In this document: piece after piece, positions 1 to 64,000 of the stretch
Position numbering within the stretch: position 1 is the first letter of the stretch
Layout: each line of letters starts with the position of its first letter
Source of the DNA: Eledone cirrhosa
Lineage: Eukaryota
Reading direction: 5' to 3'
Assembly: GCA_964016885.1 (NCBI GenBank)
Contig: OZ024745.1
Coordinates: forward strand, 67,146,001-67,210,000
DNA: 64,000 bases
Made by a program: the position numbers and the translations under genes
The notes under the pieces: generated by a model
What the model saw: the letters and a program-made list of their open reading frames with translations, nothing else
What the model was told of the DNA's origin: nothing
The model's database searches: none

Positions 1-1
1 G

Positions 2-508
2 CCCGTCAGCATTCATCTCCTCAGTGGCCGTATCTCTGTTCCAGGTATTATTTATCTCAGTATTCAGATCATTGTCTGCTTCGGGTGGTTCCTCCGTTCT
101 CAGGACCTCCTCACCTTCATTTCCCGCCGGCTCGCTTGTCTGGCATACTACACCCGCCATCTCCAAGCCATTCTCTCTGCTCAGTTCCTCCAGTTCCAGC
201 TCGCTTATCCACCCATTAGTTCTTATTACCCGAGCCTGCCCGGCCAATTTTTGTTCATCTAATTTAAATAAACCAATCTCGTTCCAGATGTTATGCATCC
301 GTCTCCTGTAGCCCCTCTCCTTGGGGTTACTTTTCAGGTAGCATTGCATAACAGTTCTATTCAATTCTTTCGTCCAGTTGGTTCTGGCCCCTTTCCTTCT
401 TCTTCTTCCTCCAACATCAGCAGTATTTGGTTGACAGTCAGGTTCCTGCTGCTGAGCCAGGGGGCACCTGTTGGGTGAGAGTCTGTCACATGACGTTCTA
501 GTCTCCAT
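2..508 (-). CDS. N-terminus of R4/Dong-like retrotransposon protein (partial, open to the window edge, absent from the ORF track)
   Basis: Manual translation: METRTSCD...RTNWTKELNRTVMQCYLKSNPKERGYRRRMHNIWNEIGLFKLDEQKLAGQARVIRTNGWISELELEELSR. There is an in-frame TAA upstream and no stop before position 1. Confidence 0.75.
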   Translation of the reverse strand, partial: METRTSCDRLSPNRCPLAQQQEPDCQPNTADVGGRRRRKGARTNWTKELNRTVMQCYLKSNPKERGYRRRMHNIWNEIGLFKLDEQKLAGQARVIRTNGWISELELEELSRENGLEMAGVVCQTSEPAGNEGEEVLRTEEPPEADNDLNTEINNTWNRDTATEEMNADG

Positions 509-1081
509 TTCACCGTTATTCGAACTGTTTATGTTCGATATTTAAACACTCTTATCGAGGATTGGCGAATGTATGTTTACATAGCCATCTGTGGATCCGC
601 CATCCCACTTGGCCCTTGTGTGGCATTATCACCACGCTGTATACGGACACACATAAACAAACAAACACACGGGCAGAAAGGGCCCCAAAAATGAATAAGC
701 ATAAGTTTCATTGTAATGTAGTATTCGAATGTCTGACTTAGTTTTTGTTTTTTAAGTTTTACTTTTTCCCCCCTCTTCTCTGTCCGTCCGCCTGCTTCTC
801 TCTTCATTCTTATTTTCTTTACGTTTTTGGGGTGTCTTTTTTTGTTTTTGTTTTTCTCTGTTTGTTTTTCTCGTTTTTTGCTGTTGTTGCTGTGCTGCTT
901 TTGTTGTTTGTTTTTTCTTTTTTCTTTTGAGTCTATCTATATATTTTGATGCCTTCCTCTTTGTTAGTAGTAGGAATTCTATAATGTGGAAGTGGCAGCC
1001 AGCAGAGACTGGCGGCGTTGGCGATACTGAGACAGTGGTGGTGGTGATGTCGATACCGAGGCAGTGGTGGCGGTGATGCGA

Positions 1082-1740
1082 CCGTATTACTGTAGTGATG
1101 GTGCTGTAGCGGTGGCAGCAGCAGTGAAGGAGTCAAGGGGTGGTGGCGGCGGTGATGGGATAGTGGTGGTAATGATGGCTGTAGTGAGCGGTGGCGGTGA
1201 AGGTGAAAATGCTGTTGTGTTTAGTGTACACAGATGATGGGGTGGGTGGTGTATCTAGTTTCTGGTGTTGGTGAGTTTCGCTGTCCTATATAGTGTAGCC
1301 AGAGGAGAGGAGGGGGGGGGGGTTCTTCTTCTTCCATTTATAGCCATTTTATTTTTTTTTGGATATACAGTGTACAATACAAAGTTGAATATTTGAATAT
1401 TTGAGCCGTATTACTGTAGTGATGGTGCTGTAGCGGTGGCAGCAGCAGTGAAGGAGTCAAGGGGTGGTGGCGGCGGTGATGGGATAGTGGTGGTAATGAT
1501 GGCCGTAGTGAGCGGTGGCGGTGAAGGTGAAAATGCTGTTGTGTTTAGTGTACACAGATGGTGGGGTGGGTGGTGTATCTAGTTTCTGGTGTTGGTGAGT
1601 TTAGCTGTCCTATATAGTGTAGCCAGAGGAGAGGAGGGGGGGGGGGTTCTTCTTCTTCCATTTATAGCCATTTTTTTTTTTTTTTTTTTTTGGGGATATA
1701 CAGTGTACAATACAAAGTTGAATATTTGAATATTTGAGCC
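1082..1740. repeat. ~325-bp tandem duplication (1082-1405 / 1406-1740) in the putative 5' UTR
   Basis: Both units start ccgtattactgtagtgatgg and end atatttgagcc; near-identical. Confidence 0.92.
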
Positions 1741-1911
1741 TTATAACAATATATTTTGGGTCCGAATTTTTTTGGGGCTCAAGCCGGGTGCTTTACGTAG
1801 CATTTGTACTAAGAGTTGTTATTTCACAAATGATTTAAATATGTTAAAAATTCAAAACTTACGGGAGCGATTTCATGACCTCCGTCACCTCGTGCGTCTT
1901 CTTCCCTTCTT

Positions 1912-1914
1912 ATA

Positions 1915-1989
<75 letters not shown>

Positions 1990-1996
1990 GTTATTA
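1912..1996. repeat. (ATT/TAA)n microsatellite; related tracts at 3301-3376, 3831-3860 and 9150-9180
   Basis: Seen directly. Confidence 0.97.
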
Positions 1997-3302
1997 CTCT
2001 TTGAGTCTCAGTCATTGATGTTAGTTAACTGGAAAGTTTGTTGAAATGAATAGCAAGCCACTACCTGCAGCCTCAGATATTCAGGACGTATCGGAGGGTT
2101 CTTGCTGTTCCCAGCAAGCATGCCTTTTGAAGCGTTCCAAAAAGCGTGAAGGGGCCAATTTTCTTTAACCATCCCTGGAAACTTTTTGAGATAGTCCCTA
2201 GTGCGCCTATGACAACCGGGATCACTTTGACTTCATGGCAGTTCCAAATCCTTTTTACCTCCCACTTTAAGTCCTGGTATCGGTTAATTTTCTCCCTCTC
2301 CTTCTCTTGCACTCTCGTGTCGAATGGGCAGGCCACATCCACAATCAGGCACGATCTTTTTTCTTTGTCCAAAACCACCAGGTCAGGTCTATTGTGTTCC
2401 AGTTTTTTGTCCGTCTGTATCCTAAAATCCCACAGCACCTTCACCTGACTGTTCTCCATCACCGCCTCTGGCCTATGCTCATACCATTTCTCAGAATGTG
2501 GTAGATTGTTTACTTTGCACAGGTGCCAGTGGATCACCCTGCCCATCACATCGTGTCTCCAGCCCTTATAGTGGGTCTGGGCTAGGTGTTTACACTCGGA
2601 CACAATGTGAGCCACAGTCTCCTCTCTCTCTCCACAGATCCTGCACAGTGGGCTAGCCTCCTCCTTGTAGATATGGTGCTTCAACCACTTCGTTTTGAGG
2701 GCCTGCTCCTGCGCAGCCATTAGCATTCCTTCTTTAGCCTTTTTGAGGTCTCCTCTTCTCAACTAGTTCCATGTCTGTGGATCTCTAAATTCAGTTTTCT
2801 CAAAGAAGGTACTATGAAGGGATTTTCCCTTAAGGCTGCTCTTCCTCCTTGATGTTATTTCCTCCTTGGATATCCCCTGGCCTACTGTCCCCTCCTTCAG
2901 TACAGCTCTGAGCATTGGCTCCTTACTATAGGTCACGTATTTGTATAGGTTGTTTTTCTCCATCTGAACACAGTCCTCTATGCTGATAAGACCTCTTCCA
3001 CCCTCAGATCTCCTTAAGTAGAGTCTATCGACATCACTCCTCTTGTGGAACATGTTGTAGATAGTCAATAGCTTCCTAGTCTTCCTATCCATTTCTTTTT
3101 GTTCAACAACATTCCATCTCAGAATTGCCGCACTGTACCTAATAATAGACACAGCTCGGGAATTTACTGCGCTTATGGCATTTCTGCTGTTCAGATGTGA
3201 CTTCAATACGCTCCTTACTCTCCGAATGTATTCAGTTCTTAACAATTCCTTCATTTTTTTGTTCTTGATGTCATCAGCCTCCAGAACGCCCAAATACTTG
3301 TA
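1997..3302 (-). mobile_element. 5'-truncated R4/Dong-like element (RT C-terminus, CCHC knuckle, restriction-like endonuclease) with one in-frame stop at 2763-2765
   Basis: ORFs 2763-3293 and 2073-2762 are in the same frame. Motifs: YKYLG, GGRGL, CRICGEREETVAHIVSEC, RHD, RPDLVV..D..CP. (TAA)n on both sides. Confidence 0.9.
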
Positions 3303-3339
3303 TTATTATTATTATTATTATTATTACTATTATTATTAC

Positions 3340-3375
<36 letters not shown>

Positions 3376-3377
<2 letters not shown>

Positions 3378-3830
3378 TTTGAGTCTCAGTCATTGATGTT
3401 AGTTAACTGGAAAGTTTGTTGAAATGAATATCAAGCCACTACCTGCAGCCTCAGATATTCAGGACGTATCGGGGGGTTCTTGCTGTTCCCAGCAAGCATG
3501 CCTTTTGAAGCATTCCAAAAAGCGTGAAGGGGCCAATTTTCTTTAACCATCCCTGGAAACTTTTTGAGATAGTCCCTAGTGCGCCTATGACAATCGGGAT
3601 CACTTTGACTTCGTGGCAGTTCCAAATCCTTTTTACCTCCCACTTTAAGTCCTGGTATCGGTTAATTTTCTCCCTCTCCTTCTCTTGCACTCTCGTGTTG
3701 AATGGGCAGGCCACATTCACAATCAGGCACGATCTTTTTTCTTTGTCCACAACCACCAGGTCAGGTCTATTGTGTTCCAGTTTCTTGTTCGTCTGTATCC
3801 TAAAATCCCACAGCACCTTCACCTGATCGT
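3376..3830 (-). mobile_element. Short 5'-truncated copy of the same R4/Dong-like family
   Basis: Near-identical to 1997-2448, same 3' end, (TAA)n on both sides. Confidence 0.9.
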
Positions 3831-4063
3831 TTATTATTATTATTATTATTATTATTATTGTTGTTGTTGAAGCCACGCTTCTTATCGCCTCCAGTCTTTT
3901 TCAACGTTTTACCTCTTTTTCAACCGTTCTAAACCTTTTATTCAAGTTTTAAATTTGATAAAAGTTTAGAAGAAGTGACCCACCTAATACAGGGGTTCAC
4001 TAGTAAATAATACGGCACCCCTTTACGGGGTGTCGTATTCGTATTTGTGTAAAAATATTTTTT

Positions 4064-6075
4064 TTGAAAAATTTCAACATGGATAACACAAAAAAGAGAG
4101 AGAGTGCTGTCAGACAACACAGAGAGAGGGAGACTTTATCAGCATATCAACAAGACAGCGTTCCAGCGGAGGTAAATATAAACAAAAATATTACAAAGGA
4201 AAAAAAGATTGTTACAGATTTAAAATTACCAAATATTTCTAACACAAACAACACCAACAATAACACCAACAACATCACCAACAACAACACCAAACATAAC
4301 AGCGGTAAAGTCGAGAACGACAATAACAAAAATAACAGCGGTAAGGTCGAGAACGACAATAACAATGACAATAACAACAGCCACAACAACAATAATAGTA
4401 GGAACAGTATCAACAAAAACAACAATAATAACAGCAGCAACAGTATCAACGAAAACAACACCAACAACTGTACCAGCGAAAAGAACAACAATGACACCGA
4501 TACCTGTAATAGCGACCTCAGCACCACCAGTAAGACCAGTAGCGGCAGCAATAGTGGTGCTGCTGAAAAAGGAACCACTTCTTTTGCAGGTGTCGCCCGA
4601 AATATCGAGACAGTGTTAGTCACAGAGGAAGAGATGGCAGTCGCAAGGGCCATGGTGACAAGGAGCGCAAATAGAGTTTCCCTGAAACCTCCACCCGATT
4701 TTTTCAAGGACCAGCAGCTACGGACGGTGTATTACCGCACCGTAAGCAAAATCTCATATCGAGTGGAGAGAGCCACGTAGGCTCAAATCCAAAAGGCCTT
4801 GGGATGCGTCTGGGCACGCAAAACCCACATCACCCGAGGCAGAAAGTACGCCACAGTAGACGTACTTTTCGCCACCCCCCAGGAAGCAAAGTCTCACTCT
4901 TTGGAAACCCTAAAGAGTGAGGAGTTAGTCTTGGTGCCCTCCTACTGCGGGCAGAAAATTGTGAGGGTCAAAGTGACCCAGGTCCCACCCGACGTGCCCA
5001 TACCTTGGCTGGCCGCGTCTGTCCTTGCTGGAATTGAAAACAGGGCGACCATGCTGCAAGTAGAAAAAATAGGGAGAGAGAACTGGTCAGGTATAGGCAT
5101 GCAAATGCTTATACAAACTGACCAGGAATGTATCGAGGCTATCCCCGATATCATAGACTTCGAGGAAGGACTCCAACTCCCTATAAGTGTAGAAGGAAGA
5201 CGGCCAAAATGTTATCTCTGTGAGTCGAAAGGTCACCTCAGGGCCTTTTGCCCGCAGAAGTCACCGAAGAGGGCCCCTCTCCTTCCAATACCTGGTCCGC
5301 TGCTACCAAGAGCAGGACAGGGAACAAACGAAGAAGCCCCTTCCACGGTGAGTAGGAGGGCAACGTCCGTAGCACCCGTACCAAGGCCACGGATAACTAA
5401 AGCAGCATCAGCAGTAGCGGCAAAACCAATAGCTACATTTGAAATAGCTACACCAGCAACAAAATTGCCGAAGAGGGCTCCACTACCACCACCTACAGCC
5501 GTGGAGCACATACCCCCCCCCCCCCCCCAGACCCCACAGAATCCGACATGGAGTTTGAGGCGGGAGTGACGTGGCAAACAGTCTGCCACAAAAAACAAAA
5601 AACAAAAGAACCCTTAGATTCACCCTCCAAAAGCGAAGGCATACAAAGAGGGGTAAAGGCAGCAAGGAAACTTGCAGCAACACCACCACAAACACCAACA
5701 ACGAAAACACAACGAGACACACACACCAATCAGTAACAAGAAGAAAACGGCAACAAAATCACCCCACCCCCCAAAAAGTACACAGCCATAAACATAGCAA
5801 AAAAAGAACTCATAAAATATATAAAGCAGCACACAGACATCACGGAAAAAAACTACTACACCCCACCAACACCAAGAACTCTCCCGACAAACATAAGCAT
5901 CATCGAAATCTCAATAGAACAGTATAAACCTTTAAAACAAAAATTCCCCAACGCAGTTGGAGACTTCAGAGGGACGGTTACCAAGAGGATATACACTGAC
6001 ATCCTCTTGGAAACACCCATGACCAGAGAAAGGGACGGTTCTACTGTCCCTTCACCACACGAACAAGGTAAGTGA
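4064..6075 (+). pseudogene. Tx1-like ORF1 (Asn-rich N-terminus, CCHC knuckle), disrupted
   Basis: VEGRRPKCYLCESKGHLRAFCP; stop at 4780 and a frameshift near the poly-C at ~5520. Confidence 0.8.
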
Positions 6076-6107
6076 CCCTTTCTCATTTGCCCCGTTTCTC
6101 ATCCAAC

Positions 6108-8880
6108 ATGGCTGTACTCAGAATAGGCAGTATAAATGCACGTGGCCTGGGGTCATCTTGGAAGCAGGGTCACCTGCTCAATGACCTCAGGTCACTAAAC
6201 ATAGATGTGGTGGCCATCAGTGAAACTAGAATCTCCGAGGCACGGGTCTTCGAACCGATCTTCGGCGGGCGGCTACGATGTATACGCATCACCCAGCCGT
6301 CCAGCATCGGGGGAGGGGTTGCCGTCCTTTTTCGGAAAGGCTTGGATCTCGCGATACGGGCCATCTTCCTGGACCCAGAAGGTAAGTCGGTGGTGCTGGA
6401 CGTGACCGGCAGCAAAGGCAATGCTGTTAGGCTAGTAGCCGTCTACGCCCCAACAGGGGCATGACGGCCAGATTTCTTCAGACGTCTAGAGACCTTTCTT
6501 GGAACGTCCCGCTCTTTAGTGTTAGTGGGCGACTGGAACGGTATCTTGGATGCACGCTGGGATCGTGTGGGGCTAGTGGATAGGGGAGGGGGGGGGTGCA
6601 AGAGCCTCACCAACCTGCTCAGACGTTTTGAACTGTCTGACAGGTATCGACTGGATCACCCGAATGTGCCAATGTGGACATGGACAAACCGCATCGGGTC
6701 ATCCATATCGTATCTAGATAGGGTATTCTGCAGGGAACTAGATAAGGCTAGTATAAGTTGTCCACAATTTAAAATAGTCGACTACACAGACCACAAATTT
6801 GTGATCTGTGAGATCGACATAGACAGACTTCATAGACAAGGGCCTGGTTACTGGAAGCTGAACGCGTCTTTCCAGGCGCGTTCAGCTTCCAGTAACCGGA
6901 TTAGCCTATTAGTTAAGCGGGCGTTGACGGGAGCGGACGTCAACAACAGGTGGTGGTTCGCCCTGAAAAGGGCAATTAAAGTAGAGTCGATTAGATTTAG
7001 CAAAGGAGTAGTGATAGAGGAAAATAGAGTAGAGGGAGAGCTAGTCAGAAAGCTAGAAGAAGCGTTTAGGACAGGCATCGCAACCTACGTGCTTGTGCGA
7101 GATTGGCACTCGACCAATTCTTCAACTCGACCAATGCGTTGTCAGAGCTAGAGCGCGTGCTCTGAAACACGAGGGGACAAAAGCCGTCCAATGGGCCTGG
7201 GTGGCAGAGGCGCGATAGAGTCGACCATTGGTACCTGGCGGCGGTCGTCGAGGCAGCCGGTTTCCGGCCCGTTTTCAGGCGTTGGATCGCAGCAATGTAC
7301 AGCGACATCTGCTCAGTTGTGAGGGTGAACGGTCACCTGTCGCAGCCGTTCAGCATCATGCGCTCAGTCCGCCAGGGTTGTCCCCTCTCGTCCCTCTTGT
7401 ATGTATTGGCTCTCGAGCCGTTACTGCACAAACTGGGGGCGATGAGGGGCGTCCCACGCGAACTAGGATGCGGGAGATTCGAGTCGGCTTACGCTGACTA
7501 CGTCACCGTGGTGGTGTCGAGCACCAGACACGTCCAGATTCTCGGCACCGCTCTCAAGGAATACGAAGCGGTGACAGGAGTAAAGATAAACCAGGAAAAG
7601 TCGGTGGGCTTGCATCTACGCACCTGGAGAAGGGCAAGTCCATGCCGTCCGACAGCGTCGTGGGTCGTTGGACGGACGGACCGGTTAAATTACTCGGGGT
7701 CTGGTTCGGACCGGACCTCCAGATGGAGAAAAACTGGAACGAGGTGACGAGCAGGGTGGCCTCCCACACCCAGAAATGGGCTGAGAGGAAGCTGTCCATG
7801 AAAGGCCGGGCGGAAGTGGCGAATGCGTACATTGCATCCGTCATCTGCTACCGCCTCACCGTCGTCCCTTGCTCCAGCCCAACTCTCACCAAAATGGAGC
7901 GCCTCCTCTTCCGCTTTTTGTGGAAGGGACGCGCTCCCTTGGTCAGACGATCTATCTGCTGTCAACACCCGTTGCATGGAGGACTGGGCATGCCATGGCT
8001 GATGATGCGCAAACTTGTGCTGAGGCTGCGACATCTCTGGTGCTTCCGTGACGGTGAACAGGTGTGGTCGCCGTTCGCCAGGCACGTTTTCCCACAGATC
8101 GTCTCCTTGACGGAGCTGCAGTCCTGGGTCAGAAAAAGACCGCGGGATAGCGCTTGGAAACTGGAATGTCTCCAGGCGCTCACTGCCCTCTCCTAGTTGG
8201 GCACCAGTATCGGTGGAACATCCACCTCGGCGTTCTATAGAGGACTAGTGGAGGGGAAGAGCGACGACATTCTCGGAGAGATCCTGGGCGTCGAAGAAGA
8301 TCAGCTGTTTGCTCTCTTCCGGAGAACTTTCAGCCCGGGGCCTATGGATAACTTCCAAAAATCCCTGGCCTGGCAGTGCTACCGGGAAGCGCTGCCGGTT
8401 CGAGTAAGCTCTACAGGCACGGAAGTGCCGTCAGCCGAGCCTGTCCGAGATGCGCGCATAGCGACGAAACCGTTGTGTACGCACTCGTTCAGTGCCCGAG
8501 CATTGCTGACTTGTGGAGCTATGTCGAACAGTTGCTGTCGCGTGTGGGACTGATCCGGTTGTCGACTGAGTCCATTGTGCAGATGGTCTCGCCGTCTTCC
8601 TTCGAGGAGGAAGGGCAGGCGGTTTTCATATGCCTGGTGGCCATGGCGAAAGAGATTGTGTGATGGACAAGGTTAAAAGGATTAAAGACAAACACTTTCC
8701 TCTTCGGCGAATCCTTAATTAACTTTTTCAAGTTTCACTTGAAGGGGAAAATCAGGGTGGAGAGGCAAGTGCTGCTTTCTAGCAAGTTTGTTGAAAGGTG
8801 GGTGAATGTAGCGAGAATGGTCCGAGTGAACGGGACCACTCTGAATATACGTCTGTCGTTTGAGAGATGGAAAAATTGAG
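6108..8880 (+). pseudogene. Tx1-like ORF2 (APE endonuclease, RT, C-terminal CCHC) with multiple lesions and a ~0.7-kb deletion near 7215
   Basis: SINARGL, GDWNG, YLDR, TDHK, GYWKLN, RQGCPLS, AYADY, GGLG, CPRC..ETVVYALVQC. Confidence 0.88.
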
Positions 8881-9147
8881 AGAGGGCGCTTTCCCTGGTA
8901 GTCAGGGTGGCCGTGGTATTTTGTGTGGTTTTCGCCACGAGTAACCCTCGGAGGTTTCCCCCCTATTGGGGAATTTTTCATTGTTTCAATTTTCATTTTA
9001 TTGTTTATATATATATATGTTTTATGTGTTTTTTTTCTTTTCTTATATAAATAATAAAAATATTTACACGCACAAAACCCACATCGTACCGTCCTGTTCC
9101 GTCTGTGATGTTTTTCTTGATGTCAGCCCTTGAGGCCAATAAAGAAA

Positions 9148-9181
<34 letters not shown>

Positions 9182-9340
9182 AAGCAAAGTCAACCTCAGC
9201 GGGATCTGAGTTCAAATCCCGCCGAGGTTGACTTTGTCTTTCATCCTTACGGGGTCGATAAAATAAAGTACCAGTAATGCACTGGGTAATTGCTGGCCTT
9301 GTGCCTAAAGTAGAAACAATTATTATTATTATTGTTATTA
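9182..9340 (+). mobile_element. tRNA-derived SINE, 5'-truncated, with a short inverted 5' piece and ATT tail
   Basis: gagttcaaatcccgccgaggttgactttg core; 9182-9204 is its reverse complement. Confidence 0.75.
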
Positions 9341-9354
9341 TTATTTTTCTACTC

Positions 9355-9660
9355 CTCTTCCTCCTCCCTCTCCTTCTTCTTTTTCTTCTTCTTCGCCCGC
9401 TTATTACTGAAAGGGTCATTGTGCTCCTTCCAGAAGCAACCATCTTCAACTGATCCGGTTGGATCCCCAATTGAGACCAGCTAAGCTTATGTATGTTATC
9501 CAACCATCTTGATCATGGTCTACCCCTGCGTCTCCTGCCGATTGGTTTTGCCTGATTCTTTCCTGGGACATTCTAACCACATGCCCATAATATTGGAGCT
9601 GTGATCTCTCAATTCGGAGAAGTAGCAGTTCTACTTGGAGTGACTCTCCTAGGTGAGGAT
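9355..9660 (-). mobile_element. RTE-clade LINE 3' fragment with GAA-rich tail
   Basis: Reverse-complement similarity to 25750-26087 and 58000-58275. Confidence 0.6.
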
Positions 9661-9904
9661 TGTCATGAATATTGAATTGATTGTCATGAGATAGCGAGTT
9701 TAGCTTTTACACGTACCTCACTTTTTCTGATTACCGAATGCTGAAGCTGCCACATTACTACACCAGTTCCTACAATTCTTACAGGATTATCGCCAACATT
9801 ATAAATAAATTGTTCCGTTTTATTTAATGTATTTGAGCCAAATACAATGGGAAATGTATTCTCTTCTTTTATTAATAGGTAAATTTCAATAACACATTCT
9901 ATTA

Positions 9905-10087
9905 ATAATTGTTTCTACTTTTGGCACAAGACCAGCAATTACCCAGTACATTACTGGTACTTTATTTTATCGACCCCGTAAGGATGAAAGGCAAAGTTAA
10001 CCTCGGCGGGATTTGAACTCAGTCCGCAAAGGGACGTAACTGTGCTGCAAAGCATGGCACCCGACCCTCTACCGATATTGCCAATCC
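9905..10087 (-). mobile_element. tRNA-derived SINE
   Basis: Reverse complement of the family at 28186 and 46372. Confidence 0.85.
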
Positions 10088-10430
10088 TTAGCTAAACAAT
10101 GCTTGCTAAACAATGGCTCTTTTGAAATTCTTTGTGAAATTCAGAGAGTATGAAGTTAAATTTTCGAACGATTTTCATTCTAACTTTGAAATATTTCAAA
10201 CAATCGATGCCAAAAATATTGATTTTGTTTTAATTTTTATTTTCGTTTTTTTTTTTTTGTTTTAAATGTTTTAGTCAAAAAGGGAATGGCAGCGTCTATG
10301 ATCATTTTCAGGAATTCGGAGATAGGGATAATAACGGGATGGACTTTATATCGGACGAGAGAATGGCCCAAATGCTTGCGATGGAATGAATACCCTTAAA
10401 GGCATATCTGTTGTATTATTTCGATACGTT

Positions 10431-10654
10431 AGGACGGTGGATTGGCAGTATTGGTAGAGCGTCGGACAACATGTTTTGCAGCATAGAGTTTATGGTCCTT
10501 TACGTTCTGATTTTAAATCTCATCTGGTTTAATTTTGCTTTTCACCCTTACGGGGTCGAAAAAGTAAGGTACCATTAATACACTGGGAGCGATTTAATCA
10601 ACTTTTCCCCACCCTAAAAATTGTTGGTCATGCATCTAAATCAGAAACCATTAT
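10431..10654 (+). mobile_element. tRNA-derived SINE (diverged)
   Basis: ggtggattggcagtattggtagag head; ggggtcga core. Confidence 0.8.
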
Positions 10655-11359
10655 TTCGATACGTCAAAATTAGTTATAAATAATTATGATAATTAATAAA
10701 AATTATATAATAGAAGAAGCGATCTTTAATTCTGGAAACTGTTATATTTCCCTTCAGTATACATGGCAGATATAAAACAGATTTCATTGTAACTGAAAGG
10801 TATTGCTACCGGATTTGAGATAGTTTAAAGAACTTACTCGAAGTCTTTAAATGCTGTCACATATTACAGCTCTCCTTTAATGACATTTTAGTGTGTTCGT
10901 CAAAAACAAAAACTAAATTATTTTTGATGTATTTCCGTTTATATAAATTAATAATATATTAAGTTATAAATAGTAATAGACATTTGAGATATTAACAAAA
11001 ACCCACTAATGGAAATGAAAATGTTGTTTAAAATTAAGTTACATAAAAATTCATTCAAAAGTCGATATAAATTGTTTTAATAGTTGCAGTATTGATAACA
11101 ATAATTCTTTACGAAATAAATTATAATAACTAAATACAAATATATATTGAATGATAATTAGTCATAAACAGTTTTGAAAAGTGGCAAACATGTTTTGCAA
11201 CGAGTATTAATTATTACAATAAGTAAGTACAACCGAATCGATATATAATTGAAAAACATGCGCGAGGTGTCTTTTCTATTGAAACTTTGTTGTAATATGC
11301 ACGACTCCACATATTTAATTTCAGTTAATAATAATAAACTCTATTCCAAATTTGACAGA

Positions 11360-11426
11360 GGGTCATTGAGGGACAGAGACCGCTGGAGAGAACACGTCCA
11401 TGGATCTCGGGAATTTTTCCCGCCTT

Positions 11427-11432
<6 letters not shown>
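11360..11432 (+). mobile_element. 3' tip of the RTE family seen at 12316-12778
   Basis: gagggacagagaccgctggagag..ccatggatctcgggaatttt matches the reverse complement of 12325-12385. Confidence 0.7.
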
Positions 11433-11498
<66 letters not shown>

Positions 11499-11499
<1 letters not shown>

Positions 11500-11731
11500 G
11501 GAAAAGAGTCAGGACGCCAACGGCTGAGTTCCAGCCGTTTCGAGAGCTAGATCCGAACTAAACCAGTAATATATGAATACTACTGGTTTAGTTCAGATCT
11601 AGATGTCGAAACGGCTGGAGCTCAGCCGTCGGGGTCCTGACTCTTTTCCTATTACCCACTCTACTACCCTTAAAAATTGAGTACTCTGGTGCGTTATGGT
11701 CCACCTGGTTCCTTACCAGACTTTCTTTGTT
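11499..11731 (+). mobile_element. Hairpin+tail element, family A, in (TA)n
   Basis: Arms ~11499-11568 / 11582-11650 plus ~80-nt tail; GAAACGGCTGGAGCTCAGCCGTC half-hammerhead. Confidence 0.8.
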
Positions 11732-11752
11732 ATGTATATATATATATATATA

Positions 11753-11966
<214 letters not shown>

Positions 11967-12315
11967 AGTGTATTTCTGTCCTTCTGTCTGTCTCTCCATG
12001 TGCATGTGTGTGTTTGTCTCAGATGCGTATTATTAACTTGGTATAATTTCTTCGAAGCATTCACGAAGCTACCCGCTTACAAAAGAGGTGGCTTAGGCGA
12101 AACTTCAATGTAAACTGTCAATATTAATAACAAATATATTTCTCACTCTATATAATAACATATGAATATCCTACAATAAAGGCATCTTTAAAGTGGTTAT
12201 TCTCCAAACACATACAACCAATTTTTATGCAGACATCCTCACACATGCGCTCACAGGCACACACATACATTTATATCTCTATTTTTTGTGGGCATGCCTA
12301 CGCATCGTATATATC

Positions 12316-12778
12316 TATCTATCTAGGGCGGGTAAAATTCCCGAGATCCATGGACGAGATCTCTCCAGCGGTTTCTGTCCCTCATTATCGCTGCCATGTC
12401 CTGCGTCTCCAACAGACCAGTGTCTGTCCTTAATGCATCAACATACGTTAACCTTGGTCTTCCTCTTCCAGTGTGTCCATGTAGGGGCTCCCAAAGGAGT
12501 ACTGGGTGCAATGTCAACTCTGGATGTCGGTGAGCATGTCCAGCTAACCTCAGTCTCCTCTGTGTCACTTTTGAGCTGACTTTTGGGAGGCTCCCATACA
12601 GCTCTGAGTTTTTCATCCCCAGTGTATACTGATTAATGTTCAGAGCTATCCTCAGCATTCTCGTGTAGGACCCATCCACCATCTGAGTGAGTTTCTTGGT
12701 CATTGTCCAAGTTTCAGACTCGTAAACCAACACAGACTCCACTACAGCAACGAAGAGGCGGATTTTCAGGTCTATATT
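12316..12778 (-). mobile_element. 5'-truncated RTE-like LINE (RT C-terminus)
   Basis: KIRLF..VESVLVYESETWT..RMLR..RRLRLAGH..GRGRPRLTY..W. Confidence 0.85.
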
Positions 12779-12808
12779 TGTATGTATATATATACGTATG
12801 TATGTATG

Positions 12809-12873
<65 letters not shown>

Positions 12874-13190
12874 TTCTGTCTGTCTGCATGTATCTATGCA
12901 TGTATGTACATATGTACGTATTACTATAAAACAAACTAAATTCCCGAACTGTTAGTCCATGATCAGAAAATTGTTTTTGTTTTATTCTGCTTTGAACTTG
13001 ACTAATTACATTCAATTAACGCTATACATTTTTCTTCTCACTTACTCATTAACAAGTGATATATATAGTTATATATGTATATTCATATATTTATATATAT
13101 ATTTATATATCTCTCTATATATATATATTTATTTATTTATAATATATATGTGTGTGTGAGTGTGTTTGTGTGTGTATATATATATATATA

Positions 13191-13247
<57 letters not shown>

Positions 13248-13249
<2 letters not shown>

Positions 13250-13435
13250 CGAAGGAAATGTGGTAAGGAACCAGGTGGACCATAACGCACCAAAGTACTC
13301 AATACTTGAGGTAGTAGAGTGGGTATAGGAACCAGTAAGACCCCGACAGCTGAGCTCAAGCCGTTTCGACGGCTAATTCTGTCCAGAATTAGCCGTCGAA
13401 ACGGCTTGAGCTCAGCTGTCGGGGTCTTACTGGTT

Positions 13436-13440
<5 letters not shown>
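13248..13440 (-). mobile_element. Hairpin+tail element, family A
   Basis: Perfect arms 13325-13380 / 13383-13440; tail 13248-13324; (TA)n flanks. Confidence 0.85.
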
Positions 13441-13480
<40 letters not shown>

Positions 13481-13491
13481 TATATAATATA

Positions 13492-13530
<39 letters not shown>

Positions 13531-13548
13531 ATATATATATATATATAT

Positions 13549-13613
<65 letters not shown>

Positions 13614-14553
13614 CAGACACAGATATATATGTATATGACCTCAAGCGTTTCTACAATTCTACAGCTTCCTACATGCACGAAGGTCTCTTTTCAATCCAAC
13701 AACAAAAGTCTCCACTACTAGGCACTGACAACACACCGCCAGTGCCGGATCAACTGAGAAAGCATCAGTAACTAACCTTTTCCCTCTCTGCTTGTCAATT
13801 CCAGCCATCTTTAGGCATACACCTAAACATACGTGGTGTAGTTCTAATCATGAAAAGAAAAAAAAAACAATATTAATAATGCAGTTTGTGGTAAAATAAG
13901 GTTATGAGACCTATTTACTTCAAAGTTTTAATTGAATTGTTCATGTCTAGATATATTGAGGTACAAAGCTTATTGGTGGTTCTATAATAATATTATCTTC
14001 ATAAAGAGCTATTATGAGAAACAGGAGAATAGTAGATCGTTAATATAACGATAGATGGGAGTTAGAGACAAAATTATATAATGCAATACTACAATATTGA
14101 TATGATATCAGATGGATAGTAAAACAACACACGATTTGTTTTTTTTCTCTTCATTGACTCGACAAAGGGCCTATGCCCGAAATCATGATACTGTTTCCTT
14201 TGCTTTATGGCTTTATACGCTAACTTTATTATATTTTGTAACAACACTATTTTACGTTTAACATAATTACGTTAATTTAGTTTATGTTCACCACTCAGAC
14301 CAACGACATCATTCTTCGGATTGTGTGTTTCATTCATGCTACGCAGCTTCTATCTATTTATGGTTCGATAACACCAACAAGAAAATGTGACAATTTGACA
14401 TTTCAAACAATAAAATGTTTTTTCATGACATGATAATCGTAATGACTTCAATAATAGTCTAAAAGGAGGAAAATTAGACATTCTATGGCCGATCATTCAT
14501 AGACAAGACACCAGACACAAATATCTATAATTTACAGAACGAAAACTGTAGGT

Positions 14554-14626
<73 letters not shown>

Positions 14627-14630
<4 letters not shown>

Positions 14631-15440
14631 ATACTTTGGGAGGGTCATGTTGCCAATAAGAAACACACGCACCAGTTGCTTTCACTTCAATTTATTATAT
14701 ATTTATAAATTTATAAATTTACAAATTTACAAACTTATAAATTTCTGGTTGGTTGGTTGGTTCCACAACCAGATAGTTGTTTATATATAGTCATAGTCCT
14801 TTCGTCACACACTCTGTGACCTCTTCAGTGACTGGGGATTCCTTTCTTCGTTTCTGTGCCTTTCCTTTCTTCTATCCTACGCCATTTTGTTTCTGTGTGT
14901 GTGTTGTGTGCTCAGTTTGCGCATGCGCCACATCCGGGTGTCTGTGTGTGTTTGTGTTCATTTATCTATTTGTTTATTTATTTATTTATTTATTGTTGGT
15001 TGGTTGTTTGTTCTATGTGTGTGTGTGTTTTCATTTTGTCCTGCGTGTGTTTTCATTTTGTGTGTGTTTTCATTTTGTCCTTAATTGTAAGTTGTTTGTT
15101 CTATGTGTGTGTGTGTTTTCATTTTGTCCTTAATTGTAAGTTGTGATGTTGCTGTTCCACTCATATTTTCTATTTAATTTTGGTTTTAATTCTTTTATGC
15201 TTACTGCCTCTGTAATTTGCCTAAACATTGCGTCTTTTCTGTGTGTGGATTCTAATTTTATTTCTATGCTCTCTAATCTACCCCTGTGTTCTATCTTAGC
15301 ATGTTGGTAGAGCACAGATGATTCTTTATTATCTTGGAGGTCTCGCCAGTGTTCATTTATTCGTTCCCCTATACTACGAGCTGTCTCACCTATGTACACT
15401 ATATTTTTGTTTCTACATTGTCCTTCAGTACATCTTATGC
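14627..15440 (-). mobile_element. Penelope-like element 3' fragment (GIY-YIG endonuclease plus pLTR)
   Basis: YIGETARSIGERINEH..HAKIEH..RQITEAVSI..P.LN (15130-15399); ends at (TA)n; pLTR relatives at 56797 and 59180. Confidence 0.85.
14789..14833 (-). ncRNA. Minimal type I hammerhead ribozyme
   Basis: agtca-CTGAAGA-g-gtcac..gtgac-GAAA-ggac-TA-tgact. Confidence 0.7.
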
Positions 15441-15592
15441 TATTAGGAAATAGAATATGCTATTAGGAAATAGAATAGCTTTCACCGTATTTTTTACTAA
15501 AGGAATTTTAGCCTGATAATGGGGTTTAGAACCCTCAGATAAATGGAAAAAGATGAGTATTGGTCATGGTTATATTCCGTATAACCATGACC

Positions 15593-15637
15593 ATTACGAG
15601 CTGACGATCCGCTAAGGTGAAACAATTGTTCTCTGTA
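15593..15637 (+). ncRNA. Minimal hammerhead ribozyme, imperfect stems
   Basis: CTGACGA-tccgctaaggt-GAAA-CAATTG-TT with palindromic stem III. Confidence 0.55.
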
Positions 15638-15729
15638 TGGTGAACTAACTGTTGTGTTACCATTTCTACCTAACTCGTCCCATGGACTGAGTGCTCTACC
15701 ACTACGGATATTACCTTTTAGTGTTCTAG

Positions 15730-15801
<72 letters not shown>

Positions 15802-15991
15802 TAAAAAATACGTCGGAGAAATGCAGGAAACAGAATTAACAGGCAAGAGACATGCCGAAAATCGTCTGCATTGGTCAGCGGTTGAATCGCAAAGGAAGGA
15901 GACAAAGTCTTGAATGATAGTTGTGGGTAGGTCAGTAGTAAGAACTAAGAGAAAAGGAAAAGGGTAGATAGATGGATATAGAGGGAGAAAT

Positions 15992-16061
<70 letters not shown>
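15992..16061. repeat. (GATA)n tract; others at 16444-16460, 18454-18528, 24319-24411, 33734-33865, 35001-35071 and 36213-36286
   Basis: Seen directly. Confidence 0.97.
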
Positions 16062-16062
<1 letters not shown>

Positions 16063-16444
16063 TGTTTCTTTATTAGCCACAAGGGCACAAAAGAAGGGGA
16101 CAAATACAAAGAGGGAAGTTTACATACAATAAAAACGTGTAAAATGTTATCACAAATGCAATTTAAAAAATTAGTCGATTTTCCCCAATAGGAGGAGACA
16201 GTTTATATGGGTAACACATACCCCCGAAAAAATGTGAAACCCTCATCTCCAGGAGTACGAAGAGTTTGTACTCCTTTTCTCTCCTCCTCCTTTTCCTCAA
16301 CCTATAGGCTGATATAGAGAGAAGGCCCATTCACTCGGGCCATTCTCGCCACTTTCACCCACCATTCATAAAACATGCTGGGGTACAGCACCTCTCTCTC
16401 CATCCTGATTCTTCTTCCAAAGTGGTATTTGAAAAAAAGAATCA
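16062..16444 (-). mobile_element. Tx1-like 3' fragment in (GATA)n
   Basis: FFKYHFGRRIRMEREVL..WVKVARMARVNGPSLYISL; AATAAA then (TATC)n. Confidence 0.85.
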
Positions 16445-16460
16445 GATAGATAGATAGATA

Positions 16461-18453
16461 TATTTCTTTATTTACCATAAAGGCATAAAAAGAAGGGACA
16501 AATACAAATGGGGAGTTTACATACAATCGAGTAAAAAGGGTATAAAATGAAAATAATCGAAAACAACCTCAAAAGGGAGGGGACGTGATGGGGGTTGCAC
16601 ACACCCCCGAAAAAGTGTGCAATCCTTTGCCCGGGGAACACATGGAGAAGGTGCTCCCCTCTCCTTCACTTCTTTACCTACAGGATGGTATACAGAGAAG
16701 GCCCATTTACACGAGCCATTCTCGCCACTATCACCCACCTTTCATAAAACTGCCTGTGGCCAAGCACCTCTCTCTCCATTCTTATCCTTCTTCCGAAGTG
16801 ATATCGGAAGAAGTAGACCAGACTATGGCCAGAGAGGAAGTTGCCTGACCTCAGACCTTTCAATCGTGTCCACCAAACAACCTCTTTCAACATGGCTATT
16901 ACGCACAGAAACACCGCCTTTGCTTCCTTTGTGAAGAGGGGAGGCGGTTTGATTGTCATCACGGACTCGGCGGTCAATTGAATCGGCGCCACCCGTGACA
17001 GCAGTCGTTCGGCGTAGCCCCACAGATCAGCCACGCCCGGACATTGCACCAATGCGTGCGCAACGGTTTCTTCGTGACGCACGCATCTAGGGCAAATCTT
17101 TTTCGAGGGATCCCTGTCCGGGCGCCCGTGTCTGTAGAGCCTCTCTCGAACGGGTAGAGCCCCCCGGTAGCACTGCCAGGCTAGTGACTTCTGGAAGTTG
17201 TCCATTGGTCCCGGGCCGAAAGTCCTACCGAACAGGCTGGCCAGTTCGTCTTCTTCCATGTCCAGCGACTCTCCAAGGGTGTCATCGCCCCTGCTAGCCA
17301 CCAGCCCTCTATAGAATGATGAGGTGGATTCTCCACCGATGGCCTGGCCCGCTTGCCAGAGAGCCCTGAGCGCCTGAGCACACTCAGTGTGCCAGTCTCC
17401 CAGTTTTCCGGATCTTTGCTTGACCCAGGACTGCAGCTCGGTGAGCGAGACGAGTCTCGGAAAGGCTCGTTTCACGAACGGAGCCCACACCGGTTGACCA
17501 GTGAGGAATACCTGTAGGTGCCGTAGCCTTAATGCGTGCCTACGCATCATCAACCACGGCATCCCCAGTCCTCCTTTCGAAGGTTGTTGGCAGCAGATGG
17601 ATCTTCTCACCATAGGAGGGCGCTTCTTCCAAAGAAATTGGAAGAGCATGCGTTCCATGGTGGTGAGTGTTTCCTTAGGGCAAGGCACAACAGTCAGGCG
17701 TTAGTAAGTGACGGACGCTATGTAAATGTTCGCCACCTCCGCTCGGCCTTTTAGGGACAGCTTACACTTGGCCCATTTCTGGGTTAGTGCAAACACCTTG
17801 TTCGTAACCTCGTCCCAGTTCTTTTCCACCTGGAGGTCCGGTCCAAACCAGACCCCAAGCAACTTTACCGGGCCCTCCGTCCAGTGTCCGACGACACCGT
17901 CGGGAGGCATCGGTCTGCCTCTCCACGTTCCGAGTTGCAGCCCGATGGATTTTTCCCGGTTCAGTTTCGCTCCTGACAACCTTTCGTAATCCTCCAGTAA
18001 GGTACCGATCGCCTCGATCTCCGAGTCGGTCGATACCATTACTGTTACGTCATCGGCGTAGGCCGACACCGCTTTGCTCAATCCCGGTTCCAGGGGGATA
18101 CCCTGCAACAACTCTAACTTCCTCAGTAAAGGCTCGAGAGTCAATACGTACAGAAGGGAGGAGAGAGGGCACCCCTGTCGAATGGATCGTGTGATTTCGA
18201 ACGGCTTCGAAAGGTAGCCGTTCACATTGATCCTAGAACAGATGTGGTTGCTATGTAAGGCAGTGATCCAGCCTCTGAAAACAGGACCGAACCCAGCCGC
18301 CGCTAGCACCGCATCCAGGTAACCATGGTCGACCCTATCGAAGGCCTTAGACTGATCCAAGTTGATCAGGGCCCCACCGAAGCCGAGTTTGTTGCCAACC
18401 CTCTCTATGATGTATCGCATGAGGTGGAGGTTATCGTGAATGGACCTGGATGG
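16461..18453 (-). mobile_element. 5'-truncated Tx1-like element in (GATA)n
   Basis: LDQSKAFDRV, RQGCPLS, AYADD and C-terminal CCHC in ORFs 17701-18420 and 16678-17688. Confidence 0.9.
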
Positions 18454-18529
<76 letters not shown>

Positions 18530-18792
18530 TGTTTCTTTTATTTGCCACCAGGGCATCAAAAGTGGGACAAGTACAATGGGGGGAGTTTACAAAACAAGGC
18601 GTCCTCAATAAGGAGGAGGCAATAACAATATATAAAAATAAAATAAAATATAACAAAAAATAAAATTTATAACAAAGTCCTCAATAGAGAGGAGGCGCCT
18701 TGGGGAGTCGCACACACCCCGAAAAAAGTGTGCAACCCTTCTCCTCAGGGGCACAGAGAAGGGGTGCTCCCTTGGTATTTCATCTTCCTCAC

Positions 18793-21700
18793 CTATAGTC
18801 TGATGTAGAGTGAAGGCCCATTCACACGGGCCATTCTCGCCACTTTCACCCATCTTTCATAGAAACGGCTGGGGTGCAGCACCTCTCTCTCCATCCTGAT
18901 CCTTCTTCCGAAATGATATCGGAAGAAACGGACCAGTTGTTGGCCAGAAAGAAAGGTGCCTGACCTCAGTCCTTTCAGACGCGTCCACCATACAACCTCT
19001 TTCGCCATGGCTATTACGCACAGAAACACCGCCTCTGCTTCATCTTTGAAGGGGGAGGCGGCTTGATCATTACAATAGACTCGGTGGTCAACCGGATCGG
19101 TCCCACCCTTGACAGCAGTTGTTCGACATAGCCCCACAGATTGGCTACGCTCGAGCAGTGTACCAATGCGTGTGCAACGGTTTCCTCGTCGCACACGCAT
19201 CTGGGACAGATCTTTTTGGCGGGGTCCCTACCCGGGCGCCCGTGTCTGTAGAGCCTTTCTCGAACGGGTAAAGCTCCTCGGTAGCACTGCCAGGCCAGGG
19301 ACTTCTGGAAGTTGTCCATAGGTCCCGGGCTGAATGTCCTACCGAACAGGCTGGCCAGTTCGTCCTCCTCCATGTCTAGGGCTTCTCCGAGGGCGTCGTC
19401 GCACCTGCTGCGTACCAGCCCTCTATAGAATGTTGCGGTGGAGTCTCCACTGATAACCGGATCCGCCTGCCAGAGGGCGGTGAGCGCCTGGGCACACTCA
19501 GTGTGCCAGGCGCCCAGTTTTCTCGGTCTTTGCTTGACCCAGGATTGCAGCTCGGTGAGTGAGACGAGTCTGGGAAAGGTTCGTCTCACAAACGAGGCCC
19601 ACACCGGTTGTCCGGTGAGGAATACGTAGAGGTGCCGTAGCCTTAATGCGTGTTTACGCATCATTAGCCACGGCATCCCCAGCCCTCCTTTCGAAGGGTG
19701 TTGACAGCAGATGGATCTCCTCACCATAGGAGCCCGCTTCTTCCAAAGGAATTGGAAGAGCGCGCGCTCCATCTTGGTGAGGGTTTCCCTTGGGCAGGGC
19801 ACTGCGGTCAGGCGGTAGTAGATGACGGACGCTATATAAGTGTTCGCCACCTCCGCCCGACCTTTCAGGGATAGTTTGCAACTGGCCCACTTCTGGGTCA
19901 GTGCAAACACCCTGTTCGTAACCTCCGCCCAGTTTTTCTCCACCTGGAGGTCCGGTCCGAACCAGACCCCGAGCAACTTCACCGGGCCCTCCGTCCAGCG
20001 TCCGACGACGCCATCGGAGGGCATCGGTCTGCCCCTCCACGTGCCGAGTTGCAAACCGATCGACTTGTCCCGGTTCAGCTTAGCCCCTGTGAACTTTTCG
20101 TACTCCTCCAGTAAGGTGCCGACCGCCTCGATTTCGGAGGCCGTCGACACCATTACTGTCACATCATCGGCGTAGGCTGACACCGCTTTCCGCAATCCCG
20201 GTTCCAAAGGGATGCCCTGCAACAACTCCAACTTCCGCAGTAGTGGCTCGAGAGTCAACACATACAGAAGGGAGGAGAGAGGGCACCCTTGTCGGATGGA
20301 CCGCGCGATTTTGAACGGCTCCGAGAGGTAGCCGTTCACCTTGACCCTAGAGCAGATACGGCTGCTGTGCATAGCAGTGATCCAGCCCCTGAAAACGGGT
20401 TCGAAGCCTGCCGCCGCTAGCACCGCATCCAGGTAACCATGGTCGACCCTATCGAACGCCTTAGATTGATCCAAGTTGATCAGAGCCCCACCAAAGCCGG
20501 GTTCGTTCCCAACCCTCTCTATGATGTATCGCATGAGGTGGAGGTTGTCATGGATGGACCTGGACGGGATAGCGCATGTCTGCGCATCTCCCACCAGGTT
20601 GCCCACGACAAGCGCCAACCTCTTTGCTAGCACCTTGGCCAAAATCTGTAACTCTGTATTTAGCAGAGTTATGGGCCTGAAGTTACTTATTTCGTCCCCC
20701 TTGTTCTCGTCCTTCCTCACTAGCGTGACTACGCCCTTGGTCACGGTACAGGGAATTCTCCCGTTCTGTTGCCAGTTGCAGTAGACCGCCTCGAGGAGAT
20801 CGGGGAACAAGTCCGGCATAGCTAGATATAATTCGTAAGGAAGACCATCGAGACCCGGGGATTTGCGTTTGCCGCATTGGCTCAGCACGTCCTCTATCTC
20901 AGCGGCCGAAATCGGCTCCTCGCAGGACTTCGCCTCCCTGTCCGAGAGGCGCGGCAGGCCGTCGAGGTATGGACCGAAGTCCACGTTCCCAACCGGCTCC
21001 CCGCCCCTCCCGAACAGTCGGGCAAAGTGCCTTTGAAAGGCCTCACACATCTGCTTAGGCTCAAGAATCGCCCGTCCATCCAGGTCTCGCAAAGACCGGA
21101 TGGTGGATTTAGTTCCACTGTTGGTCTCTGTCACGCGGGCCCAGCTAACAGCTTTGGTCCCCTCGTTCCCTAGAGCACGTATTTTACTTCGGACAACGCA
21201 ACCTTCGTGCTTCGCGTCGAAAAACTGGCTCAAAGCCGTTCTCGACGCTAGCACTCTGGCCACGTCGCCGCTTCTAATTGCCTCTTCTACTCTATCTATT
21301 AGCTCCCTTTCCTTCCTATTCCTATCCGCAGCTAGAACCTTACTAAATTCAATCGAGACTACTCTAATCTCTCTCTTTAGAGATACCCACCACCTGCTGT
21401 TGACGATCGCTCCAGTCAACCGTTCCTTAACTAACGTACTAATCCGATTCCTGTAGGCTCTACTTGCCGGCAAGGACAAGTTGAGCTTCCAGTAACCGGG
21501 GCCCTGTCTATGCGTTCTATCAAGGTTGACCATGCAGGTCACCAACTTGTGGTCTGAATAGCCAGCCATGAGCATTTCTGGACAGCTTAAAATGTCCCTG
21601 TCCTTATTTCTAACTAAAAATCTATCTAGGTACGATCTAGATGATCCGCTGCGATTTGACCAAGACCAGGTTGGCACCGTCGGAAAATCTAGTCGAAATC

Positions 21701-22229
21701 TATCGGCCAGGTCAAATCGGCCGAGTAACCCCTTGAGGCTGTTGCACCCCTCTCTATCGGGACATGCCCCTGCATAGTCCCAACGTGCATCCAGGATACC
21801 ATTCCAATCCCCCACTAAAAGCAGGGAACGGGACGTCCTTAGAAAAGACTCCAGACGCTGGAAAAAGTCGGGCCGCTCTGTCCCAAAAGGGGCATATGCG
21901 GCTATCAGCCTAAAGGCTCTACCTTCACCACTGCCAAGGTCCAGCACCACCAGTCGACCCCCTGGGTCCAAGTGAACTATCTGTGTTGCAAGGCCCATAT
22001 GTTTTTGCAGCAGAACGACAACCCCACCCCCACCTCCGGGCTGACAGAGAGATGCGTGCATCTCAAAGTCGTCAAAGGTGAGGGCTAGCTGTCGCATGCT
22101 GCTGATCCGGGCCTCGCAGATAACCATCACATTTATAGATTGTGACCTGAGGTCATTTAGAAGCATTGCTTGCTTCCAAGACGAGCCCAGGCCACGCGCA
22201 TTTAGACACCCTACTCTTAGCACAGCCAT
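18793..22229 (-). CDS. Tx1-like ORF2: APE endonuclease, reverse transcriptase, CCHC; single 1-bp deletion at the G-run 19051-19055
   Basis: 1079-aa ORF with LNARGL, GDWNG, SDHK, KSPGLDG, FRPITLLN, DQSKAFD, QGCPLS and YADD. The sister copy at 34389 has 6 G and an intact frame to the stop. Confidence 0.92.
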
Positions 22230-24096
22230 GTTGGTGGTAAAGAGAAAAGGCACTTACCTCTCTGCGTCCCGGGAAACGGGCCGCTCAATTTCCATGCTGG
22301 TTGGGGATGGGTTGTTGGGTGGGGTGGTGGTTTGTGGAAGTGAAGGGGCATCGGTGTGTTGTGGGGTTGGGGTGTTTGTCGTTGAGTGGGTGTCTGGGTG
22401 GGGTGGGGGGTGAAATTTTTTAGGAGGACGCGGTTGATTGGTTTGGCGCAGGGGGGGCCCACGTCCTCCGTGAAATTTATTTTCAGTGTTTTGTACAAGT
22501 GCATTGGGACTTTTATCATTTTCAAATGAGGTAGTCCCACAGCAGTTATAAAGTTTGGCCCTTCAGTTTGGACCGAAGGGTTTGCTGAAATTGTTTTCCG
22601 TAATTCTTTGTTGTCTGTGTTCATGTATGTATATTGTAAGGTCTTTTTTTGTGTAGCAGTTAGTGTTGTGTGACAGGGAGGGGTGGTTTGTGTGTAGTTT
22701 GTGTTCTCTTGGGGGGGTTAAAGTTAACATGTGTGTCTGTGGTGCGTCTCCTCTTCTTTCTTTTTACTTGTTGGAAGGGATCTTTTTCGTCTTGCGACGA
22801 AAGAGGTTCGTCTTCCTTGTTGGGTGGGAGGGGTATGTTTTCTGGTAGTGTTTGCGGTGTGCGTGTTTTTGTATTTGTTTTGGGTGGGGAGGGATTGGGT
22901 GGGACAGTATTCTGTGTTATTTTTTCACGTGTTTGTTGTTGTTGTTGTTGTGGTGGTGGTGGTGGTGGGGTTGTTGGTTTTTGTTGTTGTTGTGGTTGTT
23001 TTTGTTGTTGTAGTTGGGGTGGTGTTGGTGTTGGTAGCAGTGTTTTTTTCTGTGTGAGCTGGGGACAGGCAGCCCTCAGGTGACCTCTATTGCCACAGAG
23101 GTAACAGGAGGGACGCCTACCCTCCACAATAATGTTGAGGTGGGTACGGTCATCCAGCATGACGCGCTCAGGGATTTGGGCGATGCGTTCTGGCCTTATT
23201 TGGGTCAGAACTTCGAGGCTCGTTCCACTGAACGCGTCGCCGGATGCCTTCCCTATTGAAATGAGGTTGTCCTCGTCTAAATTGAGGAAACCGGTTAGTA
23301 ACCACCAGTAGTTTATGTTTGGGGTGATGGTGGTTATCCATATCCTTTGGGTTTTTTTACCCATGTAGGTGGGGAAGAAGGTGTAGTGTGTGGACCGAAT
23401 TGGCGACACAGAGTATTCTTTTGCCGCCAATTCGTCTTTCATCAATATGGATAAACTCCCATAGAGTTTATCCTTTTGTATAAAAGTGATGTCTCTCATC
23501 GCGTCTTTCAAGACTAACTGAATTTCCGCTTGAGATGGTTGCGCTAGTTTCTTTGTTTTATTTAAAATTGTTCGGAATACGACAGTTCGTAATTCCGTCT
23601 GTCTTTTTAGCTCCGGAGGTGAATGTATAGAAAACGAACCGTTTTCGCCAAAAGACACATATTTCTTGGCTTTTTCCAGCATTTCTTTTGCTTTTGAAAT
23701 ATCTTCCAGCACATAAGCGACTGATAATTTAGCCGTTTGTGCAAAAGATATTTTGTTTTCGTTTTGGATATTAGTATTGTTTTGTTTCTCGTCGTTTGAG
23801 TTGTTTTCATCTTTGTTGTTGTTGTTGTCTTTCTCGTTTCGTGTGTGGATACTTGTGATGTTTGTGTTGTTGTTGTTTTTGTTGTCTTTATTGTTGCTGT
23901 TGTTGTCGTTGTTGTTGTTGTTTTCAAATTCTTGTGTAGTTGTGGCTACATCTAGTGGTCGGTCAACAGGTGAAGACAATTCTTCCTCTCTCTGACCTCT
24001 GCCTTTGGCATCTGCTGCTGTGACAGTGGCAGGGGGAAGCTGTGAGTATGACTTCCCCTTTCCTTCTTTGATTGATGGTGAAGATGCTTCAGCCAT
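22217..24096 (-). CDS. Tx1-like ORF1 (gag-like, CCHC knuckle), probable frameshift near 22660-22700
   Basis: VEGRRPSCYLCGNRGHLRAACP; ORFs 22660-24105 and 22217-22624. Confidence 0.8.
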
Positions 24097-24319
24097 TTTT
24101 CTCAAAATAGGGTTTTTCGAAGTTTTTCGAAAGATAAAATGTTCACAATACTATTTCGCCCAAAGGCGCAGAATATTTTGAGAGACCGACCAGATCAAAA
24201 TTTGACCTGGCAGTCCCTCTACAAAATGGTACAAAAATGAAAGTTTACAGTTTACAATTTCCGTATGAATTTAAACAAAAACTTACCGAGCGAGCTCAGC
24301 ACATGTGTCCATCGTAGAG

Positions 24320-24411
<92 letters not shown>

Positions 24412-24655
24412 GGACGAAGAGACATACAGAGATAGAGTGTCACAGCAGTAGTAAACAACACTTTGATTTAAGAACTAGTTTGTGTAGTTACAATGTTCAT
24501 ATTATTAAAATTACACGTGGGAGAAATAAAGGAAACAGAAAACGCTGAAGAGACAAACATGAACAATTCCCGTTTATCAACTGTCTTGTGGGCATCATTA
24601 TAGTTTTGGTTGCTTCATAAGACAAGACTATTCACCATAGACACACACACACACA

Positions 24656-24707
<52 letters not shown>

Positions 24708-24735
24708 CACACATACACACAGACATATATATATA

Positions 24736-24990
24736 TATAATACGACAAAGACGAATGGTAATCAATGGCTCGTCGGACCTCTGTGGTAGCTCCGATGAGC
24801 CATTGATTACAGAGTCGGGCTAGATCGATACAGATCGAACCTTGAGCTTATCAATAGCGAAACGCGCGTCACTAGCCAATAAACGTATTGAAGGAATAAC
24901 CATTCGTCCTTGTCGTATTATAATACTACACTCTGTCTCGCTCTACACCTCGATACCGACGTGAACCCAAACATTGAGTGCTCACCCGGT
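24736..24990 (+). mobile_element. Hairpin+tail element with hammerhead (CCGATGA variant, 24783-24878)
   Basis: CCGATGA-gccattgat..atcaatagc-GAAA-CGCGCG-TC-actagcca; the left end is an internally deleted inverted copy; (TA)n flanks. Confidence 0.7.
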
Positions 24991-25008
24991 ATATATATAT
25001 ATATATAT

Positions 25009-25111
<103 letters not shown>

Positions 25112-25749
25112 CAGTACTTTAAATAAATATTCACACGGAAAGTATGTGTATGTCTATTAAACATATACATTTTCTATACACCTCATATACGCATTATTTT
25201 CTGAACTATGGGGAATAAATAATAGACACTCAAGCTAACACAGTGGATATATATAAGGTATCAATAAGAAGAAATTGTTTACTAAACATATATATATATA
25301 TGTAAATATATGTAAATATATTATCTCAGAGTGAGTAGGTGTCTCCTAGAAATGGGTAAACGTTCTGAAAGAATTATGTATTGTGCTTTTACACGGATAC
25401 TAATATCATAATAAATATGACCACAGCTTAAAATACTCACAAGGAGGCACTCTGTGTATTATACATGAATGTTTATGATTCTGGCATAATCCAGGAAATA
25501 AGTAAATAAGTAAATCCGGACAGCACATAAATTGTAATGATATTAATAATGTAATAATAGCAATAATGAAAATTAAATAACTTTATTCCTCAAAACACGT
25601 ATTTCTGGATATTATAAACAAATGAAAAGAAAAAGAACAACGTTCAACAAAAACTCGTGTTAAAGTTCCATTAATATTATATTAATATTTAATCTGATCT
25701 TTAAATCAATGATTAATTATTATTGTGTGTATTCGCATTATTGTTTATA

Positions 25750-26058
25750 TAGACATGTGGTTAGAATGTCTCAGTAAAGAATCACAAGAGAGATTTTTAC
25801 GGGGTAAAACCAACTGGCAGAAGTCCCAGGAATAAACCCCGAGCAAGATGGTTGGATAACATCCATAAGCTTGGCTGGTCACACTTGGGATCCAGGCGGA
25901 TCAGTTGGAGACAGTTACTTCTGCCAGGACCCGGTGGAAGGAGTGCTTGAGAACTCTGCCACCACGACTCTCTCAGGAATAAGTAAGTGAAGAAGAAGAA
26001 GAAGAAGAAGAAGAAGAAGAAGAAGAAGAAGAAGAAGAAGAAGAAGAAGAAGAAGAAG

Positions 26059-26087
<29 letters not shown>
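25750..26087 (+). mobile_element. RTE-clade 3' fragment with long (GAA)n tail
   Basis: KPTGRSPRNKPRARWLDNI (GR.P..RW.D motif); GAA tract 25989-26087. Confidence 0.7.
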
Positions 26088-26089
<2 letters not shown>

Positions 26090-26186
26090 TTATATTCACG
26101 CCATCAGAGATAACTGAAAATAATCAATGATTTATTTATGCTAAAACACATTTATAACAACTATCCCATAGCTATATGATAAACAG

Positions 26187-26465
26187 CGAGTTGTAGTGGC
26201 ACTCCGTCGGATTCGACGACGAGTATTCCTGCTGATACGCTCAACAGAACAGCTTGTTGGTCAAATTAACGAATCAAGTGGCATTCCACAAATACGAACA
26301 CCATAGTTAGTTCCCTGGGGGATTCAGCATGCCACAGAATGTGACAAGGCTGACCCTTCGAATTACAGATACAACTCATTTTTGCCAGCTGAGTGGACTG
26401 GAGTAACGTGAAATCGAACTGACGATCGTGAGCCGAATACGCTAACCACAAAGCCACGCGCCTCC
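26187..26465 (-). mobile_element. Second tRNA-derived SINE family, internally deleted
   Basis: Minus-strand head ggcgcgtggctttgtggttagcgtattcggc..gttcgat (A/B-box-like). Confidence 0.65.
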
Positions 26466-26675
26466 ACAGCGCGTCCACGTGATAAACAATATACTGTTAT
26501 TAATATGCCATTAACCTAGACACTGCATTTTAAATTAACACAGCGTTTACTAACAAGACATGCAACAGTGAAAAACGAAGGTAAAGATAATATCAAGAGA
26601 TAGGAGATTTCGATACAATAGTTTTCGAATAAATTAAACTAAATGAAAAATTAAATGTAATAATTCCATGTGATA

Positions 26676-27711
26676 TCTAATATATATTTGTGAAATGGGT
26701 GGTGGTTGAAATTCAGATGTGCACGGTTAAATGGTAGTAGACGTGGTCGGACGGACATGAAAATTTACACATCTATGTAAAAAGTGCCAAGGAAGCAAAT
26801 AGATGAGGTTTCAAATCTCTAACTTGAAAAATGTGGTCCCTGGGGCCCCCAAACGGTCTATTTACTATCGCTTCCGGTGAGTTATTTCCCCCTGTTCTAA
26901 TACTTGGATGAGTTATTTTCCGTAGTCGCTTTCAATATTCATTGTCTTATTTACAATTTCATACAAATTTTTAAACTCATCAATTTTTTCATAACATATC
27001 AAACACAACGTTCTTTCGCTGTTTTTGAAAAATATTATTGAAAGTTTATTATAAAGAAGCAGTTTCAGGAGAAAAAATAGAAATATGCACGGCGTACAAT
27101 GAGAAGTCGAGCGACGTGAAAAGCGTTGTTTATTAACAGCGAAATAACAATGTCGATGATATGCAAGTTTGAAAATGCAGATTATGAAGGTTTGTTTGAT
27201 AGTTTACACTTTTATTGCCCTAGCCAGCAAGAGGGGCTTCTAAATATTAGACGTTAACGATCATACAGTACCGTTTTATGAAATCGATTCTCCAGTAGAA
27301 TTTTACGAAATGCCAAACCGAAAAAGGTCACTGTTTTCTAACAAAAGAAATAAAACCCTTACATTGCGAACCCCCTGTTCTAATACTGGGGTTAGTTATT
27401 TCCCCCTCTTCTAATAAACGTCTAATATATAGAGGCCCCTCTTGCTGACCAGGGCAATCAAAGTGTAAACTATCATACAAACCTTCATAATCTGCATTTT
27501 CAAACTTGCATATCATCGACATTGCTATTTCGCTGTTAATAAACAACGCTTTTCACGTCGCTCCACTTCTCATTGTACGCCGTCCAGCCCCAAGTGCATA
27601 TTTCTATTTTTTTTCCTGAAACTGCTTCTTTATAATAAACTTTCAATAATATTTTTCAAATTATTAACTTAATAAAAAGTCGCCCCGGGTGCAACCGGGC
27701 TCAGCTGCTAG
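26676..27711 (+). mobile_element. Non-autonomous Helitron with internal inverted repeat
   Basis: A|TC 5' end; cccgggtgcaaccggg hairpin then CTAG|T 3' end. The 5' end is less certain. Confidence 0.7.
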
Positions 27712-28185
27712 TATTATATATATAGGAATATTTGCTGCAAAACATTTAGTAAATGTCTCTAGTATTTAGAAAGTATAACGTAATTATATTTTTTTTTTTT
27801 AAATGAGAGATAGAGAGAATAATGCTATCTTAAATTAAATTTCACGAGAATATTGATATAGATTATAATAAACCATTTATACCTTACAAAATTATTAATA
27901 TGTATTAATATCTATACAATAAATAAAGAAATAAATCTTAAATTTATTAATCTAAATTTATTTTTTTTATCTTAAAACATTACTCCTGTCAAAGCCAATG
28001 AACCCATGTGGTGTAAGAACATCTAAAACCACGAGTAGATTAAATAATCAGTTTAAATATATAGAATTTATAGAGAATTTAATTATGTTAATCGAAACAT
28101 GGAATATTATAAAACTTGTAACGAATTACAGAAATGTCAGAAATAATCTAATAAACTGTTGTTAGCAAATTATTATTAAGAATAA

Positions 28186-28378
28186 AGTGGTGGATTGGCA
28201 GTATCGGTAGAGGGTCGGATGCCATGCTTTGCAGCAAAGAGTTACGGCCCTTTATGGCCTGAGTTCAAATCCCGCCGAGGTTAACTTTTCCTTTCATCCT
28301 TATGGGGTCGATAAAATAAAGTACCAGTAATACACTGGGATAATCGCTGGCCTTGTGCCAAAAGTAGAAACAATTATT
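28186..28378 (+). mobile_element. tRNA-derived SINE
   Basis: tggcagtatcggtagag..gagttcaaatccc..ggggtcgataaaataaagtacc..agaaacaattatt. Confidence 0.88.
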
Positions 28379-28427
28379 AAGAATAATCAATATAAAGGGA
28401 AAGTTTTAAAGTTATATAATTCAAATA

Positions 28428-28633
28428 AGGGCGGTAGATTGGCAATAATCGGTAGAGTGTCGGACAACATGCTTTGCAGCCTATAGTTACGTCCCTTTTA
28501 TGTTCTGAGTTCAAATCCCGCCGAGGTTAGTTTTGCCTTTCATCTTTACGGGGTCAATAAAATAAAGTACCAGCAATGTACTGGTTGATTTAATCGACTT
28601 TCCCCTTCCCTGTGCCTAATGTAGAAACAATTA
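28428..28633 (+). mobile_element. tRNA-derived SINE
   Basis: Same family. Confidence 0.88.
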
Positions 28634-29700
28634 TATAAATCAAGTTTATTAAATTCTAATATCAATAATTATTTTATGCTTACTTATCATGCAAGACCGA
28701 CTGCATTTATACGCAATGTAAATAATTTTAGTAAACACTTTACCATACATAAGTAACTAAAGAACGCAATGATTAACTTTATAAAGTTGGTCAAGAACCA
28801 TAAACAATACATTTACAAAGAAAAATACATAAATATCAGATATAAACATGATAAAATAACAATAAACTATTGGTAACAAGTGAATATTAAGTATTAATAT
28901 AATTAATATAAAGACAAAATTAACTGGTGTTCACCAATGTTTCAGAATTCAACTATTAACATTGATTTTATAAATATGTCTCTCTTTTTTTAAATTATAG
29001 AGCATTTAAATGGTCTATATAAATTGTTTCCTAAAATGAGAAAATTTGTATTAGGGTCATAAACACTTCTTAAAAATAAAAATAGAAAAGAAAAGCAATA
29101 CATAATTAGTTTCACAAGGGTAGAGAAAGTAAATTAATTAAATTAACATTTATTTTGTAATTATTACTCATGCCAAATAAACGTTCACTTACAATGTAAA
29201 AGTATTAAAAAACATATGTTTACTAACAATAAAGGAATTAAAGTTTGAAGAATGTTTAATGAAAAGCAATTAAGAATAGAAAAAAGTGTTTAAATATTGA
29301 GCATTGGTTATAAAAAGTTTGAACGCATGTGATAATTCCCTAAATGAAAAGACATCTATTACTTAGGTAGAATCATAAACCAATCTTGAAAAAGGAAGTG
29401 GAACCTAGTGTGTAATTTCCGGCCTACGACTCAAAGATTACATTCAGGTAAGGACTAGCCGGATTAATTAACGACAAATATAAACTAAATATAACAATGG
29501 AATTGTGTAAACTCCACGTAAATTGTGCAAGATTGGTTAAAGCAAACGTCAGGCATCCGAGATATGCGGAGCTCGATACTGCATAGGCACCTCCTTCCCC
29601 ATTTTCCATCTCTCTCCTGCTCTCTCTCTCTCTCTCTCCTTCTCTCTCTCTCTTTTCGTTCTCTCCCTCTCTTTCTCCCTCTCTCTCTCTCTCTCTCTCT

Positions 29701-29774
<74 letters not shown>

Positions 29775-29779
29775 TTGTG

Positions 29780-29826
<47 letters not shown>

Positions 29827-29830
<4 letters not shown>

Positions 29831-30161
29831 AAGGAAAAAAGATGAAATCGAAAATGCAACTGGAGTTTTATTTTTTTTTTTATATTTATTTGGTTCCTTT
29901 ACCGGTTTCGCAGTTCTTCTGCTTTTCAAAAGTAGAGTTGAGATGGAGGGTCTGTGGTTTTTCCACAGACATTCCATCTCAACTCTACTTTTGAAAAGCA
30001 GAAGAATTGCGAAATCAGTAAAGGAACCAAATAAATATATATATATTTTTTTTAAATAAGACTCCAGTTGCATTTTCGATTTCATTTTTTTTCCTTATAC
30101 TTTCACTCGTGTAAGACACCTCGGTTATTTTTCCTTTTGTAAAAGAAACCTCACTTTCTAA
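29827..30161 (+). mobile_element. Hairpin+tail element (~130-bp arms) with degenerate hammerhead
   Basis: Arms 29827-29958 / 29964-30100; gcag..ctgc-GAAACCGGTA; ~60-nt tail. Confidence 0.75.
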
Positions 30162-30182
30162 TATATATATATATATATTTAT

Positions 30183-30374
30183 ATAGGAAAAATTATGACC
30201 CCGACGGCAGAGCTCAAGCTGTTTCGACGGCTATTTATGTCCAGAAATAACCGTCGAAACGGCTTGAGCTCTGCCGTCGGAGTCATACTTTTTCCTTTTA
30301 CCCACTCTACCACACTAAGTGTTGAGTACTTTGGTGCGTTATGGTCCATTTGGTTCCTTACCACAATTCCTTCG

Positions 30375-30376
<2 letters not shown>
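30183..30376 (+). mobile_element. Hairpin+tail element, family A
   Basis: Arms fold at ~30241; tail matches the other copies. Confidence 0.85.
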
Positions 30377-30429
<53 letters not shown>

Positions 30430-30479
30430 TGTGTGCATGTATTTATAGAGTCTCTGCACGAAGGAATGCAGGTATTTGT

Positions 30480-30570
30480 AGCATAAGGTAGCAACACCTC
30501 AAGTGAGTTTACAGTAACAAATGGAGTTAAACAAGGGTATATATTTGCTCCACCACTTTTGGTCCTCATT
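30480..30570 (+). pseudogene. Relic RT fragment (RTE-like)
   Basis: SSEFTVTNGVKQGYIFAPPL motif. Confidence 0.5.
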
Positions 30571-31457
30571 CAAATACCTAGGCTGCAGCATCTCAAATAA
30601 TGTATAATTTAACAAGAAATTACATACAGAATGATCAGAACCAACACTGCATTTGACAGGTAAACTGAAGTAACTCTATGCCACGAAGCAGGGTGTCCGA
30701 TGCTCTACCCATTCTGCCAATAAAGTGAGAAAAGTTATATATACTAAAGTGAAAATCACTCTTTATGTATCTTTCAATAACGCAACTTGCATTTCGTAAC
30801 AGTACGGTACGCCTTTAAACATTCATTTTTTCTCTCTGCTTAACTCGGTTTTCATATACGGTTTCTGCATAATAAAATATACCCTCTTTCTAATCGATGT
30901 CATTTTATTTCTTCTATAATGTCATTACTGCTGAAATCTAGGCCATACAATTTGAATTACGCCTTGACTATAATACGATCTGTTATATTAGAATGAAATA
31001 TATATTCCGTTGGGTGTCTTTCAACAATATGCTGTTACTATGTTGAAAATATGGGAAGCGAAGTATATACTGATATACAATATAAGAATAATAGGAAAGA
31101 GCGTAGTACGGGGAAATAAATACATAAATAAATAAAGTATTATAGAATGGAATGAAGAGAAAATAAGAAGAGACAGAAATAACGATAGGTGGATTGATAA
31201 ATAGATGGGCAGACAATATAAATATATATATATGTGTCTGTATGTGTGTATCTGTGTATGTGTGAGTGTGCGCCCGTATGTGTGCAAGTGGGTGTGAGTG
31301 TGCGCGTGCGTGCGTTCGTGTGTGTCTGTATATATATTTATGTATATGTGTGCGTGTCCGTTTATATATATATATCTGCGTGTGTGTGTGTGTGTACGCG
31401 CGCATGGGTCTGTTTGTACGAGATGACGTTTTCTAATTCTTTTGATTATATATTATA

Positions 31458-32217
31458 CTAGCAGTCGTACCCGGCGTTGCACGGGATAAGGTATTTTGGA
31501 ACGCGGGCCGCCAACAGTGAATAAACTGGATACCTGCACAATATGTAAAGAAAATAAACTAAATACTCTGATGGCTGGATAACGTTTAAGATTTTCCTCG
31601 ATGAAGCAGGAAAAATGCAGGTTTTCACCTAATGGGATCAAGAAAATGAATTTTTTTATGTGCATAAAATGCCTTGAAATTTCGGGGAAATCAGTCTGAC
31701 GTAACCCCTCAAAACACCCCTAAAAAGCTGAAAAAACTCAGTTTTTCACCTAATGTGGGCCCTAGGGGATGAAAAAGTTGAATTTATTATGTGCATAACA
31801 CTCACTGAAAAATAAGAAATACACATGTAAAGTTTAAAAAAAGTCGGTTGGGTACTTCTCGAGTTTTAGGGATTCAAACTCAGACACACACACATACACA
31901 CACAGAGACAGACATCCTCAGGGAAGTGACGTAATGCCGACAGTCAGACATACAGACAGATATTATAAGGGCGCGACGTTATATGTATGTATCTATCTAA
32001 AAAGAGAAAGACTAAAAATTATAGAGAGAGATCGCTAAATCGCCTGATGCGGTCCCTAGGGCATTGAAAATTAGAAATTCCTTTGACTCAAAACACTCCC
32101 TGAAACATAAGTATTACATGTGTAAAGTTTGAAAACAGTCGGTTGGGTGCTTCTTGGGTTTTAGGGATTCAAACTCACACACACACAGACAGACATCCTC
32201 AGTTTTATATATATAGA
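31458..32217 (-). mobile_element. Non-autonomous Helitron
   Basis: Minus strand: 5' TCTATATATATAAAAC; 3' cccgtgcaacgccggg hairpin plus CTAG|T; internal duplication ~31800-31921 / 32095-32202. Confidence 0.8.
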
Positions 32218-32723
32218 CTAGCAGAAAACCACCCATCGGGTGGTTTTCTGATAGTATATATATATATTACACACACAGAAATGTATATATATTTCTGTGT
32301 GTATATATATATATATTACACACACAGAAATGTATATATATTTCTGTGTGTATATATATATATTTCTGTGTGTGTATATATATATATATTACACACACAC
32401 AGAAATGTATATATGTTTCTGTAGCACTCCTCAATTCCCCCCTCTCTCCCTCCCGCTATCCCCCTCTTGTAGTCTGTCTCTTTCTTTCACTCTCACTCTC
32501 TATCTACGCGTGCGCAAAAAACATTTGCACGCGCGCACGTGTTTTAGCGTCTATTCACTCTCTCTCTCCCTCTCTCCCTCCCGCTATCCCCCTCTCGTAG
32601 TCTTCTCTTTCTTTCACTCTCACTCTCTCTCTACGCGTGCGCAAAAAACATTCGCACGCGCGCACGTGTTTCCACTGTCGGACAGACAGACAGAGAAATT
32701 GCTGGTTATATATTATAAGGAGA
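32218..32723 (-). mobile_element. Second non-autonomous Helitron abutting the first; a related 5' end lies at 33500-33702
   Basis: CTAG at 32218 with cagaaaaccaccc/gggtggttttctg hairpin; A|TC end at 32723. Confidence 0.7.
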
Positions 32724-33774
32724 TTACATATACATATGTAACTATGTATATCATCATCATCATCCCCATTATATATATATATAATATGGGCCGAAGCCGA
32801 AAAAAATTTTGTTTGGCAGCTTTAATTGCGCCTTAATTTTATTCAAAAAATTGTATACTAACATATTCGAATACCAGGCACTATTGGAATCAACAATAGC
32901 AGCGTCCTGGGGGTCATTACAAAACACAAATTCGCGAGAATTAGTGTTTAAGGCTTTTAAAAAAATTTATTTTTAATAATATTTAAATAACTGGCGGTTA
33001 GAAAAAAATATTCCTATGAAATTTTAATCATACCATTAGGTGTGAATAAGGAAATATTTTTTTATTGTCAAAACAAATGTTCAAAATTTAAACCTCAATT
33101 TTTTGAATTATTTCCAATTTTTTCATGAAATTGAATACTGGACATTGGCTGCTGGAAATGGAAATTAAATCGTATTTAATTGTATTTAAATTTTTAACCT
33201 TATTTTATTATTTATATTTTTTCAATAAGAAATTAAAAAAAAACAACAACAAAAAAATTGAAGAAAAATATTGAACAAATTGCGCAATCTGATTAATAAA
33301 TTACCTCATCAGCAGCAACCTTCTTCAAATGGTCCTTATTATCAGCAGCAACAACCACAAATTCAAATCAACCTTCTTCGCATGGTGTCAAGTCAGAACC
33401 GCCTCGAACTGGTTACTTCTGGCTTGTGCAAGGTGTCTCTATAGCAACCAGCGATTCCCTCGGCGTCATTGACCAAAGTCAGTGGAGAGGGGAAGGTAAT
33501 GTTTCTGTAGCACGTGTTTTAGCGTCTATTCACTCTCTCTCTCTCCCTCTCTCCCTCTCTCCCTCTCTCCCTCTCTCCCTCTCGCTATCCCCCTCTCGTA
33601 GTGTGTCTCTTTCTTTCACTCTCACTCTCTCTCTACGCACGTGTTTCCACTGTCGGACAGACAGACAGACAGAGAAATTGCTGGTTATATATTATAAGGA
33701 GATAAAGAGAGATATAGACAAACTGACGTAGTGAGATAGATAGATAGATAGATAGATAGGTAGATAGATAGATG

Positions 33775-33865
<91 letters not shown>

Positions 33866-33866
<1 letters not shown>

Positions 33867-35000
33867 TGTCTCTTTTATTTGCCACCAGGGCATCAAAAGT
33901 GGGACAAGTACAATGGGGGGAGTTTACAAAACAAGGCGTCCTCAATAAGGAGGAGGCAATAACAATCTATAAAAATAAAATAAAATATAGCAAAAAATAA
34001 AATGTATAACAAAGTCCTCAATAGAGAGGAGGCGCCTTGGGGGGTCGCACACACCCCCGAAAAAAGTGTGCAACCCTTCTCCTCAGGAGCACAGAGAAGG
34101 GGTGCTCCCTTGGTCTTTCATCTTCCTCACCTATAGTCTGATGTAGAGTGAAGGCCCATTCACACGGGCCATTCTCGCCACTTTCACCCATCTTTCATAG
34201 AAACGGCTGGGGTGCAGCACCTCTCTCTCCATCCTGATCCTTCTTCCGAAATGATATCGGAAGAAACGGACCAGTTGTTGGCCAGAGAGAAAGGTGCCTG
34301 ACCTCAGTCCTTTCAGACGCGTCCACCATACAACCTCTTTCGCCATGGCTATTACGCACAGAAACACCGCCTCTGCTTCATCTTTGAAGGGGGGAGGCGG
34401 CTTGATCATTACAATAGACTCGGTGGTCAACCGGATCGGTCCCACCCTTGACAGCAGTTGTTCGACATAGCCCCACAGATCGGCTACGCCCGAGCAGTTT
34501 ACCAATGCGTGTGCAACGGTTTCCTCGTCGCACACGCATCTGGGACAGATCTTTTTGGCGGGGTCCCTACCCGGGCGCCCGTGTCTGTAGAGCCTTTCTC
34601 GAACGGGTAAAGCTCCTCGGTAGCACTGCCAGGCCAGGGACTTCTGGAAGTTGTCCATAGGTCCCGGGCTTTGAGCCAGTTTTTCGACGCGAAGCACGAA
34701 GGCTGCGTTGTCCGAAGTAAAATACGTGCTCTAGGGAACGAGGGGACCAAAGCTGTTAGCTGGGCCCGCGTGACAGAGGCCAACAGTGGAACTAAATCCA
34801 CCATCCGGTCTTTGCGAGACCTGGATGGACGGGCGATTCTTGAGCCTAAGCAGATGTGTGAGGCCTTTCAAAGGCACTTTGCCCGACTGTTCGGGAGGGG
34901 CGGGGAGCCGGTTGGGAACGTGGACTTCGGTCCATACCTCGACGGCCTGCCGCGCCTCTCGGACAGGGAGGCGAAGTCCTGCGAGGAGCCGATTTCGGCC

Positions 35001-35001
<1 letters not shown>
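33866..35001 (-). mobile_element. Tx1-like insertion with 5' inversion in (GATA)n
   Basis: 33866-34670 matches 18529-19331; 34667-35001 is the inverse of 20903-21237. Confidence 0.92.
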
Positions 35002-35061
<60 letters not shown>

Positions 35062-35147
35062 TTAGATAGATACATACATACATACATACATACATACATA
35101 CATACATACATACATACATACATACATACATACATACATACATACAT

Positions 35148-36200
35148 AGGAGCCCATCTATTTAGCAAGTCTATCTGCATGAGGCAGATAAAATCATGAG
35201 AGTTGGGGAGGAACTCTTTGAAAGATATTCTCTGCATGATAATCAAAACCTCAATCCCAGAGAAATTTCCCAGCAAAACCACAGCAAATACATGGATGAA
35301 AAATACTTATCAGCAAAAAATTATGCATGGATATGTTGCCAGGAAGCTCTAGGGTGAGAGTAATATAGACAAGCAAAGTAGTCTATCTTGGACCAACAAC
35401 CGCTATATTGGCTCCCACTTTGCAATCCAAGAACAGGAAATCTACACAAAATACCTGATTCACAAAAGAGATATGGATGTAGAAAAAACACCTAAATGTG
35501 ACAAGTGCAGACTCTGCCCAATTAAAATCGAAGAGCAGCTGTCATAAGCAGCTGTCCAAAGATGTCATCAAAAGCTACAACAATGTGGAAGAATACACAT
35601 ATATAATATGAAAGAGTATTGGTTGAATTTTCCAATAAAAACCCCAATAAAATGTAAGCATAACAGACCAGATATAATGATATGGGACATAAAAAAGGCG
35701 TGCACAGTAGTGGAAGTTAGCTGCCCAACAGATGCCAATATAGTATTAAAGATTAGCGAAAAAAAAAAGGAGAATATCTATGCAGAACTAATGAGAAATC
35801 TGCAGGTACTCCACCCTGAATATACCTGTGATTATTGGGAGACTGGGATATGTTAGTAACTGCTTCACAGAAACAGAAAGAAGACAACTAGTTAGAAAAT
35901 TACAAGTACATGCCATTAATGGAACAGTAAAAATATGTAAAACATTCCAAAAGTTCTGCATTTAATATCTCCATGTACACATGTACAGATACAAAGCACA
36001 TGCACACATATAACTCAAACCATACACTTCCACACATATAATAACATCCATACCTGCACACATACTTGCATGCAAAAATGCATACATATCTACCAAGTTG
36101 ATGTTGTGTAAACTCCAATGAGAGAGTCTTGTATCTATGTTAGAAACCGACTCTCTCTCTATTGGAAAGAATTTGTGAAATTATAAAACCAGAAGAACAT
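35148..36200 (+). mobile_element. Degenerate R4/Dong-like RLE element, second family, bounded by (CATA)n
   Basis: AIQEQEI.TKYL, KCRLC, HNRPDIMIWD..VEVSCP; CATA tract 35072-35147 and acatacata at ~36198. Confidence 0.7.
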
Positions 36201-36212
36201 ACATATAGGCAA

Positions 36213-36287
<75 letters not shown>

Positions 36288-37078
36288 TGATAAGAAGGAA
36301 AAGAAAGGGAAATTGCTGAGATTTGGTTAGAAATCGATAAACCCTAACTATAGGAGTGAATGTGAGCGACAGTGTGTAGCTATGTAATGAAATGGGAAAA
36401 GACCGAATGGAAACCGGGCTTAGAGAAATATTAAGCAAAACGTTATCATTTGATAGGAAACAGAGAGAATCGGAAACCAGTGTAACTCAGCAGAGTGAGA
36501 TGCTATGAAATTGATAGTAAATAAATAAATGTATAAATATATGGACAGCTATAAATTTCAGGGACATGCACGCAGGATGAAATATTACAACACAGTTGAT
36601 ATTATGTAAGAAGAAAAATAGTCAAATATGGAAGTCAGAGTTATACAACGTGCATGTTTTACACCAATTACAATTGCATTTTCTTCGATAATTTTCTGTT
36701 TTGCTGTTGATTATTATGAGGGTTTTTTTATTATTCTATCTAGATCCTTATTTTTGTTTAATATGATATATTTGTGTATTGTAGTGTTCAACAATTCTTT
36801 GTTAATGTTTATATAATGTGGTTAAAAAGTTATATAAATGCTGGTATAAAAGTTATAAGCTGGTGAAGTTTAAGACTAGAAAAAGTGGAGAGAAATGTTC
36901 AGTTCTGCTATTCTAGGGTGACAAAGACTGTATGATTATAGTGACGAAACAGAGAACAAAATGATTTATCAAACACCGAGAAAAAAAGTATTATACCATT
37001 AAGTCACTCCATTCAAAATGGAAATTTGATGGAATATCCAATATTCACGCCTAACAATCATATATATCACAAATATGC

Positions 37079-37132
<54 letters not shown>

Positions 37133-37140
<8 letters not shown>

Positions 37141-37549
37141 AGATCAAAAGATGGTTAAAGGAGTTCCATGTATTTTATTATGCGCATTTCAAAAACAAAC
37201 ATCATCATGCAATAATATTTGTTTTTTCATCAGATAAAACAGGAGAACATGATATGAAGGCTAAAAAACACTTGTGGATAGTGCAGTTTTAAATCAACAT
37301 GTTGATTTAAAACTGCACTATCCACAAGTGTTTTTTAGCCTTCATATCATGTTCTCCTGTTTTATCTGATGAAAACACAAATATTATTGCATGATGATGT
37401 TTGTTTTTGAAATGCGCATAATAAAATACATGGAACTCCTTTAACCATCTTTTGATCTTATATTATGCATACTCCAGTCCTACAAACTGTAGAGTGCTTC
37501 TTATCCGATATCTGCATTGCTTTATTGTACTACAATAAAACTCACCTCC

Positions 37550-37551
<2 letters not shown>
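37133..37551 (+). mobile_element. Miniature palindromic derivative of the Penelope-like element at 47-52 kb
   Basis: Arms 37133-37299 / 37300-37466 with no spacer, plus tail 37467-37551; matches 47293-47544. Confidence 0.92.
37360..37426 (+). ncRNA. Minimal hammerhead ribozyme; inverted twin at 37173-37239
   Basis: ttttat-CTGATGA-stem II-GAAA-TGCGCA-TA-ataaaa. Confidence 0.85.
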
Positions 37552-37636
<85 letters not shown>

Positions 37637-39189
37637 TTATATATACATACAAACATAAATGCATGTACGTACATATACATACACATTATATATATGCATT
37701 TTATATATATATATATGTGTGTGTGTGTGTGCGTGTGTGTGTGTATACATGTACATATATGTGTGAGGGTGTGTGCGCGCGTTGTGTTTATTTTTTTATA
37801 GTTCAGTCAACTAAGTAGATAACTGAGTTCATGTTGTTTTCATTTTAATTGACATTTGTATTTTTGTAGCTTGAGTGTGTGTGTTTAGGAGGGGGGGGGT
37901 GTTTTTGTCGCTATCCATTGAGCTATAAGAATCGTTAACGGGTCAGATAGAATACTTTGCAGTATTTCGTTTTGGTTTCAAATTCCGTAAAGACCAACTT
38001 TACATTCTCTCCTTCCGTGTTGGATAAAATGATATAAAATATTACTCCCAGTTCCAAAACATTTTACAGGAGGTTAACAAGAAGGACATTTTGATTAATC
38101 AGGGAGAGTGCAATGCAATGATATGTAATCTGGACAAACTCAGAACCTCCAATACCTGGGAACAGTCGCTAGATAAAGAGGGTGATGTTGGCGTTGAAAC
38201 CTCAACAACAAAGTTAAATACAGTAATACTTGAATCAACAAGTCATATGCTGGGGTTGTAGTGCCACAAGAATCAACGCTAGATTACGTCCTCGCTAGTA
38301 AGTCTTGGATTGCAATAGAGAAGAATGGAGGAATGTGGTACGAGTTTCCACTCTGCAGTGCAACAAAAACACTGGGGGTTAAGAGGAAAAGTGAATTAAA
38401 TCTAATATTTATGTGTATTTGTGTGTCTCAGTGAGTGCCTGTATGTTTCTGTGTGTATGTGTGGTGAGCTTTCGTGTGTTATTCAAACAAATATATCAAA
38501 CTCTCAAACATGTAAACATATGATGCTCACACCAATAAAAATACCAAAACATTTACAAATAAAGACATTGGAATATGACAAGACACACAAATACCTAAAT
38601 TAATATGAATAAGAAATAAGATCTTTTCTGGAATATTTTTGTAAAGTTTACAATTGTGTCGAGTAAATGTTTGACAATCCAATAAATTAGTTAATTAAAT
38701 GAATAGTTAATTAAATAAGAAACAACAGCCTATGATTAGTGTGTACTTTATTTGTCAGAATGGCGCTCACAAACACAATTCCATTTCAATTGAGAATTAT
38801 GAGAAGCAAATAAAAAAACTAATGTTGATCGTTATTGCAGTTATATCAAAACTATGGCCTGGAGTTCGATCTACAGATTTAGTAAATATACATTCAAAAT
38901 CACAGTGTAAATATACCATGTGTTTAGGTCACAGGATTGTTTACACGTGAAAATCCGAACGTACGTATATGCAAGTGTGCAAAGTCTCCCTAGTTACTTT
39001 TTGCAGATATAGGAGGTAGTGTGTGTGTATTTGTGTGTGTGTACGTGCGTGTCTGTGAGGAATATATGTCTTAAAATATATCTTAATTTACTACCAGAAT
39101 GAGTGCTAGATATATGTAAATTTATATGTCTATAATGATGAAATGTATAAACATGCAAACACACACGCAAAATATGCTTTTTATATGTA

Positions 39190-39222
<33 letters not shown>

Positions 39223-40502
39223 GCGTGTGTGTGTGTGTGTGTACGCGCATAATTTTAATTTTTATATATATAGTGTGTATGTATGTGTATATGTTCGTGG
39301 CTGTGTGTCTGTGTAATCATAATATAAAGTCAAACGTGTTAATCTTTAGAAACGAAGGCTTCTATTCCTAGTGATAAAAGAATTGTGTCACTGAATTGTG
39401 ACATAACTTTTGTTTATAGAAACATTTACAACAAATTTGATTAGTCACACATCAATACCGGTATAGATTATTTTCTGTGAGTTACCCACATTTTTCTTCA
39501 CATTGTCTTCAACAATCTGCTGACTTTAGCAAGAAGTTATATGATTATTCTGATTATCCTGATTATTGTGTTGAGAATACAATCTTCTTTATCCGAGGTT
39601 TAAACTTATATTTCTTAAATGTGATAGTATACATGTCTATATATTTATTAATGCAATCTGCTATAGGTTTGAGTCAACAAATCCTCCCCACTGAAGTATC
39701 CTAAACGTAAATTGAATGACACCCAGTCGGTGGAATACTTCTGCTTCATTGTGCGTTGATTTAGAGCTTTCCCCTATGGAACATTACCAGCTGGTCTACC
39801 ACCTGCCCTAACTTTCACACACATACAATGTGCGAAATAATAAGCAAAGAACTTTTATTGATTGCTGGAAGTAGCTTGGAGTTAACAGTAGCTATTTTAA
39901 ATCCTAAGATGATGTCATCATCAAAGTTCCCTCATTATAAAAAGGCAACATTAAGACATGATACCAGAATCATTTCATGAAAAACGATGTATTTAAAAAT
40001 TGAAATCATAAAAAACAAACGGCCATTTCACAGTTTGTTATCGCATCAGATATCTAAAAGACTGTTCCTGAACACACACATGCATATGTATATATATATA
40101 TATATATATAAATATCTTTAAGTCGTTTGGAAGCCTCGACAATGCAAATGGGTAAATCTCTGGGTAACAAGGTCCGGTGGTGGAGAGAGAGATGTAAGTG
40201 GGTGTACGTTGAGATGCGTGGTGTGTATAAGATGTGTGAGATGTGTAGAATGAAGGGAAGAGTATAAAGGATAAAAATAAAAATAACAACACAAGAGAGA
40301 GTTACCTTGGGAGAGATTTAATAGTCCCTATATATTTCGGATTCATATCCATCAACTGGGGGTTTTTTCCGGGGTGGGGGAAAAGGTTGTCTGTCGGACA
40401 AGTCCGGAACGCGTCTTTCGCTGTTTGTTGTTTTGAATATATATATATGTATGTATATACATATATATATATATATGTTGGTATATACATATATATGTGT
40501 GA

Positions 40503-40600
<98 letters not shown>

Positions 40601-40688
40601 TGTGTGTGTAAGGTGAGTGGTGTTGGGGGTTGCTACGGTTAAAAAAGGTTCTCAATACGTTGGTAGAGTAAAGGTATGTATATTTCAT

Positions 40689-40764
40689 ATAGAAATGAGT
40701 TCTACAGAACTAAAACTGTTTCATTCGAATGAAACAGTTCTAGACCTGTAAAAGTCATCTCTCT
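40689..40764. mobile_element. Small degenerate hairpin element, family B (as 53981 and 45425)
   Basis: actgtttcattc/gaatgaaacagt fold-back. Confidence 0.65.
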
Positions 40765-40780
40765 CTCTATATATATATAT

Positions 40781-41200
40781 ATACAAGTTAATATAAATTA
40801 ATATATATGATAAAACACAAATACCAACATATAAGTGTTTCTATTGTAAATGACTAAGTTAGCTAGATTGAAAAATACTAATTATAATAATACAGTTTCC
40901 CTGTCTCGATTTAAAATAATAAATCAATAAAAACAAACGATATTGGCAAATGGCCGTGGTACTTGTTTGTTTTTATTGATTTATTATTTTTAATCGAGAT
41001 AGGCAAACTGTATTATTATAATTAGTATTTTTCAATCTAGCTAACCTAGTCATTTACAATACAAACACTTATATGTTGGTATTTGTGTTTTATCATATAT
41101 ATTAATTTATATTAACTTGTATTACACGGCTCAGAAATACTTCTTTCTTTGAGCTATTTCATTGTAAAGGACTGCTTGAGTTTAGAACTCATTATTCTTA

Positions 41201-41202
<2 letters not shown>
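40781..41202 (+). mobile_element. Hairpin+tail element (~165-bp arms) in (TA)n
   Basis: Arms 40781-40948 / 40964-41122; ~80-nt tail. Confidence 0.8.
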
Positions 41203-41235
<33 letters not shown>

Positions 41236-41321
41236 GTCCTTGAAATATGTATAATGAAATAAATATGGTTTATAAATATAGTTTCCATTTGTTAATATCG
41301 ATCGTATATATATATGTATAT

Positions 41322-42039
41322 ATACAAATATAAATTAGCGAGAATCGTATTTCAGCTCAGGAATTAACGAAAATCAACCTCCGAGATGTGTGGCAAGCAC
41401 TCGATGATTCATTTGAATCAGAGCTAAAACATACGTTAAGGGCCAAACACACTGAGATGATGGTTAAACAAATCATCCGCACACCCTAAACAAACGACCA
41501 AGTAATTCGGGTCAAACAATAAAAATATATGTGATTGAAAATTTACCCGGACCCTGGACGGTTGGTAAAATCCATTATTTGGGTTTCTGCGACTCCATAA
41601 ATCAGGTACTGTCCGCCTACATAAAGAATGTTAGGCTTCTGGTAGGATGATTGAACAAGGAAGCCGTGTTATCAACGCGTTTTTGCTCCAAATGCTATAC
41701 ATAAGTGTGACTATTACTGACCCCACGTGGAGTTCAGCAAGGGAGGCAACACTTATATTAGGCGAATGAATTCAGTTGTGTATAATATTGCAAGAATGCA
41801 AAATATCACAAATCGAATAAAGCTCTCGACAGAATGGTTAAAGATAACAAAGCTATTCAACAGTCAATAGAAGCAACTAAAAAAAATCAATAAAATTAAC
41901 TGCTCAATAGCTAGACTCTGGAGATTAATACAAATATAAATTAGCGAGAATCGTATTTCAGCTCAGGAATTAACGAAAATCAACCTCCGAGATGTGTGGC
42001 AAGCGCTCGATGATTCATATGAATCAGAGCTACAACATA
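41322..42039. mobile_element. Non-coding element with ~110-bp terminal direct repeats in (TA)n
   Basis: 41322-41433 matches 41928-42039. Confidence 0.7.
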
Positions 42040-42258
42040 TATATATATATATATATATATAACCTGATTAGTTTTTTCGTTGTTTTTAGTATTGTGTGGC
42101 TAGGTTTACCTGCCGCAATTTTCAATTTGTCAAGCTGTCTAAACGTATGTTATTAGTCTAAGGCCTACAACCTTATTGAGTGCTTTGCTGCACATTCCTA
42201 ATTGTAGGTCGTTAGCTTGGCCACAGCCAACACTTCGATTTTACTAAGCTTCCACTTG

Positions 42259-42390
<132 letters not shown>

Positions 42391-42391
42391 C

Positions 42392-42474
<83 letters not shown>

Positions 42475-42720
42475 GAGATTCCGTCGGAAAGGTCCAGGAA
42501 AAAAGAGTGCTCTATGTAGGTCACAGAGCTTATTAGTTATGTAATAAACAACATAAGATAATTATTTCAATTACGAGTGGTTTCTTGAAAGCAACCAAAA
42601 TGTAAGTACGTATGAATGTGTGTATATATGTATGTGTATGTATATATATGTATATATATATGTATATATATGTATATATATATGTATGTGTGCGCATGTA
42701 TATATATATGTATATATACA

Positions 42721-42753
<33 letters not shown>

Positions 42754-43159
42754 GTGTTGGTGTATATATATATGTATGTGTGTGTATATGTGTCTCTGTG
42801 TATATATATGTGTATATATGCGTGTATATATGTATAAGGTGATGCATTGTGTTCTTGAACAAGACACTTCACTTCACATAGCATTTACATTATATATACA
42901 ATTGTATTATATTTTCACAGTAAGGGCTTTACCTCACACAATATCTCACATAACATTTACAATACTCTATATATACTATTATATTTTCATGGTAAAGGCT
43001 TTACCTCATATTATCTCACATAATATTGAATCTATGAGATTTTGATATTATTTACTTTGAGAACAATACCTTAACATCAGTATGAGCAGCTGGTTACAGC
43101 CGGTTCGAAGAGGTGAAAATATTCTGGCCCGATATGGCCGATTTAAATGCTAAAGGGTT

Positions 43160-43580
43160 AAAACACCCAAACGTGTTGTGATATGAGGCTTGTGGGAGAC
43201 CAGCTAAACCTATTTAGGTGTGAGCTATATAAACAGCAACATGATAGGATTGGGAACCTTATCGTTATAATACACAAGAAGCCTCCTTTGTGATACAGCC
43301 TTGTAGGAGACCAGCTGAACCTAATAACATAAGACTGGGGTCCCTATCATTAAAACACCCAAGAAACCTCCTATTAGATACAACCTTGTTGGAGGCCAGC
43401 TAAACCTACATAGGTGTGAGATGTAACAACCTGATAGGACTGGGGTCCCTATCAATAAAACACCCAAGAATCCTCCTATAAGATACAACCTTGTAGGAGG
43501 CCAGCTAAACCTGCATGCGTGTGAGCTGTAACATGATAGAACTGGGGTCCCTATCATTAAAACACCCACAAAACCTCCTA
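43160..43580. repeat. Minisatellite, ~90-120-bp units
   Basis: Recurring ggactggggtccctatcattaaaacacccaagaa..ccagctaaacct. Confidence 0.8.
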
Positions 43581-43609
43581 CAAACCAACACAGAAATCAT
43601 ATATCACAA

Positions 43610-44365
43610 GAGACATGCTTCATTGGACATACTGCTGTCATGCTTCAGTGAACACACAAAAAATTTACAGTCACACCACATTCAACATTATTCTGTCATG
43701 CTCCGCTGAACACACCACTACACACAGTCAACACACTGTCATGCATCACTGGACACACCACATCCAATGGAAATCATGTGTGCAAGTCAATCACGGTTCA
43801 TTGAACACACGAACTTACTGCTGTCATGCATCACTGAATTATACTGCTTCCAACAAAAACCATGTGCCATGCGTCATTGGGCACACTACCACCATGCTCC
43901 ATTGAACACTCCATTAATTATAGTAAATTCACTGCTGTTTTAGTTCATGCATTACTGAACACACTACCTTGAATGGAAATCAGATCTGCTTAACGTTATG
44001 GCTCACTGGACACACTCCTACTATAACGCTCCACTGAATACACCACCACTTACTGTGTCACGCAACAGCGAACACATTGCTGTCATGGTCCACTAAAATA
44101 CTCACTACTTCCAACAGAAATGATAAGAAGGCATCATGCTTCAGTGAATAATGTATTTACAACAGAAATCACAAGTGTCATGCTTCGTTGATCACAACTC
44201 CATCACACCACATCATAGCTGTCATTGCTCAGTAAACAATACTACTACTAGTCACGCTTCGGTGACATGACAAAGAAACAAAGTCACCTGCACCCACATT
44301 GCTGTTGTCATGCTTGAATTAGTAAATACCTAAGTAACTAGATCTCATGCTCAGTGAACATTACA
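43610..44365. repeat. Degenerate tandem repeat
   Basis: Recurring ctgtcatgcttcactgaacacac-like motif. Confidence 0.65.
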
Positions 44366-45219
44366 GGACTTTTTGACACAGCCTCAACATTTTGAATAAA
44401 TAAATATTTTAAAAATATAACGATTGGTGCTGTAGCATGGCCAGAGTCTAATGGCTGGAACCAGTGACTAGAGTAAAACATTCACGCCTAAGTGAAAATG
44501 AATGTTTATAGATGTACCTCAGTGAACCAACGTATGTATGTATATATGTGTGTATATGTATGTGATGACCCCTTAGCCTTTGTCCGGGAGAGGCGACCCC
44601 TTAGCCTTTGTCAAGGCAGAATTCTAGGAGAAGCAAAACTCTGATATAACACCTGCAACCCTGATGGTATCCAATGATGTTGACTTGTTCTTCTTTTTGG
44701 TAAATATCATCTTGAGAGTGGGACTGGCTTTTTGGTAAATATCATCAAGAGAGTGGGACTGGCTTTGTGCAGTGCCTTTGCTCACTATAAAAGCTTCACA
44801 GCACAGGCATTTCTTTATATTTGGAGATCTCTCTGCACTTGTCGTCACATGGTACCATGGGCCCAGCACTATGTGTCAATAATTGTCACAAGTGTAGTGT
44901 TTGTACCAGAGTTTTCAAGTCGGTGGCTGGACTAAAAAGTCACACTCGTTCAGCGCATCGGTAGGGGTTCTCCTACATGGATATAAAGTAGTGGCCGTAC
45001 TCGAAAACGAGTGGCAGCCACCATATATGTATATATATATGTATATATGTGTGTATATGTGAGTGTGTGTGCGTGTGTGCGTGAGTGTGTGTACGTGTGT
45101 GTTGTTATATATTCTTATTTATTATTCTGCCCCCCCCCCTTTTTTTTCCTCCAGCCTCACTTTCATATCTGTTATATTTTTGTTTTTCAAATCCACTGTC
45201 AATAAAGACACCAGGATTT

Positions 45220-45279
45220 TTTCATTCTGATGAATGAAAGCAATTTTGGTTGCTTTCAAGAAACCACTGGTAAATGAAA
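45220..45279 (+). ncRNA. Type I hammerhead ribozyme; truncated inverse copy at 42533-42601
   Basis: tttcatt-CTGATGA-atgaaagcaa..ttgctttcaa-GAAAC-cactg-GTA-aatgaaa. Confidence 0.85.
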
Positions 45280-45308
45280 TAATTATGTTATGTTGTTTAC
45301 TACATAAC

Positions 45309-45393
<85 letters not shown>

Positions 45394-45478
45394 GTATATA
45401 TATGTATATATATATATATTTAATATAGAAAAGGCTTCTACAGGACCAGAACTGTTTCATTCGGGAGAAAGCATCAGG

Positions 45479-45722
<244 letters not shown>

Positions 45723-45948
45723 GAATGTAATAGTGTCGTCCTTCAATGACTGTTAGAGAAATGATTTGATTTGATTTTGCGAAATCAGTTTGGCGATATT
45801 TTTTTTCTTTACATTACCTTTGAATTAAGACACAACTGTTAAATTCTTCTCTGTATATTTACATTATTGTTCTTATATGTTTCTGTATCTGTATATACAA
45901 CTGAATTGTTTAATATATCTGCGAATGCATCTGTATGTTAATGCATGG

Positions 45949-46087
45949 CTGTATTGTTTAATCTAGTGGTCAATATTTCAAAAGGGGATAGGGGGTTGTA
46001 AGAGCTGAATACCAGGCTACCACAGTATTCAGCTCTTACAACCCCTATCCCCTTTTGAACTATTGACCACTAGATTAAACAATACAG
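45949..46087. repeat. Inverted repeat (~65-bp arms) with a degenerate hammerhead-like motif at ~46248-46290
   Basis: ctgtattgtttaatctagtggtcaat / attgaccactagattaaacaatacag; gatg..catc-GAAACCGGTA. Confidence 0.75.
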
Positions 46088-46371
46088 TTGCAGCATATTT
46101 TTCACATCAACAAAACAACTTGTTCTCATTCCCAGCCAACTTTTCAGGAAGCATGATGGAAGAAATTTTACTCAAACATTCGATTTTGATTTTAATTTTA
46201 AACCTTTCTTTACTCCTACCAACTCTTTTTAATTACTTTTTTCATTGAATTTGACAAGATGGATCTTAATACATCGAAACCGGTAATTTTCTCATATACT
46301 TTATATACTTCATGAAAAATGTTTTTAAAAGAATTGCTCCACTCTTTTTTTAATAACATTATCTTTTAATA

Positions 46372-46563
46372 AGGGCGGTGGATTGGCAGTGTCGGTAGAG
46401 GGTCGGACGCCATGCTTTCCAGCATAGTTACGTCCCTTTACGATCTGAGTTCAAATCCCGCCGAGGTTGACTTTGCCTTTCATCTTTACGAGGTCGATAA
46501 AATAAAGTACCAGGTAATGCACTGGGTAATTGCTGGCCTTGTGCCTAAAAGTAGAAACAATTA
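46372..46563 (+). mobile_element. tRNA-derived SINE
   Basis: Same family as 28186. Confidence 0.88.
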
Positions 46564-46662
46564 TCCTTTTAATAACACTATCTTTTCAATAATGTCACTT
46601 TAACGAATCAAAAAAGAAAAACAAACCCTTAAATATATCTCCCGTGCTATTTCCAACTTCAT

Positions 46663-46763
<101 letters not shown>

Positions 46764-47087
46764 TACGCTAAATTAATTTAATAGTAGAATAAGTACGTAG
46801 AGAGAAACAATATAGATATCATTGAAGAAGAGATAGAAACATCTTTATTCAATATACACTTCTTTTACTTTCATATTAAAAAGAATTGTTTCTGTTCTAT
46901 TTAATTCTTTATGTAACGAACAGAACAGTAATTAATTATATAACAGAGACCTTCCTTTAAATATATTAAGGAATAAACGTTTGTAGGAAAAATTGGTTTA
47001 TGATTAATACATGGACACGTCCTAATTGAAATATAACGAAGTATTTATATCCACACATACGCACACACAAACACACAAACATATATT

Positions 47088-47295
<208 letters not shown>

Positions 47296-47416
47296 AGGTG
47301 AGTTTTATTGTAGTACAATAAAGCAATGCAGATATCGGATAAGAAGCACTCTACAGTTTGTAGGACTGGAGTATACATAATATAAGATCAAAAGATGGTT
47401 AAAGGAGTTCCATGTA

Positions 47417-47483
47417 TTTTATTATGCGCATTTCAAAAACAAACATCATCATGCAATAATATTTGTGTTTTCATCAGATAAAA
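47417..47483 (-). ncRNA. Minimal hammerhead ribozyme in pLTR
   Basis: Reverse complement of 52380-52446. Confidence 0.85.
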
Positions 47484-48469
47484 CAGGAGAACATGATATG
47501 AAGGCTAAAAAACACTTGTGGATAGTGCAGTTTTAAATCAACATATGAAAAGTGGTTTTAGATTGATGTGTGATATTGGGAAAAATATTTTATTTAGAGA
47601 GGGGGGGTGGAAAGGATGAAAAAGGGGAGGAGATGAGAGGGAGAGATGGGTGATAGAGAGAAAGAAAGAGATAGTTTTTATAACTGACAGGAGATATATT
47701 GTTTTACATAGAGAGGTTGAAAACCGTTGGAAGATAATGTATAAATTAAAAATTTGAAATTAACGAAGGGAGGATATGTGCGAGGAAAGAATATTTTATT
47801 TATGGAGGGGGGGGGAGGAAAAAAGGGGGAGGAGATGAGAGTGAAGGTGGAGAGGGAGAGATGGGTGATAGAGAGAAAGAGATAGTTTTTATAACTGAGA
47901 AAAAGATATATTGTTTTACATAAATTAAAGGAATTTGAAAATTAACGAAGGGAATTTATGTATGAAGATACAGAGAAAAAATAATAATTGTGGATGAATA
48001 TTCTAACGTCAAAAAAAGTGTGTGTTGATAAGTATTGTGGCAATTTCAAAATTAACGAAGAGAAAAATTATTAAGGTTTGTGTGTAGAAGGATTTGAGAA
48101 AAATAATGTGAAGTTAAAGTTGATAATATATGCGAATAAAGAGTTAATATGTATTAAGAATGAGTTCGTTGATGGGGAGAAAAAAAAAAAATAAAATAAA
48201 ATAAATTAAGGATGAAATTGAGATTAAAAAGATTTATGATAGAGAGAAAAAATAATAATGATTGCGGATGAATATTCTAACGTCAAAAAAATAAATGTAT
48301 ATGTTATGAAGGATTTTACAAGGTGAAAATAGAATGAGGGTAATGAGTAAACAAGTGTTATAGAGTGTATAATGGCCTTTAAAGTAAGGTGGGAAGATGG
48401 GTATATTTTAAAGAGGTGTATGTATATGTGCCTTTGAGAAAAGATTCTAAATTGATAAAGAATTGAATA

Positions 48470-49812
48470 TTAACTGTATACTTTGTGAAAAGTCCTATGG
48501 AATTTATGGAGGCAGATAGAAAATAAATCTGTACGTCTATTTATTATAGAATCTAGGTTAGAGATAATGGTAAATTTTTCATTTAGGCAGAGATTACAGA
48601 TTTTAGATAGAGAGCTGTTCAAGTATGAGGATGCAGAAGAAACCTTCTTCCAAAAGATGGTATATTTAATGTTTTTGTCTTTTAAGGACCATATGAGTTC
48701 TGAGAGAGCAGTGTTGGTTCTTTTAAGTTTGTATTTGAAAGATGAATGATGATTATAGAGACGAGCTTTAAAAGAGGTGGAAGTGGAGCCAAAATAGGTG
48801 AAGGAATTGGTGCTAGTTATAATTTTACATTCATAAATTAAGTTTTTATCGAGACAATGGTTGTTGAGAGGACATTTATTTTTAATGCGGCAGTTGCAAT
48901 TAGAGAGATTATTAATGAGTGACCTAGTGTTATCTATAGAAGGAATTGGATTGGAGAAGTTGTTTGCGATAGGAATAATAGGAATAATAGTTTCTTGATT
49001 TAGAGTTGGATTATGAACATTTAGCGAAGTTGTGTTTGACGTTGTATTTGTGTTTACAGAAGTTAGCCTAGGGTTTACAATGACGTCGGGAGTACTATTA
49101 CTGTTATTATGAAACTCAATGTTGGAAGGAAGAGATTTAGTATTTAGTATTTTATTGTTGTGTTTAGAGATGATGTTGGAAATATTGGAGGATGTAGAAT
49201 AAGAACATTTGATGGTGTGTTTGTTAAATATTTTACTATAGATATGTGAGGGAGGGAAGCATTTATTTAAGGCACTAAAAAATAATTTAGGAATATTGTT
49301 ATTAATAGAGATGGAGAAAGGAGCATTATACCAGATTACGTTTTTGTATCTAGGTCTTTTATTAAAATTATTGGAATGATCATGATTAATTATTCTACTG
49401 TAAGTTTTTCTAGAATTTGTTTCTTTACTATATTTGATTTTATCTGGATAGCCGGCTTTAGAAAGTGCGTTATTATAGTAATTGGCGTTAGCATCAAAGA
49501 TGTTTTTATTAGAGGATATGTTAGATATTCTTTTTCCAATATTACTAACTATAGCATTCTTGATATTGGTAGGATGGTTAGATTTAAAGTTAACATAATT
49601 TAGGTTCTCATTGTTTTTATGGTAAGGGTAATATAGGCCAGTGTCAAGATTAAGAGATACATCCAAGAAATTAGCTAGTTTGATACTATTATCAAATTCA
49701 ATTTTTAGGTTATGTTGGTTAAAGAGATTACGTATATTGTTCTTAATAATATTAAGGTTAACTATATTGCAATTTAGGATAGTAAAGAGTCCATCGTCAC
49801 GATAAATTCCAC
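48470..49812 (-). CDS. 5'-truncated PLE RT/GIY-YIG ORF (left arm)
   Basis: IYRDDG, FLDV, SNHP, CNCR..CPL..C, LIY..YFG..FKARLYNH, CNLCLNEK..C.H. Confidence 0.85.
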
Positions 49813-51389
49813 TCAATAATGCTCTATCTTTCGCACTTAAATATTCTGACATCACCACAGATGAACTTCACATCATCCTCACCGCACGTAAAACCATCCT
49901 AGAGTTCAACAACGAATATTGGACCAGAGCCGATACCTCTAACAACTTCGATATCACAATGGGAGCATCCGATTCATCCCAATTGACTGATTTAATTGGT
50001 ATCTTCATTTTGAACTCTTTGAGTCGGAAAATTCCTCAACTTCGCGGTGGAATTTGTCGTGACGATGGACTCTTTACTATCCTAAATTGCAATATAGTTA
50101 ACCTTAATATTATTAAGAACAATATACGTAATCTCTTTAACCAACATAACCTAAAAATTGAATTTGATAATAGTATCAAACTAGCTAATTTCTTGGATGT
50201 ATCTCTTAATCTTGACACTGGCCTATATTACCCTTACCATAAAAACAATGAGAACCTAAATTATGTTAACTTTAAATCTAACCATCCTACCAATATCAAG
50301 AATGCTATAGTTAGTAATATTGGAAAAAGAATATCTAACATATCCTCTAATAAAAACATCTTTGATGCTAACGCCAATTACTATAATAACGCACTTTCTA
50401 AAGCCGGCTATCCAGATAAAATCAAATATAGTAAAGAAACAAATTCTAGAAAAACTTACAGTAGAATAATTAATCGTGATCATTCCAATAATTTTAATAA
50501 AAGACCTAGATACAAAAACGTAATCTGGTATAATGCTCCTTTCTCCATCTCTATTAATAACAATATTCCTAAATTATTTTTTAGTGCCTTAAATAAATGC
50601 TTCCCTCCCTCACATATCTATAGTAAAATATTTAACAAACACACCATCAAATGTTCTTATTCTACATCCTCCAATATTTCCAACATCATCTCTAAACACA
50701 ACAATAAAATACTAAATACTAAATCTCTTCCTTCCAACATTGAGTTTCATAATAACAGTAATAGTACTCCCGACGTCATTGTAAACCCTAGGCTAACTTC
50801 TGTAAACACAAATACAACGTCAAACACAACTTCGCTAAATGTTCATAATCCAACTCTAAATCAAGAAACTATTATTCCTATTATTCCTATCGCAAACAAC
50901 TTCTCCAATCCAATTCCTTCTATAGATAACACTAGGTCACTCATTAATAATCTCTCTAATTGCAACTGCCGCATTAAAAATAAATGTCCTCTCAACAACC
51001 ATTGTCTCGATAAAAACTTAATTTATGAATGTAAAATTATAACTAGCACCAATTCCTTCACCTATTTTGGCTCCACTTCCACCTCTTTTAAAGCTCGTCT
51101 CTATAATCATCATTCATCTTTCAAATACAAACTTAAAAGAACCAACACTGCTCTCTCAGAACTCATATGGTCCTTAAAAGACAAAAACATTAAATATACC
51201 ATCTTTTGGAAGAAGGTTTCTTCTGCATCCTCATACTTGAACAGCTCTCTATCTAAAATCTATAATCTCTGCCTAAATGAAAAATTTACCATTATCTCTA
51301 ACCTAGATTCTATAATAAATAGACGTACAGATTTATTTTCTATCTGCCTCCATAAATTCCATAGGACTTTTCACAAAGTATACAGTTAA
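49812..51389 (+). CDS. 5'-truncated PLE RT/GIY-YIG ORF (right arm)
   Basis: Open frame from 49812 through FDITMGASDS; CRDDG variant at the catalytic motif. Confidence 0.85.
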   Translation, partial: LNNALSFALKYSDITTDELHIILTARKTILEFNNEYWTRADTSNNFDITMGASDSSQLTDLIGIFILNSLSRKIPQLRGGICRDDGLFTILNCNIVNLNIIKNNIRNLFNQHNLKIEFDNSIKLANFLDVSLNLDTGLYYPYHKNNENLNYVNFKSNHPTNIKNAIVSNIGKRISNISSNKNIFDANANYYNNALSKAGYPDKIKYSKETNSRKTYSRIINRDHSNNFNKRPRYKNVIWYNAPFSISINNNIPKLFFSALNKCFPPSHIYSKIFNKHTIKCSYSTSSNISNIISKHNNKILNTKSLPSNIEFHNNSNSTPDVIVNPRLTSVNTNTTSNTTSLNVHNPTLNQETIIPIIPIANNFSNPIPSIDNTRSLINNLSNCNCRIKNKCPLNNHCLDKNLIYECKIITSTNSFTYFGSTSTSFKARLYNHHSSFKYKLKRTNTALSELIWSLKDKNIKYTIFWKKVSSASSYLNSSLSKIYNLCLNEKFTIISNLDSIINRRTDLFSICLHKFHRTFHKVYS

Positions 51390-52379
51390 TATTCAATTCT
51401 TTATCAATTTAGAATCTTTTCTCAAAGGCACATATACATACACCTCTTTAAAATATACCCATCTTCCCACCTTACTTTAAAGGCCATTATACACTCTATA
51501 ACACTAGTTTACTCATTACCCTCATTCTATCTTCACCTTGTAAAATCCTTCATAACATATACATTTATTTTTTTGACGTTAGAATATTCATCCGCAATCA
51601 TTATTATTTTTTCTCTCTATCATAAATCTTTTTAATCTCAATTTCATCCTTAATTTATTTTATTTTATTTTTTTTTTTTTCTCCCCATCAACGAACTCAT
51701 TCTTAATACATATTAACTCTTTATTCGCATATATTATCAACTTTAACTTCACATTATTTTTCTCAAATCCTTCTACACACAAACCTTAATAATTTTTCTC
51801 TTCGTTAATTTTGAAATTGCCACAATACTTATCAACACACACTTTTTTTGACGTTAGAATATTCATCCACAATTATTATTTTTTCTCTCTATCTTCATAC
51901 ATAAATTCCCTTCGTTAATTTTCAAATTCCTTTAATTTATGTAAAACAATATATCTTTTTCTCAGTTATAAAAACTATCTCTTTCTCTCTATCACCCATC
52001 TCTCCCTCTCCACCTTCACTCTCATCTCCTCCCCCTTTTTTCATCCTCCCCCCCCCTCCATAAATAAAATATTCTTTCCTCGCACATATCCTCCCTTCGT
52101 TAATTTCAAATTTTTAATTTATACATTATCTTCCAACGGTTTTCAACCTCTCTATGTAAAACAATATATCTCCTGTCAGTTATAAAAACTATCTCTTTCT
52201 TTCTCTCTATCACCCATCTCTCCCTCTCATCTCCTCCCCTTTTTCATCCTTTCCACCCCCCCTCTCTAAATAAAATATTTTTCCCAATATCACACATCAA
52301 TCTAAAACCACTTTTCATATGTTGATTTAAAACTGCACTATCCACAAGTGTTTTTTAGCCTTCATATCATGTTCTCCTG

Positions 52380-52446
52380 TTTTATCTGATGAAAACACAA
52401 ATATTATTGCATGATGATGTTTGTTTTTGAAATGCGCATAATAAAA
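52380..52446 (+). ncRNA. Minimal hammerhead ribozyme in pLTR
   Basis: ttttat-CTGATGA..GAAA-TGCGCA-TA-ataaaa. Confidence 0.85.
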
Positions 52447-52478
52447 TACATGGAACTCCTTTAACCATCTTTTGATCT

Positions 52479-52528
<50 letters not shown>

Positions 52529-52530
<2 letters not shown>

Positions 52531-52900
52531 AGAAAGAAGAGTGACATGGTTTGCATACATTCTCGCATGCTCTGACGAATAGACTGGTTATAACAAAGTA
52601 TTAGTGATCGATTGACGCAAAAACAGGCGGGTAGCGATGTCTAGACCTACCAGTTCAGAGAAACAATTGTCAGCAATGTGAATAAAGCCCTTATTGTATA
52701 GCAAACCATGTCACTCTTCTTTTTTTATTTATTATTACTCCAAATGTAAACTACATAGAAATCACTGCGTACTCGCAGCATCACTATGGAAACGTTTTGT
52801 AGAGTCAAACTTAGCCAAGCGTTAGTACTATCCACTAGTCGGAGTACCCTAACTGGACTACATCTAAGTGGACTACCTATAACAATAATTTGTTATCCCG
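52529..52900 (+). mobile_element. Short element with hammerhead (52559-52683) and inverted 5' piece, in (TA)n
   Basis: gcatgct-CTGACGA..actggt..accagt..GAAA-CAATTG-TC-agcaatgt; 52534-52558 is the inverse of ~52696-52721. Confidence 0.78.
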
Positions 52901-52921
52901 TATATATATATATATATATAT

Positions 52922-53129
52922 ATAGGAACGAGTAGGACCCCGACGGCTGAGCTCAAGCCGTTTCGACGGCTAATTCTGGACTAAAAGATTTTAGTCCAGA
53001 ATTATCCGTCGAAACGGCTTGAACTCAGCCGTCGGGGTCCTACTCGTTCCTATTACCCACTCTACTACCCTAGGTATTGAGTACTTTGGTGCGTTATGGT
53101 CCATCTGGTTCCTTACCACATTTCCTTCG

Positions 53130-53131
<2 letters not shown>
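52922..53131 (+). mobile_element. Hairpin+tail element, family A
   Basis: Fold at ~52988; same tail. Confidence 0.85.
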
Positions 53132-53183
<52 letters not shown>

Positions 53184-53189
53184 GTGTGT

Positions 53190-53253
<64 letters not shown>

Positions 53254-53331
53254 GCATATATATATATATATCCCTGTATATATATATATATATATTCATA
53301 CGTATATATCCACATAAATAGACATATATAT

Positions 53332-53362
<31 letters not shown>

Positions 53363-53380
53363 CATATGCATATATATATA

Positions 53381-53485
<105 letters not shown>

Positions 53486-53876
53486 TCTTATTGAATATTA
53501 AAAAGGGAAAATAAATGTATAAACGCTCATAGCTGTATACAGATATTAATCACATCAGGCGAACACGGAAACACAAATGCATACATACGTATAGTTATTT
53601 GAATAGGCTCCCAAAAACGAAAGTACCCATCAATCTAATAATTATTTCTACTTTTGGCACAAGGCCATCCCATCAATCTAATAATACAAACATAGTAATC
53701 GATAAGAAGATTTGACAATATAACATGAGCAAGATTAATCGCAAGTTTGATTTTTTAAATTAAAAATTAAACTTAGATTAAGAAAATATCACCACATCCA
53801 CCGGATGGTGAAACTGTTAAACTATTAGCAGTAATCTACGCTGAAGGACTATTAATTTATATTTACAATTCTTTCG

Positions 53877-53958
<82 letters not shown>

Positions 53959-53980
53959 CTATATATATATATATATATAT

Positions 53981-54148
53981 ATAGAAGGAGCTTCTACAGG
54001 ACTAGTACTGTTTCATTCAGATGATTTCATCTGAATGAAACAGTACTAGTCCTGTAGAAGCTCCTTCTATAAAATAAAAAACTTTTACTCTGCCATGTAT
54101 TGAGTACCTTACTTACTGTGGTTATCCCCGACTCAACCCGGGACCTAC

Positions 54149-54150
<2 letters not shown>
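53981..54150 (+). mobile_element. Hairpin+tail element, family B
   Basis: Perfect arms 53981-54023 / 54028-54070; GAAACAGTACTAGTC; 80-nt tail. Confidence 0.85.
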
Positions 54151-54200
<50 letters not shown>

Positions 54201-54267
54201 AAGGTTTAGCAAATAATGAAAAAGTTTCGAAATAAATTTTAAAAAATTGACTTTACCTACTATAGTT

Positions 54268-54350
54268 ACCTTTACCGATCGGTTTCGAATCCCAAAAATA
54301 AACGGAGGCCATACGGCCTTCGTTGCAAAGAAAGATTCTCGTCAGAAGGT
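54268..54350 (-). ncRNA. Hammerhead ribozyme within a (TA)n-flanked element (54197-54602)
   Basis: acctt-CTGACGA-gaatc..gattc-GAAAC-CGATCG-GTA-aaggt. Confidence 0.85.
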
Positions 54351-54600
54351 TCTTTTCATTCGAAGAATATAAAATTCTTGAATTTAAATTACGAACTAGC
54401 GCTATCCAAAACTGTTCCCGAGATGAGAGTGAATGAAGTGGAATCAATTTTTTCAAGGGCCGAAGTAAAGATAGAGGCAGAGGGAGGTAGGTCAACCGGC
54501 CGCAACTATCACTAGCAGCAGTCGGAACGACCAAATTTGCTTCTCAACAATAGAGGAGAATAGTAATAATAGGATATGTATTCCTTCACGCACAAGGCGC

Positions 54601-54690
<90 letters not shown>

Positions 54691-54803
54691 TCGCTCTCTC
54701 GTTCTCTCTCTTGCTCTCTCTCCCCTTTCTCTCTCCCCTGCCCTCTCTCTCTCTCTATCTAACTATCTATCTACCTATCTATCTCTCTATCTATCTATCT
54801 CTC

Positions 54804-55375
54804 TATGTAGAACGACTATTGTCGCGGGTGGGACCAATCCAGTTGACCGCCAAGTCCATTGTCCTGATCAAACCGCCACCCTCCTTCAAAAACGAGGGAG
54901 AGGCGGTTTTCCTATGTGTTATGGCTATGGTGAAAGAGGTTATATGGTAGACGAGGTTAAAAGGGCTGAGGCCAGACACGTTTCTCTCCGGCGAGCAACT
55001 GATTCGTTTTTTCAAATATCATTTTGGAAGAAGAATCAGGATGAGAGAGAGGTGCTGTACCCCAGCAAATTTTATAAAAGGTGGGTGAATGTGGCAAAGA
55101 TGGCCCGAGTGGTTGTTTCTTCTCTCTATATAAGCCTGTAGGTTGAGGAAAAAGAGGAAGAGAGGAATGGAGTACTCACTGTTGGTGCTCCTGGAGATGA
55201 GGGTTGTACATTTTTTCGGGGTGTGTACAACCCCTGTGTAACACATCCCCCCTATTGGGGATTTCAATTGTTATTTGTTATTGTATTAATAGTTTTATTT
55301 TCATATACCTGTATGTAAACTCCCCATTTGTATTTGTCCCCTTCTTTTGTGCCCTTGTGGTTAATAAAGAAATGT
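54804..55375 (+). mobile_element. Tx1-like 3' fragment in (TATC)n
   Basis: YVERLLSRVGPIQLT..; 3' UTR like 16062-16300; AATAAA then TATC. Confidence 0.85.
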
Positions 55376-55826
55376 ATCTATCTATCTATCTTTCTATCTC
55401 TCTCCCTCCCTCGCTTTCTCTCTTTCTCTCTTTCTCTATTATTTTTTCTTCAAAATGGCTGACAGAATATCTATCTCTCTCGCTCTCTATCTCTCTCTCT
55501 CTTTCTCTCTCCCTTTCTCCCTCCCTCCCCCTCTCTATTATTTTTTCTTCAAAATGGCTGACAGAATACACACGCTTTTCCTTAAAACGTTTTTCTTTCT
55601 TTCCTCTCCTCACTCTCTATATTTCTATTTCATCTTTTATTTATCATTTTCATTTCTGATGAAGAACTAGTGACCAAAACATAACAACTCGTTTCCTCCT
55701 TTATCAAGCATTGAACTAATATATTTCTTCATTGTACTGTTATTGTTTGCATACGTATATAGGTGTATGTCTCAGTGTTTGTATGTGTGAGTGCTTATGT
55801 GTGCCTCTGTGTGTGTGTATGTATGA

Positions 55827-55884
<58 letters not shown>

Positions 55885-56536
55885 GTGTGCGTGCGTGTGT
55901 GTGTGCGCGTGTGTGTGTGATGTGTGTGTGTGTGTTTGCAATCAAATATATAGAGAGATAGATAGAGCGAGTAGAGCGAGAGAGTTAAAGAATAATAAAT
56001 TATTACAGATTGCATCACCCGGTTTAATTTTACGTTATGAAAACATAAATTCATATACTTATTCAAATATATATAGAAACCATATATCAAATGGTAACTC
56101 GTCTTAAATTACCCTATAAATATTGCCTATCATTATAACGGTGCAGAAATATTCCATAATAATATATATAGTCATAAATTATTTAATATTTCTGTATTAC
56201 TATACACATATGATCATGATTTTGGAGCGAAAATGGCCATTTCTACATAATGAAAGCTGTGTCGAGTTCACTTGAAGTTAATTTTAGTTCATTTCAAAAA
56301 TGTCAAAATTTGATATTAATCTCAAACGTAGATATATGGTTTGTGTATGATCTAATTCAAGAGGGACGCCATATCATTAAATCATCCAATCATTATGCTG
56401 AGTATATTTATTCTGAATAATGATTCACCAATATGTTAGAGCATATAATTAATGTAAATGATGTTCTTTTAAGTTATATGCTTCAATCTACATTTTCCTT
56501 GGTCTGCGTTGAAAGAATCAACGATGTACACTGAGG

Positions 56537-56736
<200 letters not shown>

Positions 56737-56741
56737 TAGAT

Positions 56742-56795
<54 letters not shown>

Positions 56796-56796
56796 G

Positions 56797-57025
56797 TGGA
56801 AGCGTCATGCTGCCAAAATAACATATGCACCTCTTGGTTTTCACTTCAATTTATTACAAATTTCTAATAGGTTGGTTTAATAACCGGATAGTTGTTTACT
56901 TGTTTATTGTCAAAAATCTTTCCTCGTGCATTCTGAGACCTCCTCATTGACTAGTTTGCTATTTTACGTCTCCCCTTTGTTCTAATCTATACCATCTTGT
57001 TTTTGTGTGTTGTGTCACAAAAACA
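56797..57025 (-). mobile_element. PLE pLTR fragment (family of 14627)
   Basis: Similar to 14635-14905; decayed hammerhead. Confidence 0.65.
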
Positions 57026-57029
57026 AGTT

Positions 57030-57680
57030 AGTGTAGGGCAGAACAATGGAGACCCTTTCCGTCGAGGTAGGCACAAAAGCCCATCTCACGATCCTACCAA
57101 CTACGGGCTCAGAAGAGTTGAGTGAAGGGCCCCTGAAAGACCACACATCCGCTTGGGATCGAGTAACTTCGCCCGTCGTGGTCTGCCAAAGACTGGATTG
57201 TGTCCTTGTTGTCAGGACACGCCTCCGTTACTCGAGCCAGTCGAACGGCATTCGTATCTAAGAGCATGCTGTCTAGTTCTGACAATGCAGCCTACTACGA
57301 AGTCTATCTAAGCTGGCTCTACAGATCACAAATTTTTCGTCTGTGTAATCGATTACTTTGAATTGTGCACAGCTTACGCTAGTCTTATCTACTTCCCTAA
57401 AGAATACTCTATCTAGATACGATCTGAATGACCCGATGCGGTTTGTCCATGTCCACATTGGCACATTCGAGAAATCTAGTCTGTACTTTTACACTTTCTT
57501 CCCTTATCTGCTAGCCCAACACATTCCCAGTGTTCATCTAAGCTACCTGTCTAATCGCCCATTAGTACTAAAGAGCGAGATGTTCCTAGAAAGGTCTCGA
57601 GGCGCCTGAAGAAACCAGGCCGTTCGGACCATGTCAGGACATAGACAGCCACTAGCCTGAAAGTATACCTTTTGCTGCAT
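57030..57680 (-). pseudogene. Degenerate Tx1-like endonuclease fragment
   Basis: PMWTWTNRIGSFRSYLDRVF..DYTD.KFVIC, similar to 6660-6830. Confidence 0.75.
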
Positions 57681-58275
57681 GTAAGTGGAGTTACACTGAA
57701 GCAAGTGATGGATTTCAGATATCTAGGGGCCGTTTGACAAAGGTTTTGAAAGCTAGAGACTGAATTAAATGCAAGAATAGCTGAAGCCGGTGCAGGAATA
57801 CTCCAGATTCAGCACTTGGTCATCAGATGAAGGGACGTAGGTGTAAATAACACAATAGCTATCGTCAATTTGGTGTTCGTGCCCTTATCTATGGTCATAA
57901 ATCTTAGCTAATGGCTGAAAGAAAATGATCGTAAATATCATCGGCAGAAAAGGGCTTTCTCTGAAATGTCTCTGGAGCAAGGCTACCAGAAATTAATGGT
58001 TCGCTCCCGGTAGTGTCACTAGTTTTCCGAATCGAGAGGTCAGAGCTCAGGTACTATGGACATGCGTTTAAAATGCCTAAGGAAATAATTGTTGGATATA
58101 TTTTACGGGCAAAGCCAACCGGAGATCAGGTGGCAAATTATGAGCAATATGGTTGGATAACACACATGACCTCGGCTGGTTTCGCTTGAAAGTTAAACTG
58201 CATCATCTGGAGACGGTTGCTTCTGATAGGACCTCAGGACGCACCCTAGAATAAGTGGGCAAAGAAGAAAAAAAA
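57680..58275 (+). mobile_element. Degenerate RTE 3' fragment
   Basis: LKQVMDFRYLG..YYGHA..WLDN; similar to 25750-25990. Confidence 0.6.
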
Positions 58276-58799
58276 CAATAGTGAGGGAGGTGCTGGCTGT
58301 TTATGGTATTGTGATGTATAGATGCAAATTACATTAACTATGGATCTCTATTAACTGTGGAATCTATAGAAAAACAAAACAACTAATCAAAGTATATTCC
58401 AGCACAATAAAATGAATAGTATAGCAACCGACTACTTAATAATATAGTGAACTTTGCTAAAATTATGCGATCAAAAGCATACTTCTAGGATTATATGAAA
58501 GGATAATATTAATACAATGATACCGACTCATCGTTGAGGTTTTCTCTGTTTTCCGTCTCACATTGGTATGTATAATGTCCAATCGTATTTCACTAGCGTG
58601 ATGGCGGTGATATATGGTTTCTACTGTTTCATGAACATAATATGAATGAGAGAAAACAAATGGAGGGAAACATAAACTAAAGGAAAAATAACAATAGAAA
58701 GGATATAAAATGTTTAATATAATTATAACAATGTGAGAATATGATCAAAGTTATCTTGCGTAACGTCCATGAAATAAGTACAATAACAACAACAATAAT

Positions 58800-58920
58800 A
58801 AGGATTTCTAGTATAGGCACAAGGCCAGCAATTTGGAAGGGATGGGAAAGTCGATTAAATGGACCCCAGTGCATTAATGGTACTTTTATAGGATGAAAAG
58901 CAAAGATTACCTCGATTTGA
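58800..58920 (-). mobile_element. Partial SINE followed by (GAA)n
   Basis: ggcacaaggccagcaatt..ggatgaaaagcaaag. Confidence 0.65.
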
Positions 58921-59179
58921 AGGAAGAAGAAGAAGAAGAAGAAGAAGAAGAAGAAGAAGAAGAAGAAGAAGAAGAAGAAAAAGATTGGCGTTTACGAAAA
59001 CCGTTGGAAACTTGCAGGTTCCAGTCTCTTCCTATATTATGCTATACTCAAGGAGTTACTAAATAAAATGTTTCTTTTTTACCATGCTCTTATTTTTAAC
59101 AAGTACTCTGCTAATATATATGTGTATGCATGTGTGTATGCGTGTGTGTGTGTGTGTGCGTGTGCGTACATATATATAT

Positions 59180-59403
59180 ACACACAAAATACAACACACA
59201 CAACAAGATGGTGTAAGAGAGATAAAAAATAAAAGTCCAGTCACTGAGGAGGTCACAGAATGTATGACGAAAGAGCTTTGACAATATATAAATATCCATC
59301 CGGTTATCAGACCTACCAACCGACCGGAAATTTATAATACATTGATGTGAAAACCAACAGGTGCGTCTGTTTTTATTGGCAGCATGGCCCTCCCAACGAA
59401 TAA
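59180..59403 (+). mobile_element. PLE pLTR fragment with hammerhead (59240-59282)
   Basis: gtca-CTGAGGA-ggtcac..tgac-GAAA-GAGC-TT-tgac. Confidence 0.75.
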
Positions 59404-59415
59404 CTATATATATAT

Positions 59416-59447
<32 letters not shown>

Positions 59448-59460
59448 ATATATATATATA

Positions 59461-60229
59461 AAGAATTATTATATCTACCAACATATATATATACAGATGT
59501 ATACCTATGCAAGCAAATATATATGTTTTGTCCTAGTAACTTTGTGGTTCAATGCAAGGAGATGTAGAACAATTATATGAAAAACGTAAAATAAGAAAAT
59601 TATAGTAATTAGCTTACTTACTTAAATTTCACTCCAACTAATTAGTTTCTGAAAGTTTAAGTAAGTAAGCTAATTACTATAATTTTCTTATTTTATATTT
59701 TTCATATAATTGTTCTGCATCCCCTTGCATTGAACCACAAAGTTACTGAGACAAAACATATATATTTGCTTGCATAGGTATACATCTGTATATATATGGT
59801 GGTAGATATACAAATTCTTTATAATTATCTCCAAATTATTTTGTTGAGCAAAAATTTTCCAAAATTACTACTATAGTTCATAGTAACAGCTTGGCTACTG
59901 TCTTTTTAACACCCCACTCCTCACTGATCAACCTCGATGTCACGTGATTGATTCTTTTGAATTTGCCACCGAACAAGAAGGCAGTGATTTTTTTCTGTGT
60001 CTTGGAATTTAGTCCCCGCTTGCTCTATTCCATCCACTTAATATTTTTTGTATAATTTCCTTGTGTCCGCGCATCGCCAGGTATCTTAGCTGAGAATGAC
60101 TCCCTGATGACGAAAAGGTTTCTCCATGGTTTCCATTTGTAGACTATGTATATTCCCTTTCAGGAACTAATTAGTTGGAGTGAAATTTAAGTAAGTAAGC
60201 TAATTACTATAATTTTCTTATTTTACGTT

Positions 60230-60236
<7 letters not shown>
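59461..60236 (+). mobile_element. Non-coding element: inverted arm plus terminally redundant ~530-bp unit with hammerhead (60099-60181)
   Basis: 59461-59625 is the inverse of 59657-59820; 59657-59707 matches 60187-60236; actcc-CTGATGA..GAACTAATTAGTT-ggagt. Confidence 0.8.
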
Positions 60237-60272
<36 letters not shown>

Positions 60273-60378
60273 TAGAAGTTATATTTAATTTGTTGTAAGT
60301 CCGACAAACACGATTGTTTAAAACTAATTTAGAGCACTCAACAGTATTCTGGAGTTAATATTGAATAATATTACATAC

Positions 60379-60526
<148 letters not shown>

Positions 60527-60532
60527 CTCTTT

Positions 60533-60583
<51 letters not shown>

Positions 60584-60585
<2 letters not shown>

Positions 60586-60846
60586 AAATGTTAGATATCG
60601 CCGTATTTTGGCTAAAGAAATTAAAGAAATTATTTAGCCTGATAGTGGGGTTAAGAACCCTCGGAGAAATGGAAAAAGATGAGTATTGACGTACCATGTA
60701 GGTCAATACTCATCTTTTTCCATTTCTCCGAGGGTTCTTAACCCCACTATCAGGCTAAATAATTTCTTTAATTTCTTTAGCCAAAATACGGCGATATCTA
60801 ACATTTCTAATAATTTCAAATCAACTCGCTGTTTTGAAAATATTCT

Positions 60847-60850
<4 letters not shown>
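60584..60850 (+). mobile_element. Hairpin+tail element (~105-bp arms); relative at 15460-15575
   Basis: Perfect arms 60584-60690 / 60702-60808. Confidence 0.82.
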
Positions 60851-60876
<26 letters not shown>

Positions 60877-60881
<5 letters not shown>

Positions 60882-61033
60882 AAAGAGTTAGGACCCAGAC
60901 GGCTGAGATCCGGCCGTTTTAGCTGTCGAAACGAACGGAGCTCGGCCGTTGTGGTCCTGCCTCTTTTCCTATTAAGTATCGAGTACTCTGGTGCATTATG
61001 GTTCACCTGGTTCTTTACCACACTTTCTTTGCT
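60877..61033 (+). mobile_element. Hairpin+tail element, family A (diverged)
   Basis: gtcgaaacg..gagctcggccgt; tail gagtactctggtgcattatggttcacctgg. Confidence 0.7.
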
Positions 61034-61390
61034 ATATATATATATATATATTAAAATAGCAGATTAAAGTTTAAGCAAAGAATCGCTGCTTTCACCCTTA
61101 ACGGGATCTTCTGAAACTAAAAGAAGTAAATATATTTCGAAAAACGTTGCAACCGAAGGCAAACAGGAAGGCAATACTTTGGTTCGTGAAGACGTTCCCT
61201 GGCAATGGACGGAAAAAAGCGAAGATAATACGTCGTTATGTGGAGCGTTGAAAACAATTACACGCAAAGACAAAACCACGTTTATGGTATAAATGAAGTC
61301 GTAGACTAATATTCTATTTAGGAAACCGAATGACTCTCGGCTTCAGAGTTAAGAATAATGTAAATAAATTAGTAGAATGAAAATAACAGA

Positions 61391-61575
61391 TTATTAAAAT
61401 CAATCATAATTAAATATATACATACACTCACCTATATACAACATACGCGAAATCACCCGCCATGTATGCGTATATATGCACGAACACATAAACACGCGCA
61501 CATATACATAAACCCGCGCGACACCTGTACTCGCACACATACGAACGTATACACCAAATACACATTAAAAAAGGA

Positions 61576-61610
<35 letters not shown>

Positions 61611-63768
61611 ATATATGTGTGTGTGTGTGTGTATATACATATAATTATATAAACGTATATAAATATATACATATAAATACGTATATAACGCACGCGCACA
61701 CATACATACAGGTAAATACACATATATATACCTTACATACGTGCAAACACGCATACAGGCATACACACACAAACACAAAATACACATATACACATAACCA
61801 TAAACACATATACCAGTATATATAATATAATATATACACCTATAACAAATACAAGCATATATACGTACGAGAAAGCATACGTACATTCACAAAACATACG
61901 GATAAGGTATACTTACCTGTACCCATAAGTAATGGTATAAACATAAAATATACTTAGCTACCACATCAAGACATAAATTATCCGCGTATTGTTCGTACTA
62001 ACCGTTATGGTATAAAGTGGGGCTGTAATACAGGAAGGTTTTATACGATTTGTGTTTACAAGCCGAAATTGCCTCAGATATTTTGTTTAAGATTTTGTCA
62101 TTGGCGTAGAGTAATTCCTGGGCGTCAGCGGCGTTAAGATCGCTTGGTCTTTATTTCCGTTATACGATCTAGCTTTAGCTAGGATCTCCCAGTGTAACCT
62201 ATATTGGGTGTGGTTGACTTTTAGACTCCAGATATAAGCTGAAAGTGACGTCATATTCCTTCTTAAAGGGTTTAGAAAAGAATGGGTGTGCATCTAAAGA
62301 CGCTGCTTGAATCTATTGGCGGTTAACCCTATGTAGGCCCTACGGGACGTGGGTGTTTCGACCTTACATTTGTAGACAATGTTACTAGAGAAGCATTTCC
62401 CGGATAGAGGGCAGTCAAGCCGATTCCTACAATTACAATTAGTACTAGCTACAGGGTTGCACGTGTTCTTACGGCTAGGTAATGTAGCTGAATTTGAAGC
62501 AGTGATGTTATGTGCAATGTTATGAGTCGTAGAGTAGGATATTTTAATGTATTTCTATTAAAAATGTTATTATATTTATGTGCTGAAGGGAAATGCTTCT
62601 TAATAACGAAGAGAAAGATCTTAGCTAATGGTGTGGTCACCTCCATATGATATGGTGGGTTATACCATATAATGCGTTGGGGTCTATTTTTCCTTGGTCT
62701 CTGCTCATACTTAGCACATGCTACATTATCGACAAATCCACTCCGAGCAAGAGGTTCATTGTAATATGTGGAATGGTCGGTGAAAATATGCTCGTTTGTA
62801 GAGAAAAGAAGGAAAAGGCCGATATTAGAAATCTATTAGATTTGTTTATCCAAATAAAGTCGTCGAAATTAATCACCGACTTACTGTCATTGAGGATGAC
62901 GTCAACTTCGAAATCCTTAACCACCGTGAGCGTTTTAACGAAATTTATAGCTCTAAGAAGTGGTAAAGTGATGGAGGAGTAGTCGTTATTGATGTCGAAC
63001 TGGATAAAACGGCAATGTTCTTTGTTGCATATGCCATTGTACCAATCAATCACCGCGAAAGAATTATTCCACAGTGCAAGAGGGGCAATGCTTCTAATTT
63101 CAGGTATAATTCTATCTAAAATCCTTTTACTAAGTCTACTTGAAAGAGACTTCGTAGGGTTAATTAGCCGAATAGAGGAGTTGTTGGCGAAATTTGGTTT
63201 GTGATCCTTCAGGGTAAAGTTGGGAGTACCAGAGGTTCAGTCCGGTCCTGGATGTTGGGTTCAGAAGTGATTTTAAACCCAACGTCGTTGATGTCATTAA
63301 TTGTTTCTACTTTTTGGCACAAGGCCAGCAATTATCTCAGTTCATTACTGGTACTTTATTTTATCGACCCCGTAAGGATGATATGCAAAGTTAACCTCGG
63401 CGGGATTTCAACTCAGTCCCTAAAGGGAAGTAACTCTTTGCTGCAAAGCATGGCGTCCGACCCTCTACCGATACTGCCAATTAATGACACTCCGATTGGT
63501 TTTCCGGTAATCGTTAGTTGCAGCATTATGTAGCAGTTGATGGTAAGTACTGCGCTCCACTTGATATAGATTGCCAGTTTTGACGGAGAGGATGTGTATG
63601 CGTGTTTGCACGTATGTAAGGTGTGTAAATGTGTACATTGTGTTTTGGGTGACGTGGTTTGGTGAACATATGTGCATTTACCTGTAGATGTGTGTGTGCG
63701 TGCGTTATATAAGTATTTAAATGTGTATATTTATATACGTTTATATAATTATATGTATACACACACAT

Positions 63769-63811
<43 letters not shown>

Positions 63812-63992
63812 TTTTAATGTATATTCGGTGTATACGTTCGTATGTGTGCGGGTACAGGTGTCGCGTGGTTTTAAGTATGAGTGTGCGTGTTTATGTGTTC
63901 GTGCATTTATATGCATGCATTGCGAGTCTTTTCGCGTATGTTGTATATAAGTGAGTGTATGTATATATTTAATTATTATTGATTTTAATAAC
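61391..63992 (-). mobile_element. Old Naiad-like PLE with inverted terminal arms (61391-61755 / 63595-63992)
   Basis: KTGNLY, TLKDHKPNF..IRLINPTKS, VIDWY..FIQFDI, CNCRNRLDCPLSGKC, YIGLT; multiple lesions. Confidence 0.82.
63298..63481 (-). mobile_element. SINE nested inside the PLE RT
   Basis: Reverse complement of the 28186 family, interrupting the reading frame. Confidence 0.87.
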
Positions 63993-64000
63993 CTCATTCA

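Follow-up and report, generated by a model that had tools for sequence, protein, structure and literature searches.

Five short inverted insertions in the window (the whole 64,000-nt stretch of DNA analysed here), which belong to family A, are the ends of a Penelope-like element (PLE) with a reverse transcriptase (RT) and a GIY-YIG endonuclease at the C terminus. Judging from their sequence, the two arms of such an insertion are probably separate cDNAs, primed at both cut ends of a (TA)n target, that were joined after running off what is likely the capped 5' end of the RNA of the element. This reading builds on the observed identity of the element, two fixed outer ends, a sharp inner boundary and its promoter-like context, an asymmetry between the arms, and a coupling of arm lengths.

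Family A insertions and their parent element

In our numbering of the element, the GAAA core of the hammerhead begins at +1 with its G, negative numbers lie upstream, and ribozyme cleavage is predicted between +23 and +24. We found nine matches to the hammerhead 3' half motif in the window (at most three mismatches) compared to none expected from 100 shuffles. These matches lie in five insertions, all of which are flanked by (TA)n runs (Table 1), and the window is without any match to Rfam. The fold centres of the five copies lie ~5-32 nt upstream of the GAAA core, and the 5' core is present in none of them (0/5). This confirms what an earlier sequence-only reading had observed, namely a half-hammerhead motif, centres upstream of it and no CTGANGA in the five copies. 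It had also described the five centres as differing, but those at 13381 and 30241 occupy nearly the same relative position. A family A insertion is not a simple palindrome, since one arm stops at +43 while the other adds a ~78-nt tail that extends to +121.

Table 1. Family A features in the window, with the focal insertion at 13248-13440 divided into its parts
Feature	Position	Strand	Remarks
Tailed arm, focal copy	13248..13381	-	+121 to about -14; extent from long copies and by eye; contains stem II 3' strand, GAAA core, stem III, cleavage site, stem I 3' strand and tail
Sub-segment of focal tailed arm	13248..13324	-	
Hammerhead 3' half, tailed arm	13345..13367	-	predicted cleavage between 13345 and 13344
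Tail-less inverted arm, focal copy	13381..13440	+	-17 to +43; outer end is the (TA)n run
Hammerhead 3' half, tail-less arm	13398..13420	+	predicted cleavage between 13420 and 13421
Arm junction, focal copy	13381	.	one base common to both arms
(TA)n target run, left	13192..13247	.	left limit approximate
(TA)n target run, right	13440..13530	.	right limit approximate
Family A copy, divergent subfamily	11496..11731	+	arms to -31 and -32, beyond the usual boundary
Family A copy	30182..30376	+	tailed arm to -17, inverted arm to about -11
Family A copy	52921..53131	+	both arms to about -21, 4 extra bases in between
Diverged family A copy	60877..61032	+	centre near -5, internal deletion in tail; read by eye

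Across the genome, many families share the two-arm layout, each with its own tail length. In the window, short two-arm insertions of families C, B and D, together with one that has no recognisable ribozyme, occupy 29826-30094, 40680-40780, 41241-41330 and 60580-60850 and are often nested in each other's (TA)n runs. A different PLE at 48180-51679, with an ORF 33% identical to that of family A, has two 1,633-nt arms that are 100% complementary and 234 nt apart, a long inverted layout that is apparently young. The window also holds non-LTR retrotransposon ORFs at 16678-24150 (minus), 4007-8196 (plus) and 2073-3302 (minus), which comprise an endonuclease-RT of 1,079 aa that has an ORF1 upstream, a decayed relative, and fragments of an RT from another type of LINE.

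Upstream of the long family A copies, we found an ORF with an RT and a GIY-YIG domain at its C terminus, as in EN+ PLEs. RVT_1, HTH_animal and GIY-YIG occur in some members of its Atlas neighbours (0.94-0.98), and searches of Pfam and PDB with the ORF returned nothing informative. Locus L240 represents the whole unit: two direct copies of the ribozyme lie at a spacing of 3,522 nt and are preceded by an inverted arm, the tail continues into the ORF region, and the reading frame is broken. L240 thereby displays the pLTR arrangement of PLEs (partial tandem or inverted, with an optional tail), as do the inverted arms that alignment recovered in 77 of 100 consecutive copies sampled by their tails. 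Of these 77 inverted arms, 52 end exactly at +43 and 2 at the tail end, and most of the others, from subfamilies that lack a close reference, seem by eye to stop at +43 as well. Family A has a unit of 3.5 kb and tens of thousands of copies. In the 3.0-Gb genome, exact patterns matched 35,133 times for the tail, 23,267 times for the 3' half and 1,418 times for the 5' core, a ratio that is rough since the three patterns cover different subfamilies. On the minus strand of L240, at the upstream ribozyme (about 4450-4700), the main frame opens after a conserved stop near +60 with no obvious ATG; an ATG near -80, upstream of the inferred RNA start, opens a short frame.

A cysteine cluster precedes the endonuclease in L234, L235 and L240, and the flanks are (TA)n. 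This linker and target fit Neptune-type PLEs as set out in the available part of PMC8557442, with a linker motif that is common to Nematis. Like the EN+ Neptune and Nematis elements in that excerpt, family A combines an RT and C-terminal GIY-YIG with a cysteine-rich linker, a pLTR hammerhead, (TA)n targets, an inverted 5'-truncated copy adjoining the 5' end, and a one-sided tail. The likeness is one of features, and the family A tail is longer (~78 nt compared to 30-40). In addition, family A occurs mostly as tiny products of two arms whose inner boundary is fixed, a form that the same excerpt does not describe for Neptune or Nematis. We also considered a non-LTR retrozyme, which would have hammerheads in head-to-tail tandem, but the short copies carry half a ribozyme and occur as scattered pairs in head-to-head orientation.

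The hammerhead ribozyme in long copies

The sequence-only reading had identified the motif as a hammerhead 3' half, and long copies indeed carry a full type I hammerhead. It had further expected CTGANGA and a complementary stem I in longer copies, and had named the lack of CTGANGA there as grounds for rejection. Stem I is present and pairs with the G-run past the cleavage site, whereas CTGANGA never occurs; taken literally, this is the outcome named as grounds for rejection, yet a known covariant core stands there instead. CTGANGA is absent from the five window copies and from the long copies alike, the latter having a U3-A8 or C3·A8 core that lies 66 nt upstream. Among 90 distinct long arms from a core-permissive search, a set enriched for one subfamily, 51 have C3·A8, 39 have U3-A8 and none has the canonical core, and core position 7 takes all four bases. 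The 3-8 Watson-Crick pair is kept in the U3-A8 subfamilies and mismatched (C3·A8) in one branch. This branch, to which L140 also belongs, makes up 69 of the 100 matches listed, which are long copies of its subfamily group. Since the branch is abundant, a ribozyme that is probably impaired did not stop its amplification. The canonical-core pattern gave 27 matches genome-wide compared to 1 in the control; by eye, the 27 are junction coincidences or other families, and none is a native family A 5' half.

Twelve natural copies follow the three-stem type I layout, with 91% of cells paired compared to 31-52% in slid controls; since the structure was derived from the same 12 sequences, this comparison is biased in its favour. 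Compensatory changes occur at three stem II pairs, all from one divergent subfamily (12 copies). When four copies were folded, the hammerhead was the lowest-energy fold in one, and the other three bury the core in a competing hairpin.

The U3-A8 core is a published PLE variant according to the accessible portion of PMC4209133, which also notes opposite-strand motif pairs 100-700 bp apart for PLE hammerheads. There, the hammerheads of Schistosoma Cercyon PLEs resemble those of family A in their U3-A8 covariation, long stem II and palindromic loop III. Family A differs from Cercyon, as presented in that portion, in its stable stem III, its ~55-nt stem II that holds a putative promoter, and its abundant branch with a mismatched C3·A8 core.

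Inner ends of the arms and the putative transcription start

The five window copies were picked for a motif in both arms, which biases them toward upstream centres; the tail-anchored sample confirms that the pile-up of ends is real. We scored 235 family A arms at loci not selected for length (L001-L057, L138-L167 and L228-L247 were omitted as long or selected) and found 28 inner ends at 0 to -10, 178 at -11 to -22, 10 at -23 to -89, and 19 past -90. Family A inner ends form a cliff rather than a gradual truncation, with an end rate per nucleotide of 0.118 at -11 to -22 compared to 0.007 at -23 to -89. The reference copies for these calls were curated by hand, and most of the sampled loci lie within the initial 45 Mb of a single contig. 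In short-read contigs, depth falls ~15-fold just past -24, and loose (TA)n ends occur at +43 and at the tail end. Since the short-read run may be the assembly's own sample, the fall in depth argues against an assembly artefact only. At L112 (about 1360-1500), sequence like the element's own -700 region is joined straight to -18, either by loss of internal sequence or by a jump between templates at this boundary.

The sequence-only reading had asked whether fold centres are uniformly distributed; they are far from uniform and, in family A, lie inside stem II, but other families speak against stem II as the cause. In family B, which has a canonical core at -19, 71 of the 89 arms at risk end between -16 and -26, with the caveat that 45 of 135 arms were scored 0-5 nt from the core and many of these look like subfamilies without a reference. 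In family C (U3-A8 core at -20), 56 of 82 arms end between -52 and -63 and only 2 of 84 between -21 and -51, a gap that spans the upstream flank of the ribozyme. In family D, whose core is at -33, a start near -125 was read, by eye only, for several truncated arms. These boundaries, at about -25, -62 and -125, are unrelated to stem II, so the boundary has no fixed relation to it. The idea that ribozyme structure dictates the insertion architecture is thus not supported, because the ends in families B, C and D pile up upstream of the whole ribozyme.

Based on its sequence context, the inner boundary is promoter-like and is likely the capped 5' start of the element's RNA. The boundary falls on an initiator-type A; in long copies of families B and C, this A follows a pyrimidine, and by eye a TATA box lies ~30 nt upstream of it. 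Family A has an initiator-type motif and, in most subfamilies, a weaker, degenerate TATA-like element at -29 to -31, which is absent in one subfamily (L065). By eye, family D showed no fixed spacing between TATA and boundary. All of these matches were judged by eye against the initiator and TATA consensus. The inner end of the focal tail-less arm lies 1 nt inside the putative start, the A at -18.

Of 33 unambiguous arms, 20 have an extra, non-templated G in front of the boundary A, compared to 22 of 78 controls ending further inside (p = 0.0014), in a sample-based test in which the arms of one insertion are not independent. By family, the extra G occurs in 12/19 vs 14/33 arms in A (p = 0.12), 6/8 vs 2/30 in B, and 2/6 vs 6/15 in C; the excess is therefore carried by B, while A alone is not significant and C shows none. 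Loci from the canonical-core search were left out of this test since they had been selected for a G-containing motif. In L1, such an extra G is read as copying of the cap, according to the sections available of PMC11702581 and PMC9341517. Several junctions contain A- or T-runs, and most ends lie 1-8 nt inside the boundary, so that trimming must be assumed.

It is unlikely that twin priming met a common end that was not capped, owing to a host protein bound there, to a cut from processing or to a 3' splice acceptor instead of a transcription start. Such an end would suit the pyrimidine-A-G found at all three boundaries, the pyrimidine-rich stretch upstream in A and B, and the Penelope intron near its start that appears in the accessible part of PMC2377424. 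However, many arms retain the A and G that splicing would remove, there is no constant upstream exon, family C is without a pyrimidine tract, and a start site is indicated by the TATA spacing in B and C together with the extra G. Nor do ends pile up at the ribozyme cleavage site: of 100 tailed arms, 2 end at +25, 2 at +23 and none at +24, and we accordingly rejected ribozyme cleavage as what sets the ends.

Two arms and their proposed origin

To compare the arms of one insertion, we used the 77 tail-anchored copies with an aligned inverted arm. The tail-less arm is longer by at least 10 nt in 24 of these and the tailed arm in 5 (24 vs 5, p = 0.0005), although a few of the 24 are small internal deletions or alignment breaks in the tailed arm; the remaining 48 have arms within 10 nt of each other and are individually compatible with fold-back. 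Insertions in which the tail-less arm outreaches the tailed arm are not what fold-back of one cDNA can give, since a tail-primed cDNA cannot copy sequence that it never reached. In L231 and L235, the tail-less arm extends beyond -3,200 while the tailed arm ends near -110 to -180, and insertions with two tail-less or two tailed arms also exist. Arm lengths are coupled, as a partner also passes the boundary in 17 of 19 insertions with one arm past -90 (not picked as pairs, counted by hand), compared to about 2 if the arms were independent. The arms of one insertion also match in subfamily, with a median difference of 1 base compared to 4 in shuffled pairs. Coupled lengths and subfamily match fit a pair of cDNAs copied from a single repeat of one RNA.

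These findings bear on the mechanism favoured by the sequence-only reading, in which the cDNA stalls or snaps back in stem II and primes itself; in our version of it, RT stalls in the long stem II and the cDNA would copy itself as far as a TA microhomology at +43. Self-priming has been proposed for PLE palindromes (PMC3846280, in the part available), family A ends do lie within the extended stem II, and 48 of 77 insertions are near-symmetric. Moreover, 27 insertions share at least one junction base, 16 of them exactly one, and the arms differ unusually often at -26/-29, near the hairpin apex. We nevertheless consider this mechanism very improbable. The inverted arm outreaches the tailed arm by 24 to 5 and by up to 3 kb in long insertions, the boundaries of families B, C and D lie upstream of the entire ribozyme, few ends are found at or past the apex where they would be needed (10/235 at -23 to -89), and three of the four folded copies favour a fold other than the hammerhead.

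Inverted repeats are prone to deletion, and some junctions recur, the 13381 type several times. This raises the question of whether symmetric palindromes later lost arm DNA or short copies copied each other, with the pile-up reflecting few founders or a fixed RT run length. Yet junctions are mostly unique with varying inserted bases, the loss would be directional (24 against 5), every subfamily and family repeats the pattern in its own sequence, and arm pairs differ far less than shuffled ones. A fixed run length is ruled out because arms primed 78 nt apart stop together. We regard this explanation as improbable.

Under the twin-priming reading, a promoter in the upstream pLTR would start the RNA inside stem II, at the A at -18 and, in some subfamilies, also near -22. 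The RNA 5' end would then have only the 3' half of the ribozyme while the 3' end would have all of it. The RNP would cut both (TA)n strands, and RT would be primed at +43 and +121, sites that would be present in both the 5' and 3' repeats of the RNA. About nine copies in ten would stem from priming on the 5' repeat, where the cDNAs would run off at lengths of about 61 and 139 nt, and priming on the 3' repeat would give long arms that end at scattered positions. The RT primed at the tail probably follows the one primed at +43 along the same RNA, which would leave the tailed arm as the shorter one. The cDNA 3' ends would lose 0-8 nt before end-joining or a template jump links them, yielding the order (TA)n, short arm, junction, tailed arm, (TA)n. 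The family A junction would fall in stem II because the promoter is located there.

Several parts of this scheme have precedents. In vitro, the RT of a Poseidon PLE starts at two internal sites flanking the tail, both target strands are extended, and a dimer is predicted (PMC11167929). Family A resembles this green anole element (PAc) in the two internal RT starts bounding the tail, the extension of both strands and the AT-rich target; PAc likewise has a ribozyme at the pLTR-ORF junction, which is dispensable for insertion. Unlike in PAc, the first RT site of family A has TA microhomology with the target, and the PAc paper draws no link from its two sites either to inverted copies or to cDNAs running off the 5' end of the RNA. 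Penelope of Adineta vaga shares head-to-head inverted pLTRs, palindromic junctions, an optional tail, and TATA/initiator-like pLTR motifs, as far as the available part of PMC3846280 goes. The published proposal for PLE inverted copies, found in that same part, invokes self-priming on an antisense RNA template, whereas the asymmetry and boundary of family A favour two sense-templated cDNAs. L1 twin priming is similar in that a second cDNA from the other target end gives an inversion and an extra G marks complete copying to the cap; in the portions consulted of PMC11702581 and PMC9341517, however, the two L1 cDNAs copy neighbouring stretches of RNA and the second site is variable, while family A sites are fixed and its cDNAs overlap fully.

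The element class, the inverted copy, the one-sided tail, the U3-A8 core, the pLTR promoter motifs and initiation at two sites were already known, and how PLEs make inverted copies is stated as open in the accessible text of PMC8557442. In the open literature, we found no paper tying PLE inverted junctions to transcription start, twin priming or strong-stop DNA, and the available portions of PMC13282606, PMC12602865 and bioRxiv 10.64898/2026.07.22.740005 do not address a link between junction and start. Relative to this literature, what is new here is the proposal that the junction marks the transcription start, and twin run-off as the source of inverted copies. More tentatively, and with slightly less than even confidence, we suggest that PLEs may integrate by programmed twin priming on one RNA, the commonest product here being paired retrovirus-like strong-stop cDNAs joined at the cap. 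If so, palindrome centres in genomes would map PLE transcription starts, and one rule would yield both the inverted pLTR and the one-sided tail. With its promoter nested in stem II, family A would have a 5' ribozyme copy that cannot cut, and cleavage of the 3' copy would remove the sites that long insertions need. The twin-priming reading would also explain the tens of thousands of tiny hairpin insertions in this genome, which repeat annotators could mistake for MITEs or SINEs.

Among 20 long-insertion pairs, the arms differ at -26 in 10 and at -29 in 7, compared to about 0.03 per site elsewhere; pairs differing at these positions include L142, L146, L234, L239, L240, L242 and L244. The two positions are mirror images within a small near-palindrome next to the apex of stem II, which suggests local template switching, either in RT or at a later stage in DNA.

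Follow-up and report, generated by a model that had tools for sequence, protein, structure and literature searches.

In the window, the stretch of 64,000 nucleotides from Eledone cirrhosa analysed here, three co-oriented LINEs of the L1/Tx1 type, belonging to three young subfamilies and all lying on the minus strand, are stacked with GATA tracts as their sole separators. We consider it probable that a young LINE lineage of the L1/Tx1 type built the stack by inserting on three separate occasions, each time at the motif TC|TATCTAT, which its APE endonuclease likely nicks, and that each insertion duplicates 11-23 bp, likely seeding the next co-oriented one.

Three elements in one GATA tract

The elements of the stack and the repeats around them are arranged as follows.

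15995..16062, plus strand: perfect (GATA)17 run, that is, (TATC)n read past the 3' end of E1
16063..16444, minus strand: E1, 382 bp, 5'-truncated, with the end of ORF2, the 3' UTR and an AATAAA signal, without poly(A)
16445..16460, plus strand: spacer between E1 and E2, perfect (GATA)4, 16 bp, as long as a single target-site duplication
16461..18453, minus strand: E2, 1,993 bp, 5'-truncated, with the RT and zinc-finger part of ORF2
18454..18529, plus strand: spacer between E2 and E3, perfect (GATA)19
18530..24314, minus strand: E3, full-length element, 5,785 bp
24315..24411, plus strand: GATA tract of about 24 units on the 5' side of E3

In their 3' regions the three elements are homologous yet distinct (72% identity for E1/E2, 74% for E1/E3 and 83% for E2/E3 over 2 kb), and these values, together with the coordinates, bear out the initial annotation, which had described three co-oriented elements with differing 3' ends and only GATA between them; the GATA that it had also placed at the 5' end of the full-length copy is the tract of about 24 units listed last. 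The closest copies elsewhere are 97-98% identical to E1 and 99% identical to E2, which carries a single stop near 17700, and E3 shows about 98.4% identity to two natural copies, L123 and L126, in which both ORFs are open. Perfect AGAT-class arrays of at least 12 bp cover 0.074% of an evenly spaced 800-kb sample, so the association of the stack with GATA is not due to chance.

Two more copies lie in the window.

33867..35000, minus strand: E4, an E3-type 3' fragment (33867-34670) plus an inverted internal piece (34667-35000)
54803..55374, plus strand: E5, a truncated copy from another TATC subfamily

The 3' fragment of E4 is 98.5% identical to the 3' end of E3, and GATA flanks the copy at 33735-33866 and, past the 5'-inverted piece, at 35001-35060; E5 is preceded by a degenerate TATC/TC tract and followed by (TATC)4. 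For these copies, first noticed near 33866 and 54804, the TATC/GATA setting stands, as does the common orientation with the rest when referred to the repeat strand, but not when referred to the chromosome, E5 being on the plus strand.

The target is a short motif

TATC adjoins, after two bases, 3,349 of 4,007 exact E3-type 3' ends, leaving about 16% without it. Copy numbers given here are exact-pattern counts, and the candidates returned by DNA searches (1,477; 1,304; 875; 1,585) are not copy numbers. At the 5' ends of full-length copies, TATC was found within 17 nt upstream in 96 of the first 100 listed of 179 matches (counted by eye; background 6.0%), a count weakened because the 5-9 nt just before the conserved 5' end may be element sequence. 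Among 34 copies (33 distinct) with both ends inside the locus, the 5' flanks, also scored by eye, were TATC-type in 24, (TA)n in 3 and of other kinds in 7.

Target-site duplications of 11-23 bp begin exactly at the element 3' end, some of them in non-repeat DNA and several outside arrays (L066, L347). In 27 duplications, hand-picked for informative sequence, positions +1 to +7 read T27 A27 T27 C24 T26 A24 T26, with C22 at -1 and T24 at -2 on the upstream side. Re-derivation yielded no duplication in 1 of 28 cases and led to a different duplicated stretch in 2; a duplication was absent in 9 of the 34 two-ended copies. TC or CC occupied -2/-1 in 5 of the 9 TATC sites whose upstream four bases were not TATC (background 11%, p=0.0015), which points, from these 9 sites, to protein readout, since those bases would be off the primer.

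TATATAT was 63 times commoner than TATCTAT in a random sample, whereas the 3' ends were TATC in 83 cases against TATA in 11. Insertions into (TA)n accounted for 11 of the 100 listed 3' ends and are common to the E1, E2 and E3 subfamilies. The target is the short motif TC|TATCTAT, which is also present outside arrays, and not a long array, with (TA)n as a minor target. The initial claim that the repeat is a target, and not only a tail, is upheld by the duplications and by the 5' flanks of full-length and truncated copies, and the 5' flanks, which would have been mostly non-GATA had it been wrong, are TATC-type in the listed full-length ends and the two-ended copies counted above. Its description as GATA-specific holds as a strong preference (3,349/4,007) but not as exclusivity, given the (TA)n insertions and the motif sites outside arrays. 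Only isolated copies reach into TC or TTC tracts (L030, L240).

Stacking is ordinary for the lineage

Tx1-like sequence was present within 1.5 kb downstream at 11 of 30 unbiased ends, co-oriented in every case, and neighbouring copies were separated by less than 12 kb in 13 of 99 gaps, against 1.3 expected. At three loci (L342, L022 and L087) the duplication takes in the opening bases of the older copy lying downstream. Stacks of three are nothing unusual in this lineage. Some loci, such as L017, hold true tandem copies of one truncated element.

Coding capacity and classification

The full-length element E3 carries two reading frames.

19014..22229, minus strand: ORF2, with APE endonuclease, RT and zinc finger
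22660..24096, minus strand: ORF1, with an Asn-rich N-terminus and one CCHC knuckle

A frame break close to the C-terminus shortens ORF2 of E3 to 1,071 aa, where open copies have 1,145 aa and an APE domain at about residues 1-240; ORF1 measures 478 aa against 616-617 aa, its frame breaking and resuming in 22217-22717. Pfam domains Exo_endo_phos, RVT_1 and zf-RVT mark in ORF2 an N-terminal APE, an RT and a C-terminal cysteine-rich zinc finger. Its top solved relative by sequence is human L1 ORF2p (E 1.5e-48, compared with 5e-18 for R2); the catalytic residues of the endonuclease are intact, and its predicted model (pLDDT 91.8) has the L1 endonuclease as best fold match (TM 0.81). Target-site duplications of 11-23 bp, 5' truncation and 5' inversion (E4), traits of the L1/Tx1 group, are all present, and homologues P0002-P0032 are 37-44% identical. 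The lineage belongs to the L1/Tx1 group of non-LTR retrotransposons.

Within that group, the Tx1 label fits the architecture of the element as read from its sequence. A CCHC zinc knuckle in ORF1 is a feature of the Tx1 clade, and a knuckle of the form C-x2-C-x4-H-x4-C occurs in 6 of 6 aligned ORF1s, with Pfam zf-CCHC matches under the curated cutoff in 4 of 4 scanned. A poly(A) tail, an L1-clade trait, is absent at the 3' junctions listed. ZCCHC3-type RNA-binding domains in ORF1 are a Tx1 marker; the fish protein P0034 carries them in its ORF1, while the ORF1 studied here left PF23057/PF23058 unmatched, and HHalign to P0034, on a shallow alignment, covered the knuckle alone (3.4%). A homologue search with ORF1 gave one protein, at 34%. 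Kojima's criterion for target preference in Tx1 asks that one repeat recur in over 20% of flanks (PMC4494074); the TATC lineage has TATC at 83.6% of 4,007 3' ends and at 96 of the 100 listed 5' ends.

A sister lineage in ATT repeats

The same window contains a sister lineage seated in (ATT)n, whose endonuclease is 57-60% identical to that of the TATC lineage.

3861..9149, plus strand: T1, sister element from the contrast lineage, decayed but nearly full length, bounded on either side by (ATT)n

The APE tree, whose outgroups were unnamed or generically named proteins only, tracks target class, with support of 95 for the TATC clade and 99 for the ATT clade. The RT tree alone does not unite the ATT set as one clade, because it places L158, long-branched and with weak support (60), next to the TATC clade. 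We had tried L158, with its (TAG)n-like flank, as a separate target and rejected this, the copy belonging to an older ATT subfamily; a third target class was likewise rejected, a pattern for 3' ends without TATC or ATT giving 367 matches, with most of the 30 retrieved turning out to be variants of the TATC and ATT classes. Just 4 non-pure duplications were recovered for the ATT lineage, which does not suffice for a logo. The two lineages make up about 1.8% and 2.9% of the 800-kb sample, and 18 amino-acid differences between their enzymes are fixed among the copies compared, one of them aligned to the tip of the L1 EN hairpin. Swapping the hairpin loop of L1 did not move specificity in modular fashion (PMC1950540).

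Mechanism of insertion and alternatives

By analogy with established target-primed reverse transcription, insertion would begin when the GATA strand is nicked near GATA^GATA, and the freed 3' end would prime reverse transcription of the element RNA. The endonuclease would be the main selector of the site, the RNA may end in a few read-through TATC bases that anneal to the primer and so stand in for poly(A), and the duplicated TATC site would serve as landing pad for the next copy.

RNA-DNA pairing could instead do most of the targeting, the transcript running on into the TATC that flanks the element and a nick of loose specificity being productive only if the primer pairs with this tail. Such an account, which we judge unlikely though with some chance of being right, draws on the absence of poly(A) from all 3' junctions inspected, although an AATAAA signal lies some 6 nt before the element ends, on the strongest conservation lying on the primer side (+1 to +7), and on SART1Bm and R1Bm, for which annealing of RNA 3' sequence to the target has been proposed (PMC7265360). 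Since APE, RT and 3' end are passed on as one unit, nicking and pairing cannot be told apart from the tree. The TC/CC enrichment at -2/-1, off the primer, speaks against pairing, as does the behaviour of (TA)n, which all three subfamilies of the stack have entered, yet without a takeover despite the 63-fold commoner TA sites; an apparent TA excess in one end-variant (5/12) dropped to 17/100 in a larger list. It is improbable that a copy of the flanking repeat borne on the element RNA sets the target, each lineage inheriting it from its last insertion site; were it true, the TATC and ATT lineages would record a target switch with few or no endonuclease changes, and a change of RNA tail would redirect insertion.

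That TATC is a mere tail made by the element through slippage at the RNA 3' end, the 5' GATA being coincidence or older tails, is very improbable. All copies in the window do end 3' in a TATC run, and in stacks a 5' tract is often the 3' tract of the neighbour, but many 3' junctions hold one unit or none, and duplications with unique sequence on both sides (L022, L066, L347, L348) show that TATC pre-existed the insertion, which refutes the tail-only reading. We give hardly any credence to tandem duplication, assembly artefact or the passive survival of random insertions in repeats: the tandem copies at L017 are of the first kind, and the homopolymer frame breaks of E3 could be sequence errors, but E1-E3 are only 72-83% identical among themselves against 97-100% to copies elsewhere, and survival does not account for thousands of sites that share one phase and one strand. 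Separate insertion at a nicked TC|TATCTAT motif remains our preferred reading.

Comparison with known systems

Human LINE-1 ORF2p resembles the TATC lineage in sequence, endonuclease fold, duplications and 5' inversion (E4), whereas the lineage differs in lacking poly(A), in the CCHC knuckle of its ORF1 and in its target, TC|TATCTAT versus TT|AAAA in LINE-1. Waldo and Mino belong to the R1 clade and Dong, with a restriction-like endonuclease, to the R4 clade, so all three differ in clade from the TATC lineage. They are microsatellite-targeting non-LTR elements, of (TAA)n for Dong, (ACAY)n for Waldo and (AC)n for Mino (PMC3812793), and the TAA/ATT repeat of Dong is also that of the sister lineage. 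In Octopus vulgaris, 80 L1-Tx1 consensus families are described, 13 of them recently active with 421 insertions (PMC13282606); these may include orthologous families, and the portions of that text and supplement drawn on here hold no target analysis.

How the APE endonucleases of microsatellite-targeting LINEs gain specificity has been described as poorly understood (PMC3812793), and it was not carried over when loops were grafted between distant enzymes (PMC1950540). Here it is directly testable, on two sister enzymes that are 57-60% identical and differ in their short targets, on thousands of sites that map the preference, and on natural open copies of E3 (L123), E2 (L349) and the ATT lineage (L367). 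The insertions also explain shared flanks of GATA microsatellites in such a genome, which is relevant to marker design.

The crocodilian Tx1-1_Crp group likewise comprises several related Tx1 families preferring a tetranucleotide repeat, (TTCC)n/(TTTC)n; the repeat and the host are different, and the part of that source used describes neither stacking nor a within-genome trinucleotide switch (PMC4494074). Kibi and Koshi, of the teleost Tx1 clade, insert in (TC)n and (TTC)n (Kojima and Fujiwara 2004, cited in PMC4494074 and PMC3812793); they too are APE-type non-LTR elements specific for pyrimidine-rich microsatellites, with TC and TTC as targets, in contrast to the TATC of this lineage and the ATT of its sister. 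P0034, the nearest named fish protein found, is just 26% identical, so close kinship with Kibi and Koshi is not supported and an independent origin appears plausible from the sequences. In searches confined to the literature, we found no TATC target; to the microsatellite targeting of Tx1 elements already known (TC, TTC, TTCC/TTTC), TATC would add a new target.

Organization of the stack

The following copies of L1/Tx1-type LINEs (E1 to E5) were located in the window:

16063-16444, minus strand: E1, non-LTR retrotransposon copy
16461-18453, minus strand: E2, non-LTR retrotransposon copy
18530-24314, minus strand: E3, full-length non-LTR retrotransposon copy
33867: E4, E3-type 3' fragment in TATC, carrying a 5'-inverted piece
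54803, plus strand: E5, copy in TATC

As the initial annotation described, E1, E2 and E3 are co-oriented Tx1-like elements with only GATA between them, bordered by perfect runs of 17, 4 and 19 units plus a tract of about 24 units, which read as (TATC)n on the elements' own strand. The two additional copies also lie in TATC as proposed, and their common orientation holds relative to the repeat strand but not to the chromosome, as E5 is on the plus strand. E3 carries one CCHC knuckle in ORF1 and an APE endonuclease, a reverse transcriptase and a zinc finger in ORF2, early frame breaks limiting these ORFs to 478 and 1,071 aa. Of 20 further full-length copies fetched for ORF comparison, 19 could be resolved, with an ORF2 of 1,145 aa in 7; two (L123 and L126) keep both ORFs open at full length. 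E1, E2 and E3 share only 72-83% mutual identity but match copies from other parts of the genome at 97-100%, and thus represent three recently active subfamilies.

E3 itself appears mosaic, with 98-100% identity to L123 over its body (19130-20330) and 91% in the last 300 bp (18530-18830), the latter being 99% identical to another copy, L009, which matches the body at 92-94%; these identities suggest that 3' ends may have been exchanged between subfamilies. In full-length E3 copies, a variable pyrimidine-rich stretch of 5-9 nt with a terminal TA also separates the duplication from the conserved 5' end (upstream of 24314 and in 100 listed relatives), possibly a transcript start or untemplated bases. 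Elsewhere, the window contains a 324-bp tandem duplication (1082-1744) and a strong GC skew at about 47000-53000 whose sign flips near 50000.

Targeted insertion at a short TATC motif

The decisive evidence that the repeat is a target rather than a tail, as initially claimed, is provided by target-site duplications with unique sequence that start exactly at the element 3' end, both in truncated copies (e.g. L022, L066, L074, L087) and in full-length E2 copies (L341, L344-L348). From 28 hand-picked loci, re-derivation gave 27 sites, 2 of which matched a duplicated stretch other than the intended one; the duplications measure 11-23 bp, except for one 28-bp match in a satellite. The flank logo of these hand-picked sites was T27 A27 T27 C24 T26 A24 T26 at +1 to +7, preceded by T24 at -2 and C22 at -1. 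Since some sites (L066, L347) have just one TATC unit and lie outside repeats, the target is the short motif TC|TATCTAT, which is found most densely in GATA arrays.

Counts throughout the 3.0-Gb genome showed two bases and then TATC after 3,349 (83.6%) of the 4,007 exact occurrences of the E3 3'-end 17-mer. The proposed (GATA)n specificity is thus a strong preference, as the motif is also used outside arrays and (TA)n is a minor target. The first 100 ends listed with flanks, tallied by eye with a search pattern that left out G at one flank position, continued as TATC in 83 cases, TATA in 11 and other sequences in 6. As TATATAT outnumbers TATCTAT 63-fold (800-kb sample, 80 evenly spaced stretches), the 83:11 ratio implies that C at +4 is preferred several hundredfold.

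At the other end, an exact 18-mer of the E3 5' end, searched with the same kind of flank restriction, occurred 179 times, and TATC lay within 17 nt upstream in 96 of the first 100 listed full-length 5' ends vs 6.0% of random windows, although some of this upstream stretch may belong to the variable 5' end of the element itself. Truncated copies are for this reason the better test of the 5' flank. The 34 copies (33 distinct) with both ends inside the locus had TATC-type 5' flanks in 24 cases, (TA)n in 3 and neither in 7; 9 of the 34 lacked a duplication. Targeted insertion in itself is nearly certain.

Two E3-type copies (L014 and L034) lie at a TATCTC unit within a 20-bp minisatellite that resumes on both sides. 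For one E3 end-variant, a post hoc comparison gave (TA)-type sites in 16/61 cases on C1 vs 1/39 on C2 of G000.

Formation of stacks

Every insertion duplicates its site, leaving the motif at both ends, where further copies could land; E1 and E2 are 16 bp apart, the size of one duplication. When 30 E3-type ends were followed in chromosome order, 11 had Tx1-like sequence within 1.5 kb downstream, always co-oriented and in 7 cases starting within 30 nt. Gaps below 12 kb between neighbours numbered 13 of 99 (1.3 expected), with 12 of the 13 pairs co-oriented. At L342, L022 and L087 the duplication takes in the start of the element downstream, showing that a later copy landed in front of an older one; in the E1/E2/E3 stack the duplications are pure TATC, which makes the order unreadable. 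A three-deep stack is unremarkable for this lineage.

A sister lineage in (ATT)n

A related element, T1 (3861-9149), is bordered on either side by (ATT)n, and its 30 best-matching 5' ends all lie in (ATT)n. In the endonuclease tree, where one label per clade is provisional, the 7 TATC-type and the 7 ATT-type copies fall into separate clades with support of 95 and 99, respectively. Identity between the groups is 57-60% across the endonuclease domain, and 18 differences are fixed among the 6+6 rows with firm labels. Among these differences, S194I corresponds in the alignment to L1 P197, described as the tip of a hairpin bending toward the DNA minor groove (PMC1950540). According to the same text, grafting that loop did not transfer specificity, so S194I is a lead only. 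A search built to reveal other targets returned none besides TATC and ATT in 30 fetched of 367 matches. The value of the finding lies in this sister pair as a test system.

Other elements also border microsatellites. Two head-to-tail fragments at 1997-3830 (minus strand), with a zinc finger and a restriction-like endonuclease motif, are separated and flanked by (TTA)n; from their motifs we take the element to be Dong/R4-like. T1 starts in this array in the opposite orientation, one microsatellite thus being common to two unrelated lineages. A decayed fragment at 35149-36213 (plus strand), with a restriction-like endonuclease motif and (ATAC)n flanks, sits between two GATA tracts beside E4; it may be an element with a preference for ACAT, lying within the GATA array. 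An old, heavily decayed relative of the same ORF2 (57058-57694, minus strand; 43-48% identity) has no microsatellite at its visible ends.

Endonuclease and RNA in target selection

Modelled with AlphaFold (pLDDT 91.8), the E3 endonuclease has human L1 endonuclease as its best match (TM 0.81), with conserved catalytic residues. If insertion follows the established scheme of target-primed reverse transcription, the nick would fall on the GATA strand near GATA^GATA and the released end would serve as primer for the cDNA. Should the RNA tail pair with this primer, the nick could lie up to one repeat unit away. The junctions listed have no poly(A) despite an AATAAA about 6 nt from the end, which makes it plausible that TATC read-through of the RNA pairs with the primer, by analogy with the pairing proposed for SART1Bm and R1Bm (PMC7265360).

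These same observations could be read as the RNA leading target selection, which we consider unlikely: TC or CC occupies -2/-1 in 5 of 9 TATC sites outside arrays, compared with 11% in the background (p=0.0015), and these bases would not be on the primer. The enrichment, though drawn from few sites, favours readout by protein, and it is probably the endonuclease that leads selection.

Comparison with known elements

Microsatellite targeting by Tx1 elements is already known, from Kibi on (TC)n, Koshi on (TTC)n and crocodilian families on (TTCC)n/(TTTC)n (PMC4494074), while Waldo, Mino and Dong target other repeats (PMC3812793). A full-text search, mainly of open literature, found no TATC/GATA-targeting family, and neither GATA nor TATC occurs as a word in the main text of PMC4494074 or PMC8869645. 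Coleoids show an L1-Tx1 expansion (PMC8967140), and the Octopus vulgaris repeat annotation comprises 80 L1-Tx1 families, with no target analysis in the available part of that source (PMC13282606). The TATC element has Tx1-clade architecture and targeting features, by which we provisionally label it Tx1. It acts in like manner to Kibi and Koshi but differs from both by target; what is new is the TATC target, a well-supported addition to a known behaviour.
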